Source of the DNA: an uncultured bacterium
Lineage (GTDB): Bacteria > UBP4 > UBA4092
Direction: 5' to 3'
DNA: 64,000 nucleotides
Assembly (NCBI GenBank): GCA_964644695.1
Contig: CAZXWN010000007.1
Coordinates: forward strand, 26,610-90,609
Shown here: positions 1 through 64,000 of the stretch, in pieces
Numbering within the stretch: the stretch's first letter is position 1
Layout of the letters: each line of letters begins with the position of its first letter
The notes under the pieces: generated by a model
What the model saw: only the letters and a program-made list of their open reading frames with translations
What the model was told of the DNA's origin: nothing
Databases searched by the model: none
Translations under genes and position numbers: made by a program

Positions 1-1174
1 ACTTCAAGATTCCTGCGAACTTCGGAGCCGACTCTTCCAACGCCTCAAATGAACCACCCCGTTTTTTCAGAGGGTCCTCGACCCATTCGTCATACCGTCG
101 GAGAGACAGGCGAAGAATATATTCTTCGTCCCATTTTTCAACCGCCGCTAAGGCCTCACGCGTATCGATCCGTCCCCGGTTATTGATATCCAGGTAATCT
201 TCATACACCTTTGGATCACTAGGATACTCAGAGAACAAAATCACATTTAAGTCGTATTTCAGAGCGGAGCGGTGCCGGGCGGCAATACGGTATCTCTCCC
301 AGTCCGTCTCCTTCTCCCTGATGTAGAATGAATCCATATCCCCTCGAAGAGTTGAACCGTAATCATACTGAAGCCCGATTCCATAAGCAAAACCTTGTTC
401 ACTGTAATAATCCAGTTTAGGGATAAATCTGAGGGTGTCATCGGCCCATAACTTATACTGAGCTTTGACATAAGGCCCCAGACGGCTGGAACGACCTACT
501 TCCCAATCAAATCGTGAGTCTTTATCATCAAATTTGCGCGAATATCGGGGCCACCAGGCTACGGGAGTATTCCCTACATAAAAGACAATGTCTTTGGCAA
601 TCATTTTATCTTTATAGAGGGTGAGTGTTTTTGCTTTGAAATAATAATGAGGATGTTCCAGTCCACAGGTGGTGAAAGTTCCTTCTTTAACAACCTGCAT
701 ATCACGACTTAACTGGCGTGCCACCGTTGCCCGGATATAGAGAGGGTCAATGTAAGTTCTTGCTCCGTAGATAACGCCTTCTTCAGAGTCCAAATTATAC
801 TCGACCGCGTAGGCTTTCATTTTATAGGTCGTGCCGCCGGCTTCGGGAACGAAGGTATAGACAAGGTTTCCTTCAGCACGGAAGGTTTTCAGTTTACTGT
901 TATAAAAGACTTCGTCGGCTTCCAGCGTGTCATTGCCATAAGAAAGAACCACATTTCCATGACCGTGAACAATTCCAGACTGGTCCTCATAAGAAAATAA
1001 ATCAGAATGAAGGATATGAAGCGGTCCGCGGTATTTAGCGGCGGGGAGTTTGAAGCCACCCATGGCTTCTGAGGAGGGATCTCCATTGCGGTCTTTTGCG
1101 GAAACTATTGAGGTTCCCAAAACCATTAATAAAATGGCTGGTACCAGCCAATATAACAGTGTCTTAGATTTCAT
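1..1174 (-). CDS. lptD: LptD/OstA-like LPS assembly outer-membrane protein (5' part only; the gene runs off the window's left edge)
   Basis: Manual minus-strand translation from the ATG at 1174 gives MKSKTLLYWLVPAILLMVLGTSIVSA (signal peptide) followed by an OstA-like N-terminal region (HGHGNVVLSYGNDTLEADEV). The frame stays open to position 1, so the ORF is absent from the track because it has no in-window stop. It lies directly downstream of an lptF/G-like gene. Confidence 0.55.
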   Translation of the reverse strand, partial: MKSKTLLYWLVPAILLMVLGTSIVSAKDRNGDPSSEAMGGFKLPAAKYRGPLHILHSDLFSYEDQSGIVHGHGNVVLSYGNDTLEADEVFYNSKLKTFRAEGNLVYTFVPEAGGTTYKMKAYAVEYNLDSEEGVIYGARTYIDPLYIRATVARQLSRDMQVVKEGTFTTCGLEHPHYYFKAKTLTLYKDKMIAKDIVFYVGNTPVAWWPRYSRKFDDKDSRFDWEVGRSSRLGPYVKAQYKLWADDTLRFIPKLDYYSEQGFAYGIGLQYDYGSTLRGDMDSFYIREKETDWERYRIAARHRSALKYDLNVILFSEYPSDPKVYEDYLDINNRGRIDTREALAAVEKWDEEYILRLSLRRYDEWVEDPLKKRGGSFEALEESAPKFAGILK

Positions 1175-1182
1175 CTGTATTC

Positions 1183-2280
1183 TCATTGTCGGCACATCTT
1201 CCAGGTCAGCCACACACCCAGTCCACCCAGGACGATGTTTGGCAACCACACAGAGTATTCCGGAGGCAGTATCCCCCGAATTCCTAATGATTCTCCCACG
1301 GACATCAGTATCCAGTAAACCCCGATAAGGATCACCCCGAAGAAAAATCCAAGAGTCTTATTTTTCAAATGAACCATCGCACCCAGTGATATTCCCATCA
1401 AGGTAACTACCAGGCAAGAGAACGGCATGGAAAACCGCTTCATGTATTCTACTCTTAATTTACGCTGTTCTTTACCTTCTTTTTTGCTGATGGCTGATTT
1501 TAATTCAGATAAATTTAGTTCCTGAGGTTTCCGGTTTTCATTTCCCGGCATTTTGAGAATCCGGCCCAGGTTTTCTGTTGAAGTCCATTGTCCGAATGTC
1601 GCAATATAAAAATGGGTAATGTCTTTTTGGTCGGCACTGTAATAAGTTCCCTCATTCAAAGCCATATGAATAGCACTGTTTTCGATATCCACATCCACCT
1701 GGCCATCCCGAGCCGTCAACATCTGCTGTATCTGGTTATCTTTAGTGTAGAAGAGGGTAACTCCTTTATAAAATCCGGGTTTCTCACCGCGTTCCCGGAC
1801 ATAAACCATGAGATTATTACCAAAAGGATTGAAGGTATTTGTTTTGAGTTGAGTGGTCATCTGGGCGGCAACGGTAAACATGGTCTTACGGAAAGCACTG
1901 TAAGTCCAGGGAACCAGAAAAGTAGTACAGTACATTACCAGCAGGGTGGAAACCACGGCAACCACGAGAAGGGGTTTAATAATACGGAAAGGATTAATAC
2001 CGCTGGTGCGCATAATCAAGAGTTCACGGTCGGAACTCCATCGGGAGAAAACCGTCAGACAGGCAATCATCAACCCCATCGGCAGCGTCATTGTCATTAC
2101 GAAGGGAAGTAACAGGCAAATCACCTGTACCACAACCCCATAATCCACATCCTGAACATTTAAAAGAACAACTAAATCGTCCAGCCGACGACTCAGCAGA
2201 ACGAATGTAAATAAAAAGAGGGATAATCCCAAGGGGTTAAATAGTTCACCCAGAACATAACGGTGTAAACGCTTCATCAT
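1183..2280 (-). CDS. LptF/LptG (YjgP/YjgQ) family LPS export permease
   Basis: 365 aa with N-terminal TM helices, a periplasmic beta-jellyroll-like middle region and C-terminal TM helices, the YjgP/YjgQ architecture. Adjacent to the lptD-like gene. Confidence 0.65.
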   Translation of the reverse strand: MMKRLHRYVLGELFNPLGLSLFLFTFVLLSRRLDDLVVLLNVQDVDYGVVVQVICLLLPFVMTMTLPMGLMIACLTVFSRWSSDRELLIMRTSGINPFRIIKPLLVVAVVSTLLVMYCTTFLVPWTYSAFRKTMFTVAAQMTTQLKTNTFNPFGNNLMVYVRERGEKPGFYKGVTLFYTKDNQIQQMLTARDGQVDVDIENSAIHMALNEGTYYSADQKDITHFYIATFGQWTSTENLGRILKMPGNENRKPQELNLSELKSAISKKEGKEQRKLRVEYMKRFSMPFSCLVVTLMGISLGAMVHLKNKTLGFFFGVILIGVYWILMSVGESLGIRGILPPEYSVWLPNIVLGGLGVWLTWKMCRQ

Positions 2281-2327
2281 TAAAGGAGATTATACCGTAC
2301 CCGACCTTCTCCATAAAGGAAGGAATA

Positions 2328-3125
2328 CTATCCGAGGTTATAAACTTCCTTACCTTCGGGTGTTTTTCCGACCAGCTCCAGTAGATAAATTTCTTTCTCA
2401 TCTACCTTAAAGGAAGGATTAAATCGGAACAGTCCATCGATCAATTCCAATCGCCGGGACAGTGTGGAGGCTTCTTTCGCATGGCACCACTGCTGTAATG
2501 TCACCAGGTGCTGCGACCCCTGACCCATGAAGAATTCTTCCCAAATCCGGTCTTTTTCGGCATTTTCAGGGTCCGCCAATTCAGCCTTCAAGGTTTTGAT
2601 TTCTTCACTGTATCGGGCCAGGTGAGTACTGAGAAAGGGGAACTTCAGGGCATGTTCACAGACTCTTTTTGAATAAGACCGGGCACCCAGAACAGTATAG
2701 ATACTCGTCAGAAGTAAATACGCCTGCCCCGCACCTAATCGGCTGAAATGGGTATCATTTAATTTTTCCAACCAACCCCGGTCCCGGATATCCCGGAGGT
2801 ATTCCCTGACAATAGCGGTAGCGGCATCTTCATCTTTTGTGCTGGCCAAAAATCGCGCATATTCGACCCGGACAGGCATGGTCGCTCGAGGGTATTCCTT
2901 CAGAAAATAATCCATGTACTTACCCGCTGAGGACATCTGGAACTCACACATGGACAGTAAACCCCATCCCAACAGAAACTCCCGTTCTGGAACTTCTTTT
3001 TCCCAGGTCTGGATCACTTCATCCATAATGGACTGGCAGGTGGATTCATCCTGCTTTTGCAGGGCAGCTTGCAAGTCACTTCTGACTATCTCATAGTCTC
3101 GTTTTTTTGACTTAAAAAATGACAT
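2328..3125 (-). CDS. hypothetical protein
   Basis: 265 aa ORF with no recognisable motif. Co-directional and upstream of the lptFG-like gene. Confidence 0.4.
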   Translation of the reverse strand: MSFFKSKKRDYEIVRSDLQAALQKQDESTCQSIMDEVIQTWEKEVPEREFLLGWGLLSMCEFQMSSAGKYMDYFLKEYPRATMPVRVEYARFLASTKDEDAATAIVREYLRDIRDRGWLEKLNDTHFSRLGAGQAYLLLTSIYTVLGARSYSKRVCEHALKFPFLSTHLARYSEEIKTLKAELADPENAEKDRIWEEFFMGQGSQHLVTLQQWCHAKEASTLSRRLELIDGLFRFNPSFKVDEKEIYLLELVGKTPEGKEVYNLG

Positions 3126-3402
3126 ATTATTATCCTGCCTTTTCCCGGGACACCAGATTAAATCCCTTATGGGACCGTTACAATCCGTCTACCCAATTTG
3201 TTTATGTTCATATTGTACAAAAAAACGCTGTAAAGTATTACCTAATAATACCTTTTTCATCATCTTTTCTTAATATTAGCCCTAACTTAACATATTCCAT
3301 GTGTTTCAGGGACATTTTGGGTTTTTTACCTAATTTGGGGAGAAAAATATAATGTAGAATAATTCAGTTGCCATAACCCACTACCAAAAGGAAACTGTAT
3401 CC

Positions 3403-4758
3403 ATGAATCTTGAATCCTTCTTTCAACTCAAAGAACGTGGCACAGATGTCAGGACCGAAGTCTTTGCAGGTCTGACTACTTTTATGACGATGGCCTATAT
3501 CATCTTCGTAAATCCCCAGATTTTATCGAATGCAGGGCTCCCCGTTTCTGCCACAATGTCTGCTACCTGCCTGGCCGCGGGTATTATGTGTATCGCTATG
3601 GGGATATTTACGAATTTCCCCATCACGATGGCGGCCGGCATGGGACTTAATGCCGCGGTGGCCTTTCAATTAGTCATTGGAAGTGGACTAACGTATCAAA
3701 GCGCCATGGGAATCATTGTCATGGAGGGTGTATTGATTACCCTTCTAGTTTTGACTGGATTTCGTCAGGCCGTCATGAATGCTATTCCGGTGGAATTAAA
3801 GAAGGCCATTGGTGCAGGGATTGGGTTATTTATTGCCTTCATTGGATTTCAGGAAGCCGGTTTTATCGTCAAAAACGACGCTACAATGGTAAGTCTGGGT
3901 TCATTTAATACCTGGGCAGTCCTAGTCACCGTTATCGGGTTCTTCTTTACAGCAGCATTATTAGCCAGGAAAATCCATGGGGCTTTGTTATATGGGATCC
4001 TTGGCACTACTGCTCTATCTATTGTCATCAACTTTTTAACCGGCGGAACCGCCTTCCCAATTCAAGGGCAGGCTGTCATTCCGAGAAGTTTATTTCAAAT
4101 GCCTGACTTCTCCACTCTGGGCCAGTTTGATTTGAATGCCATCAGTCAACTCGGTATTATTGCGACAAGTCTGCTGGTATTCTCCATTATGTTATCCGAC
4201 TTTTTCGATACAATGGGTTCCGTTATCGCCATCGGAGTTAAGGCGAATCTTCTGGACAAAAACGGTAATTTCCCGAAATCTGAAAAGGTTTTATTAGTTG
4301 ATTCTCTCGGCGCTGTTGCAGGGGGTGTCATGTGTACCGCTTCCAATACCTGTTATGTTGAAGCCGCCAGTGGAGTCACCCAGGGTGGGCGCACAGGGCT
4401 AATGCCTGTCGTTACCGGTATTCTCTTCCTGCTGGCAATGTTCTTTACTCCGATTGCTGGAATCGTTCCTGCAGCGGCCACAGCACCGGCCTTGATTTTA
4501 GTTGGATTTCTGATGCTTTCTGTCATTCATGATATTGACTTCACCTGCTTCTACACAGGTTTTCCTGCCTTTTTAACCCTGTTAGGTATGCCTTTTACCT
4601 ATAGCATTTCTAATGGAATCGGATTCGGATTCATTGCGTATGCCCTGACTCATTTGTTAACAGGAAAAGGAAAACAGGTTCATGGCATGGTTTATTTGAT
4701 TGCTTTTGTCTTCAGCATCGATTTCATGTTGCCCTGGATTCATAGTTTATTGAAGTAA
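3403..4758 (+). CDS. NCS2 family purine permease (AzgA/PbuG-like adenine/guanine/hypoxanthine permease)
   Basis: N-terminal FQLKERGTDVRTEVFAGLTTFMTMAYIIFVNPQIL is the hallmark N-terminus of the AzgA/PbuG subfamily. 451 aa polytopic membrane protein. Confidence 0.85.
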   Translation: MNLESFFQLKERGTDVRTEVFAGLTTFMTMAYIIFVNPQILSNAGLPVSATMSATCLAAGIMCIAMGIFTNFPITMAAGMGLNAAVAFQLVIGSGLTYQSAMGIIVMEGVLITLLVLTGFRQAVMNAIPVELKKAIGAGIGLFIAFIGFQEAGFIVKNDATMVSLGSFNTWAVLVTVIGFFFTAALLARKIHGALLYGILGTTALSIVINFLTGGTAFPIQGQAVIPRSLFQMPDFSTLGQFDLNAISQLGIIATSLLVFSIMLSDFFDTMGSVIAIGVKANLLDKNGNFPKSEKVLLVDSLGAVAGGVMCTASNTCYVEAASGVTQGGRTGLMPVVTGILFLLAMFFTPIAGIVPAAATAPALILVGFLMLSVIHDIDFTCFYTGFPAFLTLLGMPFTYSISNGIGFGFIAYALTHLLTGKGKQVHGMVYLIAFVFSIDFMLPWIHSLLK

Positions 4759-4781
4759 GTCCCCTGTTCATACATAAAACA

Positions 4782-4815
4782 AAAGGGATGGTTGATTTAA
4801 CCATCCCTTTTTCTA
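4782..4815. terminator. rho-independent terminator (probably bidirectional) between convergent genes
   Basis: AAAGGGATGGTT-gattt-AACCATCCCTTT stem-loop followed by TTTTC on the + strand, and by a T-rich run on the complement. Confidence 0.6.
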
Positions 4816-4836
4816 TGAAGACCGGTTTATACCGGA

Positions 4837-5445
4837 TTATTGGCTGGATGAAGGTTCTTTTTGAGTCCGGATTATATTGCCTGGGCTGACAGTACCATTT
4901 GAAGGATCATAAGCCACCATCGGGTTCCAGGACACATCTGGTCCGATACATAAAATCCGCCACTCCCCAAAGGCACCAGAGGCCCCCTTGTCTGCCCCAT
5001 ATTTTCCCGCAAGCACAGAATACAGGAGCGCCTTTTGTTCCAGTTCGGCAATATTTTCATAACTGTACCGCCGCCAGATGTTATCGGGAAAATCATTCAT
5101 TCTGGATTTATCTCCGCCAAAAGGACATTTCAAATCGGCAGAACTCAGGTAGGCTACCGGAGTACTTAAACTATCGGGAAGATACCACCATTTCAAATTA
5201 CTCCCGGATAGAGGCCCCACACCTCCGGCGAATCCCGGAACAATCATGGTTGGAGCAGCATTAGTGTCCACGCGGTAGCTCTCCAGTGCTGTTACAACAC
5301 TTCTTAAATCCGCCTGAGCCCGTGATACCTTGGCTCTTGTCTGGGCCGCCATAAAATTTGGGATGGCGATTGCCGCCAGGATGGCAATAATGGCTACCAC
5401 GATCAATAATTCAATCAAGGTAAATCCTTGATGAAACACTTTCAC
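4837..5445 (-). CDS. prepilin-type N-terminal cleavage/methylation domain protein (pseudopilin/type IV pilin-like)
   Basis: N-terminus QGFTLIELLIVVAIIAILAAIAIP is the class III signal peptide / N-methylation motif. Confidence 0.7.
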   Translation of the reverse strand: MKVFHQGFTLIELLIVVAIIAILAAIAIPNFMAAQTRAKVSRAQADLRSVVTALESYRVDTNAAPTMIVPGFAGGVGPLSGSNLKWWYLPDSLSTPVAYLSSADLKCPFGGDKSRMNDFPDNIWRRYSYENIAELEQKALLYSVLAGKYGADKGASGAFGEWRILCIGPDVSWNPMVAYDPSNGTVSPGNIIRTQKEPSSSQ

Positions 5446-5465
5446 AACGAATCACCTCCCTTCTA

Positions 5466-5500
5466 AATAAAAAAACCAGTCTGCAACACATGCAGACTGG
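5466..5500 (-). terminator. rho-independent terminator downstream of the GH20-like gene (minus strand)
   Basis: Perfect 10-bp stem CCAGTCTGCA-acaca-TGCAGACTGG followed on the minus strand by TTTTTTTTATT. Confidence 0.65.
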
Positions 5501-5524
5501 TTTTAATTCTAACAAGATATTTAT

Positions 5525-7153
5525 TTACTTAATAACTGTCCCGCTTACGGAAACCTCTCCACCAATTTTAATCTTGCTTCCCGGTTTAGAGGTTACTACA
5601 GCTGAGGAGGCAACGGGGTTTTTCTGGCCATACTTAAATCCTTTGAAGGATGTCCAGAATTCATCACTCGCATTATAACCAAGTTCCGTATGTTTATCAT
5701 ATCTGCCAGACCAGGAATATTCCCCCGCCAACAAGTATGCAACAAACTGGTCATAACAACTTGTATTATCTTCGATTGAGAAGTTAAACCCTGCCCATGT
5801 GGTTTGTAATAAGCCCAAGGATTTAGTATCAATGGCTTGCTTGGTAAAGTGCCGGATATTATCAGGGCCATACCATGTAGAAGCAATCACTGGGAACCCT
5901 TCTTTATTAAAGATATTCAGGGATTTGTATCTTTCCGGGTACGCACTTGCATAGTGCCAATCGCAGATATAGAACTTTGCAGCTTTGGGTTCAGATTCCA
6001 GGTCTTTCAACAGCTTCCGCAAGGCAATAGCATCTTCCCTGGATTTCGCCATGCAAGCATCAGGAGAGTCGCCCCAACACAGCATCGTATCGCCCCAAAG
6101 CATCACATCAATACCTTTTCCCTTGAAATAAGCGGCATTCCGTTTCAAGTCTCTTTCCAGTAATTCGCGGGTACTGTCCGCTTTGGATCTGCCAGGGAAT
6201 TTTACATAATTCGGAAGGTCTGGCTCATCATGCCCAATATGGAAATATTTGGGTTTGAATATATCAATGACTTCATCATATAAATCAAAGAGAAATCTGT
6301 ATGTCGAGTCATTATCGATATAGATAGCATACGGAAGCGCCCCTTCCTTAGTAGGACTGGGGTCTTCTGCCAAATCTAAATGGTGCCCGGTTTTAAAAAT
6401 CCATTCCGCATGTCCAGGGGTATTGACCATCGGAGCTACTTCAATATAGCGGTCTTTAGCATACGCCAACAGCTCTTTGATTTCAGACTGGCGTTCACCC
6501 ATTGGTTCATACCAGAGTTCGGGATGAGACTTGAACTCCATAAAATCAAGTTGGAGAACCAGATTGTTCATCTTGTAATAGGCCATGGTGTCCAGCAGGG
6601 CCTTTTGTTCTTTCAAGGCGTTTTTTCCAGTAAACACATGGGCACCACGATAGGCAAGTTTGGGATAGTCTTCTACTTTGACCAGGGGAAGTACAGCTTT
6701 CCCACCCTGATTTTTCAGGAGTTGCCGCAGTGTCATTAGACCATAAAACAACCCTTGATTATCCCGGGCAATCAAAGTGATGCCGTTTTTTGTGACTGAT
6801 AAGGCATAACCCTCTTTGTTTTCAGGAACAATCAAACCCTCTTTAGATGCTTTTTGAGCTACATCCGGCTTATATCCGATAACACCCAGATATACAAACT
6901 GCGCTTTTTTATCTTCGACAGGTGAAATCTTATATATATCTTCCCGGAAACTCCGGACCGCTTTCGCGAGACGGTCATCCTTGGAGTCATATTGAAGTAA
7001 TGCGATAAAATTGCCCTTCACATCCAAAACTCCTCCGGGTAAAACCGTCATTTTCTGGGGTTGGGGGATCACCACGGGGTTGGTTGGTTTCGCTGCCATA
7101 GCAAACACAGTGAATAACGAACAGAGAATCAACGTTGATAAGAATCGCTTCAT
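5525..7153 (-). CDS. secreted glycoside hydrolase, GH20 (beta-N-acetylhexosaminidase)-like
   Basis: Signal peptide. DYPKLAYRGAHV, NTPGHAEW and YFHIGHDEP segments parallel the GH20 catalytic-domain motifs (D.PrF.YRG, PE.D.PGH, H.GGDE), with the usual GGDE altered to GHDE. Confidence 0.5.
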   Translation of the reverse strand: MKRFLSTLILCSLFTVFAMAAKPTNPVVIPQPQKMTVLPGGVLDVKGNFIALLQYDSKDDRLAKAVRSFREDIYKISPVEDKKAQFVYLGVIGYKPDVAQKASKEGLIVPENKEGYALSVTKNGITLIARDNQGLFYGLMTLRQLLKNQGGKAVLPLVKVEDYPKLAYRGAHVFTGKNALKEQKALLDTMAYYKMNNLVLQLDFMEFKSHPELWYEPMGERQSEIKELLAYAKDRYIEVAPMVNTPGHAEWIFKTGHHLDLAEDPSPTKEGALPYAIYIDNDSTYRFLFDLYDEVIDIFKPKYFHIGHDEPDLPNYVKFPGRSKADSTRELLERDLKRNAAYFKGKGIDVMLWGDTMLCWGDSPDACMAKSREDAIALRKLLKDLESEPKAAKFYICDWHYASAYPERYKSLNIFNKEGFPVIASTWYGPDNIRHFTKQAIDTKSLGLLQTTWAGFNFSIEDNTSCYDQFVAYLLAGEYSWSGRYDKHTELGYNASDEFWTSFKGFKYGQKNPVASSAVVTSKPGSKIKIGGEVSVSGTVIK

Positions 7154-7227
7154 AGACTAATTCCTCCTCATATTATTGGCAAAAGTATAACATTAACGAG
7201 GACATTATCTATCAAAGAAAATCGGTT

Positions 7228-7404
7228 CTAATGAAAAAAGTAGAAGTATCCAGCCCCACCGAGGATGGTGAGGATTAGAAAAGACCATAAAATGAAAGCC
7301 ATAAAGGCCTTCATCATCTTATAACCCAGATAGGACAATAGTATGGCACCAGCAGCAATAACGGACCATACAAGGGGTGAAAAGTGTAAATTATGTATAT
7401 TCAT
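7228..7404 (-). CDS. small hypothetical membrane protein (58 aa)
   Basis: Manual translation gives MNIHNLHFSPLVWSVIAAGAILLSYLGYKMMKAFMAFILWSFLILTILGGAGYFYFFH, two hydrophobic helices. Below the ORF-track length cutoff. Confidence 0.25.
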   Translation of the reverse strand: MNIHNLHFSPLVWSVIAAGAILLSYLGYKMMKAFMAFILWSFLILTILGGAGYFYFFH

Positions 7405-7565
7405 TATTAATATCTTAATTCAATCTAATTTGTATGGACAATCTATACATGCCTGAAATCAGCATTTTCCTTGTAAATCCGGTAGAATATAGTATAGATT
7501 TCTTGACCGCAAGGCCATTATCCACCTATCATTATAGTTTTGAGACTAATTAAGGATATAAACCT

Positions 7566-9038
7566 ATGAATCTTGCCGGATTAAGTGCCCACCAACTACA
7601 TGAGATGCTAAAAAAGGGCGACACAACCGTTACAGATATTACTAAATCGGTAGTCGCTCAAATTGACCGGGTCGAGGATAAGGTAAACGCCTTTGTTACC
7701 CTGACCAAGGATGCTGCCCTTGAACAGGCTGCAAATCTGGATAAGGAAATCAAAAACGGCCGTGAGATCAAACCTCTGACCGGTATTCCATTCGCTGTGA
7801 AGGATGTCCTTTGCGTGAATGGATTACGAACCACTTGTGGTTCAAAGATCCTCGAGAATTTTGTGCCTCCCTACACTGGCACCGCCATGCAGAATTTGAT
7901 TAACGAAGGAACCGTCATCCTGGGTAAAGTAAATATGGATGAATTTGCCATGGGTTCCTCCACGGAAACCTCCCATTACGGCATTACTCGGAATCCATGG
8001 GATTTAGACGCCATCCCGGGTGGAAGTTCCGGGGGGTCTGCTGCCGCTGTCGCTGCGGATGAATGTATTATCTCCATCGGAACCGATACAGGTGGATCCA
8101 TCCGTCAACCAGGTTCCTGCTGCGGTATTGTTGGTCTGAAACCCACCTACGGCAGAGTATCACGGTTCGGTCTGGTAGCCTACGCATCATCACTGGACTG
8201 TATCGGGCCCATGACAAAAGATGTGACCGATGCCGCCTTAATGATGAATGTCATTGCCGGGCAGGACAAAATGGACTCTACTTCCGCAAACCTGCCAGTC
8301 CCAGATTACACCAAGTCCTTAATCAATAATGTCAAAGGTCTTAAACTCGGTATCCCCAAGGAGTATTTCATTGGCGGTCTTGAACCGGGTGTGGAAAAGG
8401 CAGTCAGGGAAGCCATCAAGACTCTGGAATCCCTGGGTGCACAGACCGTCGAAATCAGCTTGCCCCACACTGAATATGCCGTAGCCACTTATTATCTGAT
8501 AGCAACCGCCGAAGCCTCATCTAACCTGGCCCGGTATGATGCCGTCAAATACGGTTACCGGACGAATGATTATAAAGACCTGATGGATATGTACCTCAAA
8601 TCCCGCGCCGAAGGATTCGGTAAGGAAGTGAAACGTCGTATTATCCTCGGGACTCATGTTCTCTCCTCAGGATATTATGATGCGTATTACCTCAAAGCCC
8701 AACAGGTTCGTACTCTCATTCGTCAGGACTTTGAAAAAGCCTTTGAACAGTGTGATGTCATTCTCACTCCAACCGCACCGACGGTTGCCTTCAAAATCGG
8801 CGCCAAGATGGATGACCCTCTCCAGATGTACCTGTCCGATATCTTCACTATCTCCATCAATTTAGGCGGTATTCCGGCCATGAATGTTCCTTGCGGTTTT
8901 GTTGATGGAATGCCGGTGGGTCTCCAGATCATGGGTCGTCATTTTGATGAAGAAATGATATTCCGTGTAGCTTACACTTACGAACAAAACACTGATTTCC
9001 ATACTAAAAAATCCCCTGTCGCGGAGATGGGAAAATAA
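7566..9038 (+). CDS. gatA: Asp-tRNA(Asn)/Glu-tRNA(Gln) amidotransferase subunit A
   Basis: Amidase signature [13 protein letters not shown], length 490 aa, immediately followed by gatB. Confidence 0.95.
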
Positions 9039-9040
9039 CC

Positions 9041-10468
9041 ATGCAATACGAAGCAGTCATCGGGCTGGAAGTCCACGCCCAACTTAACACGAAATCAAAG
9101 ATTTTCTGTTCCTGCTCAACAACTTTTGGTCAGGAACCCAATTCCAACCTATGCCCCATTTGTGCAGGATACCCTGGTGTGTTGCCCGTCCTGAATGAGC
9201 AGGTGTTACGCAAATCCATCATGACCGGACTGGCACTCAACTGTAAAATAGCTTCCTTCTCCCGGTTTGCCCGGAAGAATTACTTCTATCCTGACCTGCC
9301 GAAGAATTTCCAGGTATCCCAGTACGAACTGCCGATTTGCTATGACGGACATATTGTCATCCAGACCGAGAACGGCCCCAAACGAATTGGGATTACCCGC
9401 GCTCACATGGAAGAAGATGCCGGCAAACTCATCCACTCCGGATATGGTTATTCTCAGGTTGATTTAAATCGTACGGGTGTCCCTCTACTGGAAATCGTTT
9501 CCGAACCCGATATTCGGACTCCTGACGAAGCCAAAGAATACATGCAGATGCTCTGCACCATTCTTAAATATTTGGATGTGTGTGACGGTAACATGGAAGA
9601 AGGTTCTCTCCGGTGTGACGCCAACGTCTCCATACGCCCTGTGGGCCAGAAAGAATTCGGAACCAAGGCTGAAGTCAAAAACATCAATTCCTTTAACTTC
9701 GTGAAAAAGGCTCTGGAATATGAGATCCAGAGACAAATTGAGTTAATTGAAGACGGTGGAAAAGTCGTTCAGGAAACCCGTCTGTTTGATTCAAACAGAA
9801 ATGTAACGGAATCCATGCGGTCCAAAGAACAGGCCCATGATTATCGGTATTTTCCAGAACCAGACCTGGTTCCTATCGAAGTCTCGGAAGAATATATTGA
9901 AGATATCCGAAAGACCCTTCCTGAATTACCGACAGCCCGTTGTGAACGGTTTGTTAAAGAATATGCAATCCCTGAATATGACGCTCAAATTCTGACGGTC
10001 ACCCGGCCGACAGCGGATTACTATGAAGAGGCTGTCAAACTTCATAATAATCCAAAAGCCATATCGAACTGGATCATGGCCGAACTGCTTCGTGAATGCA
10101 GTGGAAAAGAAAGAGCCGTATCTGACTTCCCCTTGCAGACCAAACAGCTGGCGGAACTTGTTAAACTGATTGATAATCAGACCATCTCCGGCAAAATCGC
10201 CAAGAATGTATTTACCGACATCCTCCGGACCGATATTATGCCGGAAGCCTACGTCAAAGAAAAAGGGTTGGTCCAGATTACAGATACCGCAGCGATTGAA
10301 ACAATGATTGACGGTGTTATTGCCGCAAACCCCAATGCCGTAGCTGAATATAAGGGCGGTAAAGAAGGCGCCATCAATTCACTGGTGGGTCAGGCAATGA
10401 AGGCCTCCAAAGGAAAAGCAAACCCTCAAATCGTTCGGGAACTTCTCCTTAAAAAACTGGCTCAGTAA
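9041..10468 (+). CDS. gatB: Asp-tRNA(Asn)/Glu-tRNA(Gln) amidotransferase subunit B
   Basis: N-terminus MQYEAVIGLEVHAQLNTKSKIFC and C-terminal GatB/YqeY domain. 475 aa. Confidence 0.95.
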   Translation: MQYEAVIGLEVHAQLNTKSKIFCSCSTTFGQEPNSNLCPICAGYPGVLPVLNEQVLRKSIMTGLALNCKIASFSRFARKNYFYPDLPKNFQVSQYELPICYDGHIVIQTENGPKRIGITRAHMEEDAGKLIHSGYGYSQVDLNRTGVPLLEIVSEPDIRTPDEAKEYMQMLCTILKYLDVCDGNMEEGSLRCDANVSIRPVGQKEFGTKAEVKNINSFNFVKKALEYEIQRQIELIEDGGKVVQETRLFDSNRNVTESMRSKEQAHDYRYFPEPDLVPIEVSEEYIEDIRKTLPELPTARCERFVKEYAIPEYDAQILTVTRPTADYYEEAVKLHNNPKAISNWIMAELLRECSGKERAVSDFPLQTKQLAELVKLIDNQTISGKIAKNVFTDILRTDIMPEAYVKEKGLVQITDTAAIETMIDGVIAANPNAVAEYKGGKEGAINSLVGQAMKASKGKANPQIVRELLLKKLAQ

Positions 10469-10495
10469 TTAGTTACCACATAAACAGTTCTTCCA

Positions 10496-10531
10496 AAGCG
10501 ATGCAGTGCTCCTGCATCGCTTTTATTTTTA
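10496..10531 (+). terminator. rho-independent terminator after gatB
   Basis: AAGCGATGCAG-tgctc-CTGCATCGCTT followed by TTTATTTTT. Confidence 0.7.
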
Positions 10532-10578
10532 TCCGTATAATGTTATAGTAACGATACTTAACTTGGGAGGGTTCTTTA

Positions 10579-11019
10579 ATGATACGTCAAAACATCTGGT
10601 TAATCGTCACCATAGTACTGGGGACTGAGGTTATCATCTGGGCTTTGTATCTTTACTGGGCAAGTCGGGTTGTCGAGAAAATCAAAACACAATGCAGCCA
10701 GCAAGGGGAAAACATCCTCATCGGACCTGGGAAGGCCACCTATCAGGGATGGACCAAAAGATTTGGTATTGCGAAGACGATGGGACGAATAGCCCTGACT
10801 GAAAAAAGGCTCTTATTTAAAAGACCTCTGAAGGCAGATATAAACATTCCTTTGGATGAAGTCCTGTCTGTTTCTGATACGGTTCAATGCCTCAAAATAA
10901 AACATACCTCCTCGTCTTATTTGTCCCTCGTATTAAAAGATAAGACGGAGATAGTCTTTCTGGTTCACAATCAAAAAGAGTGGATCAGCAATATCCAGTC
11001 ACGGATAAAGACTACTTAG
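10579..11019 (+). CDS. hypothetical membrane-anchored protein (possible bacterial PH-like domain)
   Basis: N-terminal TM helix, 146 aa, no catalytic motifs. Confidence 0.4.
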   Translation: MIRQNIWLIVTIVLGTEVIIWALYLYWASRVVEKIKTQCSQQGENILIGPGKATYQGWTKRFGIAKTMGRIALTEKRLLFKRPLKADINIPLDEVLSVSDTVQCLKIKHTSSSYLSLVLKDKTEIVFLVHNQKEWISNIQSRIKTT

Positions 11020-12535
11020 GGGAAGACCCTGAAGTGGGAGGGTCTGAAGACTCCGGGGAATCCTCATCGTCGTCATCTTCTAAATCAATCTTGTCATCAT
11101 CGCCATCTTTCCCACGACCCAATAAACGGGTGGCAATGGCAGACCGCATATCTCCCAGAGGACGGAACCAGAAATTGAAGGCATGGTCCATTTCAGACCA
11201 GGAAGGAACCACTCCTTTTACTTCCTTAAGAACTTTGATCATCCGCCGGATACCCGTAGTCTCTGGTTCGCGCATTTGCATCAAGGACCGGGAAGAGAAG
11301 AACCGGAGGGCAGCGGAAACAAAGAAAATGATTTTGATGGTATTGATGTCTCCCATCCAGGGGAGAGCCAGATTTCCTGCCGGGTCCGAAAAATACTTAA
11401 TAAATAATCCACCCAGTATGGGGGCAATGGCGGCGGCCAAATTACTCATGGTGATATAAACAGCCAGGTATGGGGCATTATTCCCTTTCGGGGCCAGCTT
11501 GATTGAAAGATTCCCAGAGGTCAGACCAATAGCACTGTCAAAAGCACTCAGGAAGTTGGGAAGAATCAATAACCAGAAGAAATTCTGCGGCGTGGCAAAC
11601 AGCCAGATGAACGGATATAACGCTTTCACGTAACAGGCAATCACCAGAATGGGTTTATTCCCAAACTGGTCAATGATACGGCCCCAGAACCGAACACAAT
11701 AAATGGAAGTCAGTGAAGCAATCAAGCTGATGAGTCCGATATAATTCCAGTCAGCATGCAGATACTTCAGTAAATACACATTGAAGAACGGGACCGCCAG
11801 AAATACAGAGAAAGTCCACAAGGTCCGGTCAATCATGTATAACCGATAGTTACGATCCTTCAGAGGCAGCAGCAATTCTTTCAGGGGAGGATTTTTCTTC
11901 AGAGGGGCGGACATCCCCGGGTCTGTGATTTTCCGAAGGACCCACCAGGAGTGCATCCCAAAACACAGGCCGATAAAAAACAATCCAGCAAATCCGTAGG
12001 GATAATATTCTTTCGGAACATGGATCTTGTAAAAATCCAATGCCAGGGTGGCGGCATAAAAAGCAATAATGGAGGCCAGACCACACCACAAGTTACGGCG
12101 GGCAAAAAAGGTCCCCATAATATCCCTGGGAATCAAATCACTCATCCAGCTCCACCAGGTGATAGCGCCGATGCTGGAAAGAGCACTGGACAACGTCACC
12201 GTCACCATGATGATGGTGAGTTTTAACTCTGAACTCAGGTCATACATCAATATCGGCAGCAGGACAATAATAATCCATAAGAAACGACCCAGACCTATGG
12301 TATTCGTGGTTACTCGTTTACGGTCTTCGGGTTTCTTCACTAAAAAATGTGAAGACAACTGAAGGAGTGTGGCAAACAGGGGGAGACTGGTGATCAGGGC
12401 GATTTGGAACGCACTCGCACCCAGGTATAGGGCATATCCGGTTAAAAAGGCACCACCGGCCAGGGAACCCATCATACAGGCGGTACTGCCTTCAAGGATT
12501 GAATTTCTTAAATCTTGTTCCCGTGGTTGTGACAT
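11012..12535 (-). CDS. MFS transporter with acidic C-terminal tail
   Basis: About 12 predicted TM helices in two halves. Acidic/Ser-rich tail (DDDKIDLEDDDDEDSPESSDPP). Confidence 0.65.
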   Translation of the reverse strand: MSQPREQDLRNSILEGSTACMMGSLAGGAFLTGYALYLGASAFQIALITSLPLFATLLQLSSHFLVKKPEDRKRVTTNTIGLGRFLWIIIVLLPILMYDLSSELKLTIIMVTVTLSSALSSIGAITWWSWMSDLIPRDIMGTFFARRNLWCGLASIIAFYAATLALDFYKIHVPKEYYPYGFAGLFFIGLCFGMHSWWVLRKITDPGMSAPLKKNPPLKELLLPLKDRNYRLYMIDRTLWTFSVFLAVPFFNVYLLKYLHADWNYIGLISLIASLTSIYCVRFWGRIIDQFGNKPILVIACYVKALYPFIWLFATPQNFFWLLILPNFLSAFDSAIGLTSGNLSIKLAPKGNNAPYLAVYITMSNLAAAIAPILGGLFIKYFSDPAGNLALPWMGDINTIKIIFFVSAALRFFSSRSLMQMREPETTGIRRMIKVLKEVKGVVPSWSEMDHAFNFWFRPLGDMRSAIATRLLGRGKDGDDDKIDLEDDDDEDSPESSDPPTSGSSPK

Positions 12536-12794
12536 AAAATTTTGGATATCCAGTCTGAATATTTTAACCTGTTATCAAGAGAGCGTCAAAATATCTCCAC
12601 AATATTCAAAATATTTTTATATTTTCAGATTCAATTATCAATAAACATTCCGGTCTTTCGCCGGCAGTGAAATCATCTTTCCACAACTCCATCCCGGGAA
12701 GTGTCCACCGAGTTGCACCATCAACAACACCCCCATATTTCCTTTATTAGTTTTGGAGGGGCTATTGTCATTCCCACGGAAGCAGGGGTCCACA

Positions 12795-14229
12795 TTCTAA
12801 TCCCCCAGGTGACGGGGTGAGTCCTGCAGGTTTGTTTTACGACTTTAATGGGAACTACAATAGCTTTGTTGCAACCCCCAGGTGATGGGGTGAGTCCTGC
12901 AGGCCAATCCACTGCCTCAATTTCTCATGATTCAATCCGTAAAAGTTGCAACCCCCAGGTGATGGGGTGAGTCCTGCAGGTTTTGTGGTAGGTACAATTG
13001 GTGGCTGGGCAAAATACGTTGCAACCCCCAGGTGATGGGGTGAGTCCTGCAGGTTAATTAAGATAAGGATGGTATGTTATGGCCAATAAAGATGTTGCAA
13101 CCCCCAGGTGATGGGGTGAGTCCTGCAGTAATTGGAGTAATTCTTTTAATTGTCGGACTTATATTTGTTGCAACCCCCAGGTGATGGGGTGAGTCCTGCA
13201 GTTATCATGAACTTTACTCTTTTTGGTTTACAGGTAAAAGTTGCAACCCCCAGGTGATGGGGTGAGTCCTGCAGGATGAAGAAGGTCTGGTAAGGTTTAA
13301 AGTTTCTCCTAAGTTGCAACCCCCAGGTGATGGGGTGAGTCCTGCAGCTAATATGCGAAATGTATCCTCATGGAACTTCGTTTTGTTGCAACCCCCAGGT
13401 GATGGGGTGAGTCCTGCAGGAGTTATAAATGCTGGAAGGAAGAATGCCCAAAAGGTTGCAACCCCCAAGTGGTGGGGTGTGTCCTGCAGATGTCAAAACT
13501 GCCATGAAATGTATCAAGTTCGACAAGTTGCAACCCCCAAGTGGTGGGGTGAGTCCTGCAGGATTTAGAAAAAGATCTCCCTATACTTAAAGGCAGGGAG
13601 TTGCAACCCCCAGGTGATGGGGTGAGTCCTGCAGGAATATATTGCCTATGTTCTACCCCAAAGGTAGATGCGCGTTGCAACCCCCAGGTGATGGGGTGAG
13701 TCCTGCAGGGAACCTCTCGAAAAATGGTGGAAAGAAGAACCTTCTTGTTGCAACCCCCAGGTGATGGGGTGAGTCCTGCAGGTCAAATGATTTTGGTTAG
13801 TTGTGATGTATCTAATGCTTAGTTGCAACCCCCAGGTGATGGGGTGAGTCCTGCAGGGTAGCAATAATGATGCAGCGAAATTTACTGCTCAAGCCAAGTT
13901 GCAACCCCCAGGTGATGGGGTGAGTCCTGCAGGTTGTTGCTCATAGTGGTGATGGGCAACAACTTTGTGTGTTGCAACCCCCAGGTGATGGGGTGAGTCC
14001 TGCAGGAAGGATGGTTGGTTGAAAATCTACTGTCTATGCTCTAATCGTTGCAACCCCCAGGTGATGGGGTGTGTCCTGCAGGAATGCACGGAAGACGAAG
14101 ATGTAAAAAGTTTAGAAGAGTTGCAACCCCCAGGTGACGGGGTGAGTCCTGCAGGTCAGGAAAAGTTATGATAGAAGTATACAAAGCGGAAACGTTACAA
14201 CCCCCAGGTGATGGGGTGTGTCCTGCAAC
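12795..14229. CRISPR. CRISPR array 1: about 20 repeats of 36 nt, 19 spacers of 36 to 41 nt
   Basis: Repeat GTTGCAACCCCCAGGTGATGGGGTGAGTCCTGCAGG starts at 12868, 12945, 13018, 13094, 13167, 13240, 13313, 13385, 13454, 13526, 13599, 13674, 13747, 13822, 13898, 13971, 14047, 14120 and 14194. The first copy (12795) has its first 7 nt replaced (ttctaat). The last copy (14194) carries 3 to 4 substitutions. Repeats at 13454 and 13526 share the variant CCAAGTGGTG. Spacers are unique. Confidence 0.95.
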
Positions 14230-14290
14230 TATCAATTGTCAAAGACTTCGTCATCCCTTCACTGGAATGACTGGGATAAACCCTTCCATC
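14203..14290. repeat. about 88-bp direct duplication, copy 1 (array-1 terminal repeat plus flank)
   Basis: CCCAGGTGATGGGGTG(t/a)GTCCTGCAACTATCAATTGTCAAAGACTTCGTCATCCCTTCACTGGAATGACTGGG.TAAACCCTTCCATCCC recurs at 14888 to 14976. Confidence 0.85.
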
Positions 14291-14770
14291 CCCAATAACA
14301 TGATCCAAACGCTTTTGACCATAGTGCCAGAGAGTATCTTGTTTGTCAACCTCTAAAAAACAATCAAGCCAGATAATAACAAGGATCCTCAGGGACTCTG
14401 GCTTTTCCCCAGGAATCCACCTGAATCTGACTCGTATTTCAATAATTGACCCGTTCGGTTGATACCTGTCAAGGTCTTCCACAACCCCCTATGAACTCCA
14501 GGTAACTCCTGCGGGAAAGCGTATCATCCACGGAGTTACTCAGAGCAGCTCCGTGCTTCATCCACCAGGTGCCGAGATATGTCTGGATTGGAGGAACATT
14601 GGAAGATCCTTGGACAAAGGACTTCTGGATTCCTGCCTTCGCAGGAATGACAGTTTGAAGTTACGTTTTGACAGATAAGGATAATGAGAAGAAGGGTATT
14701 ACAGTTTTAATTTAATCTTTCCCATAACGAGTATTCATCCCTGTTCTATCTTGTGAAAACCGAACCACCC

Positions 14771-14816
14771 CCCGGCTTCGCCGGACCCCTCCTTGGAAAG
14801 GCGGGGAGCTTTTTTA
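14771..14816 (+). terminator. GC-rich tandem hairpins plus T-run (terminator-like), copy 1
   Basis: CCGGC-ttc-GCCGG then CCCCTCC-ttggaaa-GGCGGGG followed by AGCTTTTTT. An identical element lies at 26196 to 26241. Confidence 0.45.
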
Positions 14817-14887
14817 AACCACAGACACATCAAATCCATGACAACAACGACTGTCATTCCCGCGAAAGCGGGAATCCACATTTCATC

Positions 14888-14976
14888 TCCCAGGTGATGG
14901 GGTGAGTCCTGCAACTATCAATTGTCAAAGACTTCGTCATCCCTTCACTGGAATGACTGGGGTAAACCCTTCCATC
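14888..14976. repeat. about 88-bp direct duplication, copy 2 (solo repeat fragment plus flank)
   Basis: Near-identical to 14203 to 14290, about 685 bp downstream. Contains an orphan partial CRISPR repeat. Confidence 0.85.
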
Positions 14977-15045
14977 CCACTTCCAACCTCTGAAGTGCAT
15001 CAAACATGTCTTTCAAATGGACAGGAACCCTTCCCCATCCACAAC

Positions 15046-16104
15046 CTATTCTTCCATCTCTTCAGGCATGGAAAAATAACCATAACCTGCGGCCGTCTTC
15101 CCACCGGCACCATATTCAGTCACTGCCTTTTCAAAGATTTCTTTAATATTGGTCTCCAAATCGGGAGTGGGGGTACCCAACAGCTTTTCGGCTTCTGGAT
15201 AAAGAGGTTTCAACTGGAACCAGAATTCAAAGACCGTCTCGGGCCGAACCGCCAGAAAGAGAAGTGGATTGGGATCTTGATCATCCGAAGGTGGAGTGGT
15301 GCTGCCCTCCTTATAATATTCTCCATAGTGAGGGGTCATGACATCTATCTGAAGGATATTTTCCTGTCCTGGTACTGGGAGTGCATCAAGACAAACCAAA
15401 AGCCCCCCGGTCTGTTTATTCTCATCAAGCAGAAACTCAATGGTGGATAGGATATCCTTCCAGGGAGAGTCGTCAAACCCTTCCATTTTTTTCCATGGAC
15501 CTATCTTTGCCTTTAATGTTTCAAGTATGGAAATTGGACATTGAGGACCATATTCTTTTTTGTTGTCATCATCAACAGGTCTTCTTACCGTAATGGAACC
15601 AAATAAGACATGGATTTTTTTAAGTGTATTTAGAAAATCATACAAATAATCGGGAACATCTTTATTGCAATCACCCGGCAATTTATGTTCTTTTACTTTT
15701 TCAAGAAAGACATCCACACATTCCATTTCTGCCGTATGATGAAGAAGACCTTTCAGACTGCTGCCCGGGAGATAGGGGAATCCCAGGAAATGATGCAGTT
15801 GTATTCCCGTTTCCAACGCTGGATTGGTACCCCAACCATTCACCATCCGCCAGACCAGAGTGGCTTCATATCTAAATTGCCCTTCCAGAGACTTGATCGA
15901 ACTGGTATATGCCGTATGCCAGGATGCGTACTTTGAATTCATTATCGTATTAACACGACTGGCAATGTCTTCCAGAAAAACTCTTCGCGCTTCTTTGGTT
16001 TCAAAATTATTTGCATTGTCATACTGATGGAATTTATGGTATACCAAGGTGGGGGAAATACCCGCATGGGTTACTGGTGTTCCATTAGCAATCGTAGTAA
16101 TCAT
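15046..16104 (-). CDS. cmr6: type III-B Cmr6 (Cas7-family RAMP)
   Basis: FLGFPYLPGSSLKGLLHH RAMP motif and C-terminal glycine-rich loop GAGGKTAAGYGYF. Last gene of the cmr operon. Start placed at the internal Met (MITTIANG) to avoid the overlap with cmr5. Confidence 0.7.
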   Translation of the reverse strand: MITTIANGTPVTHAGISPTLVYHKFHQYDNANNFETKEARRVFLEDIASRVNTIMNSKYASWHTAYTSSIKSLEGQFRYEATLVWRMVNGWGTNPALETGIQLHHFLGFPYLPGSSLKGLLHHTAEMECVDVFLEKVKEHKLPGDCNKDVPDYLYDFLNTLKKIHVLFGSITVRRPVDDDNKKEYGPQCPISILETLKAKIGPWKKMEGFDDSPWKDILSTIEFLLDENKQTGGLLVCLDALPVPGQENILQIDVMTPHYGEYYKEGSTTPPSDDQDPNPLLFLAVRPETVFEFWFQLKPLYPEAEKLLGTPTPDLETNIKEIFEKAVTEYGAGGKTAAGYGYFSMPEEMEE

Positions 16105-16106
16105 CT

Positions 16107-16487
16107 TTATTCCCCTTTTGCCTCTACAGCCCGTTTCAACCAACCGGCATATTCAATAGCTTCCTCGGTCAAATCCCGTAACTGCGTCCCATTGAGAGGT
16201 CGCTGATTTTGATTGTTTTGATTCCCGATCCACCGTTTAAAAGAATCTTCAGGAGTTCCTTCACACAACTCTCTCATCTGACTATCCAGATAATTATTTA
16301 ACTCTTGAGCAATCTCTGAATACTTACCATCTTTTTTACCTTTTGCCATAAGGAAAGCCCATGTTGCCAACAACCCGTTGGTCCGGAGCAGCATGGGTAA
16401 TTTCTTAGCAATATCTCCATCAATATTCTCGGCAGCAGCATAGGCATATTGTGCCCGGGTCTGTTCACGATTCGGCATCTTTATCAC
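16107..16487 (-). CDS. cmr5: type III-B Cmr5 (Cas11 small subunit)
   Basis: 126 aa alpha-helical protein between cmr4 and cmr6, with the LPMLLRTNGLLATWAFL segment typical of Cmr5. Confidence 0.7.
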   Translation of the reverse strand: MIKMPNREQTRAQYAYAAAENIDGDIAKKLPMLLRTNGLLATWAFLMAKGKKDGKYSEIAQELNNYLDSQMRELCEGTPEDSFKRWIGNQNNQNQRPLNGTQLRDLTEEAIEYAGWLKRAVEAKGE

Positions 16488-16494
16488 TCCTTTT

Positions 16495-17334
16495 CTATAA
16501 CCAAGTCAGGGAAGTCAGACCAAAACCAATAGATTCATGGCCCCCGAAGAACAGGGATTTAGCCGATGGCAGGGCCTCGGTTAATTTCCTCATCACCTTA
16601 TCCCCACTCAAAGTATTACCCTGAGTACGGCTTTGGGTGGCACCGACAAATCCATAGAACACCGATTCGGCAGGAACAGCTTCAACAGAGAACAGCGCGG
16701 TTCCCTCCACAGTTTTCGCAGAGTTTAGTTTATTATGTTGAGTGACAATAGTGGCCTGATTCACCATCTGGAAGAAAGTCCGGTCACTGACATACACCAC
16801 AGAAGGATTTTCTTTTCCAGGGATAGTTATCGGGAATGTAAAATCACCCCCTCGGGAGAATTTATATTCTTCCAGGTAAAGAGATGTATCCCCCTGAGTC
16901 AATCCATAATAGTGGGTGTCATCGGGACTGGGAGGTACTTCCCAGGCAGGATCCTCCGTCCCAAAATATCCCACTTCTTCTTTATAGCGTTTCAGGACAA
17001 AGGGACAAGTGATCCAACAGAACACATTATGAGATGACCGGACGGGGAATAACAGAAGATGGGCATCCACCACAGACACACAACCCGCAGTCATTTCTTC
17101 CAATTCTTTACCGAAAAGAATCTTTGCTTCATCTGGGTTGATCCCCTCATATTTATCACGGAAAACACCCCGGATACCAGAACCCGGCATATAAGGATAA
17201 CCGGTAGTTCGTTCTCGGATCACAGGCAAATCTACCACTCCCACATCCTGGCCACAACCAATATGCAGGGGAGTCACACAGCGGTATAACATGGTTTTGA
17301 ATTGATACTCTGACATCTTATTTATATCCTCCAT
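16495..17334 (-). CDS. cmr4: type III-B Cmr4 (Cas7 backbone subunit)
   Basis: TPLHIGCGQDVGVVDLPVIRERTTGYPYMPGSGIRGVFR and DAHLLLFPVRS match the Cmr4 N-terminal signature, including the catalytic Asp region. 279 aa. Confidence 0.85.
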   Translation of the reverse strand: MEDINKMSEYQFKTMLYRCVTPLHIGCGQDVGVVDLPVIRERTTGYPYMPGSGIRGVFRDKYEGINPDEAKILFGKELEEMTAGCVSVVDAHLLLFPVRSSHNVFCWITCPFVLKRYKEEVGYFGTEDPAWEVPPSPDDTHYYGLTQGDTSLYLEEYKFSRGGDFTFPITIPGKENPSVVYVSDRTFFQMVNQATIVTQHNKLNSAKTVEGTALFSVEAVPAESVFYGFVGATQSRTQGNTLSGDKVMRKLTEALPSAKSLFFGGHESIGFGLTSLTWL

Positions 17335-17340
17335 TTATTC

Positions 17341-18477
17341 TTACTTCATGAATTCATCAACAGCATGACAACCAGGGAAGAGGAGTGTCCCAGTATGACC
17401 TTCAGCGCCAATATCTAAAGGAACACTACCAAAGAATCTAGCCCTTAAAAATAATGCAACACCAATATATTGGTTGGGAGCCAACTCCATTACTTTCAAA
17501 AATAATGGACTGGCTCGACGAGTGACAGCAGCTGTATATTTAATATCCCAACCGTTATTTTGGGATTTTGGATGATAGGGCATCCCATAGGCTATTCGCT
17601 CAGGAATATGCGTAATTGGACCACTAGGATTTGCTGCATCAGCAGCCTCCCATCCATGGTCTTGGAAACCTATTGGCGAAGAAGCGGGAGGATTGAACCG
17701 ATCATACAATCGGACATCCTTGAATCGCTGGTAGAAGTCCTTCCATATCGTATCGTAAGAAGTAGCTACAGGGAACAACTTGCAGGCTGTGTCTGGATTC
17801 CAGAAAGCTGAAAAGGAAGGTTTAGCTTTAGCAACGGATTTCCTCTCAATAAAAGGTGTCCAACCATTTTTTTCAAACCAGTCATTGTAGTTCCCCTGAT
17901 ATTGGGGAATAAAATCCCCAATTACCTTTACAGAACCAAAACCTCGGCGGCTCCTCGCTCCAACACCTCCAAAGAAATGCAGGAGTGTAAGGGCAAGTTT
18001 TAGTCCTTCAATCTGTTCAGGAGTTCCTATTGCCTTAAACCCAAAGGTGGTTCCCGCAGGAATGACATCCCGATACATATTTCTATTATGCGAGGTAGCA
18101 GTTCTATTGCTATACCCCATGGGCCCATATCCAAGATACGCAGCTGCTGAACCTGCTCCTGCCACTAAAGGTTCTGCTTTAAAGTCTGGTATCTCAGTCG
18201 GTATGATCCTAACCCCCTGATAACGTTTCGCATCTCCAAATACTTTCGATTCTTCTTCCTTCAACCTTTCCAGAGAAAGCCCTCCATGAATAGACCGGTA
18301 CCAAAACCGAAGGACTCCCTTTAGAGAGGGAATACGGAGACCATCTCCATCCGGACCAATGATGCGATGTTGTGTAGGTTTACCCTGATTATCAAAAACG
18401 CCCGGAACTTTTTTATTCATAGCGCCGGCAATAAATGCGGGTGTAACCAGTTTTATCTTGAATTCCAATACAGGCAT
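17341..18477 (-). CDS. cmr1: type III-B Cmr1-like RAMP (Cas7 family)
   Basis: LRIPSLKGVLRFWYRS motif (RAMP G/S-S-hKG plus RFW.R) and a glycine-rich segment. 378 aa. Assignment to Cmr1 rather than another Cas7 paralogue comes from the motif and from elimination of the other subunits. Confidence 0.5.
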   Translation of the reverse strand: MPVLEFKIKLVTPAFIAGAMNKKVPGVFDNQGKPTQHRIIGPDGDGLRIPSLKGVLRFWYRSIHGGLSLERLKEEESKVFGDAKRYQGVRIIPTEIPDFKAEPLVAGAGSAAAYLGYGPMGYSNRTATSHNRNMYRDVIPAGTTFGFKAIGTPEQIEGLKLALTLLHFFGGVGARSRRGFGSVKVIGDFIPQYQGNYNDWFEKNGWTPFIERKSVAKAKPSFSAFWNPDTACKLFPVATSYDTIWKDFYQRFKDVRLYDRFNPPASSPIGFQDHGWEAADAANPSGPITHIPERIAYGMPYHPKSQNNGWDIKYTAAVTRRASPLFLKVMELAPNQYIGVALFLRARFFGSVPLDIGAEGHTGTLLFPGCHAVDEFMK

Positions 18478-18495
18478 ATATGGTTCTCCTTTACC

Positions 18496-19434
18496 TCATA
18501 AAGGTTCTGTAACAGGGTTTTCTTCCCAAACATTGTTCAATATAATTCCAATTCCCATATTGATACTGACTAAAAGAAGTAATGTAGAAAAATCAGGTTC
18601 GATCGCTGTAAGCAGGGGATATCCCAGGAGAACAATCAGCGTAGAATGAGAAAAACCCGTAACTACCACCATCCCCGCGCGCTTCATCAGGCTCGTCTGC
18701 GGGACCCCATGCTCCAGACGATGCGCTATTTCCAACATAAGATAACCGGTAGAAATCAGAACCACCACAGCCGAATAAAAGAGAAGTAAACAGGGGGGAG
18801 GTTTTAATACTTGCTCCACAACGCTATCTGCGGTCAATAGAAAGAGAAAACCGACCAGTGCGGTAGCAGCTAATCGAGGGATCAAAGACTGGATAGCATT
18901 CAACCATGGAACACCACAACAATGCATCATAAGGAGAATCATAAAATATCCAGCAACAGGCAGAAGCCATGCAACCCCGGAAGAGAACATCCACAGCCCT
19001 AATAATGGAAATAAAAGCATGATCATGGGAACCAGCCATGCACCATCCGAGCAAAACCCATACACCTGCCGCGCATAATCCAAACGATACCGCCGTAAAA
19101 ACCAATAGAAGAAATGGTCCTGATAGTAAGCCCACGTTATAATACTCTGCTTATCATTTAATTCATCTTTTACGAAGATTAACTTTCCATTATTTATACT
19201 ATTAGTAATATTTAGAAGGTGCTCGTCCCTGCTAATGTTGCTATATTTTTCCCAAAAAGCTTTAGAGGAACCACACATTCTTGATGGCTCATTTGACATC
19301 ACCCACTTGATCCAATGTAATAATGAGTCAACTTTCTTGCATGACTCAACATCCTTCAAAACAGTAACGCAATCATCGTACTGTTGAAGAGATTCATTAA
19401 TTTGTTTGGAGGTATCAATATCGTCTAATTTCAT
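18496..19434 (-). CDS. CRISPR-associated integral membrane protein: about 130-aa soluble N-terminal domain plus 6 predicted TM helices. Candidate effector.
   Basis: Hydrophobic segments at roughly aa 135 to 155, 158 to 180, 190 to 212, 222 to 245, 262 to 285 and 290 to 308. Its start overlaps the stop of the upstream CARF gene (ATGA at 19431 to 19434). Embedded between cmr1 and the CARF gene. Confidence 0.6.
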   Translation of the reverse strand: MKLDDIDTSKQINESLQQYDDCVTVLKDVESCKKVDSLLHWIKWVMSNEPSRMCGSSKAFWEKYSNISRDEHLLNITNSINNGKLIFVKDELNDKQSIITWAYYQDHFFYWFLRRYRLDYARQVYGFCSDGAWLVPMIMLLFPLLGLWMFSSGVAWLLPVAGYFMILLMMHCCGVPWLNAIQSLIPRLAATALVGFLFLLTADSVVEQVLKPPPCLLLFYSAVVVLISTGYLMLEIAHRLEHGVPQTSLMKRAGMVVVTGFSHSTLIVLLGYPLLTAIEPDFSTLLLLVSINMGIGIILNNVWEENPVTEPL

Positions 19435-20201
19435 TTGAAGTCACGATTATATCGACTAGGTTCATAAGCGGCGGGCTGATCATTATGATCAAGACCAATT
19501 TCATATACCTTATTACTTTTAGATGATTCATGAAGATAGATTGCAATCACCTTATCTTTTTTCAACAAACGAGCCGGATGAATCCCATAGATTTTATACC
19601 CTCCGCTGATATTGAAAACCAATTCAGCCCATTCAGCTCCAAGCATGTTCACATATTTTTCACAGGCAGCTGAATATTCCCTCATAGCACCCGTTAAAGA
19701 GCCAGGCTCTGTTGCTGAAAAATCATTTATAGGTTCAAGATCTACTTCCCATCCAGAGAAGTCAGTCATCCATTTCTCTAAATAAGCCTTTGTATGCTTT
19801 GCGATTGCACGACTATCATTATTACCTTCGTCACAAAACAGAACGACCTTATACTCTGACAGATTTTCTTTCCAGAATTTGCCATGATCAATAGATTGAA
19901 CATACAGCAGTGTTGTCGCGATTTCAGCACTATACCTCATTTCAGAACCAAGCGCTGGGTCTACCAAAGCCTGTAAGAAATGGGTAACATTATTCTCACT
20001 ATTGAGAATCTTTGTACTAAGATCTTCTTTTATTGTTGTAGCATTTTCTGATGTAGCTCTGGAAGATGGAAGTCCATAAAAAGGAGTCCACTCTGGATAG
20101 GCCTTTGGCATCCATCCAGCAAAATTCCAAGAGGCAGAAGTATATAGAGAAGTCCCAATGGTGATTATGAGAAGTTTATTTTGTTGCTGTGTTTTTTTCA
20201 T
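19431..20201 (-). CDS. CARF-domain protein (cOA sensor or ring nuclease), 256 aa, no fused effector domain
   Basis: KLLIITIGTSLYTSASW (CARF beta1-GTS motif) and LVFNISGGYKIYG (second CARF signature, h-T/S-GG-x-K). No HEPN R-x4-6-H, PIN or wHTH motif detected. Confidence 0.6.
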   Translation of the reverse strand: MKKTQQQNKLLIITIGTSLYTSASWNFAGWMPKAYPEWTPFYGLPSSRATSENATTIKEDLSTKILNSENNVTHFLQALVDPALGSEMRYSAEIATTLLYVQSIDHGKFWKENLSEYKVVLFCDEGNNDSRAIAKHTKAYLEKWMTDFSGWEVDLEPINDFSATEPGSLTGAMREYSAACEKYVNMLGAEWAELVFNISGGYKIYGIHPARLLKKDKVIAIYLHESSKSNKVYEIGLDHNDQPAAYEPSRYNRDFK

Positions 20202-21366
20202 AATTATCGTCTTTCAATCCTTCCAGATGTTTTTTTATCCACAACAGTCTTTTAGAAAGATGTCTGTCAACCACATGGCCCTGACACCAATTTTTTACAA
20301 TACAAAAGGAATCATCCCAAACCAATTGGTTTGTTACTGCTATTAGGAATAATTTATATTCTTCTGTCTTTCCCTTTTTTGCTTTCGCTAAACAAAAGGC
20401 AGCAGTTTTCTCCAAGCCCTGAAGTTTCCATCGAGTTTCAAAATCACAAGCAATCGTGAATATTTTCTTTTGGAGTTCTGGAGTCCATTTGCTAACCAAA
20501 CCAAAAGTATCTATAAAACACTTTTCATAGATATACTCGGGTTCTTGATTTATGGTCTGAATTTCTGGCTGACCTTTTGTTTGAGAAACTTCACAGATGT
20601 CTATAAAGCCTTTTCCACAATTTTCTGAACTCCCTGCCTGATATTGACCCGCCAATCTGATGTCAGCAGGGATTTCTTTACTAAGATTTATCTGAGAGAT
20701 AAAGATGGATCGTGATGGAATATATTCAATCTTGCGCAGGCTTTTCCCTTCAGCAACGCCATAATCCGTTATTTTTGTTTGTTTAAAAACAACTCTGACT
20801 TGATCCCACATTTTCTTAGCGATATTGTCACCCGCAACAATCCAACGACTTCTTTTATCAATTCCCGATAAGATAAAAAGAGCCGAAATATCATAGTTAC
20901 CTAAACAAAAGCATGGATAATTGAACGAATTTGTAACTTTTCCCGTCCAATCATCTTCAGCAATGTAATTAAAAGTTGTTGCATCAAAACCTATTAATTT
21001 ACAAATCGCCATCAGATTGGACAGAGGGAAAACCCAGTGAATGACACCGTTTAGATCTGGAAAGGGGAAACACAACAGAATCCCATCGCCAAAAACTATA
21101 CGGCTGGGAATCCTTTGAGTTAAGAATTTTCCATCTTCACCTATACTTCCGTCTGGTGAGCCAAATATTTCCGTTCGTTTTGTATTCAAAAGGACATTCT
21201 CCAGCCGGCCAGCAATAACCCCTTTGAGTGCACTATCCGGAATAATAGGGAGGCCGGAATAGGCATCCTTCTGGGTAGGCCGGTCAATTGTAGAAGTTCC
21301 TGTTCCCGCGCCAAAATTGGCAGGTGTTATGAGTTTGATTCTGAGGAATTGTTTTTCCATTACCAT
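20176..21366 (-). CDS. additional Cas7-family RAMP with about 140-aa C-terminal extension of unknown function
   Basis: GLPIIPDSALKGVIAGRLE RAMP motif and G-rich loop GQYQAGSSENCGKGF, then a further extension with no recognisable motif. Start taken at the MVMEKQ Met overlapping the cmr3 stop (ATGGTAATGG). Confidence 0.55.
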   Translation of the reverse strand: MVMEKQFLRIKLITPANFGAGTGTSTIDRPTQKDAYSGLPIIPDSALKGVIAGRLENVLLNTKRTEIFGSPDGSIGEDGKFLTQRIPSRIVFGDGILLCFPFPDLNGVIHWVFPLSNLMAICKLIGFDATTFNYIAEDDWTGKVTNSFNYPCFCLGNYDISALFILSGIDKRSRWIVAGDNIAKKMWDQVRVVFKQTKITDYGVAEGKSLRKIEYIPSRSIFISQINLSKEIPADIRLAGQYQAGSSENCGKGFIDICEVSQTKGQPEIQTINQEPEYIYEKCFIDTFGLVSKWTPELQKKIFTIACDFETRWKLQGLEKTAAFCLAKAKKGKTEEYKLFLIAVTNQLVWDDSFCIVKNWCQGHVVDRHLSKRLLWIKKHLEGLKDDNYEKNTATK

Positions 21367-22502
21367 ACCCCCACAAATACCCGGCCTAACCCCGTATGAT
21401 AATACGAGGTTTGAAGACAGGCCATCCAATGATCTTTAATGATTTTCTCTTTTGATATTTCTTCCGGCCAGGTGTAATAGAAAATAGACCCCGCAGGATA
21501 AAGCCAGAGCATTTCCCGGGGTTGATGTGCCATGGCATCCCAGCCACTGATATAAACAGGTTTACCTAAAGCAGCAGCGACAGGGGCCTGATTTACAACT
21601 TTCGGATAGGAATCTTCAACCAACATCGGAGTCATCAAATACAGGAAGAAACCTTTTGAGGCTTGTGCTTTATTTGTAACCTTCTGTCTCAAGTCTTCAA
21701 AGGGAGCTTGACTCTCACTGGCATTCACAGATACTCTTCGGAGGTCTCCCCCACAAAAGCCTGTACGCGATTTCAGTTGTGTAGTCTCCAGGGTTTGATA
21801 CCATAAGACAAATCGAGCTGTCTCATAAGCCGCGCCCGGATTCACTTTACCTTTAAAACGGCGATAGGGTCGATTAAACAAATAACTTTCGACTGTCTGG
21901 TTGGTTGCATTATTCATCATCAGACCAATCCGGTTTTCCCGTCGCCATAATTCTTTGGGCTCTATCCATTGGTGGCGGATATCGCCATCGACATCCCCAG
22001 TCAAGACCTTTTGCAGTAAATCAATACTTACAAGGATATCCATTGTATCTTCTTGATATCCACCATCCCTGATTGGTTCTGTCTTTAATAAGTGAGTTTT
22101 CATCTTTAGATCTATAGAGCTGGCCATTGGCTCCGTATCCCGGGGGACTGGAGTCAACAAATCATGGATGTATTTTGCAGCTGGATTTATGGGGCTGGAT
22201 TTTAACCGCAGACATAAGGGTTTAGGAAACCAGATTTTTCCATCAGGACCTTGCAGAGCATATCCAGCAAGTGAAGCAGTACCCTCATTTTTATCAGCAA
22301 TGGTTGACAGCTTTTTTCCTAATACTTTTTCATCCCATTTTTTATCATTCAAATCAAGGAAATACTGAACCACCGCTCCATGTAAAGTCAGTGGAGAAGG
22401 GTCTTGATACTCAAACTGATGGTCCATCCCCGGTCGAGTGGACCGGCTATCGCTAAACAGAAGAGGGTCTAACGGACTCAATGTTATCTCATGCCAGACC
22501 AT
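21360..22502 (-). CDS. cmr3: type III-B Cmr3 (Cas5-family)
   Basis: ITLSPLDPLLFSDSRS and DPSPLTLHGAV match the Cmr3 N-terminal signature (LDpLfFRDgRPF ... PPsPsTlaGAl). C-terminal HTGLGRVFVG glycine loop. Confidence 0.8.
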   Translation of the reverse strand: MVWHEITLSPLDPLLFSDSRSTRPGMDHQFEYQDPSPLTLHGAVVQYFLDLNDKKWDEKVLGKKLSTIADKNEGTASLAGYALQGPDGKIWFPKPLCLRLKSSPINPAAKYIHDLLTPVPRDTEPMASSIDLKMKTHLLKTEPIRDGGYQEDTMDILVSIDLLQKVLTGDVDGDIRHQWIEPKELWRRENRIGLMMNNATNQTVESYLFNRPYRRFKGKVNPGAAYETARFVLWYQTLETTQLKSRTGFCGGDLRRVSVNASESQAPFEDLRQKVTNKAQASKGFFLYLMTPMLVEDSYPKVVNQAPVAAALGKPVYISGWDAMAHQPREMLWLYPAGSIFYYTWPEEISKEKIIKDHWMACLQTSYYHTGLGRVFVGVW

Positions 22503-22504
22503 GA

Positions 22505-24250
22505 TTATTTTGCCTCCATGCTTTTGATGCCCCATTCATTGGACAGGAATGCCACCAGATGAAACCAAGTGGGGATCTGTTCCAGATGAGCCGGTTTTTC
22601 AGTCCACCATGTAGCACCATTAAGAGTGTCCCAGATGGTGTTTTTTTCTGTGTTATTTAGTTTCGGAGACAGCCTGCGGAAGGTCAACCGTTTAACTTCA
22701 CATCGAATGGCATTTCTACCCATGGGGCTATCCCAAGTGTTGGAGTCCAGAGATTCCAGGAAGGATTCCACATCATAGGCCCATCCCATGGATAACGTTC
22801 CTTCTTCAATTAATTTCAACACTTCATTAAACCGGCTCCAGCTGTCCCACTTATCCGCAGTGTACCATTCATTCCCAGAGGCAGTCTGAACAGCCACAGC
22901 CAGCGCATCTTTCCCCATCACTTTCTTGGCATAATGTTCCAAAGCCACCCTTGCCGCCATTTCTAATCCCCGAGACATGGGGCGCTGCCGGTCGAAAAAG
23001 GAGATACCCACAGAGAGGGTTGCACCGGTTGCAATACTCCCATTCCAAAGTTTATGTATTTCTGTTGCCAGTGGGAAAACTTTCTCCACGGGACAAAGGA
23101 TCATACCCTCATCCCCCCCCAAATATAGAGAGGTACAACAGTGTTCTTCTACTTTTGGTCTCAGGTCTTTTGTAAATTGAAGGAGTTTTTCAGGAAGGGA
23201 ATCCATGTGCTGACGGATTTTCTCACCCATAGAATCGCCATCAAAAGTCAGCGCTGCAAGATATTGGGAAGGTTCATCTTTCACTGTTTTACCTGACTTG
23301 CCTGCTGCATTAATCGCCGTTTTGACGATACCGTTCCATTTGTCTCTTTTATCACTAAGTTCTGGGAATAGTATGGCTTTGGCGGCCCAGGACCGTTTGT
23401 ATATCAAGGGATATTTGTCACTGAGTTTATAGTCCGAGCAGTCCTCTTTAAAAATTTCCGATACTTTTTCTTCAAGGCCAAGTTCCTTTAACCAGAAGGC
23501 GGCGGCAATCTGGGAGGTTGAAGGGAAGGAATCCTCTTCACTCAGATAACTTGCCAACCGTTTTATCAAACAGATACCACATAGCCGCTCATTCTCATCA
23601 ATCCGAAATCCTTTTTTTACAAAATCTTTGTCAGCAAGGTCCTTATGGAATTTATTCCATTCTGGGAAAGTTGTTTCCCCAATAGCTTCTCGTTTTCCAC
23701 ACTGGTTACACTTACCTACAGGGTAACCTTTCCAGGGATAAATAGGACGAGTTTGTTTGACGGCAGAATAGAGCTTTTCTAAATCCTCGTAACAGTTGGG
23801 ATCGTTTTGGTTATATTCCTTGATGACCCAGACTAAATCAAAGGGACATTTTATACAATTCAGAAAGCCTCTCACTTCATGCCATAGTGATACATAAGTC
23901 CCGTCGGCAAAAGCAACTTCCGTTAACAAACCATGCCAGGCATCACGGATTTGCTTTTTACCCTTTGCCATCCTTATTTTTGCCTCTTCCAATGACACGT
24001 CATCTTTCCAATACCCGGTAGCTCGATTAGGAAGGTTGTATTGGTCGCTATCATAATGGGACTTAAAATCCCCAAGCGACAGTTCACCCGTTAATTTGGG
24101 AAGAACGATTTCGGTTGGGCTGATTTGTACCAAGACTTGTTTCATCATCCAGGACAGGAGAACAGAACCTGCCTTCAGATCTCTGGACCGGGTGGCCTCC
24201 AGAATAAAATCCTGGACGGGGATAATACCAATTGTCCAGTAAACGGTCAT
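22505..24250 (-). CDS. cas10: Cas10/Cmr2 large subunit lacking an HD nuclease domain, with GGDE cyclase-palm motif
   Basis: About 580 aa. ALTFDGDSMG (first palm) and LYLGGDEGMIL (second palm, GGDD-like). Treble-clef Zn finger CNQCGKRE...CGICL between them. No N-terminal H-D motif. Positioned between cas6 and cmr3. Confidence 0.7.
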   Translation of the reverse strand: MTVYWTIGIIPVQDFILEATRSRDLKAGSVLLSWMMKQVLVQISPTEIVLPKLTGELSLGDFKSHYDSDQYNLPNRATGYWKDDVSLEEAKIRMAKGKKQIRDAWHGLLTEVAFADGTYVSLWHEVRGFLNCIKCPFDLVWVIKEYNQNDPNCYEDLEKLYSAVKQTRPIYPWKGYPVGKCNQCGKREAIGETTFPEWNKFHKDLADKDFVKKGFRIDENERLCGICLIKRLASYLSEEDSFPSTSQIAAAFWLKELGLEEKVSEIFKEDCSDYKLSDKYPLIYKRSWAAKAILFPELSDKRDKWNGIVKTAINAAGKSGKTVKDEPSQYLAALTFDGDSMGEKIRQHMDSLPEKLLQFTKDLRPKVEEHCCTSLYLGGDEGMILCPVEKVFPLATEIHKLWNGSIATGATLSVGISFFDRQRPMSRGLEMAARVALEHYAKKVMGKDALAVAVQTASGNEWYTADKWDSWSRFNEVLKLIEEGTLSMGWAYDVESFLESLDSNTWDSPMGRNAIRCEVKRLTFRRLSPKLNNTEKNTIWDTLNGATWWTEKPAHLEQIPTWFHLVAFLSNEWGIKSMEAK

Positions 24251-25359
24251 ACGACACCCTCTCTTTCTGGTTTCATACAATGTATTTCATGACGGGGTCC
24301 ACTTTGTGTTTTCAGGTTAAGTTGATACCGTCCAAATCCATACTCAGTTTTTGAACCCACGCCCATGATCGCTCCCAGTTGGAGCCAGGGGATAAAGGGT
24401 GTCAGTTCTCCGGTATAAAAAGCAGTCCCCTGATATCCCTTTAATTTGATTTTTCCCGGGCCCGACTCAGGTCCAAAAGTTATTCTTTCCAAACGGCTGT
24501 GGATAGATTCCGCTTTCAGGATCAATTCCGAGAAACAAAACTCTTTTTCCAAATCCCGGCCGGTATAAAACCAGGCCAACAAGGATAGCCGGCGAAGCAG
24601 GCTTTGGATCAGAGCCGGAAACAGGGGAGGACAAAACATTTGATTGGGCTTTGCATATTTTTTACTTTTTATCAGGATGGGCCGTTGAAAATCTATCCGT
24701 ATCTGATCGGGAACAGACGAGGTATTTCTGTCCAGCGGGATCTCTTTGGCTCCGGGATACAGGTATTCCGTCAACCAGGTTTTATCATAGATTGGGCGAG
24801 TGACCCAGGTATGGTCTGGCTGACGGGTCTGGACAGCAACCAGTCTCAGGCGATGCCCGACATCCCCTACTCCCCGGTCACCCAGTTTCTCAAAGGCATG
24901 TAAAATCTCAGGGAGATCGTTCAGGCTCCGGCCCACAAGAGTCAATCCAACCACCAGCGAATCCTTTTTGTTTAGATAGGCCGGTAACGGTTGGGGGAAA
25001 TCCAGGATAAAGGGATGCGGTTTGTAGTCCATCTTGATCCGGTGTTCTTCACCGGCGATGATGGGAGTCCGGAACACTCGGGCAAAGGGACATTTTCTGG
25101 AATGGGAACGATACTCAGGACAGTCCTCTTCCCGACAGGGTTCTCCCGCAGGACAGGGAGATATTTCCTTGAGCTGGTTCCCAAACAATCCATGGAAAAA
25201 AGCAGCATCCCATCCACGATTGGTAGTAAAGGACTCAAGTGTCTCATATATAATTTTGAACTGCCAGAAAGGTATTATCCCTAACCCCTTTGGTCCATCC
25301 ACTGTTATTATTTGTTCTGCCATAGCGCCGTTAATCAATCCCCCAGATTGAATCAGCAT
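24247..25359 (-). CDS. cas6: Cas6-family crRNA endoribonuclease with Cys-rich insertion
   Basis: C-terminal GVGSKTEYGFG fits the Cas6 glycine-rich loop G-h-G-x5-G-h-G. First gene of the operon, adjacent to array 2. Unusual CPAGEPCREEDCPEYRSHSRKCPF cluster. Confidence 0.5.
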   Translation of the reverse strand: MLIQSGGLINGAMAEQIITVDGPKGLGIIPFWQFKIIYETLESFTTNRGWDAAFFHGLFGNQLKEISPCPAGEPCREEDCPEYRSHSRKCPFARVFRTPIIAGEEHRIKMDYKPHPFILDFPQPLPAYLNKKDSLVVGLTLVGRSLNDLPEILHAFEKLGDRGVGDVGHRLRLVAVQTRQPDHTWVTRPIYDKTWLTEYLYPGAKEIPLDRNTSSVPDQIRIDFQRPILIKSKKYAKPNQMFCPPLFPALIQSLLRRLSLLAWFYTGRDLEKEFCFSELILKAESIHSRLERITFGPESGPGKIKLKGYQGTAFYTGELTPFIPWLQLGAIMGVGSKTEYGFGRYQLNLKTQSGPRHEIHCMKPEREGVV

Positions 25360-25816
25360 TTTGTACAGGAATTTTATTTTCAGGACGGATGCAGGTATCC
25401 CTACCCCACAAGCAGGCTCAATATATCAAAGCTAATTAGTCAATGTCAAGTTTTATTTTTTAAAATTTTAAATGAAATAATCCTATTTTTTGGGATGAAT
25501 TATTGATGGGGCAAGTGGTATGGGTCTTAGAGGTCCCATGGGTCCGATAGGTCATAGTTCCCCAGATGATAGGAGGTGGTCCTGTGAGGAAACGTACCGT
25601 CCACAAGATTACAAGATGTGTCTGGATTGGAGGACCATTGAAAGATCATTGGACAAAGAACTTTTGGATTCCTGCTTTCGCAGGAATGACAGTCTGAAGT
25701 TATGCCTTGATGAATCCCCCAGGTGATGGGGTGAGTCCTGCAGGTCTTTCCAACAGCGGTTTATCAGGATTGGGGTTTTTGTTGCAACCCCCAGGGGGTG
25801 GGGTGTGTATTCCAAT

Positions 25817-25990
25817 GAAGATAATTATAGTTTCAGTTTTATAAAATAACTATCCTGTTCATGCCTTCACCAAACTCCTCCTTCAATACCTTTCAGACCA
25901 AACCAACCAATCGAATCTCTTAATGAAGTCTTGGACAAAGGACTTCTGGATTCCTGCTTTCGCAGGAATAACAGTCTGAAGTTATGTCTT
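25817..25990. repeat. leader-like module copy (AT-rich segment plus conserved 110 bp with ATTCCTGC-TTTC-GCAGGAAT hairpin)
   Basis: Near-identical copy at 26670 to 26843. Partial copies at 25590 to 25708, 26338 to 26412, 27407 to 27481 and 14585 to 14660. Variant copies carrying the GC-rich terminator-like hairpin instead lie at 26104 to 26242 and 14740 to 14880. Confidence 0.8.
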
Positions 25991-26195
25991 GATGAATCCC
26001 CCAGGTGACGGGGTGTGTCCTGCAGGGTCTCACTCTCTAATCCGATAGAGACCTGTGGTGTCTCAACGTTGCAACCCCCAGGTGATGGGGTAAGTATTTC
26101 GATGAAGATAATTATAGTTTCAGTTTCATAAAATAACTATTCTGTTTATACCTTCACTAAACTTCTCCTTCAATACCTTTCAGACCGAACCACCC

Positions 26196-26241
26196 CCCGG
26201 CTTCGCCGGACCCCTCCTTGGAAAGGCGGGGAGCTTTTTTA
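26196..26241 (+). terminator. GC-rich tandem hairpins plus T-run (terminator-like), copy 2, immediately upstream of mini-array 3
   Basis: Identical to 14771 to 14816 (CCGGCTTCGCCGG ... CCCCTCCTTGGAAAGGCGGGGAGCTTTTTT). Confidence 0.45.
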
Positions 26242-28127
26242 AAACCAATCCCCCAGGGGGTGGGGTATGTCCTGCAGGAGTGAATCTGGCAAGAGCACCC
26301 TGGGACGCTATTTAGTTGCAACCCCCAGGTGATGGGGAATCTTAATGAAGTCTTGGATAAAGAACTTCTGGATTCCTGCTTTCGCAGGAATGACAGCCGG
26401 AAGTTATGTCTTAATGAATCCCCCAGGGGGTGGGGTGTGTCCTGCAGGTCTTTAAAACTTTCCCTGATAAATTTTTGAATTGGGTGTTGCAACCCCCAGG
26501 TGATGGGGTGAGTCCTGCAGGACAACTAAAGCTGCGGAAGTAGAAGTGGCAGTCTCGCAAGGTTGCAACCCCCAGGTGACGGGGTGAGTCCTGCAGGTTC
26601 TGCAAAAGTTCTATTGATTTTTTCAGCAATATCGTTGCAACCCCCAGGTGACGGGGTAAGTGTTCCAATGAAGATAATTATAGTTTCTATTTCATAAAAT
26701 AACTATCCTGTTTATACCTTCACCAAAATTCTTCTTTAATGCCTTTCAAACCGAACTAATCAATCGAATCTCTTAATGAAGCATTGGATAAAGAACTTCT
26801 GGATTCCTGCTTTCGCAGGAATGACAGTCTGAAGCTATGTCTTGATGAATCCCCCAGGTGATGGGGTGAGTCCTGCAGGATATTCACTGAGTCTGACACA
26901 GTGATACATGCTGCGAATGGTTGCAACCCCCAGGTGATGGGGTGAGTCCTGCAGGTTCACATGAACCTCGATCTCGAAGAGAAAGGTTTGTTTCCTGTTG
27001 CAACCCCCAGGTGATGGGGTGAGTCCTGCAGGAATATAAAGAAACTTTGGATACCACAGGACAGGCTGGGTTGTTGCAACCCCCAGGGGGTGGGGTGAGT
27101 CCTGCAGGCCGTAAGGAAATGCCTGCTGCATTGTTTCGCCGTAATCAGTTGCAACCCCCAGGTGATGGGGTGAGTCCTGCAGGGTAGTATTGAAAACTAC
27201 TCGGTGGGTGCTAGAAACCGGTTGCAACCCCCAAGTGATGGGGTGAGTCCTGCAGGTATTTTACAATCCATATTCATATCAATACGAATCTTTTCCGTTG
27301 CAACCCCCAGGTGACGGGGTGTGTCCTGCAGGATATTGATCTGTAAACTCACAAAGGGCTGTTGTTTGATGTTGCAACCCCCAGATGATAGGGTGATTCT
27401 TGATAAAGATAATTATAGTTTCAGTTTTATAAAATAACTATCTACCTTCACCATAACCTTCCTTCAATACCTTTTGAACCAAACCAATCCCCCAGGTGAT
27501 GGGGTGTGTCCTGCAGGCTCAGGGCGAATGGGCGTATGCCGAGACTATGCATTGGTTGTTGCAACCCCCAGGTGATGGGGTGAGTCCTGCAGGATTGGAA
27601 AAGAAGTTACTATTTATGTCTTTATTGGTTGCAACCCCCAGGTGATGGGGTGAGTCCTGCAGGTGCACCCCATCTAACCCTAATAAAATCAGGGGCGGGG
27701 AAGGCCATTTTCGGGGGTGACGATAAGACCTGCTTGACAAACCCCTCTAATGGTCCGGTTTTGGTATTTAAGTCAAATATTATCAATAGTCGGTGCTGAC
27801 AACCTGCTCATTTTCTGATAACCTGTTGATTGTCAAAGACTTCGCCATTCCTTTGCCGGAATGACAGGGTGTTTCAGGGTGTGCCCCGATGTCTTTTCGT
27901 ATCAGAGAGTTAGTTCATTTGTCAAAAAGACAGGGGAAAACCCTCTATCCCAATAAGGTATCCAGACCCGATTCGTATCTGCTTCGTTACTTTTGGATAT
28001 CGTGCCAAACATGAACCGTACCTGTCAAGTTACCTTAATTAAGTTCTTTTGTAAAGAGGGGGAAAGTGAGGGGGAGGAGAAAAGAAACGGGGCGGAAGGA
28101 AATCCGCCCCGGAGGTAAGTCTATTTT

Positions 28128-30086
28128 TTAGTATTTCCAGAGATCGGGTTGAGGGGTTCCGATTTTCAGGAACTTTGTACTTTGCGGCGGGATTTCCAGA
28201 GTCACTTGCGCATCAAAGGTCCCCAGGTCCTGATTCAGCCAGAGGTCCCGGATGTTCTGGGAACCTGTCCATCCAATATCAGAGCCGGTCAGAAGGACTT
28301 TATTATCTTCTTTGGTGAGGTTCAAAACAGCCACCGCCAGTGTCCCATCAAATAAAGGACGGACCCACACTTCATGGTCTTCGGTCTGTTTCACCCGTTT
28401 CCCCTGAATCCCCAGGGGGTCTTGATCGACAGCCAGGACTTCATCATTGGATAACAGGCTGAGAGTAAATTCATCCAGCTGCGTCAAATCACATCCAATC
28501 AACAGCGGGGATGCCAACATACACCAGATGGAAATATGGCTGATTTGCTGATGCGGCGTTAATTCGGAAGGATGAAGGCTCGGCCCCCAACCCACTTTTC
28601 CAACGACCAACATGTCCGGGTCATTCCAATGCCCCGGTCCGGCATATTTTTCCAGTCCAACCTGGAGATTGATATAGTCATACACCAGTCCCCACCAGTC
28701 TCCAATATCCAAGGTCGTCCGCCACAGGTTGCCTCCCACTTCAGCGCCCCATTCCCAGACTTCCCCCTGTCCATACTGGCAGATACTGAACATGATGTCC
28801 CGGGGACTTTTCTCAATCGCATCACTCATAATCTGGTAAGGTTTCATCCGCTCTTCACGGGTGGGATTCTTCACAATTTTCTGGTAGGAACACCAGTCGT
28901 ATTTCAGGTAATCAATTCCCCATTCCGCAAAGGTATCCGCATCCTGCTGTTCATGCTGGTAACTCCCAATATAACCGCCGCAGGTTTTGGGGCCGGGTGA
29001 GGAATAAATGCCCAGTTTCAGGCCTTTGGAATGGACATAATCGGCCAGGGCTTTCATATCGGGGAATTTGGAGTTTGGCTGAATCTTGCCATCGGCATCC
29101 CGTTCCCCTTCCCAGGCATCATCAATATTAATAAACTGGAACCCATGGTCTGCCAGGCCGGAGGATACCATATAATCCGCAGCATCCTTGACTTTCTGTT
29201 CATCCATCGCCAGTCCCCAGACATTCCAGGAATTCCATCCCATCGGAGGGGTAAGCGCCAGTTTACGACGGCCGCCCACAATCACAAAATCCCGACTGAC
29301 AGATTCAGACCCGGAAGTGACGGTTATGGTTGACTTCGTAGTCCCGGCTTCTTTTAATGAACCGGTGATAATCCCGGTATTGGGGTCCAGACTGAGTCCG
29401 GCCGGTAAGTTTTCAGCCGCAAATTTCAGAGGTTTGACACCGGTTGCCGGAACTCGATACAGGAAGGGTTTTCCCGGAGTGACGCCGTAAATACGGGCAC
29501 CGTGAATCCCCAGTTTATCATTGTTGACCCGTATCATCTGGTCATCCATAGGGGGAATGGGTTCATGTTCTTCGGGAGGAAGAACAGTGGTTTCCGGAAG
29601 TTCTTTCGTACCCGGGACCAGGTGAAGCAGTGCACCTGCCCAATCCGCATGGGCCATCGGTATCCATTCGCCGCCATCATTAATAAACAACAACATCTGT
29701 TGTGCACCTTTGAGGTCCACCGACAGGTAACGAGCTTCATCACCCCGCCAAATCAGTCCTGATTCAGCTTTTTTGACTCCGTCCACCCATATTTCAAACA
29801 GAACGGGGACTTTCCGGGGGGCCTCATCATCCATCCCAACCATGGTTTCAAACTTCAGGGCAGCCCCTTTGAGGTTTATCATCATGGAACTGCGGGCATG
29901 GGTACCTATCCCGTGAGCATATACGATTCCGTTCAAGGTGATGGGATTGAATATACAGGTTTTGCAAGCCTGGGCATCGCCCCAGCTTTGACGAACTTTC
30001 GTCAAATCCAGTGAGTCCAGCCAGATGGCATTGGGGGGTGTGGCGGACTGAGTCAAATCATGTTTCTGAAGATGTGTAAATTCCAT
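28128..30086 (-). CDS. alpha-galactosidase (GH27) with N-terminal NPCBM-like domain
   Basis: LALTPPMGWNSWNVWG...FINIDDAWEG is the GH27 melibiase signature. 652 aa. Confidence 0.8.
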   Translation of the reverse strand: MEFTHLQKHDLTQSATPPNAIWLDSLDLTKVRQSWGDAQACKTCIFNPITLNGIVYAHGIGTHARSSMMINLKGAALKFETMVGMDDEAPRKVPVLFEIWVDGVKKAESGLIWRGDEARYLSVDLKGAQQMLLFINDGGEWIPMAHADWAGALLHLVPGTKELPETTVLPPEEHEPIPPMDDQMIRVNNDKLGIHGARIYGVTPGKPFLYRVPATGVKPLKFAAENLPAGLSLDPNTGIITGSLKEAGTTKSTITVTSGSESVSRDFVIVGGRRKLALTPPMGWNSWNVWGLAMDEQKVKDAADYMVSSGLADHGFQFINIDDAWEGERDADGKIQPNSKFPDMKALADYVHSKGLKLGIYSSPGPKTCGGYIGSYQHEQQDADTFAEWGIDYLKYDWCSYQKIVKNPTREERMKPYQIMSDAIEKSPRDIMFSICQYGQGEVWEWGAEVGGNLWRTTLDIGDWWGLVYDYINLQVGLEKYAGPGHWNDPDMLVVGKVGWGPSLHPSELTPHQQISHISIWCMLASPLLIGCDLTQLDEFTLSLLSNDEVLAVDQDPLGIQGKRVKQTEDHEVWVRPLFDGTLAVAVLNLTKEDNKVLLTGSDIGWTGSQNIRDLWLNQDLGTFDAQVTLEIPPQSTKFLKIGTPQPDLWKY

Positions 30087-30197
30087 GAATCAATTCCCTT
30101 TATTCCTTAAGAAAGATTAAATGATAGAGCCTACATAAAAACTCATATTATTTTAACAGTGATTGACAGGCTCCGGGAATTGAAGAGGTTGGAATTT

Positions 30198-30590
30198 CTA
30201 TTCCGGCGGAAGGTTCTGAAGACGGCGGAGGGTTACCTCGTCTAATCCGAAGAAGTGACCCACTTCATGGATGACGGTAATGATGATTTCCCGCTGCAAT
30301 TCTTCCAGAGAATTACTGTGGGATTCCAGGTTTTTCTGAAACAGGATGACTCTGTGGGTCTCATAGGCATGTTCCCAGTACTGATGAGTCAGGGGTACTC
30401 CAATAAAAACACCCATTAAATTGAATTTCCCAAATTTGTTTTGTAATTCACGGTTGGGATAATCCTCGACATAGACGGCCACATTTTCCATCTTTTCACG
30501 AAATTCAGCCGGAATATGCCGGAGGGCCTCTTCGACAACTCGTTCAAATTCATCACGAGTCAGTTTGGGGTGATTTGATTCAGTATCCAT
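30198..30590 (-). CDS. zincin-like metallopeptidase family protein (HExxH)
   Basis: TVIHEVGHFFGLDE metal-binding motif. 130 aa. Confidence 0.5.
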   Translation of the reverse strand: MDTESNHPKLTRDEFERVVEEALRHIPAEFREKMENVAVYVEDYPNRELQNKFGKFNLMGVFIGVPLTHQYWEHAYETHRVILFQKNLESHSNSLEELQREIIITVIHEVGHFFGLDEVTLRRLQNLPPE

Positions 30591-30641
30591 ATACCCTTGA
30601 TTGTCGCAGAACCTCCAGCACTTGTCGAATACAGGGCAGGA

Positions 30642-31430
30642 CTAGAGATGGTAGGGAGCGGACAGGATATGTTGATGGATCACTTCTAATTTGAGGATGG
30701 ATTTGGATTGATGCAGCGCTTTCTGAGCTGTCGCCAGTGCGATCTCCGGGCGGTTGTTTTCATCACTCAGGTGGGCTAACAGTACCTGTTTGATACGAGT
30801 CTGATTCCAGAACAATTCCACCAGGGTCCGAGCGGCATCCTCATTGGAAAGATGGCCTTTGTCGCTTCGGATCCGGGCCTTCAGATATTCGGGATAGGGC
30901 CCCACATCCAACATTCTCCGGTCGTGATTGGATTCCAATACCAACAAATCTGTTTCATGGATTTCCCGGAGGACCGCAGGGGTCATCCGTCCGATATCCG
31001 TTAATACACAGGCGCGGGAATCCTGATGGATCACGGTCACGCCGAAAGGGTCCCGGGTGTCATGCAGTTTGGCAAAGGTATTGATTTTCAGGTCTCCAAT
31101 ATCCAGCAAATCTCCCGTCCGAAACAGGTTATATTTCATCTTGAAAGCGTATTTCAGGTAGGGATTCATCTCGTCCCAGGTGGCAGAGTTGGTGAAGACA
31201 GGTATTGAGTGACGGCCGGCCAGTACATCCAACCCTTTGTAGTGGTCGCTGTGGCCGTGGGTGATGATGATTCCATTGATATCCGATGGAGACAGCCCCA
31301 GGGTTTGGAGACATTGCGTGGTCTCTTTGCAGGATATCCCGGCATCCACCAAAACCGTTGTAGTTCCATTGGTGACCAGATAACAATTGCCTTTACTGCC
31401 GCTGGATAGAGAATAAAATGTGAGTGACAT
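30642..31430 (-). CDS. MBL-fold metallo-hydrolase
   Basis: IITHGHSDH (HxHxDH) motif. 262 aa. Confidence 0.8.
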   Translation of the reverse strand: MSLTFYSLSSGSKGNCYLVTNGTTTVLVDAGISCKETTQCLQTLGLSPSDINGIIITHGHSDHYKGLDVLAGRHSIPVFTNSATWDEMNPYLKYAFKMKYNLFRTGDLLDIGDLKINTFAKLHDTRDPFGVTVIHQDSRACVLTDIGRMTPAVLREIHETDLLVLESNHDRRMLDVGPYPEYLKARIRSDKGHLSNEDAARTLVELFWNQTRIKQVLLAHLSDENNRPEIALATAQKALHQSKSILKLEVIHQHILSAPYHL

Positions 31431-31533
31431 GACAAATTATTATCGCACCTTTTCCGATTGGATTTCAGCCGAAAAAACAAAACCGCCCCGACATCCGGAA
31501 GACATCGGGGCGGTGAGATGAAACAGTATTGGT

Positions 31534-32628
31534 TTATTTCTTGACGGGAGCAGGTTGACCTTTTGCAGGAGCTGTAGTGCTAACAGACTGAGGAGCAGCA
31601 ATCATCTTCTTATATTGCGGGGAAGATAAGTAGGCGACCCGTTGTTTGATTTCATTCATAACTTTGGGATTCTTGTTCCGCTTCGCAACCATACCTAATA
31701 ATTCGGAGGCTTTTGCAGGGTCTTTCAAGTTAAAGGCATAGATTTCTGACATTTTGATGAGGGTACCATCCGCCTTGGCTTGAGCAATCAGGGTCTCTCT
31801 GGAACCCGCTGTTGTATCTTTGGAGGGTGCAGGGTATGCAGTGTAGGCTGAATAAGCAACTAAACCTTTTTTGTAATAAGATTTCGCTTTGTCAGTCTGT
31901 TTCAGGGCATCATAACTACCACCAATCAGAATATCTGAATACAGATAATAATCTTCAGCCATCTGATTATTCGGGAATTTGCTCTTAAGGGATTTCAGAG
32001 TCGCTTCGGTCTTGGAAATGGCAGTCGCCATGGCATAAGATTCAGCCAATGCAACATAACCCGAAATCAATAGAGCTTCCTTTTGATTTTTCGGCATTTG
32101 AGGAATGATACTGATGGTGTTGAGATAATCCTTATAGGCGGCTTCGGCTTTGGCAAACTCCCCAGTCACACTGTAAGAACGGGCGATGCTGTTTTTGGCT
32201 TCCAACATGGCATTACCATTGTTTGAATCAACCGCCAGCGTCTGCCATATTTCGCGAGCCTTCGTCCAATCTTTCTTTGCACCGTAACAATTCGCAATGG
32301 ACAGTTGAGCTCCGGCTTTTAAATCCTTATTATTGGGGTAATTGTCTATTGCTTTCTGGAATTCCTTGATAGACCGGTCAAACTGGCCCATGCGGGCATA
32401 TGAATCCGCAATATTCATCTGAGCAAATGCAGACCGTTCATCCTTGGGATATCTTTCAATAAACTCTTCCAGTTTAGCCACTGCACCGGCGATATCGCCA
32501 GTCTTATTGGCTTCCTGAACCTCGGCGATGAGTTTCTCCGGGGTTTTACGGGCACAGCCTGTCAATACCATCATGGACAGAGCACCGCAAATCACACTCA
32601 TTTTCAGCAGGGTACGAATGTTAAACAT
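31534..32628 (-). CDS. TPR-repeat lipoprotein
   Basis: Signal peptide plus lipobox (MMVLTGCA), then multiple TPR-like repeats. Start taken at the internal Met to avoid overlap with the upstream gene. Confidence 0.55.
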   Translation of the reverse strand: MFNIRTLLKMSVICGALSMMVLTGCARKTPEKLIAEVQEANKTGDIAGAVAKLEEFIERYPKDERSAFAQMNIADSYARMGQFDRSIKEFQKAIDNYPNNKDLKAGAQLSIANCYGAKKDWTKAREIWQTLAVDSNNGNAMLEAKNSIARSYSVTGEFAKAEAAYKDYLNTISIIPQMPKNQKEALLISGYVALAESYAMATAISKTEATLKSLKSKFPNNQMAEDYYLYSDILIGGSYDALKQTDKAKSYYKKGLVAYSAYTAYPAPSKDTTAGSRETLIAQAKADGTLIKMSEIYAFNLKDPAKASELLGMVAKRNKNPKVMNEIKQRVAYLSSPQYKKMIAAPQSVSTTAPAKGQPAPVKK

Positions 32629-34069
32629 ACTCTTCACTCTCTTCGTCTTTAGAATTTGACCGGCGGAAAGTCGAGGCAATCAGCCCCGCTCCCTCTCGGA
32701 TTAGGGTACTAAATTCATATAATGTCTTCACGCCTTTCAGCCGAAGCCACATATACCCTGGGCTTAAATGATACGACCGAATGGCATGATTGCGCAACTT
32801 CCAAAGTTTTTCTGGACTTAATTGGTCCGTTTTAATAACGGGGAAGGCTTCTGAATTATCCAATACATCGACATCGGCTGAAGTGTATCCCTTTTCAATG
32901 GCTTCTTTTCGGAAAGGGGTACCCATCTTCGGAGCGGCAATATTGAATGAGGCAAAATCAGGCAGTAATTCTTTGGCAAAATCAATGGTCATTTGGGCCG
33001 TTTCCTCAGTTTCGCCGGGCAGCCCAATAATAAAGTGCGCCAGGGTCCGTATTCCTTTTTTACGGCACAGCTTAAAGATATGGCGGACCTGGTCGGGCTT
33101 TACGCCCTTCTGGTAATGCTTCAATATCTCGTCTGAGGCAGACTCAACTCCGAACTGGATAGTATGGCAACCGGCTTTGGCCATCAGGTCCAAGGTATCT
33201 TCATCCATCACATCTACTCTGGACAGACAGACCCAACTTAACTTCATATTCTTGGAAATAAGCTGTAACAGGAACTCACGGGTCTGTTTCTTGTTCACGG
33301 CAAAGGTAAAATCTTTGATCCAGAATTCCTTGATTTTAAACTTACGGTGAAGATACTCTATTTCTGCAACAGCATTCTCAGGCTTCCGCAATTTTAACGG
33401 GACAATACTGGAAACACAGAAAGAACATTTGAAAGGACAGCCAAAATTAGTCAATGTACTGGCAAAAGGCATATATCGGCCATGGGGAATCCGATATTGT
33501 TTCCAGGGAAAGAGTTCCAGTTTGGGTAAAGGAAGTTCAAACTCTTTGTCTTCGGTATATCGCCGGCCTTCCAAAACTTCTCCGTTGTACCGGTAAGTAA
33601 TATAGTCCGTCTTCTCACCCTTTAAATCACCACGAAGGAACCGTAACAGAACATCCGACGTAAAATCCAATAGGGCTGCTGTTAGAAATTCATGCTTTGT
33701 CAATATTTCAGTGGACCGGGACAGGAAGATATCCCCTGTGGCCATCACAAGTTTGATGTCAGGCTTTTCTTTAAGTACCTGTTTTACAAAATCGAAGTCC
33801 TGAACCCAGGACACTCCACCCGTCAAGAAGAAAACAGCGTCTATCTCCATTGGCTTGATTTGTTTCAAAGCCTCTTCGGGAGACAACCTCAGAACATTGG
33901 CATCTAAAACGGTAATATCGTGTTCCTGAGCCAGAAAACCACTTTGGACGACTAAATCATAAGGATGCCAATAATAGCGGGCCTTACTGGCATGACTGCA
34001 ATAGTAATCGCGGAGATACAGCTGATCTCCCGGGGGATTTAATAATAATATCGAACGACGCGGTGACAT
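32621..34069 (-). CDS. B12-binding domain radical SAM protein
   Basis: N-terminal B12-binding-like Rossmann region and CPFKCSFC (CxxxCxxC) radical SAM cluster motif. 482 aa. Confidence 0.8.
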   Translation of the reverse strand: MSPRRSILLLNPPGDQLYLRDYYCSHASKARYYWHPYDLVVQSGFLAQEHDITVLDANVLRLSPEEALKQIKPMEIDAVFFLTGGVSWVQDFDFVKQVLKEKPDIKLVMATGDIFLSRSTEILTKHEFLTAALLDFTSDVLLRFLRGDLKGEKTDYITYRYNGEVLEGRRYTEDKEFELPLPKLELFPWKQYRIPHGRYMPFASTLTNFGCPFKCSFCVSSIVPLKLRKPENAVAEIEYLHRKFKIKEFWIKDFTFAVNKKQTREFLLQLISKNMKLSWVCLSRVDVMDEDTLDLMAKAGCHTIQFGVESASDEILKHYQKGVKPDQVRHIFKLCRKKGIRTLAHFIIGLPGETEETAQMTIDFAKELLPDFASFNIAAPKMGTPFRKEAIEKGYTSADVDVLDNSEAFPVIKTDQLSPEKLWKLRNHAIRSYHLSPGYMWLRLKGVKTLYEFSTLIREGAGLIASTFRRSNSKDEESEEYV

Positions 34070-34075
34070 AGGGGG

Positions 34076-35485
34076 TTATTTTGCCAGCTGAATCAGCTGC
34101 TCCAAGCCATATCGAATATAGTTTGCTACTTCACGGGCTGACCGGACTTTCCCCAGAGTTCTTAAGACATAACTGGGCCGCAACAGAAACCGCCGTACAG
34201 CTTTTTTCCGGAGCTGCTGAAGCTGGTCCACCGTTAAGGCGAGGGAAGGAACCACCGGTGAGTCATAGGCTTCGTCAGGGAACTGCCCTTCTTCCAATAA
34301 ACCTAATTTGACGACTTCCTTATAATAATCTGTGCCGGGGAAAGGATACAAATAGAAAAACTCTACGAAGTCAGGGTCCAGTTCCAAACCAAAATCTACC
34401 GTCTGCTTAAAAGTCTCCTCAGTTTCCCAGGGAGCACCAATTAAAAGGTAAATACTGGTCCGGATACCCACTTTCTTACATAATTTGATAGCATCACGGG
34501 CCTGTTGGAGAGTGGCACCTTTTCTGAGTTTCTTCAACATTTCATCCGAACCGGCTTCAACTCCAAAGGCAATCAACCAGCATCCTGCCGCTTTCATGGC
34601 ACGGAGCCGGTCCTCATCAATCGTGTCCACTCTGCTATTACAGGTCCACTGGACACCCAATCCAGATTGTTCAATCTGCCGACAGAGTTCCAATGTCCAT
34701 TTTTTATCAAAGGTAAAGGTATCTGACCGGAACAGAAAATTCCGGATACCGTACTTTTCCACACATTCTCTGATTTCCCCCAGGATATTCTCGGGAGACC
34801 GAGCGCGTATCTTGAGTCCTGCCACCTGTGTTGATAAACAGTAGATACACTGGTAGGGACATCCCCGATTGGTCATGATATTGGTCTGCGGTTCACCGGT
34901 ATCGGGGCGGTAATAGAGGCGATTATCAACGAGGTGGCGAGCTGGATATGGGATTGAGTCTAAATCCTGGATATATCCCCGGTCTGGATTGCGAGTAATG
35001 ACATCGCCATCACGCCAGGTAATACCAGGGATAACCCGCCAATCATCCGCCTGTGCCATATCTCGGCCAGTCAATTCATATTCACCCCGGAAACAAAGGT
35101 CTAATTGAGGGTATTGCCGGAGAGTTTCTTCATCCCGAGTATTGAAATGGGCTCCCTTAGCAGCCACCAGGATACCCGGTTTGACCCTCTTAGCTATCGC
35201 CCCAGCTTCCATGTCCTGGGACAAAGAAGGGGTTGTTACACTCAACACCACCATATCTGGATCAAATGAACGCAAATCGTCCTCATAGGCCGACCATTCA
35301 AGGTCCAGAACTGGATAATCCCGGATTAAACAAGTAACACCCACCATTTCCATCCCTGCCGCCAGATACATCAAATCGATGGGCGGACGAGGTGAAACAG
35401 TTTTGAGTTTATCTATTGGTGTCTGACACCGGTCCTCACGAATAAACTTTCCCGTGGGAGGGATGCAAAATAATACTTTTTTCAT
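34076..35485 (-). CDS. B12-binding domain radical SAM protein (paralogue)
   Basis: CPYQCIYC radical SAM motif, same architecture as the neighbour. 469 aa. Confidence 0.8.
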   Translation of the reverse strand: MKKVLFCIPPTGKFIREDRCQTPIDKLKTVSPRPPIDLMYLAAGMEMVGVTCLIRDYPVLDLEWSAYEDDLRSFDPDMVVLSVTTPSLSQDMEAGAIAKRVKPGILVAAKGAHFNTRDEETLRQYPQLDLCFRGEYELTGRDMAQADDWRVIPGITWRDGDVITRNPDRGYIQDLDSIPYPARHLVDNRLYYRPDTGEPQTNIMTNRGCPYQCIYCLSTQVAGLKIRARSPENILGEIRECVEKYGIRNFLFRSDTFTFDKKWTLELCRQIEQSGLGVQWTCNSRVDTIDEDRLRAMKAAGCWLIAFGVEAGSDEMLKKLRKGATLQQARDAIKLCKKVGIRTSIYLLIGAPWETEETFKQTVDFGLELDPDFVEFFYLYPFPGTDYYKEVVKLGLLEEGQFPDEAYDSPVVPSLALTVDQLQQLRKKAVRRFLLRPSYVLRTLGKVRSAREVANYIRYGLEQLIQLAK

Positions 35486-35687
35486 GGTATTCCAATTATT
35501 CTAAAGTCTAACCCACCTTGAGACCTGTTTCAATCTTACTAAAACGAAGTCCGCATAATGTCAAAATAAATCTGGTAGAACTAAATTGTATATACTATAT
35601 TTATCGTATGTATTATATTAAGGGATAGTACCATAGCATGTTTTTTACTTCACTTTCAGCCAGGGAACCCCACATTAGGTTAAACAG

Positions 35688-38198
35688 ATGAAGAGACCCA
35701 GAGAGATAGCCTATCAAATACAACAAAAGTCCACCTTGGACCTGTTTATTTTGAGTCTGTCGGGGATGTCTCTGTTTTTTCTGTACTGGATGGGAGCCTT
35801 TGACGCGGTCATCATCTGGCTTGTCTCTCTCACAAACTTCTCAGAAACAACCATCCAAGTCCTTTGCGTTAGCATGGCTCTGTTGTTGGCTTCTATTTAT
35901 TTCGGAGTCCGACGATACAGAGACATTGTGGGATATTTAAACCAAATTGAGGAATTCCAAGATACCTACTTTGAGCAGCAGGAAAAGCGCGCCGCCCTTC
36001 AGGAAGTATTAGCCATCGCCACTTATACCGTCAGATTCATACAAGCACGGCTGTCCTCACCCGATGAGGGTATGGAATTGTTCCTGGGAACTAAAGCAGA
36101 TACAAATCAGGCGATGACCATTTCATGGGATGGTCCTGGAATATCTAAAATCATTGGATTTACACTTAAATCGTCTCCAGATAATAAAATTGACTGGTGG
36201 GTAAGTCGAATCCATCCGGAGGACAAAGCAAAAAGCGAAAAAATCATCCGTCAATGGAAAATCCGGAAAAAACTATCCTTTGAATACCGGATCCGAAATG
36301 TAAACGGGGAATGGCGGTGGATTTCCGAACAAATCGTGGTTGGCAAAAACACTTCTGGGAACCTCGACTTTCTCACAGGGATCCTCATGGATATTACCGA
36401 TCGGAAAACAATGGAAGATAAACTATTGACCTCGGAAAGACAAGTTCTGGAAGCTCAAAGAATAGCAGAACTTGGATATTGGGATTTTGACCCTCAAACA
36501 CGAATGTTTAATTTTTCGGAAGGGGTCTATCGAATATTAGGAATGGAAAATGCAAGCCAAAATTTGAACAAAGAACAAGTCTTAAGTATTCTTTATCCAG
36601 AAGATGTATCAGTATCCCAGGGTTATCTGGACCCAGAATCCGATACACCCCCTAACTTCGATTTATATCTTAAAATCAAAACCTATTTAAGTGAAACACG
36701 ATTTATTCACATCAAAGGGGAATGGACATTAAAAGAGGGGAAGAAAGTAGAGTGCCATGGGACTGTCCAGGATATTACAGAGTACTGGAAAGCAAACCAG
36801 AAGACTGAAACTTATACCCAGTTAAGCCAAGAATTAAATAGTGTCACCACTGTCAATGAGGCAGGAAAGGTTATCGCCGCCGCAACCCGAAGACTTATCC
36901 CGTTTGATGCCGGATTAATGATTTATCTGGAAACGGGCACCCAGAAACCCCACTTGTTCTTTTATGAAGATCCCCTTAGCGACACAGAAGTAGACACTAC
37001 AAATCCTACTGATTGCCGAATGTGGAAATACATTGAGAGTACCTTACAGGAAGGGGATTCACTGCATATTAAAAGAACAGAGGCAGACAACGACCCCTTG
37101 CTTATACCCTCATGGATAGGGGTTCCCGTCAAAAACGGCGAGCAAACAGTTGGAGCCATGGTCTTCCTCAGACATGAAGCTCCACTCTTTGACCATTCGG
37201 ATATCGAAACTTTACGAGGTATCGCAAGTTACTGTGCCGGCGCTCTGGACCGGATATCTATTGCAACCAACTTAAAAAAATATGTCGAAATCCAAGAAAA
37301 TCTGGTTCAAAACCTGATTGACGGGATTTTGATATTTAAACCAGAAGGGTCGTTGATTTTCCATAATTCACCCGCCTTGGAAATCCTCAAAATCCATACG
37401 AAAGACTTGTACAAATTAACTCTGAAAGATTTAATTGACCCTCAGGACTGGGAACGGATCCAAAAACAGCTGGAAGAGACCGCCACCGAAGATTTTTGGA
37501 AAACCCGAATGGAAACACGGTTTATCAGGGTTGACCAACCACCGATTGATGTTGAGATCAGTATGGCTCAGCTGGAATACCACGACAAACAGCAAATCAT
37601 GGTTATTTTCCGTGATATTACCCAGCAAAAGCAAAAAGAAAAACTGGTTTATGATATGGCTATCCGGGATAGCCTGACTCAGTTATACAATCACCATGAG
37701 TTCTATCGGAGACTTTCAGATGAAATTGAAAGGTCTCGCCGCTATAACCAGACATGCGCAGTTATTATGGCAGATGTCGATTTCTTCAAGCGCGTTAATG
37801 ACACCTATGGTCATCCTGTTGGAGATAAGATGCTGCGACATATTGCGCAACTGTTGCAGGATAGCTTACGGCAGGTTGATTTGGTTGCACGGTATGGGGG
37901 TGAAGAATTTGCCATTGTTCTCCCTCAGCAGGGAAGTAAAGATGCCCTGATGTTAGCGGAACGGTTAAGAAAGAAAGTCGAATCAACTCCTCTGAAAGTA
38001 GAAGACCAAGTCATACCGGTTACCATCAGCCTTGGAGTCTCTTTATATCCGTTTAATGCGATAACCACCGAAGAATTAGTCCAGGTGGCAGACCAAAATC
38101 TTTACCTGGCTAAACATTCCGGCCGAAATTGTGTCCGCCCCATCCATGTTTCTGAAACAAAACCCTTTAACTCAGATATTAATACCGAAATCCTCTAA
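35688..38198 (+). CDS. membrane sensor diguanylate cyclase (TM, PAS, GAF, PAS, GGDEF)
   Basis: RYGGEEFAIV active-site motif in the C-terminal GGDEF domain. PAS-like W-rich segments and N-terminal TM helices. 836 aa. Confidence 0.85.
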   Translation: MKRPREIAYQIQQKSTLDLFILSLSGMSLFFLYWMGAFDAVIIWLVSLTNFSETTIQVLCVSMALLLASIYFGVRRYRDIVGYLNQIEEFQDTYFEQQEKRAALQEVLAIATYTVRFIQARLSSPDEGMELFLGTKADTNQAMTISWDGPGISKIIGFTLKSSPDNKIDWWVSRIHPEDKAKSEKIIRQWKIRKKLSFEYRIRNVNGEWRWISEQIVVGKNTSGNLDFLTGILMDITDRKTMEDKLLTSERQVLEAQRIAELGYWDFDPQTRMFNFSEGVYRILGMENASQNLNKEQVLSILYPEDVSVSQGYLDPESDTPPNFDLYLKIKTYLSETRFIHIKGEWTLKEGKKVECHGTVQDITEYWKANQKTETYTQLSQELNSVTTVNEAGKVIAAATRRLIPFDAGLMIYLETGTQKPHLFFYEDPLSDTEVDTTNPTDCRMWKYIESTLQEGDSLHIKRTEADNDPLLIPSWIGVPVKNGEQTVGAMVFLRHEAPLFDHSDIETLRGIASYCAGALDRISIATNLKKYVEIQENLVQNLIDGILIFKPEGSLIFHNSPALEILKIHTKDLYKLTLKDLIDPQDWERIQKQLEETATEDFWKTRMETRFIRVDQPPIDVEISMAQLEYHDKQQIMVIFRDITQQKQKEKLVYDMAIRDSLTQLYNHHEFYRRLSDEIERSRRYNQTCAVIMADVDFFKRVNDTYGHPVGDKMLRHIAQLLQDSLRQVDLVARYGGEEFAIVLPQQGSKDALMLAERLRKKVESTPLKVEDQVIPVTISLGVSLYPFNAITTEELVQVADQNLYLAKHSGRNCVRPIHVSETKPFNSDINTEIL

Positions 38199-38377
38199 AC
38201 CCCTTTAGTATCAATATTCTATCTAAAACATTCACGTTCACCTCCCATTCGAACCATCCACGGACCTGCTCGGAGCTGCTCCGTGGATAATTCAGTATAT
38301 CCAGGGAGATTTTTGCCAGGTATTATGTAAGGACCTTCATTCAAAGACCGGAAGCAGAGTACAATAATGAAGAACAT

Positions 38378-38806
38378 GTGTGGAATGGCTCCCAAAATAA
38401 TTTACCTTCTGTTTTGAGAACCATTCCAGATAATTATCAACCTGAAAGGAATATGATTATGGCTGAAACACCTGAAATGGACCCGAAAGACTTTGTAGAT
38501 GAGAATGGGAAACCCATCGAAATCCCTTCCAGTTTTACACACCTTTTATTTGAATTATCATTAAGCTGCCGAATGGCTTTGGGTTATACCGATCCCCAGA
38601 ACATGATGGCCCAGTTCTCCGACAAAATCAATTTAGCAATGGCCAAGCATTACATTGATTATTTACAGATGCTGACCGAAAAGACCAAAGGAAATCTGGA
38701 CGAAGAAGAAAACAAGTTCCTGACCAGTATGGTGACTGAATTCCATTTGGAATTCGTCAAAGCGACCAATCTTGTTGAACAAAACAAAAGAGTTACCAAG
38801 GGATGA
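38378..38806 (+). CDS. hypothetical protein
   Basis: 142 aa ORF upstream of and overlapping dtd by 4 nt. No motif recognised. Confidence 0.35.
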   Translation: MWNGSQNNLPSVLRTIPDNYQPERNMIMAETPEMDPKDFVDENGKPIEIPSSFTHLLFELSLSCRMALGYTDPQNMMAQFSDKINLAMAKHYIDYLQMLTEKTKGNLDEEENKFLTSMVTEFHLEFVKATNLVEQNKRVTKG

Positions 38807-39255
38807 TTGCCGTTATCCAAAGGGTAGCCTCGGCCTCTGTCACCGTAGAAGGAGAGAAAATCTCCGATATTGGACAGGGAATCATGGCTTTGGTCGGCGT
38901 CACCGGTGAAGATACGGAAGAGGATGCCAGCTATCTGGCATCCCGACTCCCAGTGTTACGGATATTTGCAGATAAACAAGACCGGATGAACTTGTCCCTG
39001 CTGGATATTAAGGGAGAATTACTTCTGGTTTCTCAATTTACATTATGTGGTGATATTTATCAGGGACGGAGGCCGAGTTTTACCCAGGCTGCACCACCTG
39101 ATAAAGCCATTCCGTTATTAGCCCTGTTAAAAAAGGAACTGGAATCACAGGGAGTTCCTGTGCAGGAAGGACAGTTCGGTGCCATGATGGATGTTGCCCT
39201 CGTCAATGATGGGCCGGTGACATTTGTTGTGGACTCCAAACAACGCAAAAAATAG
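38803..39255 (+). CDS. dtd: D-aminoacyl-tRNA deacylase
   Basis: MIAVIQRVASASVTVEGE...SQFTL matches the Dtd signature, including the SQFTL motif. 150 aa. Confidence 0.9.
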   Translation: MIAVIQRVASASVTVEGEKISDIGQGIMALVGVTGEDTEEDASYLASRLPVLRIFADKQDRMNLSLLDIKGELLLVSQFTLCGDIYQGRRPSFTQAAPPDKAIPLLALLKKELESQGVPVQEGQFGAMMDVALVNDGPVTFVVDSKQRKK

Positions 39256-39285
39256 GTTCCGGTCTCCCATCGGAACGGGGGAAAG

Positions 39286-41550
39286 GTGTTCAGAATGATG
39301 AAGGGATTCATTAGACAATGTATCACCCCTTTGCTCATATTCGTGAGTAGTCTGGGTACAATGTCCATGGGTTGGGGTCAGGTCAGCCTCATGACGACAC
39401 CACCGCCCTTTGTAAAATCTCCGCCTTCCCAGATGTTTTATGAAACTCAACTGAGGGTTGACCGTACTGTGGCCTGGTTTCGTATCCCCAAAACCGCTCC
39501 AGCCTACAGTATTATGACGATTGATTACTCCATTGCCGGATACGAAGTTACTTCAGCCGTGGAAGCCAACGCCTTCGAAATCACAGATAAATCCGTTGCT
39601 AAAGGATTATCCAGTTCAGCGCTTCCCCAGACATTTCGATTCAATTTGAAATATAAGGGTGCCTTACCTCTGACAAATACCACAACCAAGAGTGTGCTTC
39701 CCGAACCCCGTTTTCTGAGGTATTACGATACCAACACCCCTTATCTTCAGAGAATACTGTTAGAAAACACGGGGCGATGCCTCTTTAAGTCCCGAGGATT
39801 GGGAATGGTCAGTGTCCGCATGCGGATACTGGACCTTACCGGAAAACCGGTCATCCCGGGATGGAAATATACCCAACCTATTCCAGAAGACATGTATCCC
39901 GGAGACTCTACTCTGCTGTATTTCCAGCTGGAACCATTACCCCCGGGGAAATATATCCTGTCTTTCCAGTTGCTCATTCATAATGGGTCCGCCCTTCATA
40001 GCTGTGACGCAGGACAACCTGTCGCCGAAACAGTGACGGACATCGAATCACTCACCCCGCCAGTCCCTGTGGCCGGAGGTTCTATCCCCAGAAACATTGA
40101 TTATCCCTACCCTGTGACATTCCCTGATTCTTTTTATTCCTGGGAAGAAGACAGGCAGGCTATCCAGATTCATGCTCTGGGTAAGGGAGAGGCCAGAGGC
40201 CAGTTATTCCTCCGGGCTCCTGGCCGAGACCGGTTTGTGAATGTTCGATTAATTACCGAAAATGGGGTGGCTAATGCAGGATGGAATGTCAAATTCCCTG
40301 CCCCTCAGATAGATAAAAAAGACAGAGCCAAATTAAGAAAGAATCCAACCCTGTTGCTGGATTACAGGCCCGAAGTGGCAGCCCGGTTCACTCCTGATGT
40401 GGATTCCACCTTACGTACAGACCTGAAGACTTTGAAATCCCTTGAACCCTCAGGCATATTTATGCCCATGTATCTTCTGTTAGACCCGGTAGAAAAAACG
40501 CCTCTTTTGAAAACACTGGAAATCTGCCGAAACCAACGACTGAAAATCATCCCCATCCTGTTCCGGGACGACCAACGCAATGCCTTATTGTCCTGGGCTC
40601 AACAGCAGCCAACAAAACAGGTAAAGAAATCCGATAAATCAGAATCTGTTCCAGACCCAACCTTTTCGGAAATCTTACTCAAGTTTTATCAAAAAGAAGT
40701 CCAACCCTGGGATGACTTGTTTTATCGCCATAAGGGAAAAACAATGGTCGTGTTACGGGATGCGTCCTCTTTCGGGTTATGGGAACGATTCCCTGATTTA
40801 ACAGAAACCCATAATCTTTTATTGCAGCAATGGTTGAAAAATCGTTACGTAGATACTTACAAATTGAACCTGGAATGGGATACCCAATATAAGGATTTCT
40901 CCGAGATAAAAGCACAGGATATTTTTCAACAGTGGGATAATCCGACATCTTCCTTCCAGGAAGGTAAACCAGTCTGGAAAGACTTGGATTTATTCCGTTC
41001 CGAGTTACTGGCACGGGAGCTCCGCAATGAAGGCACACTATTACAAAAGGAAGGCATCGCCTGGACAGGCACTCTCTCTGACATCCTTTATGGTGTCGAT
41101 AGTCTGGAGAATGAAAGTCCCTTTGCCGGAGAAAGAGGCCGTATTACTGCCGCCCGCGCAGGTCAGATGGAAGAACCTTTCTGGTCTATCGGGAAACCTG
41201 ACTTTGTCGGATTTTATGCCTTCAGTAATTTTGACGAGATTGATTCGTTAGCTCGATTTGTCAGGAATAAAAACAGTCAACCTTTGATTCTGACGGAGTG
41301 TGGAGAAATGACATGGAAATATCCAGCCACCCTCAATAATCTCTGGACACAGGTGGGAGGATGGTGGGGAATCCCCAAAGTGGAAGCGCGGGATTTCAGA
41401 AGACCCTCTAATCTGTTTGCCCGGTTAATGGAAGCCAATCGTTCAGAAGGTATCCCGGGAGTCTTTGGTTGGAACAGGACCAATCATTTATCCTGGATTT
41501 CTGATGCACAGATCCAGCAAATCAGGGACTACAATCAAGTTATCCACTAG
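39286..41550 (+). CDS. hypothetical secreted protein (754 aa)
   Basis: Signal peptide and long soluble region with no catalytic motif recognised. Confidence 0.45.
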   Translation: MFRMMKGFIRQCITPLLIFVSSLGTMSMGWGQVSLMTTPPPFVKSPPSQMFYETQLRVDRTVAWFRIPKTAPAYSIMTIDYSIAGYEVTSAVEANAFEITDKSVAKGLSSSALPQTFRFNLKYKGALPLTNTTTKSVLPEPRFLRYYDTNTPYLQRILLENTGRCLFKSRGLGMVSVRMRILDLTGKPVIPGWKYTQPIPEDMYPGDSTLLYFQLEPLPPGKYILSFQLLIHNGSALHSCDAGQPVAETVTDIESLTPPVPVAGGSIPRNIDYPYPVTFPDSFYSWEEDRQAIQIHALGKGEARGQLFLRAPGRDRFVNVRLITENGVANAGWNVKFPAPQIDKKDRAKLRKNPTLLLDYRPEVAARFTPDVDSTLRTDLKTLKSLEPSGIFMPMYLLLDPVEKTPLLKTLEICRNQRLKIIPILFRDDQRNALLSWAQQQPTKQVKKSDKSESVPDPTFSEILLKFYQKEVQPWDDLFYRHKGKTMVVLRDASSFGLWERFPDLTETHNLLLQQWLKNRYVDTYKLNLEWDTQYKDFSEIKAQDIFQQWDNPTSSFQEGKPVWKDLDLFRSELLARELRNEGTLLQKEGIAWTGTLSDILYGVDSLENESPFAGERGRITAARAGQMEEPFWSIGKPDFVGFYAFSNFDEIDSLARFVRNKNSQPLILTECGEMTWKYPATLNNLWTQVGGWWGIPKVEARDFRRPSNLFARLMEANRSEGIPGVFGWNRTNHLSWISDAQIQQIRDYNQVIH

Positions 41551-41556
41551 ATAAAT

Positions 41557-43215
41557 CTATTCGGTCCGGGGGGTGTAGAGATAATACGGGTCTCGATAAT
41601 CCGATAGTTGGTAATGAGTGCGAATCGCTTCAACCATATCCGGGGTGTATCTCTCATATACTGAATAGTCAAAATCACTACCCAAAGAGTGGTACATGAT
41701 GATCAATGAAAACCGCTGTTTCTCAATATCTGACATCACTGGTTTCAGAGACCATAATCTCTGTCTTGCCAGAGTCGTCATAATAAAGGGTTGAAACAAT
41801 ACGGGCCTTTTGTTCCGTACAAGAAATGAGGCATCATCAGACAGGATATCCCCCGGTGTGTTTCGCACAATGCGTTCGACTGACTGTCCCATGGAAGTGC
41901 TTCGACTGTCAGGAGTTTTTCCATACCAGTAGCGTGTATAGGGAATGTGCCGAATCAAAACGATTTGTACTAAAAGCAGCGCCACTAATACAGCAAGTAA
42001 TCCTTGGGGATTTTTCTTCCAGGCCAGCCACCCGAGTGATATCAATATCCCCGCCGATAAGAACACGGACACCAGATAACACAGTGTTTCAAATAAATAT
42101 TTCCATCCCCCAAATGGACCCTGATGAATCTGCAAAACCAGACTCCACAGGATTACGACAACTAAAGGTATCAGATATTTCACACGGTTCAGATTCTTTA
42201 TCCATCCAATACATACACCCGATAAAATGGTTATCAGCAGCATAAACTCAAGCAAATAATTGACGGCCGAACCTTCCTTACCTGCCGTCAACATCACTCC
42301 AAAAGCTAAAACCGTGTAGATTCCTAACAACACCTTTTCCTTGGGTTGTCGCCATGTCAGAAAAAACGAAGTCAGTGCTAACACTAAAATGGGCCAATAG
42401 TATTTCTGGATATTGGTGAGATAGTTGATCATATCCGCCACATAGTAGGGGTTGATGTTATATGCTACCAGATGACGGTAAATCTCTCCATGGGTCATCA
42501 CCATCAATAAACCAAAAACAGGAAGCCCCATCGCCATCATATAGACTGGGAGTCTCCACGCATTCCTTCGGTAATAAATCAAGGAATAAATAAATACCGT
42601 AGCGGGGGCCGCTAAGAGAGTCTGTTTCGCATAAAGTGAAAGAGTAAACAATAACGCCGGCATGAATAACTTTTCGGGATTCCGATAAAACAGATACATC
42701 CCCCAAAAACATAAAGCCAACCCCAACATATCTACCCGGTTATAGACTCCCCAAAGATAAAAGTAATGGATGCCGAAGGGGAATAAGGCCGTAAACAGAG
42801 CCGCTCCCCAGTCTCCCGAGGTCAGACGATATACCCATCGACCTGCAACTCCACACAACAGCAGTGTCGCCAGAATACTAATTAAACGCCCCCCCAGATG
42901 GACAGGACCGAATATCCAGGTCAGCGGCACACCCAGTAAGGGATGCAACGGGGGATAATTGCCGACGGTATAGGGATAACTCTTTAAGTCTGGATATATA
43001 GTTTGCCCATGACTCAGTCGAACCGTCTGATTCAATATAAAACCTTCCTCATTATCGAGGTCATAGGGATACAGCAGACAGGCACTCGCATGAACAATGA
43101 AAAACAACAGGTAAGTGAACAAACCCAATAACAATAATGTCATTAATGCTTTTTCAATTCTGTTGAGTTGCCGGAACCAGTGTTGAAAATCCGTAGTTAA
43201 ATTATGAAGCGTCAT
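41557..43215 (-). CDS. polytopic membrane protein, possible GT-C type glycosyltransferase (ArnT/PMT-like)
   Basis: More than 10 TM helices with a C-terminal soluble domain. The family assignment is tentative. Confidence 0.4.
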   Translation of the reverse strand: MTLHNLTTDFQHWFRQLNRIEKALMTLLLLGLFTYLLFFIVHASACLLYPYDLDNEEGFILNQTVRLSHGQTIYPDLKSYPYTVGNYPPLHPLLGVPLTWIFGPVHLGGRLISILATLLLCGVAGRWVYRLTSGDWGAALFTALFPFGIHYFYLWGVYNRVDMLGLALCFWGMYLFYRNPEKLFMPALLFTLSLYAKQTLLAAPATVFIYSLIYYRRNAWRLPVYMMAMGLPVFGLLMVMTHGEIYRHLVAYNINPYYVADMINYLTNIQKYYWPILVLALTSFFLTWRQPKEKVLLGIYTVLAFGVMLTAGKEGSAVNYLLEFMLLITILSGVCIGWIKNLNRVKYLIPLVVVILWSLVLQIHQGPFGGWKYLFETLCYLVSVFLSAGILISLGWLAWKKNPQGLLAVLVALLLVQIVLIRHIPYTRYWYGKTPDSRSTSMGQSVERIVRNTPGDILSDDASFLVRNKRPVLFQPFIMTTLARQRLWSLKPVMSDIEKQRFSLIIMYHSLGSDFDYSVYERYTPDMVEAIRTHYQLSDYRDPYYLYTPRTE

Positions 43216-43721
43216 GGAAATAATAAATCTCCTGAGGATACATATTCCGGCCAGGTCTTAAATAACCAGGACCGTGTTACCTGGTGAATCAGTGTTTCTT
43301 CCTGAGGGATGGATAATCGCTTAAATTCCCGGGCGGTAGTTCCATCCCAGAACTGCCCGGCATGGACTATCCCGTGATGGAGGAACTCATGGACCAGACA
43401 CACCCGAACCAGGCGGTCATAAGTTAATGTACTGAGTCCGGAGTGTTGCTGTAAATAGGTGAGCCAGTTTCGAATGTTATCCGGATACAACAGGATAGAC
43501 ATCGGTTTCTCCTGATATTCAGAACGGAGAATAAAGGGGCCCCGATGCACTTGTCCAGATATTTCTTTCACAGGAAGACCCACCTCTCGACACCAACAAA
43601 CAGGGTCCTCCGGTGGGTCAAACCGGCTTATCCAGTTCCATAATGTATGTTCTAAATTATTCTCAGGCTGATTCATTACACCTAATCTTAACCGATGAAG
43701 GTCTTTCAGAGAATCAATCAC
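43212..43721 (-). CDS. hypothetical protein
   Basis: 169 aa ORF, 4-nt overlap with the downstream membrane-protein gene (operon). Confidence 0.4.
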   Translation of the reverse strand: MIDSLKDLHRLRLGVMNQPENNLEHTLWNWISRFDPPEDPVCWCREVGLPVKEISGQVHRGPFILRSEYQEKPMSILLYPDNIRNWLTYLQQHSGLSTLTYDRLVRVCLVHEFLHHGIVHAGQFWDGTTAREFKRLSIPQEETLIHQVTRSWLFKTWPEYVSSGDLLFP

Positions 43722-43788
43722 GGTAATAAAAAGCCTATGATAAACTGGAAATGAGGTTTCTTAACCGATTAATACACTGGAGTTTCGC

Positions 43789-44688
43789 ATGAAAAGATTC
43801 ATTTTAATTATTGGAACAATTTGTCTTCTGTCGATTCCGGCTCTTGCTGCCAATAAGGTTTATGTCGCCTCCATTCATCCTCTGGCGGCGATTCTTAATG
43901 AATTGACCCTCGGCCGTGCTACTGTTCAGCAGCTGATACCTTCCGGTGCCTCTCCACATACTTACGAACCCAGACCCTCTGATATTCGTACGGTTCAGTC
44001 CGGGGAAGCCTTCTTTTATGTTTCACCACTCCTGGACGGATGGGCTTCCAAACTCCCGGCAAAGCGAAAGATAGAAGTTATTGAATTGGTTCCTGCCAAT
44101 ATGAGGTATAAAACCCTGGAAGGTCATCATCACGAAGGTGCTAGCCATGAAGCAGGCCATGACGGAGATGAATCTGATCCACACTTCTGGACAGACCCCC
44201 TCACCGTTAAAGCATTGGTCCCAAGTCTGGTCAAAGAATTAACAAGGCTTGATCCGGATGGAAGCAGGGTATATAAAAATAATGCCAATAACTTTTCTGA
44301 CAAACTGGATGCACAACATCAGGCAATGACCAAGCAACTGGCTTCCGTTAAAGGAAAATCACTCTTCATGTTCCACCCATCATTTCAATACCTGATGAAG
44401 CGATACGGTTTAGTATTAGGTGGAGTAATTGAGCCTTCTCCGGGAAAAGAGCCCTCTCCCCGATACCTTCAGCAGATGGTTAAACAAATCAAGGCAAAGA
44501 AAGCAACTGCTATTTTCACCGAGCCCCAACTCCCTCAAAGACCGGCTCAAATTCTGGCTGAATCCGCTAAAGTAACGGTATATACTCTCGACCCCATCGG
44601 CGGTATTAAGGGTCGCCAGTCCTACTTTGAATTATTAAATTACAATACGCTTGTATTACAGAAAGCTCTCTCAACAAAGACGAAATAA
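43789..44688 (+). CDS. metal (zinc/manganese) ABC transporter substrate-binding protein, ZnuA/TroA family
   Basis: Signal peptide and His-rich loop EGHHHEGASHEAGHDGDESDPHFW typical of ZnuA. Followed by ATPase and permease genes. Confidence 0.8.
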   Translation: MKRFILIIGTICLLSIPALAANKVYVASIHPLAAILNELTLGRATVQQLIPSGASPHTYEPRPSDIRTVQSGEAFFYVSPLLDGWASKLPAKRKIEVIELVPANMRYKTLEGHHHEGASHEAGHDGDESDPHFWTDPLTVKALVPSLVKELTRLDPDGSRVYKNNANNFSDKLDAQHQAMTKQLASVKGKSLFMFHPSFQYLMKRYGLVLGGVIEPSPGKEPSPRYLQQMVKQIKAKKATAIFTEPQLPQRPAQILAESAKVTVYTLDPIGGIKGRQSYFELLNYNTLVLQKALSTKTK

Positions 44689-45449
44689 TGAATACTCACT
44701 CCACGACAGCCATTGATGTGAAAGAACTCTCCGTCCGATACGGAGATTATCTGGCTTTGGAAAACATCTCTCTCCGAGTGGTGTCAGGATGTTTTGTTGT
44801 CATCATCGGTCCCAACGGGTCTGGTAAATCAACCTTTATCAAGACTCTTCTGGGTCTGGTTAAACCCTGTTCCGGCTCGGCAGAAATTCACGGTCAACCT
44901 GTTTCGGATATTAATCCATCCGATATCGGATATGTTCCACAGCTGAAAAGTCTGGACCGCAGTTTTCCTGCAATGGCGCTGGAGTTGGTTGTCTCTGGTC
45001 TGAGAGGTACATGGCCGGCTTTCATCAGCCGTGAAGAAGAAAAAAAAGCGGAACAAGCCCTTGCCAAAGTGGGAGCGGAACATTTGGCCCACCGTCCTCT
45101 AGGAGGGCTGTCCGGTGGTGAATTGCAGCGGGTTTATCTGGCACGAATATTTGCCCGAAGTCCGAAACTGGTGTTATTAGACGAGCCTGCGACAGGGATT
45201 GATGCTGTCGGCGAAGAAGATTTACATCGTTTACTGGACTTATACAATAAAGAAACCGGGGCGACTATTCTAATGGTCACTCACGACTGGTTAATTGCCC
45301 GGCACCACGCCACAGAAGTTATGTTACTCAATCGGAAATGTATGGCTTACGGACCACCTTCCCATGCTTTAACAGAAGAAAATCTGCAGAAAGCTTTTGG
45401 TCACGTCGGCCATCTCCATCCCCACCTGCCGGAGCATCACCATGATTGA
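44688..45449 (+). CDS. metal ABC transporter ATP-binding protein (ZnuC-like)
   Basis: Walker A GPNGSGKST and ABC signature LSGGELQR. Confidence 0.85.
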   Translation: MNTHSTTAIDVKELSVRYGDYLALENISLRVVSGCFVVIIGPNGSGKSTFIKTLLGLVKPCSGSAEIHGQPVSDINPSDIGYVPQLKSLDRSFPAMALELVVSGLRGTWPAFISREEEKKAEQALAKVGAEHLAHRPLGGLSGGELQRVYLARIFARSPKLVLLDEPATGIDAVGEEDLHRLLDLYNKETGATILMVTHDWLIARHHATEVMLLNRKCMAYGPPSHALTEENLQKAFGHVGHLHPHLPEHHHD

Positions 45450-46245
45450 TTTATTAACCATGCCGTTTTTTCAACGGGCTCTCATCGCAGGTATTCTGGT
45501 AGGGTTCCTGTCCAGTTATTATGGCGTTTTTGTGGTGCAGCGGGGACTCAGCTTTCTTGGAAGCGGGCTGGCACATGCCGCGTTCGGAGGTGTAGCACTT
45601 GGGCTCCTGTTAAACATGGAACCGTTATGGGTAGCTGTCCCCTTCACAATCGTTGTGGCTGTATTAATTACATGGGTCCGCGAGAAAACCTCGTTGGGAC
45701 GGGATACGGCCGTCGGAATATTCTTCTCCGTCTCAATGGCTCTGGGAATTGTATTTCTGGCCTTAAAGAAAGATTACTCCGCGGATGCTTATACCTATCT
45801 GTTTGGATCTATCCTCGCCGTCAGCGAGTCCGACCTATGGGTCACGGTGGCAGTCACATTCCTGGCCCTGGCAACCTGGAAACTTTGGGGGAAATGGGCG
45901 TATGCTACCTTCGACCGGGAACTGGCACTGGCTGACCGGCAACCCGTCCTCCGACATGACTACCTGATGTCTGTATTGGTCGCTGTTACTGTTGTTGTTG
46001 CAGTCAAAGTCGTCGGTATCGTATTGATTGCGGCATTCCTCGTCATTCCCGCCGCAACAGCGCGTCTGGCGGCACGCACCTTCTTATCCATGACGATTTG
46101 GTCCGTCAGCATCGGCATCTTATCAGCGATTGCAGGATTATTCCTGTCTTATGTTGGAGATATCCCGTCTGGAGCCACCATTATCCTGGTTCAGGCCGTT
46201 CTCTTTTTCGTGATGTTTGGCGGTAAGGCACTTCTGTCCCGTTGA
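45442..46245 (+). CDS. metal ABC transporter permease (ZnuB-like)
   Basis: Polytopic membrane protein. Start at the internal Met overlapping the znuC stop (ATGATTGA). Confidence 0.75.
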   Translation: MIDLLTMPFFQRALIAGILVGFLSSYYGVFVVQRGLSFLGSGLAHAAFGGVALGLLLNMEPLWVAVPFTIVVAVLITWVREKTSLGRDTAVGIFFSVSMALGIVFLALKKDYSADAYTYLFGSILAVSESDLWVTVAVTFLALATWKLWGKWAYATFDRELALADRQPVLRHDYLMSVLVAVTVVVAVKVVGIVLIAAFLVIPAATARLAARTFLSMTIWSVSIGILSAIAGLFLSYVGDIPSGATIILVQAVLFFVMFGGKALLSR

Positions 46246-46251
46246 TTTGAT

Positions 46252-47172
46252 ATGACACATAAACTCCACACTTCATCCCTTAAAGCAGATTTGTTGCTCA
46301 TTTTCACCACCTTTCTATGGGGAACATCCTTTATCTGTATGAAAGTGGTCATGGGTTCGGTGTCCGCATTTGAAGCCTTCTTCTGGCGTTCCATGCTGGC
46401 GTTTATCATTTACCTCCCATGGTGGATGAAAGAATTTAAACCACTTCAGGAAAAAGGGAATTGGAAGAATGCTTGGAGAGCCGCAGCTGTTCTCAGCTTC
46501 TTCAATGGAGTGGGCCTGATACTTCAATCCTGGGGATTACAACTGACGACAGCCACTGGAAGCGCCTTTGTAACCAGTCTTCATGTCTTCTTCACTCCTA
46601 TCTACCTGTGGCTGTTTTTTAAGCAAAATCCAACGAAGAAAGCCTGGGCCTGTATCGCGATTGCTTTTTTAGGGCTAATCATCTTCACGATTCAACCGAA
46701 TTGGACGATTCAAAAGGGCGATTTCCTGGTGTTACTGTCCGCCATGCTGTTCGGGATGGCTATCATCTACACCACCCGATTTACTGAACAGTATTCCCCC
46801 TTCTTCCTGATGGGGGCGCAGCTCCTTTTTTTGGGATTAATGTGTATGGCTGGTTGGGGTTGGGAGGGATTCCATCTCGGGGCCCGCTCAATCGTGGTAT
46901 GGAGCAACCTCATATACCTGACAATATTTGTGACCCTGATAGGCTTTTACCTCCAGTTTGTTTATCAGAAACAAACCGAAATCACACGAGCTATCCTTAT
47001 TTATTCACTGGAACCGGTATTCGCTGCAATCCTGGGTTATTTCATTCTGACAGAACGACTTGAATTGCATAAATGGGTAGGGGCGGCCCTCATGTTCGGG
47101 GCGGTTATTGCTTCTGAATTGAAATGGAACCACTTTGTCGGTAATTCCAATAAAAACACCCCGACTTCCTGA
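46252..47172 (+). CDS. DMT superfamily (EamA-like) transporter
   Basis: 10 TM helices in two EamA-like halves. Confidence 0.65.
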   Translation: MTHKLHTSSLKADLLLIFTTFLWGTSFICMKVVMGSVSAFEAFFWRSMLAFIIYLPWWMKEFKPLQEKGNWKNAWRAAAVLSFFNGVGLILQSWGLQLTTATGSAFVTSLHVFFTPIYLWLFFKQNPTKKAWACIAIAFLGLIIFTIQPNWTIQKGDFLVLLSAMLFGMAIIYTTRFTEQYSPFFLMGAQLLFLGLMCMAGWGWEGFHLGARSIVVWSNLIYLTIFVTLIGFYLQFVYQKQTEITRAILIYSLEPVFAAILGYFILTERLELHKWVGAALMFGAVIASELKWNHFVGNSNKNTPTS

Positions 47173-47195
47173 CCCAAAAAGATTTCCTGTGTGTT

Positions 47196-47732
47196 ATGCC
47201 GGTGTTTGATAAAATATCAAATACTATGGAATTTATATCGACACGCCGGAAGATTAAATCTCCGAACCGATTAAAACCAATTCTCCGCCGGTTACAAGCC
47301 GGCGGGAAAAAAGTCGTGTTCACTAATGGAGTCTTTGACATCCTCCATGTGGGACATGTTCGGTTACTGGAACAATCGAAACGGCAGGGTGATATTCTGG
47401 TCGTTGCTCTGAACACGGATGAAAGTGTAAAGAGACTGAAAGGACCCGAACGCCCACTCAATACCCTGGAGAAACGGGCCGAGTTAATGGCCGCCTTGGC
47501 TTGTGTGGATTTCGTCACCTGGTTTGAAGAGGATACACCTCTGGAAGTATTCGTTCACCTTAGGCCGGACATTCTGGTCAAAGGCGGCGATTATAAGGTG
47601 TCGGAAATAGTCGGTGCCCGGGAAGTAAAATCCTGGGGTGGACGAGTCGTCCGAATCAAACTGGTCGAAGGCCAGTCAACAACAGGACTGCTCAAACGGG
47701 TCAAGAAACTGGGAACCGTAGAGAAAAAATAA
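47196..47732 (+). CDS. D-glycero-beta-D-manno-heptose 1-phosphate adenylyltransferase-like cytidylyltransferase (RfaE domain II / HldE C-terminal-like)
   Basis: KKVVFTNGVFDILHVGHVRLL nucleotidyltransferase (T/H)xGH motif, about 170 aa. Confidence 0.7.
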   Translation: MPVFDKISNTMEFISTRRKIKSPNRLKPILRRLQAGGKKVVFTNGVFDILHVGHVRLLEQSKRQGDILVVALNTDESVKRLKGPERPLNTLEKRAELMAALACVDFVTWFEEDTPLEVFVHLRPDILVKGGDYKVSEIVGAREVKSWGGRVVRIKLVEGQSTTGLLKRVKKLGTVEKK

Positions 47733-47816
47733 TTAACCGCGAAGGATACATTAACGGAAGATACTGGATTCAACTCGTTATTCTTCGCGGTCCTTTTATG
47801 GATATAAATAGAGACT

Positions 47817-49820
47817 ATGACTGATTTTCTTAAAGGCTTGAATGAACAACAGTATGAGGCGGTCACCACGGTAGACCGTCCGGTACTGGTATTAGCCGGT
47901 GCGGGTTCAGGAAAAACCCGCGTTATTACCTACCGCATCGCCCATTCCATTCGGGAAAAAATGAACCGGCCGGAAGAAATCTTTGCCGTAACTTTCACCA
48001 ACAAAGCCGCTGCGGAAATGCGGGAACGCGTTGAAAAATTACTGGGGCATGATGTTCGTCAATTCTGGATTACAACTTTCCATTCAGCCTGTGTCCGAAT
48101 CCTCCGCCGTTATATTGATAAACTGGGATATACTCGGGATTTCACGATTTATGATGATGGAGACCAGGCCGGCGTTGTCCGGGAAGTTCTTCGCGACATG
48201 GGCCGGGACCCGAAAGAAGTTAACTTAAAAAACATCGTCGCTAAAATCTCCTCTGCCAAATCCTCCTTAATAACTCCTGAACAATACCGTAATGCAGAAG
48301 CCAGTGTTGCCCACCAGATGATGGGAGACGCCTACGGCCGATATAATGCCATTCTAAAAGCCAATAATGCGGTTGATTTTGATGACCTGCTCATTCTCAC
48401 AGTCCGCCTGTTGGAAGAACATAAAGATGTCCGGGAATATTACCGGAACCTGTTTCGACATATCCTTATTGATGAGTATCAGGACACTAACCATGTCCAG
48501 TACCGCATGATGAAATTGTTAGGACAGGATAAGAAAATGTTTTGTGCTGTCGGTGACGATGACCAGAGTATTTATGCCTGGCGGGGTGCCGATATCAATA
48601 ATATTCTTACCTTCGGGGATGATTTCCCGAACACCCATGTCGTCAAATTAGAACGCAATTACCGTTCCACCCAACCCATCCTTGATGCGGCCAACCGGTT
48701 GATTTCCCGAAACAACAAACGAAACAAGAAAAAACTCTGGACCAGTATTGGAGAGGGCCGGCCGGTCTATTTTGTCTTATCCGATGAAGATATGCTGGAA
48801 GCTCAGTGGGTGGGAGAACAGGTCTATCACTGGCGAAATCTGGGGCGGAGACTGGATGAAGTGGCTGTCTTTTACCGAACGCATGCCCAGTCCAGAGCTT
48901 TCGAAGATGTATTCCGGGGGATGCGGATCCCCTACCAGATAGTCGGCGGTATAAAGTTTTATGACCGTAAAGAAGTCCGGGACATCCTCGCCTATTTACG
49001 CGTCATAGTAAACCCTGCGGACGAAGTCTGCCTTAAACGGATTTTGAATGTTCCCGTCCGGGGGATTGGGGATAAGACGATTGAAAAACTTTCGGCTTTC
49101 GCCAAATCTTCAGGACTTTCTTTATTTCAAGCCTTGCAGCGAGTTCAGAATGTGGAATCCATCGCGCCTAAAACTCGAACCAAACTTCAGGAAGTATTAG
49201 GTTTGATTGGAGAACTGGCGCACGAGTCTCAGGGACGGGGAGTTATGGATTTCCTGCTTTACCTGATGGACCGGATTCATTATACGGATTATCTGGAAAC
49301 GGCCTACCCTCAAGATTACCGGGGACGAATCCAGAATGTACAGGAACTGGTTGCAGCAGCTGAAGATTTTGAGCGTAAAAGTGAAGATATAACCGTGGCG
49401 GCCTACTTAAACGAAGTGGCCCTGATGACGGATGTGGATTTGACCGAAACGGAAGGGACTCCTGATGTGACCGGAACCGTCAGCTTCATGAGTCTTCACG
49501 CTGCCAAAGGATTAGAATTTCCACTTGTATTTTTTACCGGCATGGAAGAAAATATCTTTCCATCTGTACGGGATTCAGAAGACCCGGAAGCAGAGTTGGA
49601 AGAAGAACGGCGATTATGTTATGTTGGGATTACGAGAGCAAGAGAACAGTTATTTCTCACAGCGGCCCGTTCCCGACGAATGTATGGACAAAGAATGTAT
49701 AACGAACCATCTCCATTCATAAATGAAATTCAACCCGTCTGGGCGCGGGGCAAATCCGCTCCCAACTCACATCGAGGTGAAGGCGGATACAGCTCCAGGA
49801 GGACAAGCTATCATGGCTGA
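47817..49820 (+). CDS. UvrD/PcrA-family ATP-dependent DNA helicase
   Basis: Walker A AGAGSGKT, DEYQDTN motif II, and helicase motifs throughout. 667 aa. Confidence 0.9.
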   Translation: MTDFLKGLNEQQYEAVTTVDRPVLVLAGAGSGKTRVITYRIAHSIREKMNRPEEIFAVTFTNKAAAEMRERVEKLLGHDVRQFWITTFHSACVRILRRYIDKLGYTRDFTIYDDGDQAGVVREVLRDMGRDPKEVNLKNIVAKISSAKSSLITPEQYRNAEASVAHQMMGDAYGRYNAILKANNAVDFDDLLILTVRLLEEHKDVREYYRNLFRHILIDEYQDTNHVQYRMMKLLGQDKKMFCAVGDDDQSIYAWRGADINNILTFGDDFPNTHVVKLERNYRSTQPILDAANRLISRNNKRNKKKLWTSIGEGRPVYFVLSDEDMLEAQWVGEQVYHWRNLGRRLDEVAVFYRTHAQSRAFEDVFRGMRIPYQIVGGIKFYDRKEVRDILAYLRVIVNPADEVCLKRILNVPVRGIGDKTIEKLSAFAKSSGLSLFQALQRVQNVESIAPKTRTKLQEVLGLIGELAHESQGRGVMDFLLYLMDRIHYTDYLETAYPQDYRGRIQNVQELVAAAEDFERKSEDITVAAYLNEVALMTDVDLTETEGTPDVTGTVSFMSLHAAKGLEFPLVFFTGMEENIFPSVRDSEDPEAELEEERRLCYVGITRAREQLFLTAARSRRMYGQRMYNEPSPFINEIQPVWARGKSAPNSHRGEGGYSSRRTSYHG

Positions 49821-50184
49821 CACAAAAAATGTATATGACTTCGAAATAGGCGATAAGGTACGCCACTCAAAGTGGGGTATCGGAACGGTCCTGATGGTCA
49901 CCGGTAATGGTGAACGGACCAAGGTGACCGTTATGTTTCAAGACGGCACAAAGATGTTAATGGCGCAATATGCTAATCTGGAAAAGGTGGCTTCAGCCCC
50001 GGTCAAACGCAATAAATCTGTGGAACCGTTCCTGAGTGTTCCGGAAGATGAAGTGGCCTTTGGACCGGTGGGTGCGGAATTACCCGCAGACCTCCCCGAA
50101 GTCGAGGACGAAGATGATGATTTAGTGGTTCCTCCTCTCGGTGATGGGGATTCCGCTGAGGAAGATGACGACGATACTTTGTAA
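49813..50184 (+). CDS. UvrD C-terminal (Tudor-like) domain protein, separate ORF overlapping the helicase stop
   Basis: GDKVRHSKWGIGTVLMV...VTVMFQDGTKMLMAQYANLE resembles the PcrA/UvrD C-terminal domain. Acidic tail. Start at ATG 49813 (ATGGCTGA overlap). Confidence 0.4.
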   Translation: MADTKNVYDFEIGDKVRHSKWGIGTVLMVTGNGERTKVTVMFQDGTKMLMAQYANLEKVASAPVKRNKSVEPFLSVPEDEVAFGPVGAELPADLPEVEDEDDDLVVPPLGDGDSAEEDDDDTL

Positions 50185-50199
50185 TAAAAGGAGTTTCCA

Positions 50200-50487
50200 A
50201 TGGCAGTAGATATTAAACATGTTGAACATATCGCCCAACTGGGGCGGCTCCATTTGTCAGATGCTGAAAAAGAATCCCTGACCCGGGACTTAAACAACAT
50301 TCTGACTTATGTCGATAAAATCAGCGAACTGGATACTTCTAATGTCCAGCCAACGTCTCACATGTTACCCTTGAAAAATGTGGTCCGGGCAGACGAAGCA
50401 AAACCCTCTCCGGGTCCAGAAGTAATGTTGGCCAATGCCCCTGAACGGGTGGATTCCTTCTTTAAGGTTCCAGCGATTATCGAGTAG
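50200..50487 (+). CDS. gatC: Asp-tRNA(Asn)/Glu-tRNA(Gln) amidotransferase subunit C
   Basis: 95 aa, MAVDIKHVEHIAQLGRLHLSDAEKESLTRDLNNILTYVDKI matches GatC. Confidence 0.85.
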   Translation: MAVDIKHVEHIAQLGRLHLSDAEKESLTRDLNNILTYVDKISELDTSNVQPTSHMLPLKNVVRADEAKPSPGPEVMLANAPERVDSFFKVPAIIE

Positions 50488-50512
50488 TTTTCGCATTAAA
50501 CCAAAAAATTAT

Positions 50513-50556
50513 CGGGCTTAACACCAGGCGAACTTCTTATTGGAAAATCGCCTGGT
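50513..50556 (+). terminator. rho-independent terminator after gatC
   Basis: CCAGGCGA ... TCGCCTGG stem with a long loop, followed by TTTTATTTTTT. Confidence 0.5.
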
Positions 50557-50802
50557 TTTATTTTTTACCGAATCATTCCTTGTACTCATCTGATTCTGAA
50601 TTATCTTTATCCTCTGACATTCCTTTTTGTCTTTTTATCCGTGTCTCCCCCAACACCCTTTTTAAGTCACATTAAAATCGTTTCCGGCTTATAAATTTTG
50701 TTCGGCAACTTCCTCCCAATAACGAACCAGAAACGAATCAGCTACGGACCCACTCCGAGCAGCTCCGTGAGTGATCCCATACCATTTTCATACTCACTCC
50801 CA

Positions 50803-50840
50803 AATAAAAAAGCGGTATCTACCGTTAAGTAGATACCGCT
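50803..50840 (-). terminator. orphan minus-strand terminator-like hairpin in a 480-nt non-coding region
   Basis: AGCGGTATCTAC-cgttaa-GTAGATACCGCT with a T-run (TTTTTTATTTGG) on the minus strand. No minus-strand CDS upstream of it. Confidence 0.4.
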
Positions 50841-51066
50841 TTCGCATGGCCTAATCTGTTTTTACTAACCTGCCATATATCACATCTTCAATATGTTAAC
50901 TGCCGCCTTTTGGGTAATTCTGATTTGATAAAACAGCGCATTTGAGTTATTCTTGAGCTGTTTGTGTGTAGGAAAAGATAATGGTGTTGTTTTGAAAACA
51001 GCCATTAAATTCAGAGACACTCTGAATGGGATCATGGGTCAGAGGGTCCATTGGGGAGCATAAAAA

Positions 51067-52887
51067 ATGAATCAGAAAAAAAACAAATGGTTTCCAGAAT
51101 CCATTACTACTCTCATCATTCAGGAAGGGAAACGCCAGAAAAACGCACTCATCGTTTACTTCATTCTGATTCTTATTGCATACGCCTGGATTTATATCGA
51201 GCCTGCTATGGCACGGTATTCTATACCCACATTAATTTTCTCTTTTATTTATGCTCCATGGGTTGCCTGGGGGTTTAGGGTTGAGACTCAATCATCAGAA
51301 GATAAGGATGATTGTTTACTCATCCATAAATGGATAGTAAGTTTATTTTATTTGTTTGTGGCCTTCGTGTTTATGCGAACCTTGATGATAGGTTTGGCGC
51401 TTTCCTATGATTTGCCTGTCAGCATCTTAGCGAGTGTGAATATCTTGGGATTTGTTTCGGGCCTCGCCCTATTTACCGGAACAGCTATCTTTAGGCTGAT
51501 TTCATCTACTCAAAGGATACGACCCATATTGATTGGACTGGCCTCGCTTCTAATTGAAGGTCTTATCGTGGGTTTCTGTGTATTAAATCAATATGATAAT
51601 GTCTTCCATTGGATTGTAGTAATGGGTCTCGGTTTTCTGGCAGTAACCTTAGTTTCTATAGGTTGTGTTCTGTGGGCATCTCGATACCCATGGAAAAAGT
51701 CATTTATTCTGATTGGAGTTGGAATCCTTTTGTCAGGTTCTTTCTTCCTTTCAGGAACAATGATTCAATACCAACCAGACTCCATTACCATCCATACCCT
51801 TCCTTTCCCGTGGGATAGCAGACTCTCTCTCCATAACCCTAAAGCATGGAATGGGCATCTCTATGTAAAAACTCTGACTCCACATCCTGTCCGGGAGTTG
51901 TATTATCAGATAGACAATCCAGATGATGAAAATTCACCGATAGTCCCTATCACCGCCCGAATCAAAAAGGAAAACAACCTGCTTTATCTTGCCTCCAATC
52001 AGATTGAGGATGGCATCTTATTCACATACCAGAGTCATAGTTCTATATTCCAGATTGAATCCTGGGACCTTAATAAGATGGTATCCGCTTCTCCTGTTGC
52101 CCCCCAAATACAGGGAAAGACATACTCAATGATAACGATTGATAAGGCCCTGCAACCCACCCTTTTAATCCGTACTACCTTCAACAATCCCTTCGGATAT
52201 GAAAACCTTTTCATGTACCGAACCAGAGAAGATCGGTACAGTTATTTCGGATCTGATAAAACAAAGGAACAAAACACAGTCCTTTATTCTTTTGGATTTA
52301 GACCATCCGATTTCTCTATAAATCACATTTCAGCCATCACAACGGCTGCCTTGCAGTGGATTCGAGGGATAGACACAATCAATGGAAAATACAGTCTTGG
52401 GATAACTACGACGCCTAACAAAAATAGAGAATACTTGACCCTCTTTGATTCGGCTGATTCCAAAAACCTGATACCCATCAAGACACTACCCGATGTGAAG
52501 ACATTTTATACGATTCAGAATGGGTATCTCTATGCACTGGGAACGAAATATGTTCTGGAAGTGTATGACCTCCGAACCTTACCGGAAATAAAACATGCCG
52601 CCACATTGTCTGTACCATGGCCTAATTCTTCCTCATTGGTTCTCAATGTACAGCATATCTATTTCGATAAAGATAAAAATATCATTCTGATATTCACCCG
52701 AGACAATGCCTTTGTGGTAGATGTTCAAAACCCCGAAAAGCCTAAACTTATCAAGCAAGTCCAGGGTTTAGACCCCAAGGATAAGGATGCCCACTTCGTA
52801 GCTGATTTATCTGCCCATAAGTTCTACTTCTTGCATGAAGAGGGGTTAAATCAACTTCGAGTGTACTCCTATTCGTACACAAGATAA
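51067..52887 (+). CDS. hypothetical membrane protein with C-terminal beta-propeller-like soluble domain
   Basis: N-terminal half with about 7 TM helices, C-terminal about 350 aa soluble region. 606 aa. Confidence 0.45.
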   Translation: MNQKKNKWFPESITTLIIQEGKRQKNALIVYFILILIAYAWIYIEPAMARYSIPTLIFSFIYAPWVAWGFRVETQSSEDKDDCLLIHKWIVSLFYLFVAFVFMRTLMIGLALSYDLPVSILASVNILGFVSGLALFTGTAIFRLISSTQRIRPILIGLASLLIEGLIVGFCVLNQYDNVFHWIVVMGLGFLAVTLVSIGCVLWASRYPWKKSFILIGVGILLSGSFFLSGTMIQYQPDSITIHTLPFPWDSRLSLHNPKAWNGHLYVKTLTPHPVRELYYQIDNPDDENSPIVPITARIKKENNLLYLASNQIEDGILFTYQSHSSIFQIESWDLNKMVSASPVAPQIQGKTYSMITIDKALQPTLLIRTTFNNPFGYENLFMYRTREDRYSYFGSDKTKEQNTVLYSFGFRPSDFSINHISAITTAALQWIRGIDTINGKYSLGITTTPNKNREYLTLFDSADSKNLIPIKTLPDVKTFYTIQNGYLYALGTKYVLEVYDLRTLPEIKHAATLSVPWPNSSSLVLNVQHIYFDKDKNIILIFTRDNAFVVDVQNPEKPKLIKQVQGLDPKDKDAHFVADLSAHKFYFLHEEGLNQLRVYSYSYTR

Positions 52888-53039
52888 TTTTGGGATTAAT
52901 TTAATTGACAGCAAATCCTTCTCAGCGTTAAATGAATTTGGGAGGCAGATTATGGGATGACCTGACTTTTTCAGGTTGTTAATCTGTCGCCAGTCAAATT
53001 CAAAATGTGGGTTTTTATTATCTGAGGAGGGTCAGATTA

Positions 53040-56000
53040 TGAATCGCGCACGGCTGTTGTCATTTTCCCTTTTGTTCATACTATTAACACTTCTTTCTCC
53101 GATGATGTTGAGCTCTAAGAGTCTTCTTATCAATGAAAATATCCCCTTATCGTTTGCACCATCCAGAGAGGGAACCGGATTTGAAGTAAAAACTCCCGGA
53201 ATCCAGTACTACCTGATTCCAGGAGAGATTCAAATCGGGATTAATCCGGAGGTAAGTCTGAGGAAAATCTTTTCTGGCGCAAACCCAACATCAATCCTGA
53301 CAGGTGAAAATCCAACTCAGGGAAAAATTAATTATTTCATAGGTCCAGATAAGACCCAGTGGAAATCCGGGCTCCCACTTTATAACTCCGTTCGCTATTC
53401 GGACCTGTATCCAGGTATCGACTTGGTCTGTCGCGGTACGCAGAAACATTTGGAGTATGATTTGATTATCTCTCCTGGTTCCTCACCAGACCTGATTCAG
53501 TTCTTATATTCAAATGCAGATAAGATACAAATTAATCGGCAGGGAGAATTATCTATTTCCACCAAAGCGGGAGTCCTGACAGAGAAAGCACCGCGGGCAT
53601 GGCAGGAGATATCCGGGACCCAGGTTCCTGTTAAATGTTCTTTCCATAAAACCACAAATAAACTTATCTCATTCAAACTTGGAAAATATAACAAAAACTA
53701 TCCCGTCATAATTGATCCTGTTATTTATGGGACTTATCTGGGAGGCAGTGGTTGGGATAAATGTGCCAGCGTCGCAACGGATTCAGCGGGGAATATTTAT
53801 GTCCTCACAAACACGCAGTCCATGGATTTCCCCCTGGGATCTCAATCGCTGTTTACAACTTACTATCTGGCGAGAAGTTATGTGGTAGCTAAAATAGATG
53901 CCGCCCGAACCCAGATATTACTGACGGTGGCAATCGGCAATAGTGATGGATGTTCGGGCCGGGGAATCGGCATAGATTCTTCCGGGTCGATTTATATTGC
54001 GGGGGAAACCTATGACGGATATCCTGTCACTTCCAATGGATATGACACAACGCATAATGGGAATCTGGATGCCTTTGTAACTAAAATCCATTCATCCGGC
54101 ACCACGATTATCTATTCTACTTATCTGGGCGGCATTAATGCCGATTGGGTCAAAGGGCTGGCCGTGTGGCCAGACGGGTCGGCTGCTATTGGAGGATACA
54201 CCGGATCTGGAGATTTACCCACCACACCTGGTACCATTTCCACAACCTACCAGGGGGGATCAAATGATGGATATGTCGCTAAATTCCTGCCCAATGGCTC
54301 GCTCTACTTTATGACTTATCTCGGAGGATATGCGAATGACCAGGTCTCCGCTCTCACACCGGACAAAGAGGATGAGTCCCTCTTTGTAACAGGCTATACC
54401 TATTCAACAACTTTCCCCGTTACAGCCGGTGTAGTTAAGCAAACGTACAACGGCGGAGGTGCAGAAGCATTTATTACCAAGTTAAACTATAACGGAACAA
54501 ACATGGGATTCTCCACCTTCCTGGGTGGAACAGATTCAGAATTTCCCCAATGTATCAATACCAATAATCATCTCATTTATGTTGCAGGGGAGACCTATTC
54601 TACGGATTATCCCCTCACGGCAGGCGCCGTAGATTCAACAGGAGATGCAGCCAGCTTTGACGGATTTGTAACAGTCCTGAATAACGCTGCGACAGGATAT
54701 GTGTATTCCACCTATCTGGGAGGAACAGCGACGGATGTTATTTATGGCGTTGCCGGAGATTTCTATGGACATATATATCTTGGTGGATACACAGAATCCA
54801 ATAACTTCCCGTTGACAACCAACGCCTGGGACACAGTGTACGGAGTACAATCTCGAACCTTTATGACTGTGATAAATCCCAACACCGGAAAGAAGCTTTT
54901 TTCCTCCTATGTCGGAGGCAATTATCGAGATGAACTCCAGGCCATGGCTTTTGTTTCACCGGCAGTCATTTATTTAGTGGGCGGCGGTTCACTTCAGTCT
55001 TTCCCCATCACAAGTGGTGCCGTGGATACACTGACAGGTAATCTCGAAGGTTTTCTGCTGGGTCTTAATGTGATGAATGATGTTGGTTATACCCTCACGG
55101 GTGACTTCAGTGCAGATACAACCATTGGAATCAATACTCTTGATGTTCAATTCACAACCAGTATCCCAGGATATTCTGTCCTATATGAGTGGGACTTCGG
55201 TGATGGAGATACAACAACCGGAATAGATCCAGTAAAATCCTATAAAGAGCCCGGAATCTATACTGTTCGCTTAATTGTCAGCAACAATTACTCCACACTG
55301 ACAGTTACTAAACCGAATTATATCCGAGTCTTGTCCGAAGATACCATCCAGCTGCCTGCAGTCAAAATGATATTGAAAGAAGATGATATAAAAAACCTTT
55401 ATTGCCTGTCTGATTATGTTGAAGACTCGACTTATGATTGGGCAATACTCAAGAACTATAATGACCTCACAAAACTGGGACGAGATACCGTATCACAGAG
55501 TTCTCAAGACGCTGCAGCAACAGCCCAAAATGTCTTTGAGATGTGGAGTTCAACGAAATACTATACGGGACTTAATTCCGTAAAGTTCTCTACATATCGA
55601 ATCAAGAAACTTCCAGACCTGGTCATTAATCCAGAGAGAACCCTCTACTTTAATATGGATGGATATGTCAGTGACCTGTCAGGAATTAATATTCCAGAGT
55701 CCTTTGCGAGTGACAGTTCACTCATCTATGATGATTCTGTCATCGGAGCCACTTGGGCTGATAAAAATCTGATTGGCATCAAAGTACCCGATACAGTAAC
55801 GGGTGACACCAAGACAACATTGGATGTGATTGCTTCCACGTCTGAGCTTCCAAACTATTGGCCTAATGCAGATATGGAACGGTTCAGAGTCTTTGGAAAT
55901 CGTTTCCCGATTGGAGTTTTCAATACAGCCAGCACTCTCTACAATGAATATGGATTGGAACTCTTGCCTGGATTAACCGGCCTTCCCCAGATAAGCTATG

Positions 56001-56971
56001 TTGCATCGACTACGGACCTGGGCGGAGTGTCCAGTGATAATGTTTACTTGTTCAACATCAACTCCACAACTCAGGGAATTAAACTCACACCCAAATTCAG
56101 TAACATGCTGCCTTATTTGAAGGATGAGTGGTATATCGCTCGGATGAAAGTGTGTTCTCTGACTCCTGGTAATAATTTTGAGGCGCATCTATTCCATATT
56201 AATGGCTTGATACCTGGCAGCCCTGATATCGACTTGACGGCAAATATCCATTTCGGGATATCAACTAACTGGACCTTTATTGATGCCCCACTTTATACCC
56301 ATTCCACAGGGATTGGGTACCCTCAGATTATTTTCAAAACGGGGACCTCAACCGGAACAATCGCGCTGGGTGAAATCCAAATCTACAAAGCAGCACCCCT
56401 TCTAATGACAACCCGGGCTCATCCAGACCTTCATTATCCCGCCCGGACTTTCAGTAGTATGTCGTTACTGGGCTGGGGCTGGTCCACTACAGAAGGGACA
56501 GTTCAGTTTGGCATTATGAGTTCAAAATTCCACCTGTCCTTCATGAACTTTGACGTAGCAACCTCTGGTGTTCAAGTCGGAATGAAGCTGACTGCTCGAG
56601 GTGGTGGACCGGGAGTCTATACGCCACAAAGTAATCCGGGAGCACAGGTTGGAATGAAAGCGGATGTCAGTAAGATGTTTGGAAATTTCACCACCTATGG
56701 TTCCCTGGTCCTAATGGCCTGTTATGGAGTACCTACCAGTGGGAGTTATGATTTCTGGAGTCCGGGAGGACAGTTACTGGCCTCCGCCCAGTTCGGGAAT
56801 ATTACCTTAGACCGACATTATGTTGTCGGAACATCCAGGAATCCCTATCATCAATTCCAATTCATGGGGATGCATAACAGTCTTGGGATTTTGGAGTTTG
56901 GGGATGTAGACTTCCTGCGAGATAACGATGACCCGTACTTTGGAGATCCCGGTTTAATTCCCCTACCATAA
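53040..56971 (+). CDS. large secreted protein with SBBP-type beta-propeller repeats and a PKD domain
   Basis: Repeated ..STYLGG..D.. units (SBBP/PF06739-like, more than 8 copies) and YEWDFGDGDTTTG PKD signature. Start set at MNRARLL plus signal peptide. Confidence 0.55.
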
Positions 56972-57038
56972 CAGCAGAACATCATTATCAAGTTTGAGAG
57001 GGCCTCGGTTCCGAGACCCTCTTATTTTAATCATCGGA

Positions 57039-58484
57039 TTACTTCTTTTTGAATCCTTCAAATACAGACAAGGCACGCTGCCGCGCTTCTGCATGATCCA
57101 CGATGGGATAAGGATAGTTTTTCCCCAGCTCAACCCCCGACTCAAATAATGTAAGGTGCGGCGCTTCCCAAGGTGTGTGGATATACTGATGCGGTACATC
57201 TGTTAATTCAGGCACATATTTCCGGATATAGTCACCGGTCGGGTCAAACTTCTTACCCTGTAAACTTGGATTAAAGATTCTAAAGTATGGCGCAGCATCT
57301 GCACCACAGCCAGCCGCCCACTGCCAACCTAATGTATTGCACGCCAGGTCTGCATCCACCAGGGTGTCCCAAAACCAACGGGACCCTTCGGTCCAGGGAA
57401 TCATTAAATCCTTCACCAGGAAAGAAGCGACAATCATCCGAACCCGATTATGCATCCATCCTGTCGTCCATAACTGACGCATTCCGGCATCAACAATAGG
57501 ATATCCCGTCAGTCCATAGTTCCATAACCGCAGATCCGTATAATCATCCGTCCATGGAAATTGGGAATATTGTTCACGAAGGGGTTGTTCTGGAGTTTTA
57601 GGAAAATGAAACAGCAGGTGATAACCAAACTCACGCCACCCTAATTCTCTCAACCATTCTTCGGAGCCTTTGATAATTCCGGGTCGAGGATCCATGAGTT
57701 CCAGAGAACGACAGGCATACCAGAGTCTCCGGGGTGAGATTTCCCCGAAGTGCAAATACGGACTCAACCGACTGGTGAGATCTTTAGCTGGATAATCACG
57801 GCCTTCATAATAATGCCGAAGGATATCTTTCAGGAAATAATCCATCCGCTGCCGTGCCGCATCTTCTCCAGGAATCCAACTCTTTGCTAATCCTTTATCC
57901 CAGTGAGAATGAGGCGTTATCTTTAATTCTTCTAACGGAAGTGAGCCTAATCCATCGGGTAATGGGGGCAGCTTCTCAGGTGCGGAAACAGGTTCCGGGG
58001 GAGGCGATAAACTTAGACATTTATTCCAAAAAGGAGTGAATACCTGATATGGAGTTTTGTCCTCTTTTACCGTTCGCCAAGGTTCAAATAATAAACTCCC
58101 ATTATATGATTCAGCACAGATTGCGGAGGCTTCCAGTTCTGATGTTAATTCAATGTCCCTTTGAAGAACAGCGGGTTCATATAACCGGTTCCAATAAACA
58201 AATTTTGCACCGAATTGACGGGCCAGTTGAATAATTAACGCCGCAGACCGACCCCGTTTGATGACCAACATGGATCCCCGCTGCCGAAGGTTTTCGTCAA
58301 GGACTTGAAGGGAATGGTGCAGCCACCATCGGGAAGCTCCTCCAAGCGGCCAGGAACCGCCTTCTTCCGGAGACCAGATATAAAGAGGAATGACCTGCTC
58401 CGCATCCTGAATAGCGGCTAACAAAGCAGGGTTATCATCCAACCGCAGGTCCTGACGAAACCAGACAATAACTGTCTTTTTCAT
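57039..58484 (-). CDS. phrB: deoxyribodipyrimidine photolyase / cryptochrome family protein
   Basis: N-terminal photolyase alpha/beta domain (IVWFRQDLRLDDNPAL) and FAD-binding C-terminal domain motifs. 481 aa. Confidence 0.9.
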   Translation of the reverse strand: MKKTVIVWFRQDLRLDDNPALLAAIQDAEQVIPLYIWSPEEGGSWPLGGASRWWLHHSLQVLDENLRQRGSMLVIKRGRSAALIIQLARQFGAKFVYWNRLYEPAVLQRDIELTSELEASAICAESYNGSLLFEPWRTVKEDKTPYQVFTPFWNKCLSLSPPPEPVSAPEKLPPLPDGLGSLPLEELKITPHSHWDKGLAKSWIPGEDAARQRMDYFLKDILRHYYEGRDYPAKDLTSRLSPYLHFGEISPRRLWYACRSLELMDPRPGIIKGSEEWLRELGWREFGYHLLFHFPKTPEQPLREQYSQFPWTDDYTDLRLWNYGLTGYPIVDAGMRQLWTTGWMHNRVRMIVASFLVKDLMIPWTEGSRWFWDTLVDADLACNTLGWQWAAGCGADAAPYFRIFNPSLQGKKFDPTGDYIRKYVPELTDVPHQYIHTPWEAPHLTLFESGVELGKNYPYPIVDHAEARQRALSVFEGFKKK

Positions 58485-58820
58485 AAGACCGCTCCTCTCT
58501 CCCGGTTAATAGACTCTTGATTCACCGGGGCTCCTATCTCTAATCTACACCGAACAGGATATTTTGTCTTCCAGAGGAAACCAACTTCAAAACACATTGA
58601 TAAAAATAGAGAAAGAAGTCCCGGTTCGGCATTGCCCCAGCAGGATGTCGGGGTGGATTATCCCCCTTCTCTAATCAACTGAATCCGGGAGCCGAACCGG
58701 GATATTTCATTGTTTACTATATAAAACCCTGAATTTCATTTTCGAGTTCCCTTTCATCTAATTCTATAAATAGTAATATGATAGATAGTAGGTTATAAAG
58801 AGCGTCCTGGAGGAATAGAT

Positions 58821-59414
58821 ATGCTAAAAAAACTCACTCAGTATTTTTTCAATGGTTTATTACTAGTGGCCCCCGTTGCCATAACTTGTTACATTGTTAT
58901 TCTGGCATTCACCACAATCGATAAGACCCTGAGTTTTCCAATTCCAGGAGTGGGATACAAGATACCAGGGTTAGGAATTCTTATTACTATCATTCTGATT
59001 ACCCTGTTAGGATTTTTTGCCACAAATTATCTAACCAAACGAATCGTACGGAGTGTAGATAACCTGTTTGCCCGACTCCCCTTCACAAAACTTATTTATA
59101 CTTCCATTAGGGATTTGATTGGAGCTTTTGTCGGGGATAAAAAAAGTTTTGATGTTCCAGTGATGATTCAGTTGTTTGATAACAGCCCGGCCCTGGTCTT
59201 AGGATTTATCACTCAAAAGGATACAGATTTTCTGGGACTTCCCGGCCATGTAGCAGTTTACCTGCCCCAGTCCTACAATTTTGCCGGGCAATTAGTCATT
59301 ATTCCCAGCGACAAAGTCAAAAAAGTGGATATAAACAGTTCTGAAGTGATGGCACTGATTGTATCAGGCGGAACTAAACGGATGACAAATCCAGAGGAAG
59401 GTAAAACGGAATAG
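58821..59414 (+). CDS. DUF502-family membrane protein
   Basis: Two N-terminal TM helices plus a conserved soluble domain. 197 aa. Confidence 0.5.
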   Translation: MLKKLTQYFFNGLLLVAPVAITCYIVILAFTTIDKTLSFPIPGVGYKIPGLGILITIILITLLGFFATNYLTKRIVRSVDNLFARLPFTKLIYTSIRDLIGAFVGDKKSFDVPVMIQLFDNSPALVLGFITQKDTDFLGLPGHVAVYLPQSYNFAGQLVIIPSDKVKKVDINSSEVMALIVSGGTKRMTNPEEGKTE

Positions 59415-59515
59415 CCCCGGAAACCACCCGGTGTCAGTTATAATTAATATCTGACAGTTAACTGGTCCGGAACACCCGGATTCCAGTTTTTAGACCCTTG
59501 TAAAGGAACTCCGAC

Positions 59516-60580
59516 ATGGAACCCATCACTTACAAATCCGCCGGGGTGGATATTGCGGCTAAGACTTCCACCATCGGCCGGCTAAAAGAGTTAACCCGCT
59601 CCACATTTACTCCCGGCGTAATGTCGGACATCGGATTATTTGGTGGAATGTTCTCCACTCAGGAATTTTCCAAGACCATGACACACCCGGTACTGGTCAG
59701 TTCCGTTGACGGCGTGGGAACGAAACTCAAAATTGCATTCCAGCTAAACAAACACAACACCGTAGGAATAGATATCGTCAGCCATTGTGTGGACGACATT
59801 CTGGTACAGGGTGCCCGTCCATTATTCTTCATGGACTATATCGCCACAGGTAAATTGGAACCCCAGGTCATTGTCGATATTGTGGAGGGGTTATCCACCG
59901 GGTGCCGGAACGGAGGCTGTGCCCTTATCGGCGGAGAAACAGCCGAAATGCCGGGATTCTATCCCGAAGGTGAATATGACCTTGCCGGGTTCATTGTCGG
60001 CGTAGTTGATAAAGAAAAAGTCATTGACGGGAAAACAATCACTCCGGGTGATGTTTGTCTGGGACTGGCATCATCCGGGCTTCACACCAACGGATATTCA
60101 CTGGCTCGGAAAATCCTGTTTGACCATGACGGATATACCGTGAATTCAGTAGTTGAATCTCTCGGTCGGTCTGCCGGTGAAGAACTCCTGGAACCCCACC
60201 GTTGTTATGCAAAACCTGTTTTATCCGTATTAGATAAGTATCCACAAGAACCGGGGCAAGCTCCCATCATCAAGGGAATGGCTCATCTGACCGGAGGTGG
60301 ATTCTATGACAACATTCCAAGAATCCTTCCCGATAATGTCGATGTTCAGATTCAGTCTGGAACATGGCCGGTACTTCCCATATTTGAATTACTCCAGAAA
60401 GACGGTCAGGTTCCTTTTGAGGAAATGCATCACGTCTTTAATATGGGAATAGGACTGGTCGTCATCGTCTCTCCAGAAAATGCAGATAAGGTTGCCTCTG
60501 ACTTGGCCGCCGCTGGTGAAAAAGTTTATCGGATCGGGCAAGTTGTCTCCGGTACGAAGAAAGCTACCGTATTGAAATAA
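59516..60580 (+). CDS. purM: phosphoribosylformylglycinamidine cyclo-ligase (AIR synthetase)
   Basis: MEPITYKSAGVDIAAK N-terminus and PurM N/C domains. 354 aa. Confidence 0.95.
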   Translation: MEPITYKSAGVDIAAKTSTIGRLKELTRSTFTPGVMSDIGLFGGMFSTQEFSKTMTHPVLVSSVDGVGTKLKIAFQLNKHNTVGIDIVSHCVDDILVQGARPLFFMDYIATGKLEPQVIVDIVEGLSTGCRNGGCALIGGETAEMPGFYPEGEYDLAGFIVGVVDKEKVIDGKTITPGDVCLGLASSGLHTNGYSLARKILFDHDGYTVNSVVESLGRSAGEELLEPHRCYAKPVLSVLDKYPQEPGQAPIIKGMAHLTGGGFYDNIPRILPDNVDVQIQSGTWPVLPIFELLQKDGQVPFEEMHHVFNMGIGLVVIVSPENADKVASDLAAAGEKVYRIGQVVSGTKKATVLK

Positions 60581-60767
60581 ACTATCCTGAATAGAAACAA
60601 CTGACCGCTGGAACCGACAGGTTTCGGCGGTTTTATTTTGTCCTATATTTCTGATTTGATTGTCAAAAAACATTCTGGCACTCTGGCCAGCAATGAAACT
60701 ATGTTCCCATAACTAAAACAGCAGGGGTGTCCACCTGTTGGGAACAGAGGCAACACCCCCATAGAAA

Positions 60768-60809
60768 GAAAATAAAAAAACAGGGGGTAGGTACGAAACC
60801 TAACCCCTG
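60768..60809 (-). terminator. rho-independent terminator of the first repeat-protein gene
   Basis: CAGGGGGTAGGT-acgaa-ACCTAACCCCTG followed on the minus strand by a T-run. Duplicated at 62397 to 62434. Confidence 0.7.
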
Positions 60810-60836
60810 CTAAAACCAGCCAGTTCTATGTTTTAT

Positions 60837-62255
60837 TTATTCAATACTGAATTCAGATAATTCCACTGGAACAAGACCTGTCGCCGTAATACTCTGAATA
60901 TAAATATCATCATCTACATTCCGACCATCTGTCCATGAAACAAACACACCACCGAAACCATCTGATACTGGGACGGACTGATATTGCACTTTGTTTGTCG
61001 GATCAAGAGCAACACCGTTTTCGGCCCACATTACATTTCCAGCAAGCACTCTCTGCGCATAGACATTACAGTAATCATTCGACCGATAATCTGTCCATGT
61101 AATAAATGCGTTTCCAAAAGCATCCCCTATGATTTGTGGCGCATATTGTTGATAGGCAGCGGTACAAATTGATAACCCCCACCAAGCATTCCCAGAATTA
61201 TCCATTTCCTGTGCATAAATATCAGGGTTACCATCTCGATAATCCTCCCAGGCAATAAAGGCTCTACCATTACCGCTCGGGGCCATCACGGGACTGTTTT
61301 GATTTGTAAATGTATAAGTTTCACAGACAGGAATACCATTCTCAGGCAACAAAACCTGACCTGTACTATCAATGGCCTGGAACATAATGGCCGTATAACC
61401 AAAGGGATAGATTTCACTTTGCCAACAAATCATCGCTCCACCATATTGATCGGGTACAATTTGAACCCTACTCTGATCACCCGCGGCCGTTGAAATGGGG
61501 ACACCACCTGCTGTCCATCGAATAGCACCATTGGCATCAAGAGCCTGGGCATAGATATCTTTTCCTCCTTCCATAAATGAATTGCGGTCATCTTCCCAGA
61601 CGATGATACTGCCTCCCTGACCATCCGCAATAATTTTCGGAGCGGTTTGATTGCCCGATTCGATGCAAACAGGAACTCCATTGTTTTGATACAAAAGATT
61701 ATCTTCCCAAGATACAGCCTGGGCATAGATATCACTACCACTGCCACTTCGATAATCTTCCCATGCCATGAAAGCCCCACCTGTTCCATCTTCAACGATT
61801 TGGGCGTTTTCCTGATTACCACTTTCAGTACAAATACTCTTGCCACCCTCTGAATATTGGAGAACTCCGGCATAATTGATTTTCTGGAGACATAAATTGT
61901 TGTCTGTTTCATTCCGGAAGTCGGTCCAGATGATATAAGCTCCATGATTGTTATCCTTGGCAATTTGCGGTTGACTCTGGTCACCGGTTCCGCCGGCAAT
62001 GAGAATACCATCGGTATCCCATCGCACAATGCCTTCATTATCTATTCCTTGAGCATAGATATCCTCACCACTCCCACTACGATAGTCATTCCAGGTGATG
62101 ATGGCACCGTCCATCCCGTCGGCAGCAATTTGCGGCGTGTTTTGACTTCCGCTTGCGGTGCTGATGGAAAAACCATTCGGATTTTCCCATCCAAACACCA
62201 TCGGACATAAACCCACTAACAATAGTAGTGCTGTGCTCCATTTCTTGATTGACAT
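60837..62255 (-). CDS. secreted repeat protein (about 8 tandem 50-aa units ending DIYAQ), paralogue A
   Basis: Signal peptide, repeated G..I.W.DYR.G...DIYAQ units suggesting a beta-propeller, shared C-terminus VPVELSEFSIE. Confidence 0.55.
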   Translation of the reverse strand: MSIKKWSTALLLLVGLCPMVFGWENPNGFSISTASGSQNTPQIAADGMDGAIITWNDYRSGSGEDIYAQGIDNEGIVRWDTDGILIAGGTGDQSQPQIAKDNNHGAYIIWTDFRNETDNNLCLQKINYAGVLQYSEGGKSICTESGNQENAQIVEDGTGGAFMAWEDYRSGSGSDIYAQAVSWEDNLLYQNNGVPVCIESGNQTAPKIIADGQGGSIIVWEDDRNSFMEGGKDIYAQALDANGAIRWTAGGVPISTAAGDQSRVQIVPDQYGGAMICWQSEIYPFGYTAIMFQAIDSTGQVLLPENGIPVCETYTFTNQNSPVMAPSGNGRAFIAWEDYRDGNPDIYAQEMDNSGNAWWGLSICTAAYQQYAPQIIGDAFGNAFITWTDYRSNDYCNVYAQRVLAGNVMWAENGVALDPTNKVQYQSVPVSDGFGGVFVSWTDGRNVDDDIYIQSITATGLVPVELSEFSIE

Positions 62256-62396
62256 ACAAAGTCTCTCCTGACTTATAAGATTTAAAAACCCCAAGCTAGT
62301 GAGCTAATCCATTCATAAATATATTCTTACCTGAATCACTATTTATTAAAACAAGGTCATATTAACATAAGTTATCTTACCTTTTACTATTTATTT

Positions 62397-62434
62397 ATAA
62401 AAAAACAGGGGGTAGGTACGCGACCTAACCCCTG
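62397..62434 (-). terminator. rho-independent terminator of the second repeat-protein gene
   Basis: The same hairpin as at 60781 with one loop change, followed by a T-run on the minus strand. Confidence 0.7.
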
Positions 62435-62461
62435 CTAAAACCAGCCCGTTTTATACTTGAT

Positions 62462-63889
62462 TTATTCAATGCTGAATTCAGATAACTCCACGGGAACAAA
62501 ACCTGTATCCGTAATACTCTGAACATAAATATCATCATCCGCATTCCGATTATCTGTCCAAGCAATAACCGCACCACCAAAACCAACTGATATTGGGGCA
62601 GGTTGATATTGTACTTTCTTTGTCGGATTAAGTGCAATACCATTGTCGGCCCACGCAGTCCCCGCCCAGGAAATTTTCTGTGCGTAAATATTACAGTAAT
62701 CATTCGACCGATAGTCCGTCCAAGTAATAATTGCATTTCCAGAGTTGTCGCTCACAATTTGAGGCGTAGTTTGTTGGGAACTAGCCGTACAGACTGATAA
62801 TCCACTACCGAAGGACCACATACGACTTTCGGAATTATCAATTTCCTGCGCAAAAATATCAGCGTCGCCGTTTCGATAGTCCTCCCAGGCAATAAATGCT
62901 TTACCAGGCATATTACCCACGGCCATCACTGGATTAATTTGATCTGTATATGTGCTTGTGGAAATACAAACACCATTGGAGTCCCATTTTATCTGGCCTG
63001 TACTATCAACGGCTTGGACCATAACAGCAATATAACCAGAATATGGGATAACACTTTGCCAGCAAATAAAAGCACCCCCATATTGATCAGGTACAATCTG
63101 AACATTACTCTGATCACCCGCGGCCGTTGAAATGGGAATCCCATTTGCTTCCCACCGAATATTACCATTGGCATCAAGAGCCTGGGCATAGATATCTTTT
63201 CCGCTCATAAAGGAATTTCGTTCATCTTCCCAGACAATGATACTGCCTCCCCAACTATCAGAAATAATTTTCGGAGCCGTTTGTTCACCAGATGCGGTAC
63301 AAACAGGAGCTCCATTAGCGGCAAACAGAAGGTTATCTTCCCAAGATATAGACTGGGCGTAGATATCAGTCCCAAGACCACTGCGATAATCTTGCCAGAC
63401 CATGAGTGCTCCACCTGTACCATCTTCAGCGATTTGAGCGTTTTCCTGATTACCACTTTCAGTACAAATACTCTTTCCACCCTCTGTATATTGAAGAACT
63501 CCGCCGTAACTGATTTTCTGGAGATACAAATTGTAATCTGTTCCATTCCGGAAATCAGCCCAGAGGATATAAGCTCCATAATTTTGATCTTTGACAATTT
63601 TGGGTTGAATCTGGTCACCGATTCCGCCGGAAATGAGAATACCATCGGTATCCCATCTTACATCACCAACGTTGTCTATTCCCTGAGCATAAACATCGCA
63701 ATCAGTCCCATTACGATAATCATTCCAAGTAATAATAGCGCCCTCATACCCGTCGGCAGCAATTTGCGGCGTGTTTTGACTTCCGCTTGCGGTGCTGATG
63801 GAAAAACCATTCGGATTTTCCCACCCAAACACCATCGGGCATAACCCCATCAACACTAGTAAAGCCGCACTCCATTTCTCGATTGACAT
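62462..63889 (-). CDS. secreted repeat protein, paralogue B (about 75 to 80 % identical to A)
   Basis: Same architecture and the same C-terminal VPVELSEFSIE. Tandem duplicate including promoter-proximal and terminator sequence. Confidence 0.55.
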   Translation of the reverse strand: MSIEKWSAALLVLMGLCPMVFGWENPNGFSISTASGSQNTPQIAADGYEGAIITWNDYRNGTDCDVYAQGIDNVGDVRWDTDGILISGGIGDQIQPKIVKDQNYGAYILWADFRNGTDYNLYLQKISYGGVLQYTEGGKSICTESGNQENAQIAEDGTGGALMVWQDYRSGLGTDIYAQSISWEDNLLFAANGAPVCTASGEQTAPKIISDSWGGSIIVWEDERNSFMSGKDIYAQALDANGNIRWEANGIPISTAAGDQSNVQIVPDQYGGAFICWQSVIPYSGYIAVMVQAVDSTGQIKWDSNGVCISTSTYTDQINPVMAVGNMPGKAFIAWEDYRNGDADIFAQEIDNSESRMWSFGSGLSVCTASSQQTTPQIVSDNSGNAIITWTDYRSNDYCNIYAQKISWAGTAWADNGIALNPTKKVQYQPAPISVGFGGAVIAWTDNRNADDDIYVQSITDTGFVPVELSEFSIE

Positions 63890-64000
63890 ACAAGTCTCTC
63901 CTGACTTATTTAATTTTAAAAACCCCAAATTAATGAGCTACTCTATTCATAAATATCATGTTAGTTACATCGCCATTTATGCGCGCAATGCCATATTAAC

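Follow-up and report, generated by a model that had tools for sequence, protein, structure and literature searches.

The window, i.e., the entire stretch of 64,000 nucleotides analyzed here, contains a type III-B (Cmr) CRISPR operon on its minus strand with the gene order cas6–cas10–cmr3–RAMP (Cmr4-like)–CARF–TM–cmr1–cmr4–cmr5–cmr6. The Cmr gene set is complete, with every gene matched by Pfam/NCBIfam profiles: these matches identify cas6 (24247..25359), cmr3 (21360..22535), cmr1 (17341..18477), cmr4 (16495..17334), cmr5 (16107..16487) and cmr6 (15046..16143). Cas10/Cmr2 is encoded at 22505..24280. Immediately ahead of the CARF gene is an extra Cmr4-like RAMP of 417 aa (20176..21429). CRISPR arrays, listed without strand, are present on both flanks: one with 20 repeats (GTTGCAACCCCCAGGTGATGGGGTGAGTCCTGCAG) at 12795..14240 and, at 25700..27680, repeats of the same family forming several mini-arrays split by repeated leader-like units. 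The sequence-only reading had placed two additional genes between the RAMP genes and cmr1 of a complete operon, and the profile matches bear this out. The first, a CARF-only gene (19431..20201, running from 20201 to 19431 on the minus strand), codes for a protein of 256 aa; the second (18496..19434, running from 19434 to 18496 on the same strand) codes for a membrane protein of 312 aa. Their claimed overlap could be confirmed from the letters: the plus strand reads TCAT at 19431–19434, corresponding to ATGA on the coding strand, with the TGA stop of the CARF gene overlapping the ATG of the membrane gene. No obvious Shine–Dalgarno sequence was found upstream of this ATG.

The Cas10 protein, the presumed signal synthase, shows profile matches to the Cmr2_N and palm2 domains. 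As had been claimed, it lacks the HD domain, with neither the domain nor an HD dipeptide found in its first 150 aa. Its palm retains the acidic residues, yet the motif is GGDE (YLGGDEG) instead of GGDD; the FDGD motif is also present. This configuration extends to the relatives examined, whose Cas10 proteins keep [GA]GDE and FDGD and are missing the HD domain, with [GA]GDE conserved in the Cas10 of eight relatives. The further claim that the locus has no other effector also held up: a PADLOC and Pfam scan, which covered the ORFs with 150 aa or more in the stretch from 1 to 47 kb, revealed no further cas gene, CARF or SAVED effector. Similarly, no other known effector is encoded in the relatives examined. 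A Pfam scan of 10 immediate neighbors found only RT, Cas1, MFS and DUF3560, and among 53 flanking ORFs the 25 most frequent PADLOC families listed are all Cas1 or RT, a listing in which rare effector matches could be hidden. Thus, with Cas10 devoid of an HD domain and no other known effector at hand, the signal-responsive output of the Cmr system is most obviously the CARF–TM pair.

The evidence from sequence comparisons supports the 256-aa protein being a stand-alone CARF of the CARF7/Cas_APE2256 type. Both signatures on which the initial CARF call had been based are present, namely LIITIGTS (aa 10–18) and NISGGYK (aa 197–203). The protein matches the Pfam Cas_APE2256 profile (PF09651) with 25.1 bits, just over the cut-off of 24.8, and 15 of its 16 orthologs match the same profile (best E-value 7.7e-10). 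It is also matched by the PADLOC profiles CARF7, CARF_RelE and Csm6, the best matches being CARF_RelE and CARF7--CARF; these two respectively recover 15/16 and 13/16 of the orthologs. In line with the earlier claim that it has no effector domain, the chain stops about 30 aa past the CARF core, and the CARF_RelE profile aligns only over positions 2–142 of 294, leaving its RelE nuclease part unmatched. All 16 orthologs are likewise CARF-only, being 248–273 aa in length and terminating shortly beyond the core. Their alignment showed T14, G16, S18, L19, S22, A23, W25, Y35, P45, R48, R89, S91, A92, E93, G200, G201, K203, Y205, Y222 and E225 to be invariant. These include the predicted ligand-site motifs GTS (S18) and GGYK (K203), with the latter aligning with the GGTK of Card1 and the GGFK of 8phb, as well as W25, Y35, P45 and R48 from a family-specific insertion at about aa 20–90, in which W38 is nearly invariant.

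The CARF7-type domain and the GTS and GG[YF]K motifs are common to the window CARF, Crn1 and Cami1 (the CARF7 clade). However, Cami1 carries a C-terminal RelE nuclease and the large Crn1 enzymes have an HTH domain, whereas the window CARF is without RelE and no HTH was detected in it. These affinities raise the main rival to the two-part module that we propose below, namely that the CARF is an off-switch or antidote, a ring nuclease resembling Crn1 that is expressed alongside the membrane protein. The latter would then be a self-contained sensor–effector whose N-terminal domain binds the Cas10 signal in the manner of the soluble domain of Csx23. We regard this as unlikely, although several observations speak for it. 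The CARF7 clade holds the Crn1 large ring nucleases and the self-limiting Cami1 (PMC12409355, PMC9638899), and the window CARF keeps both the Ser (in GTS) and the Lys (in GGYK) used by Crn1 enzymes, which have a CARF7 or CARF_m13 domain and cleave cA4 to A2>P. Moreover, membrane effectors usually co-occur with ring nucleases, with Cam1 doing so in 81% of loci (PMC12409355). Hence, a ring-nuclease role would also explain a strictly adjacent CARF. However, the conserved Ser and Lys are found in cleaving and non-cleaving CARFs alike: Card1 also has both and does not cleave cA4 (PMC9638899). Further, in the loci examined, the non-CARF ring nucleases Crn2, Crn3, Csx16 and Csx20 were never seen replacing the CARF.

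The membrane protein had been described as having a soluble N-terminus of approximately 130 aa followed by six helices. Its hydropathy profile indeed shows six hydrophobic segments preceded by a soluble stretch of about 125 aa, and an AF2 model built from an 84-sequence alignment confirmed this architecture (pLDDT 89.2, pTM 0.88), remedying a model from 4 sequences in which the N-terminal domain was unusable (pLDDT 59). The model and the entropy profile delineate a cytosolic, all-helical N-terminal domain (aa 1–125; 19060..19434, minus strand), and the model and hydropathy delineate a six-helix TM bundle (about aa 127–302; 18529..19056, minus strand). The N-terminal domain is the least conserved portion of the protein (mean entropy 2.8 bits over aa 1–100), differs in length between branches and, upon fold comparison with solved structures, displays no recognizable nucleotide-binding fold—features that argue against it being the sensor required by the ring-nuclease alternative. 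The most conserved residues of the bundle, namely W111, R115 and A121 of a juxtamembrane helix, P186–R187, R239, position 242 and R252, are located at helix ends predicted to face the cytoplasm. Position 242 is Pro in 96% of the relatives and His in the window protein. G296, inside TM6, is also invariant. Conservation across the entire superfamily is highest (entropy 0.85 bits) in a nearly invariant tail, W-E-E-x-P-V-T-E-P-L, which is always at the extreme C-terminus; in the window protein it reads WEENPVTEPL-COOH (aa 303–312; 18499..18528, minus strand), with residues 306–312 being non-helical and of low confidence in the AF2 monomer. A PEP-CTERM-type sorting signal was considered for this tail and rejected, because the order of the motifs does not fit and the last TM helix precedes the tail. 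Searches of PDB libraries (to April 2026) found no sequence or fold similarity between the membrane protein and solved structures.

Word-indexed homolog searches recovered only 3–4 relatives per protein, and a first genome scan with an alignment of close relatives returned no matches; an exhaustive profile search yielded 174 clusters of membrane-protein relatives. In 16/16 related loci with upstream DNA, a CARF-only gene lies directly before the membrane gene in the same operon position, a conservation that gives the sequence-only reading far more weight than the letters by themselves could. The order cas10–cmr3–RAMP–CARF–TM–cmr1–cmr4–cmr5–cmr6 recurs in MAGs of Acidobacteriota and Deltaproteobacteria and in metagenomes, at least 14 loci in all, despite TM-protein identities of 22–37%, which indicates two genuine genes and not ORFs arisen by chance. 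Wherever a related locus reaches far enough upstream, the Cmr4-like RAMP gene directly precedes the CARF gene, and in 18 other loci the candidate starts of the membrane gene fall −26 to +39 nt from the CARF stop. Inspection of P0143 and P0110, longer members of the family, showed no CARF–TM fusion. We consider the chances to be even that the pair is a fixed ancillary module with two components, belonging to a distinct Cmr (type III-B) lineage, and that it works by the mechanism proposed below. The notion that they are hitchhikers or unrelated genes inserted in the operon by chance could appeal to a large branch of the membrane superfamily with no cas neighbors. Yet the placement does not vary among the divergent loci, which number at least 14; moreover, the two genes overlap, the identity of the CARF is supported, and the short branches of the family are cas10-associated wherever the flanking DNA suffices. 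Judging from this synteny, a chance insertion appears to be effectively refuted and is most improbable. The sequence-only reading had also named, together with a CARF acting alone as a Crn1-type ring nuclease, membrane homologs of unrelated function never linked to cas genes as what would refute it; the large branch fits this in part.

The claim that the architecture was undescribed, in contrast, proved overstated. PADLOC already catalogs a CRISPR-linked family, Mem_01 (PDLC01155), as "Membrane protein (6TM) with a globular domain at N-terminus", which has both its architecture and the C-terminal tail motif in common with the window protein. The Mem_01 profile matches 41 of 84 relatives; its match to the window protein is weak and partial (E-value 2.2e-6, aa 154–277 only, roughly TM2–TM5), whereas the genuine member P0113 is matched with an E-value of 1e-28 over profile positions 73–438 of 440. 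A true Mem_01 member with a CARF7–RelE neighbor is 467 aa long and no more than a distant relative of the window protein. The latter is, as judged by these profile comparisons, a distant sister of Mem_01 and not a member, belonging to a shorter family of about 310–380 aa. The account of Cam3 in Hoikkala et al. [quoted passage not shown] By this published description, Cam3 and the window protein share the helical soluble N-terminal domain, the six TM helices and the type III-B locus. The neighbor of Cam3 is annotated as Cami1; that in the window is of the CARF7 type, best matched in PADLOC by CARF_RelE, yet without RelE. Cam1, Csx23, Cap1, Chp1 and CorA are also type III-encoded membrane proteins, whose output is depolarization after a Cas10-made signal. 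They carry the sensor and TM domain on one polypeptide, while here the sole recognizable sensor domain is on a separate protein; the PDB libraries gave the window protein no sequence or fold similarity to any solved structure, whichever of these five they include. To our knowledge, every characterized type III membrane effector has the sensor on its own polypeptide.

The partners in other branches of the membrane family are diverse. In a type III-A branch the partner is a CARF1-type CARF-only protein (2.9e-28), in another branch it is a Cas_APE2256 protein of 250 aa, and in yet another it is a Cas_NE0113 protein of 209 aa. The neighbor in the Mem_01 branch is a CARF7–RelE protein. In the non-CRISPR branch, a gene for a REC-domain response regulator is situated upstream in 25 of 26 loci. 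Cas_NE0113, which we take to be Csx14, lends some weight to the ring-nuclease alternative. Csx14 has been placed in the Crn1 family (Hoikkala 2025, PMC12409355). Conversely, the CARF1 (Csx1-like) partner does not belong to a dedicated ring-nuclease clade, and the REC protein occupying the equivalent position cannot be a ring nuclease. Given the REC gene upstream in the non-CRISPR branch, a soluble receiver followed by a 6TM protein looks like a general design. For the same reason, i.e., being itself paired with a receiver-domain protein, this branch argues for a split module and not against it. The non-CRISPR branch also adjoins trxB. A CcdA/VKOR-like thiol transporter, considered in view of this neighbor, was rejected as the family has no conserved cysteines.

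In light of the above, we propose, with the case standing about evenly poised, that the pair constitutes a split receiver/membrane-effector module, a two-part, membrane-acting system from a family that has been cataloged and never characterized. In this mechanism, target RNA binding would activate Cas10 to make a cyclic oligoadenylate. Cami1 and Crn1, the CARF7 relatives, use cA4, which is therefore the most likely signal. The signal would be bound by a CARF dimer, and the liganded CARF would then engage the membrane protein in trans from the cytoplasmic side, with the variable N-terminal helical domain and/or the invariant tail as the candidate contacts. The six-helix bundle would switch its state in response, disturbing membrane permeability or potential such that the infected cell stops growing. 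In addition, slow cleavage of the signal by the CARF may reset the system. Multiple lines of evidence suggest such a module: the strict synteny and universal adjacency in the loci compared, and its retention even as the partner changes; the poor conservation of the N-terminal domain alongside the invariant ligand-site motifs of the CARF; the conserved residues that the model places at the cytoplasmic ends of the TM helices, together with the tail; and the HD-less Cas10 with no other known effector in the window locus or the relatives examined. Two of the branches count against it. In the Mem_01/Cam3-like branch the CARF neighbor has its own RelE toxin, and hence the membrane protein is not needed as the effector. 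The trxB-adjacent non-CRISPR branch looks like a housekeeping or regulatory system rather than a suicide pore.

The RelE-bearing neighbor is also consistent with a less ambitious role, in which the membrane protein would not be an effector but an accessory component, anchoring the CARF or the whole Cmr complex to the membrane or modulating the signaling, with the real output elsewhere in the genome. Membrane anchoring has been proposed for uncharacterized type III membrane proteins (Shmakov et al.), and the pair sits amid the complex-subunit genes rather than at the periphery, the usual site of swappable effectors. However, an output-less CARF with no other effector in the loci examined would leave a system without a known output, and an anchor would need less than six bundled helices whose intramembrane and interface residues are invariant. 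We accordingly rate this role as improbable, more so than the ring-nuclease alternative.

Returning to the split module, the diversity of partners points to a broader, more tentative possibility, to which we give somewhat less than even credence: that the six-helix module with the conserved tail is switched in trans by an upstream soluble receiver as a general design, making this the first split type III sensor/effector. In CRISPR loci the receiver would be a CARF, drawn from any of several clades, whereas in non-CRISPR loci it would be a REC response regulator; the tail, along with the cytoplasmic face of the bundle, would provide a common docking or gating element. Three aspects appear to be new: the CARF partner without RelE, the pairing of the membrane protein in other branches with CARFs of different clades and, in the large non-CRISPR branch, with a REC-domain protein, and the almost invariant tail as a marker of the whole superfamily. 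If true, a free CARF controlling a separate membrane protein would represent a new wiring of cyclic-oligoadenylate signaling to the membrane, and the so far unexplained Cam3/Mem_01 proteins would gain a function. The swapping of receivers (CARF7, CARF1, NE0113, and REC outside CRISPR) and the near-invariant tail lend themselves to concrete, inexpensive experiments. Finally, the "Cami1" list of Hoikkala 2024 (PMC11229360) contains short CARF-only proteins too; hence, the published Cam3–Cami1 pairs may partly equal the present pair. As a caution, what is annotated as Cami1 in some loci may in reality be the CARF-only partner of a membrane protein.

The CARF gene (20201 to 19431, minus strand, 256 aa) and the membrane-protein gene (19434 to 18496, minus strand, 312 aa) meet at 19431-19434, where the plus strand reads TCAT, i.e., ATGA on the coding strand, so that the stop codon of the former overlaps the start codon of the latter. 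Pfam and NCBIfam matches identify their minus-strand neighbors as cas6 (25359-24247), cas10/cmr2 (24280-22505), cmr3 (22535-21360), a 417-aa Cmr4-like RAMP (21429-20176), cmr1 (18477-17341), cmr4 (17334-16495), cmr5 (16487-16107) and cmr6 (16143-15046). The transcription order is thus cas6, cas10/cmr2, cmr3, RAMP, CARF, TM, cmr1, cmr4, cmr5, cmr6, bearing out the sequence-only reading of two overlapping genes inside an otherwise complete Cmr operon. The same reading had the locus devoid of a soluble nuclease effector and its Cas10 devoid of an HD domain. PADLOC, applied to the 20 ORFs over 1-47 kb that are 150 aa or longer, indeed recovered no cas, CARF or SAVED genes beyond these, and neither cas1 nor cas2 (a Cas2 of about 90 aa falls outside this ORF set). 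Likewise, Cas10 displays only the Cmr2_N and palm2 domains, with the motifs FDGD and YLGGDEG and no HD dipeptide in residues 1-150. The Cas10 proteins examined from the related loci (L001-L019) all have [GA]GDE and FDGD and all lack HD; the motif of this lineage is GGDE, with AGDE in three relatives, the usual form being GGDD.

The translated CARF ORF includes KLLIITIGTS and VFNISGGYK, the two signatures on which it had originally been recognized, and the assignment is upheld by matches to Pfam, PADLOC and PDB. Pfam Cas_APE2256 lies barely above threshold for the window's protein (25.1 bits; gathering score 24.8) and is matched by 15 of 16 orthologues (best E 7.7e-10). PADLOC CARF_RelE matches at 3.7e-7 over only profile positions 2-142 of 294, and also matches 15/16 orthologues; further PADLOC matches are to Csm6-type CARF models and CARF7--CARF (13/16 orthologues). 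From PDB, a profile of the 16 orthologues retrieved Card1 (E 0.005) and 8phb, an entry titled "APE2256 family" (E 0.11), with the GGYK lysine aligned to GGTK and GGFK, respectively. All 16 orthologues (248-273 aa) end shortly past the CARF core without a RelE, HEPN or HTH domain, consistent with the claimed lack of an effector domain. Residues T14, G16, S18, L19, S22, A23, W25, Y35, P45, R48, R89, S91, A92, E93, G200, G201, K203, Y205, Y222 and E225 are invariant and W38 nearly so; W25, Y35, W38, P45 and R48 fall within an insertion (aa 20-90), outside the Pfam CARF model match (aa 89-227).

These features bear on the main rival to the two-component reading developed below, namely that the membrane effector senses the signal by itself and the CARF protein guards it as a Crn1-like ring nuclease. 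CARF7 is a ring-nuclease-rich clade, and ring nucleases accompany Cam1 in 81% of loci (PMC12409355). NE0113, which corresponds to Csx14, is another clade rich in ring nucleases. The conserved Ser and Lys pair fits both readings alike, because Card1 keeps both residues without cleaving cA4 (PMC9638899). We regard the ring-nuclease role as possible, if rather doubtful.

Hydropathy of the membrane protein indicates 125 soluble residues followed by six hydrophobic segments. A confident AF2 model from an 84-sequence alignment of relatives (pLDDT 89.2, pTM 0.88) agrees, with an all-helical N-domain and TM helices at 129-148, 157-172, 186-209, 214-239, 246-274 and 282-305; the proposed soluble N-terminus with six TM helices is thereby supported. 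The last ten residues form a tail with the consensus W-[ED]-[ED]-x-P-[VLI]-T-x-P-L-COOH, present in nearly every member from all branches and, where present, without exception at the C-terminal end. Its mean entropy in the alignment is 0.85 bits, as against 2.0-3.0 for the TM helices and 2.8 for the N-domain; residues 306-312 are non-helical and of low confidence in the monomer model. Near-invariant positions are W111/R115/A121, P186-R187, R239, residue 242 (where 96% of relatives have Pro and the window's protein has His) and R252, together with an invariant G296 inside TM6. Given an N-terminus inside, all but G296 are predicted to sit on cytoplasm-facing helix ends.

Word-indexed searches returned only three relatives of the membrane protein, while an exhaustive profile search extended the family to 174 clusters (E<=1e-3), of which 101 also pass E<=1e-10; almost all are 310-380 aa long and aligned to the final residue. 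The related loci derive from metagenomes and from MAGs (Thermoanaerobaculia, Holophagales, Aminicenantes and Deltaproteobacteria), and show a constant order, (cas6)-cas10-cmr3-RAMP-CARF-TM-cmr1-cmr4-cmr5-cmr6. A homologue of the window's CARF gene is immediately upstream in 16/16 loci with upstream DNA, its stop codon lying -26 to +39 nt from a candidate membrane-gene start codon (18 loci). This conserved synteny rules out a chance insertion of the pair. The Cmr4-like RAMP matches RAMP and Cmr4 profiles only within about aa 26-276, with no match over its C-terminal ~140 aa. It is directly 5' of the CARF gene in all related loci reaching far enough upstream, so that this Cmr lineage possesses an additional Cas7-like subunit. 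Flanking genes code for RT, Cas1, Cas2, transporters and unknowns, with no known effector among those examined, one scan being only partly informative. In several loci the operon is bordered either by RT plus Cas1 or by an RT-Cas1-Cas6 fusion; in one (L007:9888-12716 and 12729-13209) a 942-aa Cas6-RT-Cas1 fusion adjoins a 1320-aa protein with Pfam matches to AAA/NACHT-like and FtsH-type peptidase M41 domains.

Among library profiles, the membrane protein matches only Mem_01 of PADLOC, entitled "Membrane protein (6TM) with a globular domain at N-terminus" (E 2.2e-6, aa 154-277), and no fold similarity to solved structures was found in PDB libraries to April 2026. Since Mem_01 matches 41/84 members of the window protein's family (best E 2.7e-10), we read the window's protein, from sequence comparison, as belonging to a shorter sister family in a Cam3/Mem_01-like superfamily; unlike Mem_01 proper, it is not matched over the full length. 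More distant CRISPR-linked relatives have other CARF neighbors: P0107 (419 aa), with cas6 after it in a type III-A (csm) operon, adjoins a CARF-only protein (261 aa) assigned to CARF1 (2.9e-28); P0115 (428 aa), in a type III locus, has a 250-aa Cas_APE2256 protein upstream; P0144 (496 aa), with cas6 next, has a 209-aa Cas_NE0113 protein upstream; and P0113 (467 aa), a genuine Mem_01 member (1e-28), adjoins a 287-aa CARF7-RelE protein (1.8e-19, the match spanning the RelE part). This last arrangement matches, by description, the Cam3 and Cami1 pair of Hoikkala et al. 2024 (PMC11229360). The window's CARF protein, lacking RelE, falls outside Cami1. The "cami1" supplementary sheet of that study has entries too short for RelE (e.g., Pyrobaculum, 237 aa; Sulfolobus, 277 aa), indicating that CARF-only proteins are annotated as Cami1 there.

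The membrane family was thus catalogued earlier, as Mem_01 (PADLOC) and Cam3 (PMC11229360), and the "trans-membrane" accessory cluster C3a59 (Shah 2018) may be the same family; none of the three has been characterized, and we found no later study of Cam3 in the literature searched. An accessory or anchoring role, already proposed for Cam3 (PMC11229360) and similar proteins, would make the membrane protein something other than the output, which we deem unlikely.

Scanning metagenome contigs with a DNA pattern of the tail yielded at least 120 stretches. Among the matches listed, 103 of 120 encode family members, 88 of these being a longer form (within L026-L145; e.g., L048:6871-11209) of roughly 520-560 aa, approximate because gene starts are uncertain in GC-rich contigs, with the tail LQL[ML]WE[DE][LI]PITEPL and no detectable cas genes nearby. 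Again among the matches listed, a same-strand REC-domain response regulator (PDB HupR1 receiver domain, 3e-28) lies upstream in 25/26 loci with enough DNA, and a thioredoxin reductase, recognized by sequence motifs only, immediately 3' in 56/63. A glutamate-cysteine ligase, called from sequence only, is often further upstream.

In every branch, a soluble receiver-type protein is thus encoded directly before the membrane protein. Its family varies across branches (CARF7, CARF1, NE0113, CARF7-RelE, REC), as does the membrane protein's own soluble domain, while the tail and the TM bundle with its cytoplasmic face are constant; no other output domain was found in the loci examined of the window's lineage. 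Taken together, these are most simply explained by a split module, to which we give about an even chance: the soluble receiver would detect the signal and switch the membrane protein, the output, in trans. In CRISPR contexts, by analogy with Cam1, Csx23 and CorA, the likely output would be that the cell loses its membrane potential and stops growing. The pair differs in architecture, and by the above PDB search probably in fold, from these fused-sensor effectors. The earlier proposal that it was undescribed holds in part: the membrane family is known yet uncharacterized, whereas the CARF-only partner is, as far as we can tell, new, as are the exchange of one receiver for another (between CARF clades, or for REC outside CRISPR), the fixed placement within the Cmr subunit genes and the superfamily-wide C-terminal tail.

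In the window, the operon is flanked by CRISPR arrays at 12795-14240 and 25700-27680, both with the repeat GTTGCAACCCCCAGGTGATGGGGTGAGTCCTGCAG and totaling about 40 repeats. The latter, upstream of cas6, is broken into 4-5 mini-arrays by recurring 110-250 nt units, each coming after a degenerate repeat; the separators include the AT-rich unit ATGAAGATAATTATAGTTTCAGTTTTATAAAATAACTATC (at 25815, 26102, 26668 and 27403) and look like serial leader duplications. The closest genes beyond the arrays code for an MFS transporter and an alpha-galactosidase. Two adjacent paralogous ORFs, 32621-34069 (482 aa; 1.4e-10) and 34076-35485 (469 aa; 1.2e-13), match the PADLOC candidate defense family PDC-M51A.

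What the first reader, a model, noticed from the sequence alone, without database searches (positions are those of the whole stretch)
25590..27663. CRISPR array fragmented into six mini-arrays, each behind its own copy of a leader-like module
Between 25.7 and 27.7 kb the array is split into six blocks of 1 to 7 spacers. Every block is preceded by a conserved module of up to about 190 bp. In two blocks this consists of an AT-rich TATAAAAT-containing segment plus a 110-bp conserved segment with a perfect hairpin. In one it is the AT-rich segment plus a GC-rich terminator-like hairpin. The other three keep only one of the two parts. Every block except the last ends in a repeat degenerate over its last 12 nt or so. 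This looks like repeated tandem duplication of leader-repeat units, or leader invasion of the array, rather than ordinary spacer acquisition. It would give multiple promoters inside one array. Some intra-array modules carry terminators, implying transcriptional insulation of the blocks.
Basis: seen in the sequence. Interest (0 to 1): 0.6.

Follow-up and report, generated by a model that had tools for sequence, protein, structure and literature searches.

The report
CRISPR array broken up by flank copies
A real CRISPR array next to a type III-B (Cmr) gene cluster is cut into six short blocks by five diverged copies of the non-repeat DNA that also borders the arrays of this strain-variable island; this looks like old recombination that leaves every spacer usable, which is curious but not a new kind of system.

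Summary
Window 25709-27663 holds 21 copies of a 36-nt repeat in six blocks of 1, 1, 1, 3, 7 and 2 spacers. Five non-repeat modules separate the blocks. They are built from three segments: A (AT-rich), B (an 80-nt imperfect palindrome around a dRS3-like hairpin) and T (a GC hairpin followed by a T-run).

- The array is most likely read on the minus strand, the same strand as the adjacent cas6-cmr operon. B would then follow one block as a trailer. A would precede the next block, and it carries the only promoter-like match conserved in all four copies.
- The modules do not resemble the flank conserved next to the second array (12795-14229). They do match array-boundary DNA elsewhere in the island (25590-25708 and 14561-14831).
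- T also sits at the otherwise empty site of a ~98% identical strain that lacks the whole 15-kb CRISPR-Cmr island.
- All 34 spacers are unique, module copies are 82-94% identical, boundary repeats are degenerate, and the window holds no cas1 or cas2.

I read this as old recombination or concatenation of array units, not spacer acquisition and not assembly collapse. Every junction keeps the repeat hairpin, so all 15 spacers should still be processed by Cas6. Promoter and terminator roles remain untested. Interest is moderate.

The parts
25709..27663 (-). Array 2: 21 repeats of 36 nt and 15 unique spacers in six blocks (25709-25816, 25991-26103, 26243-26350, 26413-26669, 26844-27406, 27482-27663). 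The + strand repeat is GTTGCAACCCCCAGGTGATGGGGTGAGTCCTGCAGG. The minus strand is inferred to be the crRNA strand.
25817..25990 (-). Module M1, A+B (A about 25817-25914, B about 25915-25990). It is flanked by a repeat degenerate in 25805-25816 and by a repeat whose first 7 nt are GATGAAT (25991-25997).
   Evidence: (families D3, D6, D7, D8)
26104..26242 (-). Module M2, A+T. T (26184-26243) is 100% identical to 14759-14818 and 97% identical to the empty-site sequence of the strain in L129.
26351..26412 (-). Module M3, B only. B sequence starts at 26339, directly after repeat position 23.
26670..26843 (-). Module M4, A+B. It is 89% identical to M1 over 246 nt, flanking partial repeats included.
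   Evidence: (family D7)
27407..27481 (-). Module M5, A only, with a 7-nt deletion.
25824..25852 (-). Promoter-like match TAGTTA-17-TATAAT on the minus strand of A. It is conserved in all four A copies (also 26111-26139, 26677-26705, 27412-27440). The predicted start falls at the first, degenerate repeat of the block to its left. It lies in the best-conserved 41 nt of A.
   Evidence: (family D8); consensus match only
25590..25708 (-). Long form of B bordering block 1. It holds the hairpin GGATTCCTGCTTTCGCAGGAAT and is 86% identical to 14561-14671.
25560..25589 (-). Decayed repeat copy beyond B, on the inferred trailer side of array 2.
   Evidence: alignment score 30; highest of 2000 shuffles 22
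27657..27674 (.). Inverted partial repeat directly after the last repeat. It shares the palindrome CCTGCAGG and can pair with the last repeat.
27829..27869 (-). A 41-nt stretch 85% identical to the flank that directly abuts array 1 and the orphan repeat. It is the candidate ancestral leader, here displaced from the array by 165 nt.
12795..14229 (-). Array 1: 20 repeats and 19 spacers, uninterrupted, same repeat and same orientation. The first 7 nt of its leftmost repeat are replaced.
14230..14292 (-). A 63-nt flank of array 1, 98% identical to the flank of the orphan repeat (14916-14978).
14482..14915 (-). Region X, a collapsed paralogue of array 2. In order: decayed repeat (14482-14515), copy of the native hairpin (14526-14553), long B (14561-14671), diverged A' (14672-14758), T plus 13 nt of empty-site sequence (14759-14831), a hairpin that fits the dRS3 consensus ATTCCCN8GGGAAT exactly (14853-14877), and the orphan repeat (14880-14915).
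15046..25359 (-). Type III-B operon: cas6, cas10/cmr2, cmr3, a Cmr4-like RAMP protein, a weak CARF/Csm6-like protein, a weak membrane-protein match, cmr1, cmr4, cmr5, cmr6. A strong sigma-70-like promoter lies at 25449-25420 on the minus strand.
12748..27964 (.). Strain-variable CRISPR-Cmr island, absent from a ~98% identical strain (L129). In that strain the MFS transporter gene and the alpha-galactosidase gene are 493 nt apart.

Best explanation
Array 2 is a genuine but evolutionarily static CRISPR array of a type III-B (Cmr) island that has no adaptation genes in the window. It is most likely transcribed on the minus strand, like the cas6-cmr operon.

It is a concatenation or mosaic of array units. 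Five diverged copies of array-boundary DNA sit exactly in spacer positions. On the minus strand each copy reads: a terminal repeat degenerate in its last 7 nt, then B (a trailer with a dRS3-like hairpin), then A (AT-rich and promoter-like), then a first repeat degenerate in its first 12 nt.

The pieces come from the edges of the arrays in this island. M2 carries T, a sequence that also occupies the integration site in a strain without the island. M2 is therefore probably the original gap between two neighbouring arrays. The other modules are probably copies spread by unequal recombination or gene conversion through the identical CRISPR repeats. Their partial forms would arise by small deletions at short shared sequences such as the AAT shared by ...CCAAT and ...TGAAT.

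Every junction keeps the 17-nt hairpin core. So every spacer still has a hairpin plus the 8-nt GUUGCAAC handle upstream and a hairpin downstream, and Cas6 should still release all 15 crRNAs. The module RNA would be released without a proper handle and lost.

Shown: the anatomy, the paralogy, the strain polymorphism and the uniqueness of the spacers. Inferred: the orientation, the recombination history, the Cas6 processing and any promoter activity of A.
For: Anatomy and paralogy:
- Block and module layout.
- The modules occur only at array borders within the 64-kb window.
- Region X (14482-14978) is colinear with array 2 plus its flank: decayed repeat, long B, A, T, repeat lacking its first 7 nt, conserved flank.
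- T lies in the empty site of L129. B borders native DNA in a third haplotype, L134.

Age and inactivity:
- A copies are 82-91% identical and B copies 83-93%.
- All 34 spacers are unique, with no match elsewhere in the window.
- No cas1, cas2 or transposase among the window ORFs scanned.

Orientation (minus strand):
- On that strand the repeat reads 13 nt, then the hairpin CCCCA-UCACC-UGGGG, then GUUGCAAC. This is the layout of Cas6-processed type III repeats with an 8-nt handle (established knowledge; sequence).
- The stem variants in the 7 spacer-flanking repeats that carry one (T19C in six, G20A in one) keep pairing as G-U only in minus-strand RNA.
- The rightmost repeat of array 2 matches the consensus, while the left ends of both arrays are truncated.
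- The flank at the right ends is conserved at 98% over 63 nt.
- Decayed repeats lie on the left side.
- The + strand of the spacers has G>C (272 v 212) and more open frames (62 v 52), as expected if crRNAs are antisense to mRNAs.
- The only promoter-like match conserved in all four A copies is on the minus strand, in the best-conserved part of A (8/41 v 19/47 variable columns, p=0.04).
- T is a canonical terminator only on the + strand. If the array were read on the + strand it would cut off 13 of the 15 spacers.
Against: - No transcript data. Orientation rests on sequence logic, and each single argument is modest.
- The promoter match is 9 of 12 with a weak -35 hexamer. The + strand TATAAAAT reaches 8 of 12. 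Overall hit counts equal the shuffled expectation.
- No related array could be found for comparison, so the order of events is a reconstruction.
- A' in region X is barely alignable to A while the adjoining T is 100% identical. Simple duplication does not explain this.
- All junction types fall within 1 nt of the base of the hairpin, and a RATGAAK motif marks all three junction types. This hints at a more specific mechanism than general recombination.
- Block order cannot be checked without reads. An independent unitig assembly (Logan contig L001) breaks inside B.
Confidence: 0.55

Rival explanations
1. The array is read on the + strand. Each A(+B) module is a duplicated leader with its own promoter (TATAAAAT). 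Each block ends in a repeat degenerate at its 3' end. T insulates the blocks transcriptionally.
For: - In the + orientation every block ends in a repeat degenerate over its last 12 nt, the classic terminal-repeat signature.
- B also precedes block 1.
- A carries a conserved (T/C)ATAAAAT (family D8).
- T is a good + strand terminator.
- A weak + strand promoter-like site lies at 25437-25466, divergent from the cas6 promoter.
Against: - The + strand handle would be CCUGCAGG, placed 5 nt beyond the hairpin, unlike known type III handles.
- The stem variants in spacer-flanking repeats break the hairpin in + strand RNA.
- The first repeat of every block lacks 7 nt while the internal repeats are intact, so no acquisition occurred at these 'leaders'.
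- In M2 the terminator would lie between the supposed promoter and its own block.
- Apart from one non-conserved hit in M5, the modules have no + strand promoter match reaching 9 of 12.
- Array 1 has neither A nor B at its + strand upstream end.
Confidence: 0.15
2. The modules are insertions of a small non-autonomous mobile or recombination element. It would be REP-, MITE- or NIME-like, built around the dRS3-type hairpin. A hairpin-directed transposase or recombinase encoded elsewhere in the genome would target it to the base of the CRISPR-repeat hairpin.
For: - The B hairpin is a dRS3-type inverted repeat. The pattern ATTCCCN8GGGAAT is matched exactly at 14853-14877, and dRS3 is a known recombinase target in Neisseria (PMC1797815).
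- The same 27-mer occurs in at least 120 loci of many phyla and forms tandem modules in other genomes.
- All junctions lie within 1 nt of the base of the repeat hairpin, and each module is flanked by the same 17 nt of repeat.
- A RATGAAK motif occurs at all junction types, 10 times against 1.4 expected.
- Internal modules read A then B, while boundary units read B then A without a gap, like circular permutations of one element.
Against: - No terminal inverted repeats of 9 nt or more.
- The apparent duplication flanking the blocks is not significant.
- No A, B or T copies away from the CRISPR borders in 64 kb, and no transposase or recombinase in the window.
- Only the 27-nt hairpin is shared with other genomes; the rest of the module is not.
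- Copies are 6-18% diverged, so nothing points to recent activity.
Confidence: 0.15
3. Assembly artefact: a misjoin or mis-ordering of reads from several arrays, or from several strains, created the apparent mosaic.
For: - At least three haplotypes of this locus exist in public samples.
- A k-mer based assembly of run DRR182650 breaks inside B and at the first repeat.
- Repeats of 36-190 nt are hard to assemble from short reads.
Against: - Module copies all differ from one another (82-94% identity), and every spacer-repeat-module junction is unique. Collapse or duplication by an assembler would give identical copies.
- Independent contigs from DRR182650 confirm the left island junction (L131, 99.95%) and the cas6-to-B stretch (L001, 100% over the 105 nt of B compared).
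- The block order itself remains unverified.
Confidence: 0.05

Closest known systems
Ordinary CRISPR array with a leader and a degenerate terminal repeat; neighbouring arrays that share flanks
   Same: 36-nt hairpin repeat, unique spacers of 34-41 nt, adjacent cas6 and cmr genes, a degenerate repeat at the array end, and arrays on both sides of the effector operon.
   Different: Five internal non-repeat modules sit in spacer positions, each bounded by half-degenerate repeats. The modules are unrelated to the flank conserved next to the other array. The window holds no adaptation genes.
CRISPR arrays interrupted by IS elements or MITEs
   Same: Non-repeat DNA inside an array, present in several copies.
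   Different: No transposase, no terminal inverted repeats and no significant target duplication. The insert is a copy of the array's own border DNA, and the junctions spare the Cas6 hairpin.
Neisserial intergenic mosaic elements (NIME): dRS3 inverted repeats ATTCCCN8GGGAAT flanking 50-150-bp RS segments (PMC1797815)
   Same: The hairpin at 14853-14877 fits the dRS3 consensus exactly, and the B hairpin differs by one complementary pair. The modules form a mosaic of about 60-110-nt segments next to strain-variable DNA. In Neisseria, NIME arrays are proposed recombination substrates.
   Different: This is not Neisseria. The hairpins are few and confined to the CRISPR borders in this window. The modules are bounded by CRISPR repeats rather than by dRS3 on both sides. 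No dRS3-specific recombinase was seen.
Degenerate mini-arrays that regulate or addict cells to cas genes (CreTA/CreR type); named from my own knowledge, not checked in a paper here
   Same: Degenerate repeats next to a cas promoter (25560-25589, about 110 nt from the cas6 promoter).
   Different: No spacer-like segment matches any promoter or other site in the window. Such systems are described for DNA-binding effectors, not for Cmr.

Membership tests
CRISPR array | Near-identical direct repeats of 23-50 nt, regularly spaced by unique spacers of similar length | tested here: met
   The 29-nt repeat core (up to 3 mismatches) finds 35 copies against 0 expected by chance; a looser scan finds 42. 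The 34 spacers are 34-41 nt long and all unique.
CRISPR array | Adjacent cas genes, including a crRNA-processing nuclease | tested here: met
   Cas6 matches PADLOC at E=7e-48. The cmr genes lie directly between the two arrays.
Type III-B (Cmr) system | Cas10/Cmr2 together with Cmr3, Cmr4, Cmr5, Cmr6 and Cmr1 | tested here: met
   NCBIfam equivalog models for Cmr2, Cmr4, Cmr5, Cmr6 and Cmr1 score above their cut-offs. Cmr3 scores 74.6 bits against a cut-off of 100.4, but Pfam Cas_Cmr3 is recorded for the identical gene in L001.
CRISPR leader (applied to modules A and B) | Lies directly upstream of the first repeat in the direction of transcription | tested here: inconclusive
   The direction is inferred, not measured. 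On the favoured minus strand A is upstream of blocks 1, 2, 4 and 5 and B is downstream of blocks.
CRISPR leader (applied to modules A and B) | Conserved between arrays of the same repeat type in one genome | tested here: not met
   Neither A nor B is similar to the 63-nt flank shared by array 1 and the orphan repeat, or to its 41-nt counterpart at array 2.
CRISPR leader (applied to modules A and B) | Abuts an intact repeat that is copied when a spacer is acquired | tested here: not met
   The module-proximal parts of the boundary repeats are degenerate (7 or 12 nt) while all internal repeats are intact.
CRISPR leader (applied to modules A and B) | Contains the array promoter | tested here: inconclusive
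   TAGTTA-17-TATAAT on the minus strand is present in all four A copies. It is only a consensus match, and hit counts equal the shuffled expectation.
MITE or IS-derived insertion | Terminal inverted repeats and a target-site duplication | tested here: not met
   No inverted repeat of 9 nt or more in the cassette. The similarity between the end of B and the start of A scores below the 95th percentile of shuffles.
MITE or IS-derived insertion | Dispersed copies at unrelated genomic sites | not testable with these tools
   None in the 64-kb window outside the CRISPR borders. The rest of the genome could not be read.
dRS3/NIME-type repeat | A 20-bp inverted repeat ATTCCCN8GGGAAT | tested here: met
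   14856-14875 reads ATTCCCGCGAAAGCGGGAAT. B carries ATTCCTGCTTTCGCAGGAAT. The definition is from PMC1797815.
dRS3/NIME-type repeat | Hundreds of copies per genome, flanking RS segments in arrays, with a cognate recombinase | not testable with these tools
   Seven or eight copies in the window, all at CRISPR borders. The genome-wide count and any recombinase are unknown.
Intrinsic terminator (segment T) | GC-rich hairpin followed by a U-tract on the transcribed strand | tested here: inconclusive
   The pattern is met on the + strand. The fold is no more stable than shuffles (z=-0.4). The + strand is probably not the array's transcribed strand.
CreTA/CreR-type regulatory mini-array | A spacer-like segment partly complementary to a promoter of the locus | tested here: not met
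   The modules match only each other, and the spacers have no significant match elsewhere in the window.

The most novel reading that the evidence does not exclude
The A/B/T modules and the CRISPR blocks are cassettes shuffled by a hairpin- or site-directed recombination system. It would be dRS3/NIME-like and act at the base of the CRISPR-repeat hairpin and at the RATGAAK junction motif. That would be a Cas1-Cas2-independent way of moving, joining and re-promoting blocks of CRISPR memory in a type III-B island that lacks adaptation genes.
Probability: 0.07. Interest if true: 0.75.

Novelty: new variant of a known kind. Interest (0 to 1): 0.4.

Why it matters
If the structure and the inferred orientation hold, this is a natural case in which a CRISPR array without adaptation genes nearby is remodelled by recombination of its own border DNA. 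Exactly the parts of each repeat that Cas6 needs are kept, and promoter-like segments may have been added in front of distal blocks.

It is also a practical caution for annotation. Array finders will split the locus into several small arrays and may orient them wrongly. Degenerate repeats at both ends of each block defeat the usual rule that the degenerate repeat marks the trailer.

Three haplotypes of one locus exist in ~98% identical strains: no island, this island, and a third junction. That makes the history testable by read mapping. The wide spread of dRS3-type hairpins outside Neisseria is a separate lead.

Tried and rejected
- Target-site duplication. The last ~18 nt of B resemble the start of A, but the alignment score (16) is below the 95th percentile of shuffles (18). 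Dropped.
- Right edge of the island. I first thought window 27915-27964 was a diverged copy of the empty-site sequence between T and the native hairpin. The local alignment is not significant (score 15 against a 95th percentile of 16). I therefore place the right edge at about 27964, where BLAST homology resumes.
- Protospacers to fix the crRNA strand. No match for either array in the phage or plasmid collections; the only plasmid hits were to the B hairpin and weak chance matches. Four leader-proximal spacers had no match in viral contigs.
- Related arrays. The repeat core is absent from the metagenome and viral collections. Cas6 has no relatives in the protein search. The nearest Cmr4 relatives with long contigs (57% identity) have the same operon but no array within reach. 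An 88% relative sits on a 2.1-kb contig.
- Caveat on the metagenome scans. The scan for T found nothing, although JGI contig L129 carries that exact 27-mer. Negative scans of that collection are therefore not exhaustive.
- Rfam. No family reaches its gathering score. Below threshold there are only weak CRISPR-DR hits on both strands and chance hits.
- Hairpin and CRISPR association. The 27-nt hairpin is not linked to CRISPR arrays in other genomes: 4 of 121 loci show array-like repeats.
- CreTA/CreR-type regulation. No complementarity to any promoter.
- Literature. Searches for duplicated or internal CRISPR leaders gave no natural precedent in the held library.
Full report
**Observation.** The region holds a genuine CRISPR array. 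A 29-nt repeat core occurs 35 times in the window, with none in 100 shuffles. A looser scan and a profile search give 42 copies of a 36-nt repeat, GTTGCAACCCCCAGGTGATGGGGTGAGTCCTGCAGG on the + strand. Twenty form an uninterrupted array 1 (12795-14229), one is an orphan repeat (14880-14915), and 21 form array 2 (25709-27663).

In array 2 the gaps between repeats are spacer-sized (34-41 nt) except for five gaps of 174, 139, 62, 174 and 75 nt.

The long gaps are built from three segments:
- A is AT-rich and has four copies.
- B is about 80 nt, an imperfect palindrome around GGATTCCTGCTTTCGCAGGAAT. It has four copies in array 2 including a long form in front of block 1, plus one at 14561-14671.
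- T is a GC hairpin plus a T-run at 26184-26243. It is 100% identical to 14759-14818.

The last repeat of blocks 1-5 is degenerate after position 24, with 5-7 of its last 12 nt retained. The first 7 nt of the first repeat of every block are replaced.

**Context.** Between the two arrays lies a type III-B operon on the minus strand (15046-25359). It encodes cas6, cas10/cmr2, cmr3, a second Cmr4-like RAMP protein, a weak CARF/Csm6-like protein, a weak membrane-protein match, cmr1, cmr4, cmr5 and cmr6. A strong promoter-like site lies at 25449-25420. No cas1, cas2, transposase or recombinase was found among the window ORFs scanned; the neighbours are housekeeping genes.

**The modules are the arrays' own border DNA.** Within the window A, B and T occur only at CRISPR borders.
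- Left of block 1 lie the long form of B and then a decayed repeat at 25560-25589 (score 30 against a shuffle maximum of 22).
- Between array 1 and the operon, region X reads: a borderline decayed repeat (14482-14515, score 20), long B, a strongly diverged A', T, a hairpin, the orphan repeat, and a 63-nt flank.
- That order is colinear with array 2 read from its left border through T to its right flank, where 41 nt of the same flank lie at 27829-27869.
- X is therefore a collapsed paralogue of array 2, and the two paralogues flank the cmr operon as direct repeats.

**Strain comparison.**
- A JGI metagenome contig (L129) is ~98% identical over 20 kb but has the MFS transporter gene directly followed by the alpha-galactosidase gene. 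The whole island (window 12748 to about 27964) is missing.
- The 129 nt at its empty site hold T plus 13 further nt, 94.6% identical to 14759-14831 and 97% to 26182-26247. They also hold a small hairpin with a copy at 14526-14553.
- A third haplotype (ENA contig L134) has B, then 62 nt, then that native hairpin and the right chromosomal flank.
- T thus also marks the island's insertion site in a strain without the island. M2 (A+T) most simply marks an old boundary between two arrays, not an insertion designed to insulate them.
- Contigs from an independent k-mer assembly of run DRR182650 confirm the left island junction (99.95%) and the cas6-to-B stretch, and they break in the repeats.

**Age and mode.** A copies are 82-91% identical and B copies 83-93%. 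All 34 spacers are unique and none matches elsewhere in the window. This excludes assembly collapse and simple tandem duplication of leader-spacer units. Acquisition at the internal modules is excluded because it would have copied the degenerate boundary repeats, whereas the internal repeats are intact.

The partial modules look like deletion derivatives:
- M5 and M2 join ...CCAAT directly to the repeat where M1 and M4 have ...CCAAT-B-...TGAAT.
- M3 joins repeat position 23 to the start of B.
- The T-less copies look like a deletion between two AACCA repeats.

**Orientation.** I favour the minus strand at roughly 80%.
1. On that strand the repeat reads CCUGCAGGACUCA, then the hairpin CCCCA-UCACC-UGGGG, then GUUGCAAC. 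This is the hairpin-plus-8-nt-handle layout of Cas6-processed type III repeats, for example GGGG-AUUGCGAC in Thermus (my own knowledge of the family).
2. In the seven spacer-flanking repeats that carry a stem variant (T19C in six, G20A in one), pairing survives as G-U only in minus-strand RNA. The single opposite case is the orphan repeat, which has no spacer.
3. The rightmost repeat of array 2 is a perfect consensus copy, while the left ends of both arrays are truncated.
4. The right-hand flank is 98% conserved between array 1 and the orphan repeat.
5. Decayed repeats lie on the left side.
6. The + strand of the spacers is G-rich (272 v 212) and has more open frames (62 v 52). This is expected if crRNAs must be antisense to mRNAs. 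It is weak evidence.
7. T is a canonical terminator only on the + strand.
8. The only promoter-like match present in all four A copies, TAGTTA-17-TATAAT, is on the minus strand. Its predicted start falls at the first, degenerate repeat of the next block. It lies in the best-conserved part of A (p=0.04).

None of this is transcript evidence. Promoter and terminator hit counts equal the shuffled expectation.

**Function.** On either strand every spacer keeps an intact hairpin-bearing repeat part on both sides. On the minus strand the first repeat of each block keeps positions 13-36 (hairpin plus handle), and the last repeat keeps positions 1-29, up to the predicted Cas6 cut. All 15 spacers should therefore still give crRNAs. 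The module RNA would be released without a handle. A may add internal promoters, and B may act as a stable 3' hairpin, since its loop is GAAA on the minus strand. These are inferences.

**Unexplained.**
- All junction types fall within 1 nt of the base of the hairpin, in five different sequence contexts.
- A RATGAAK motif marks all three junction types, 10 times in 2 kb against 1.4 expected.
- T is identical between X and M2 while A' and A barely align.
- Internal modules read A then B, whereas border units read B then A without a gap.
- An inverted partial repeat follows the last repeat (27657-27674).

These points keep a hairpin- or site-directed recombination mechanism alive as a minority reading. 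The B hairpin is a dRS3-type inverted repeat as defined in Neisseria (ATTCCCN8GGGAAT, PMC1797815). Its 27-mer occurs in at least 120 loci of many phyla, with no conserved flanks. It forms tandem modules in other genomes.

**Verdict.** This is a new variant of a known kind, of moderate interest.

Noticed in passing
window 12748-27964; L129 13495-13987; L134 7008-7286: The whole CRISPR-Cmr island is strain-variable. A ~98% identical strain (JGI 3300021167) has the MFS transporter and alpha-galactosidase genes 493 nt apart, with only T and a small hairpin between them. A third strain (ENA ERZ778038) has B, 62 nt, then that hairpin next to the right flank.
   Followed up: partly
window 14853-14877, 25666-25690, 25948-25972, 26370-26394, 26801-26825, 14627-14651, 12767-12791; loci L002-L121: The hairpin in B is a dRS3-type inverted repeat (ATTCCCN8GGGAAT; one window copy, at 14853-14877, fits the consensus exactly). 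The 27-mer GGATTCCTGCYTTCGCAGGAATRACAG occurs in at least 120 loci from many bacterial phyla and one archaeal genome, with no conserved flanks. NIME/dRS3 arrays were described as specific to Neisseria (PMC1797815).
   Followed up: partly
window 27657-27674: Directly after the last repeat of array 2 the + strand carries an inverted copy of the repeat's CACCCCATC, joined through the palindrome CCTGCAGG. In the fold it pairs with the last repeat in place of the Cas6 hairpin (z=-2.2 on the minus strand).
   Followed up: partly
window 24247-25359 (-): The Cas6 protein found no relative other than itself in the 5.8-billion-sequence word-indexed search, although it matches PADLOC and Pfam Cas6 models well. 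Related cmr operons (57% Cmr4 identity) carry a Cas6 with the same domain pair.
   Followed up: no
window 18496-20201 (-): Two genes inside the cmr operon have no Pfam match. One (256 aa) has weak CARF/Csm6-like hits. The other (312 aa) has a weak hit to a membrane protein of defence systems. Together they may form a cyclic-oligoadenylate effector pair. In related loci the product of the gene at the position of the 256-aa ORF carries Cas_APE2256.
   Followed up: partly
window 60837-62294 and 62462-63928 (-): Tandem paralogues, 72% identical, about 485 aa, with a signal-peptide-like N-terminus and an internally repetitive sequence. No Pfam family.
   Followed up: partly
L129 13737-13763: The metagenome-contig scan returned no match for a 27-mer that is present exactly in JGI contig L129. 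Negative scans of that collection do not prove absence from JGI metagenomes.
   Followed up: yes
window 25709-27663 (+ strand): The motif RATGAAK occurs 10 times in array 2 (1.4 expected) and never on the other strand. Every occurrence is at a repeat|A, A|B or B|repeat junction.
   Followed up: partly
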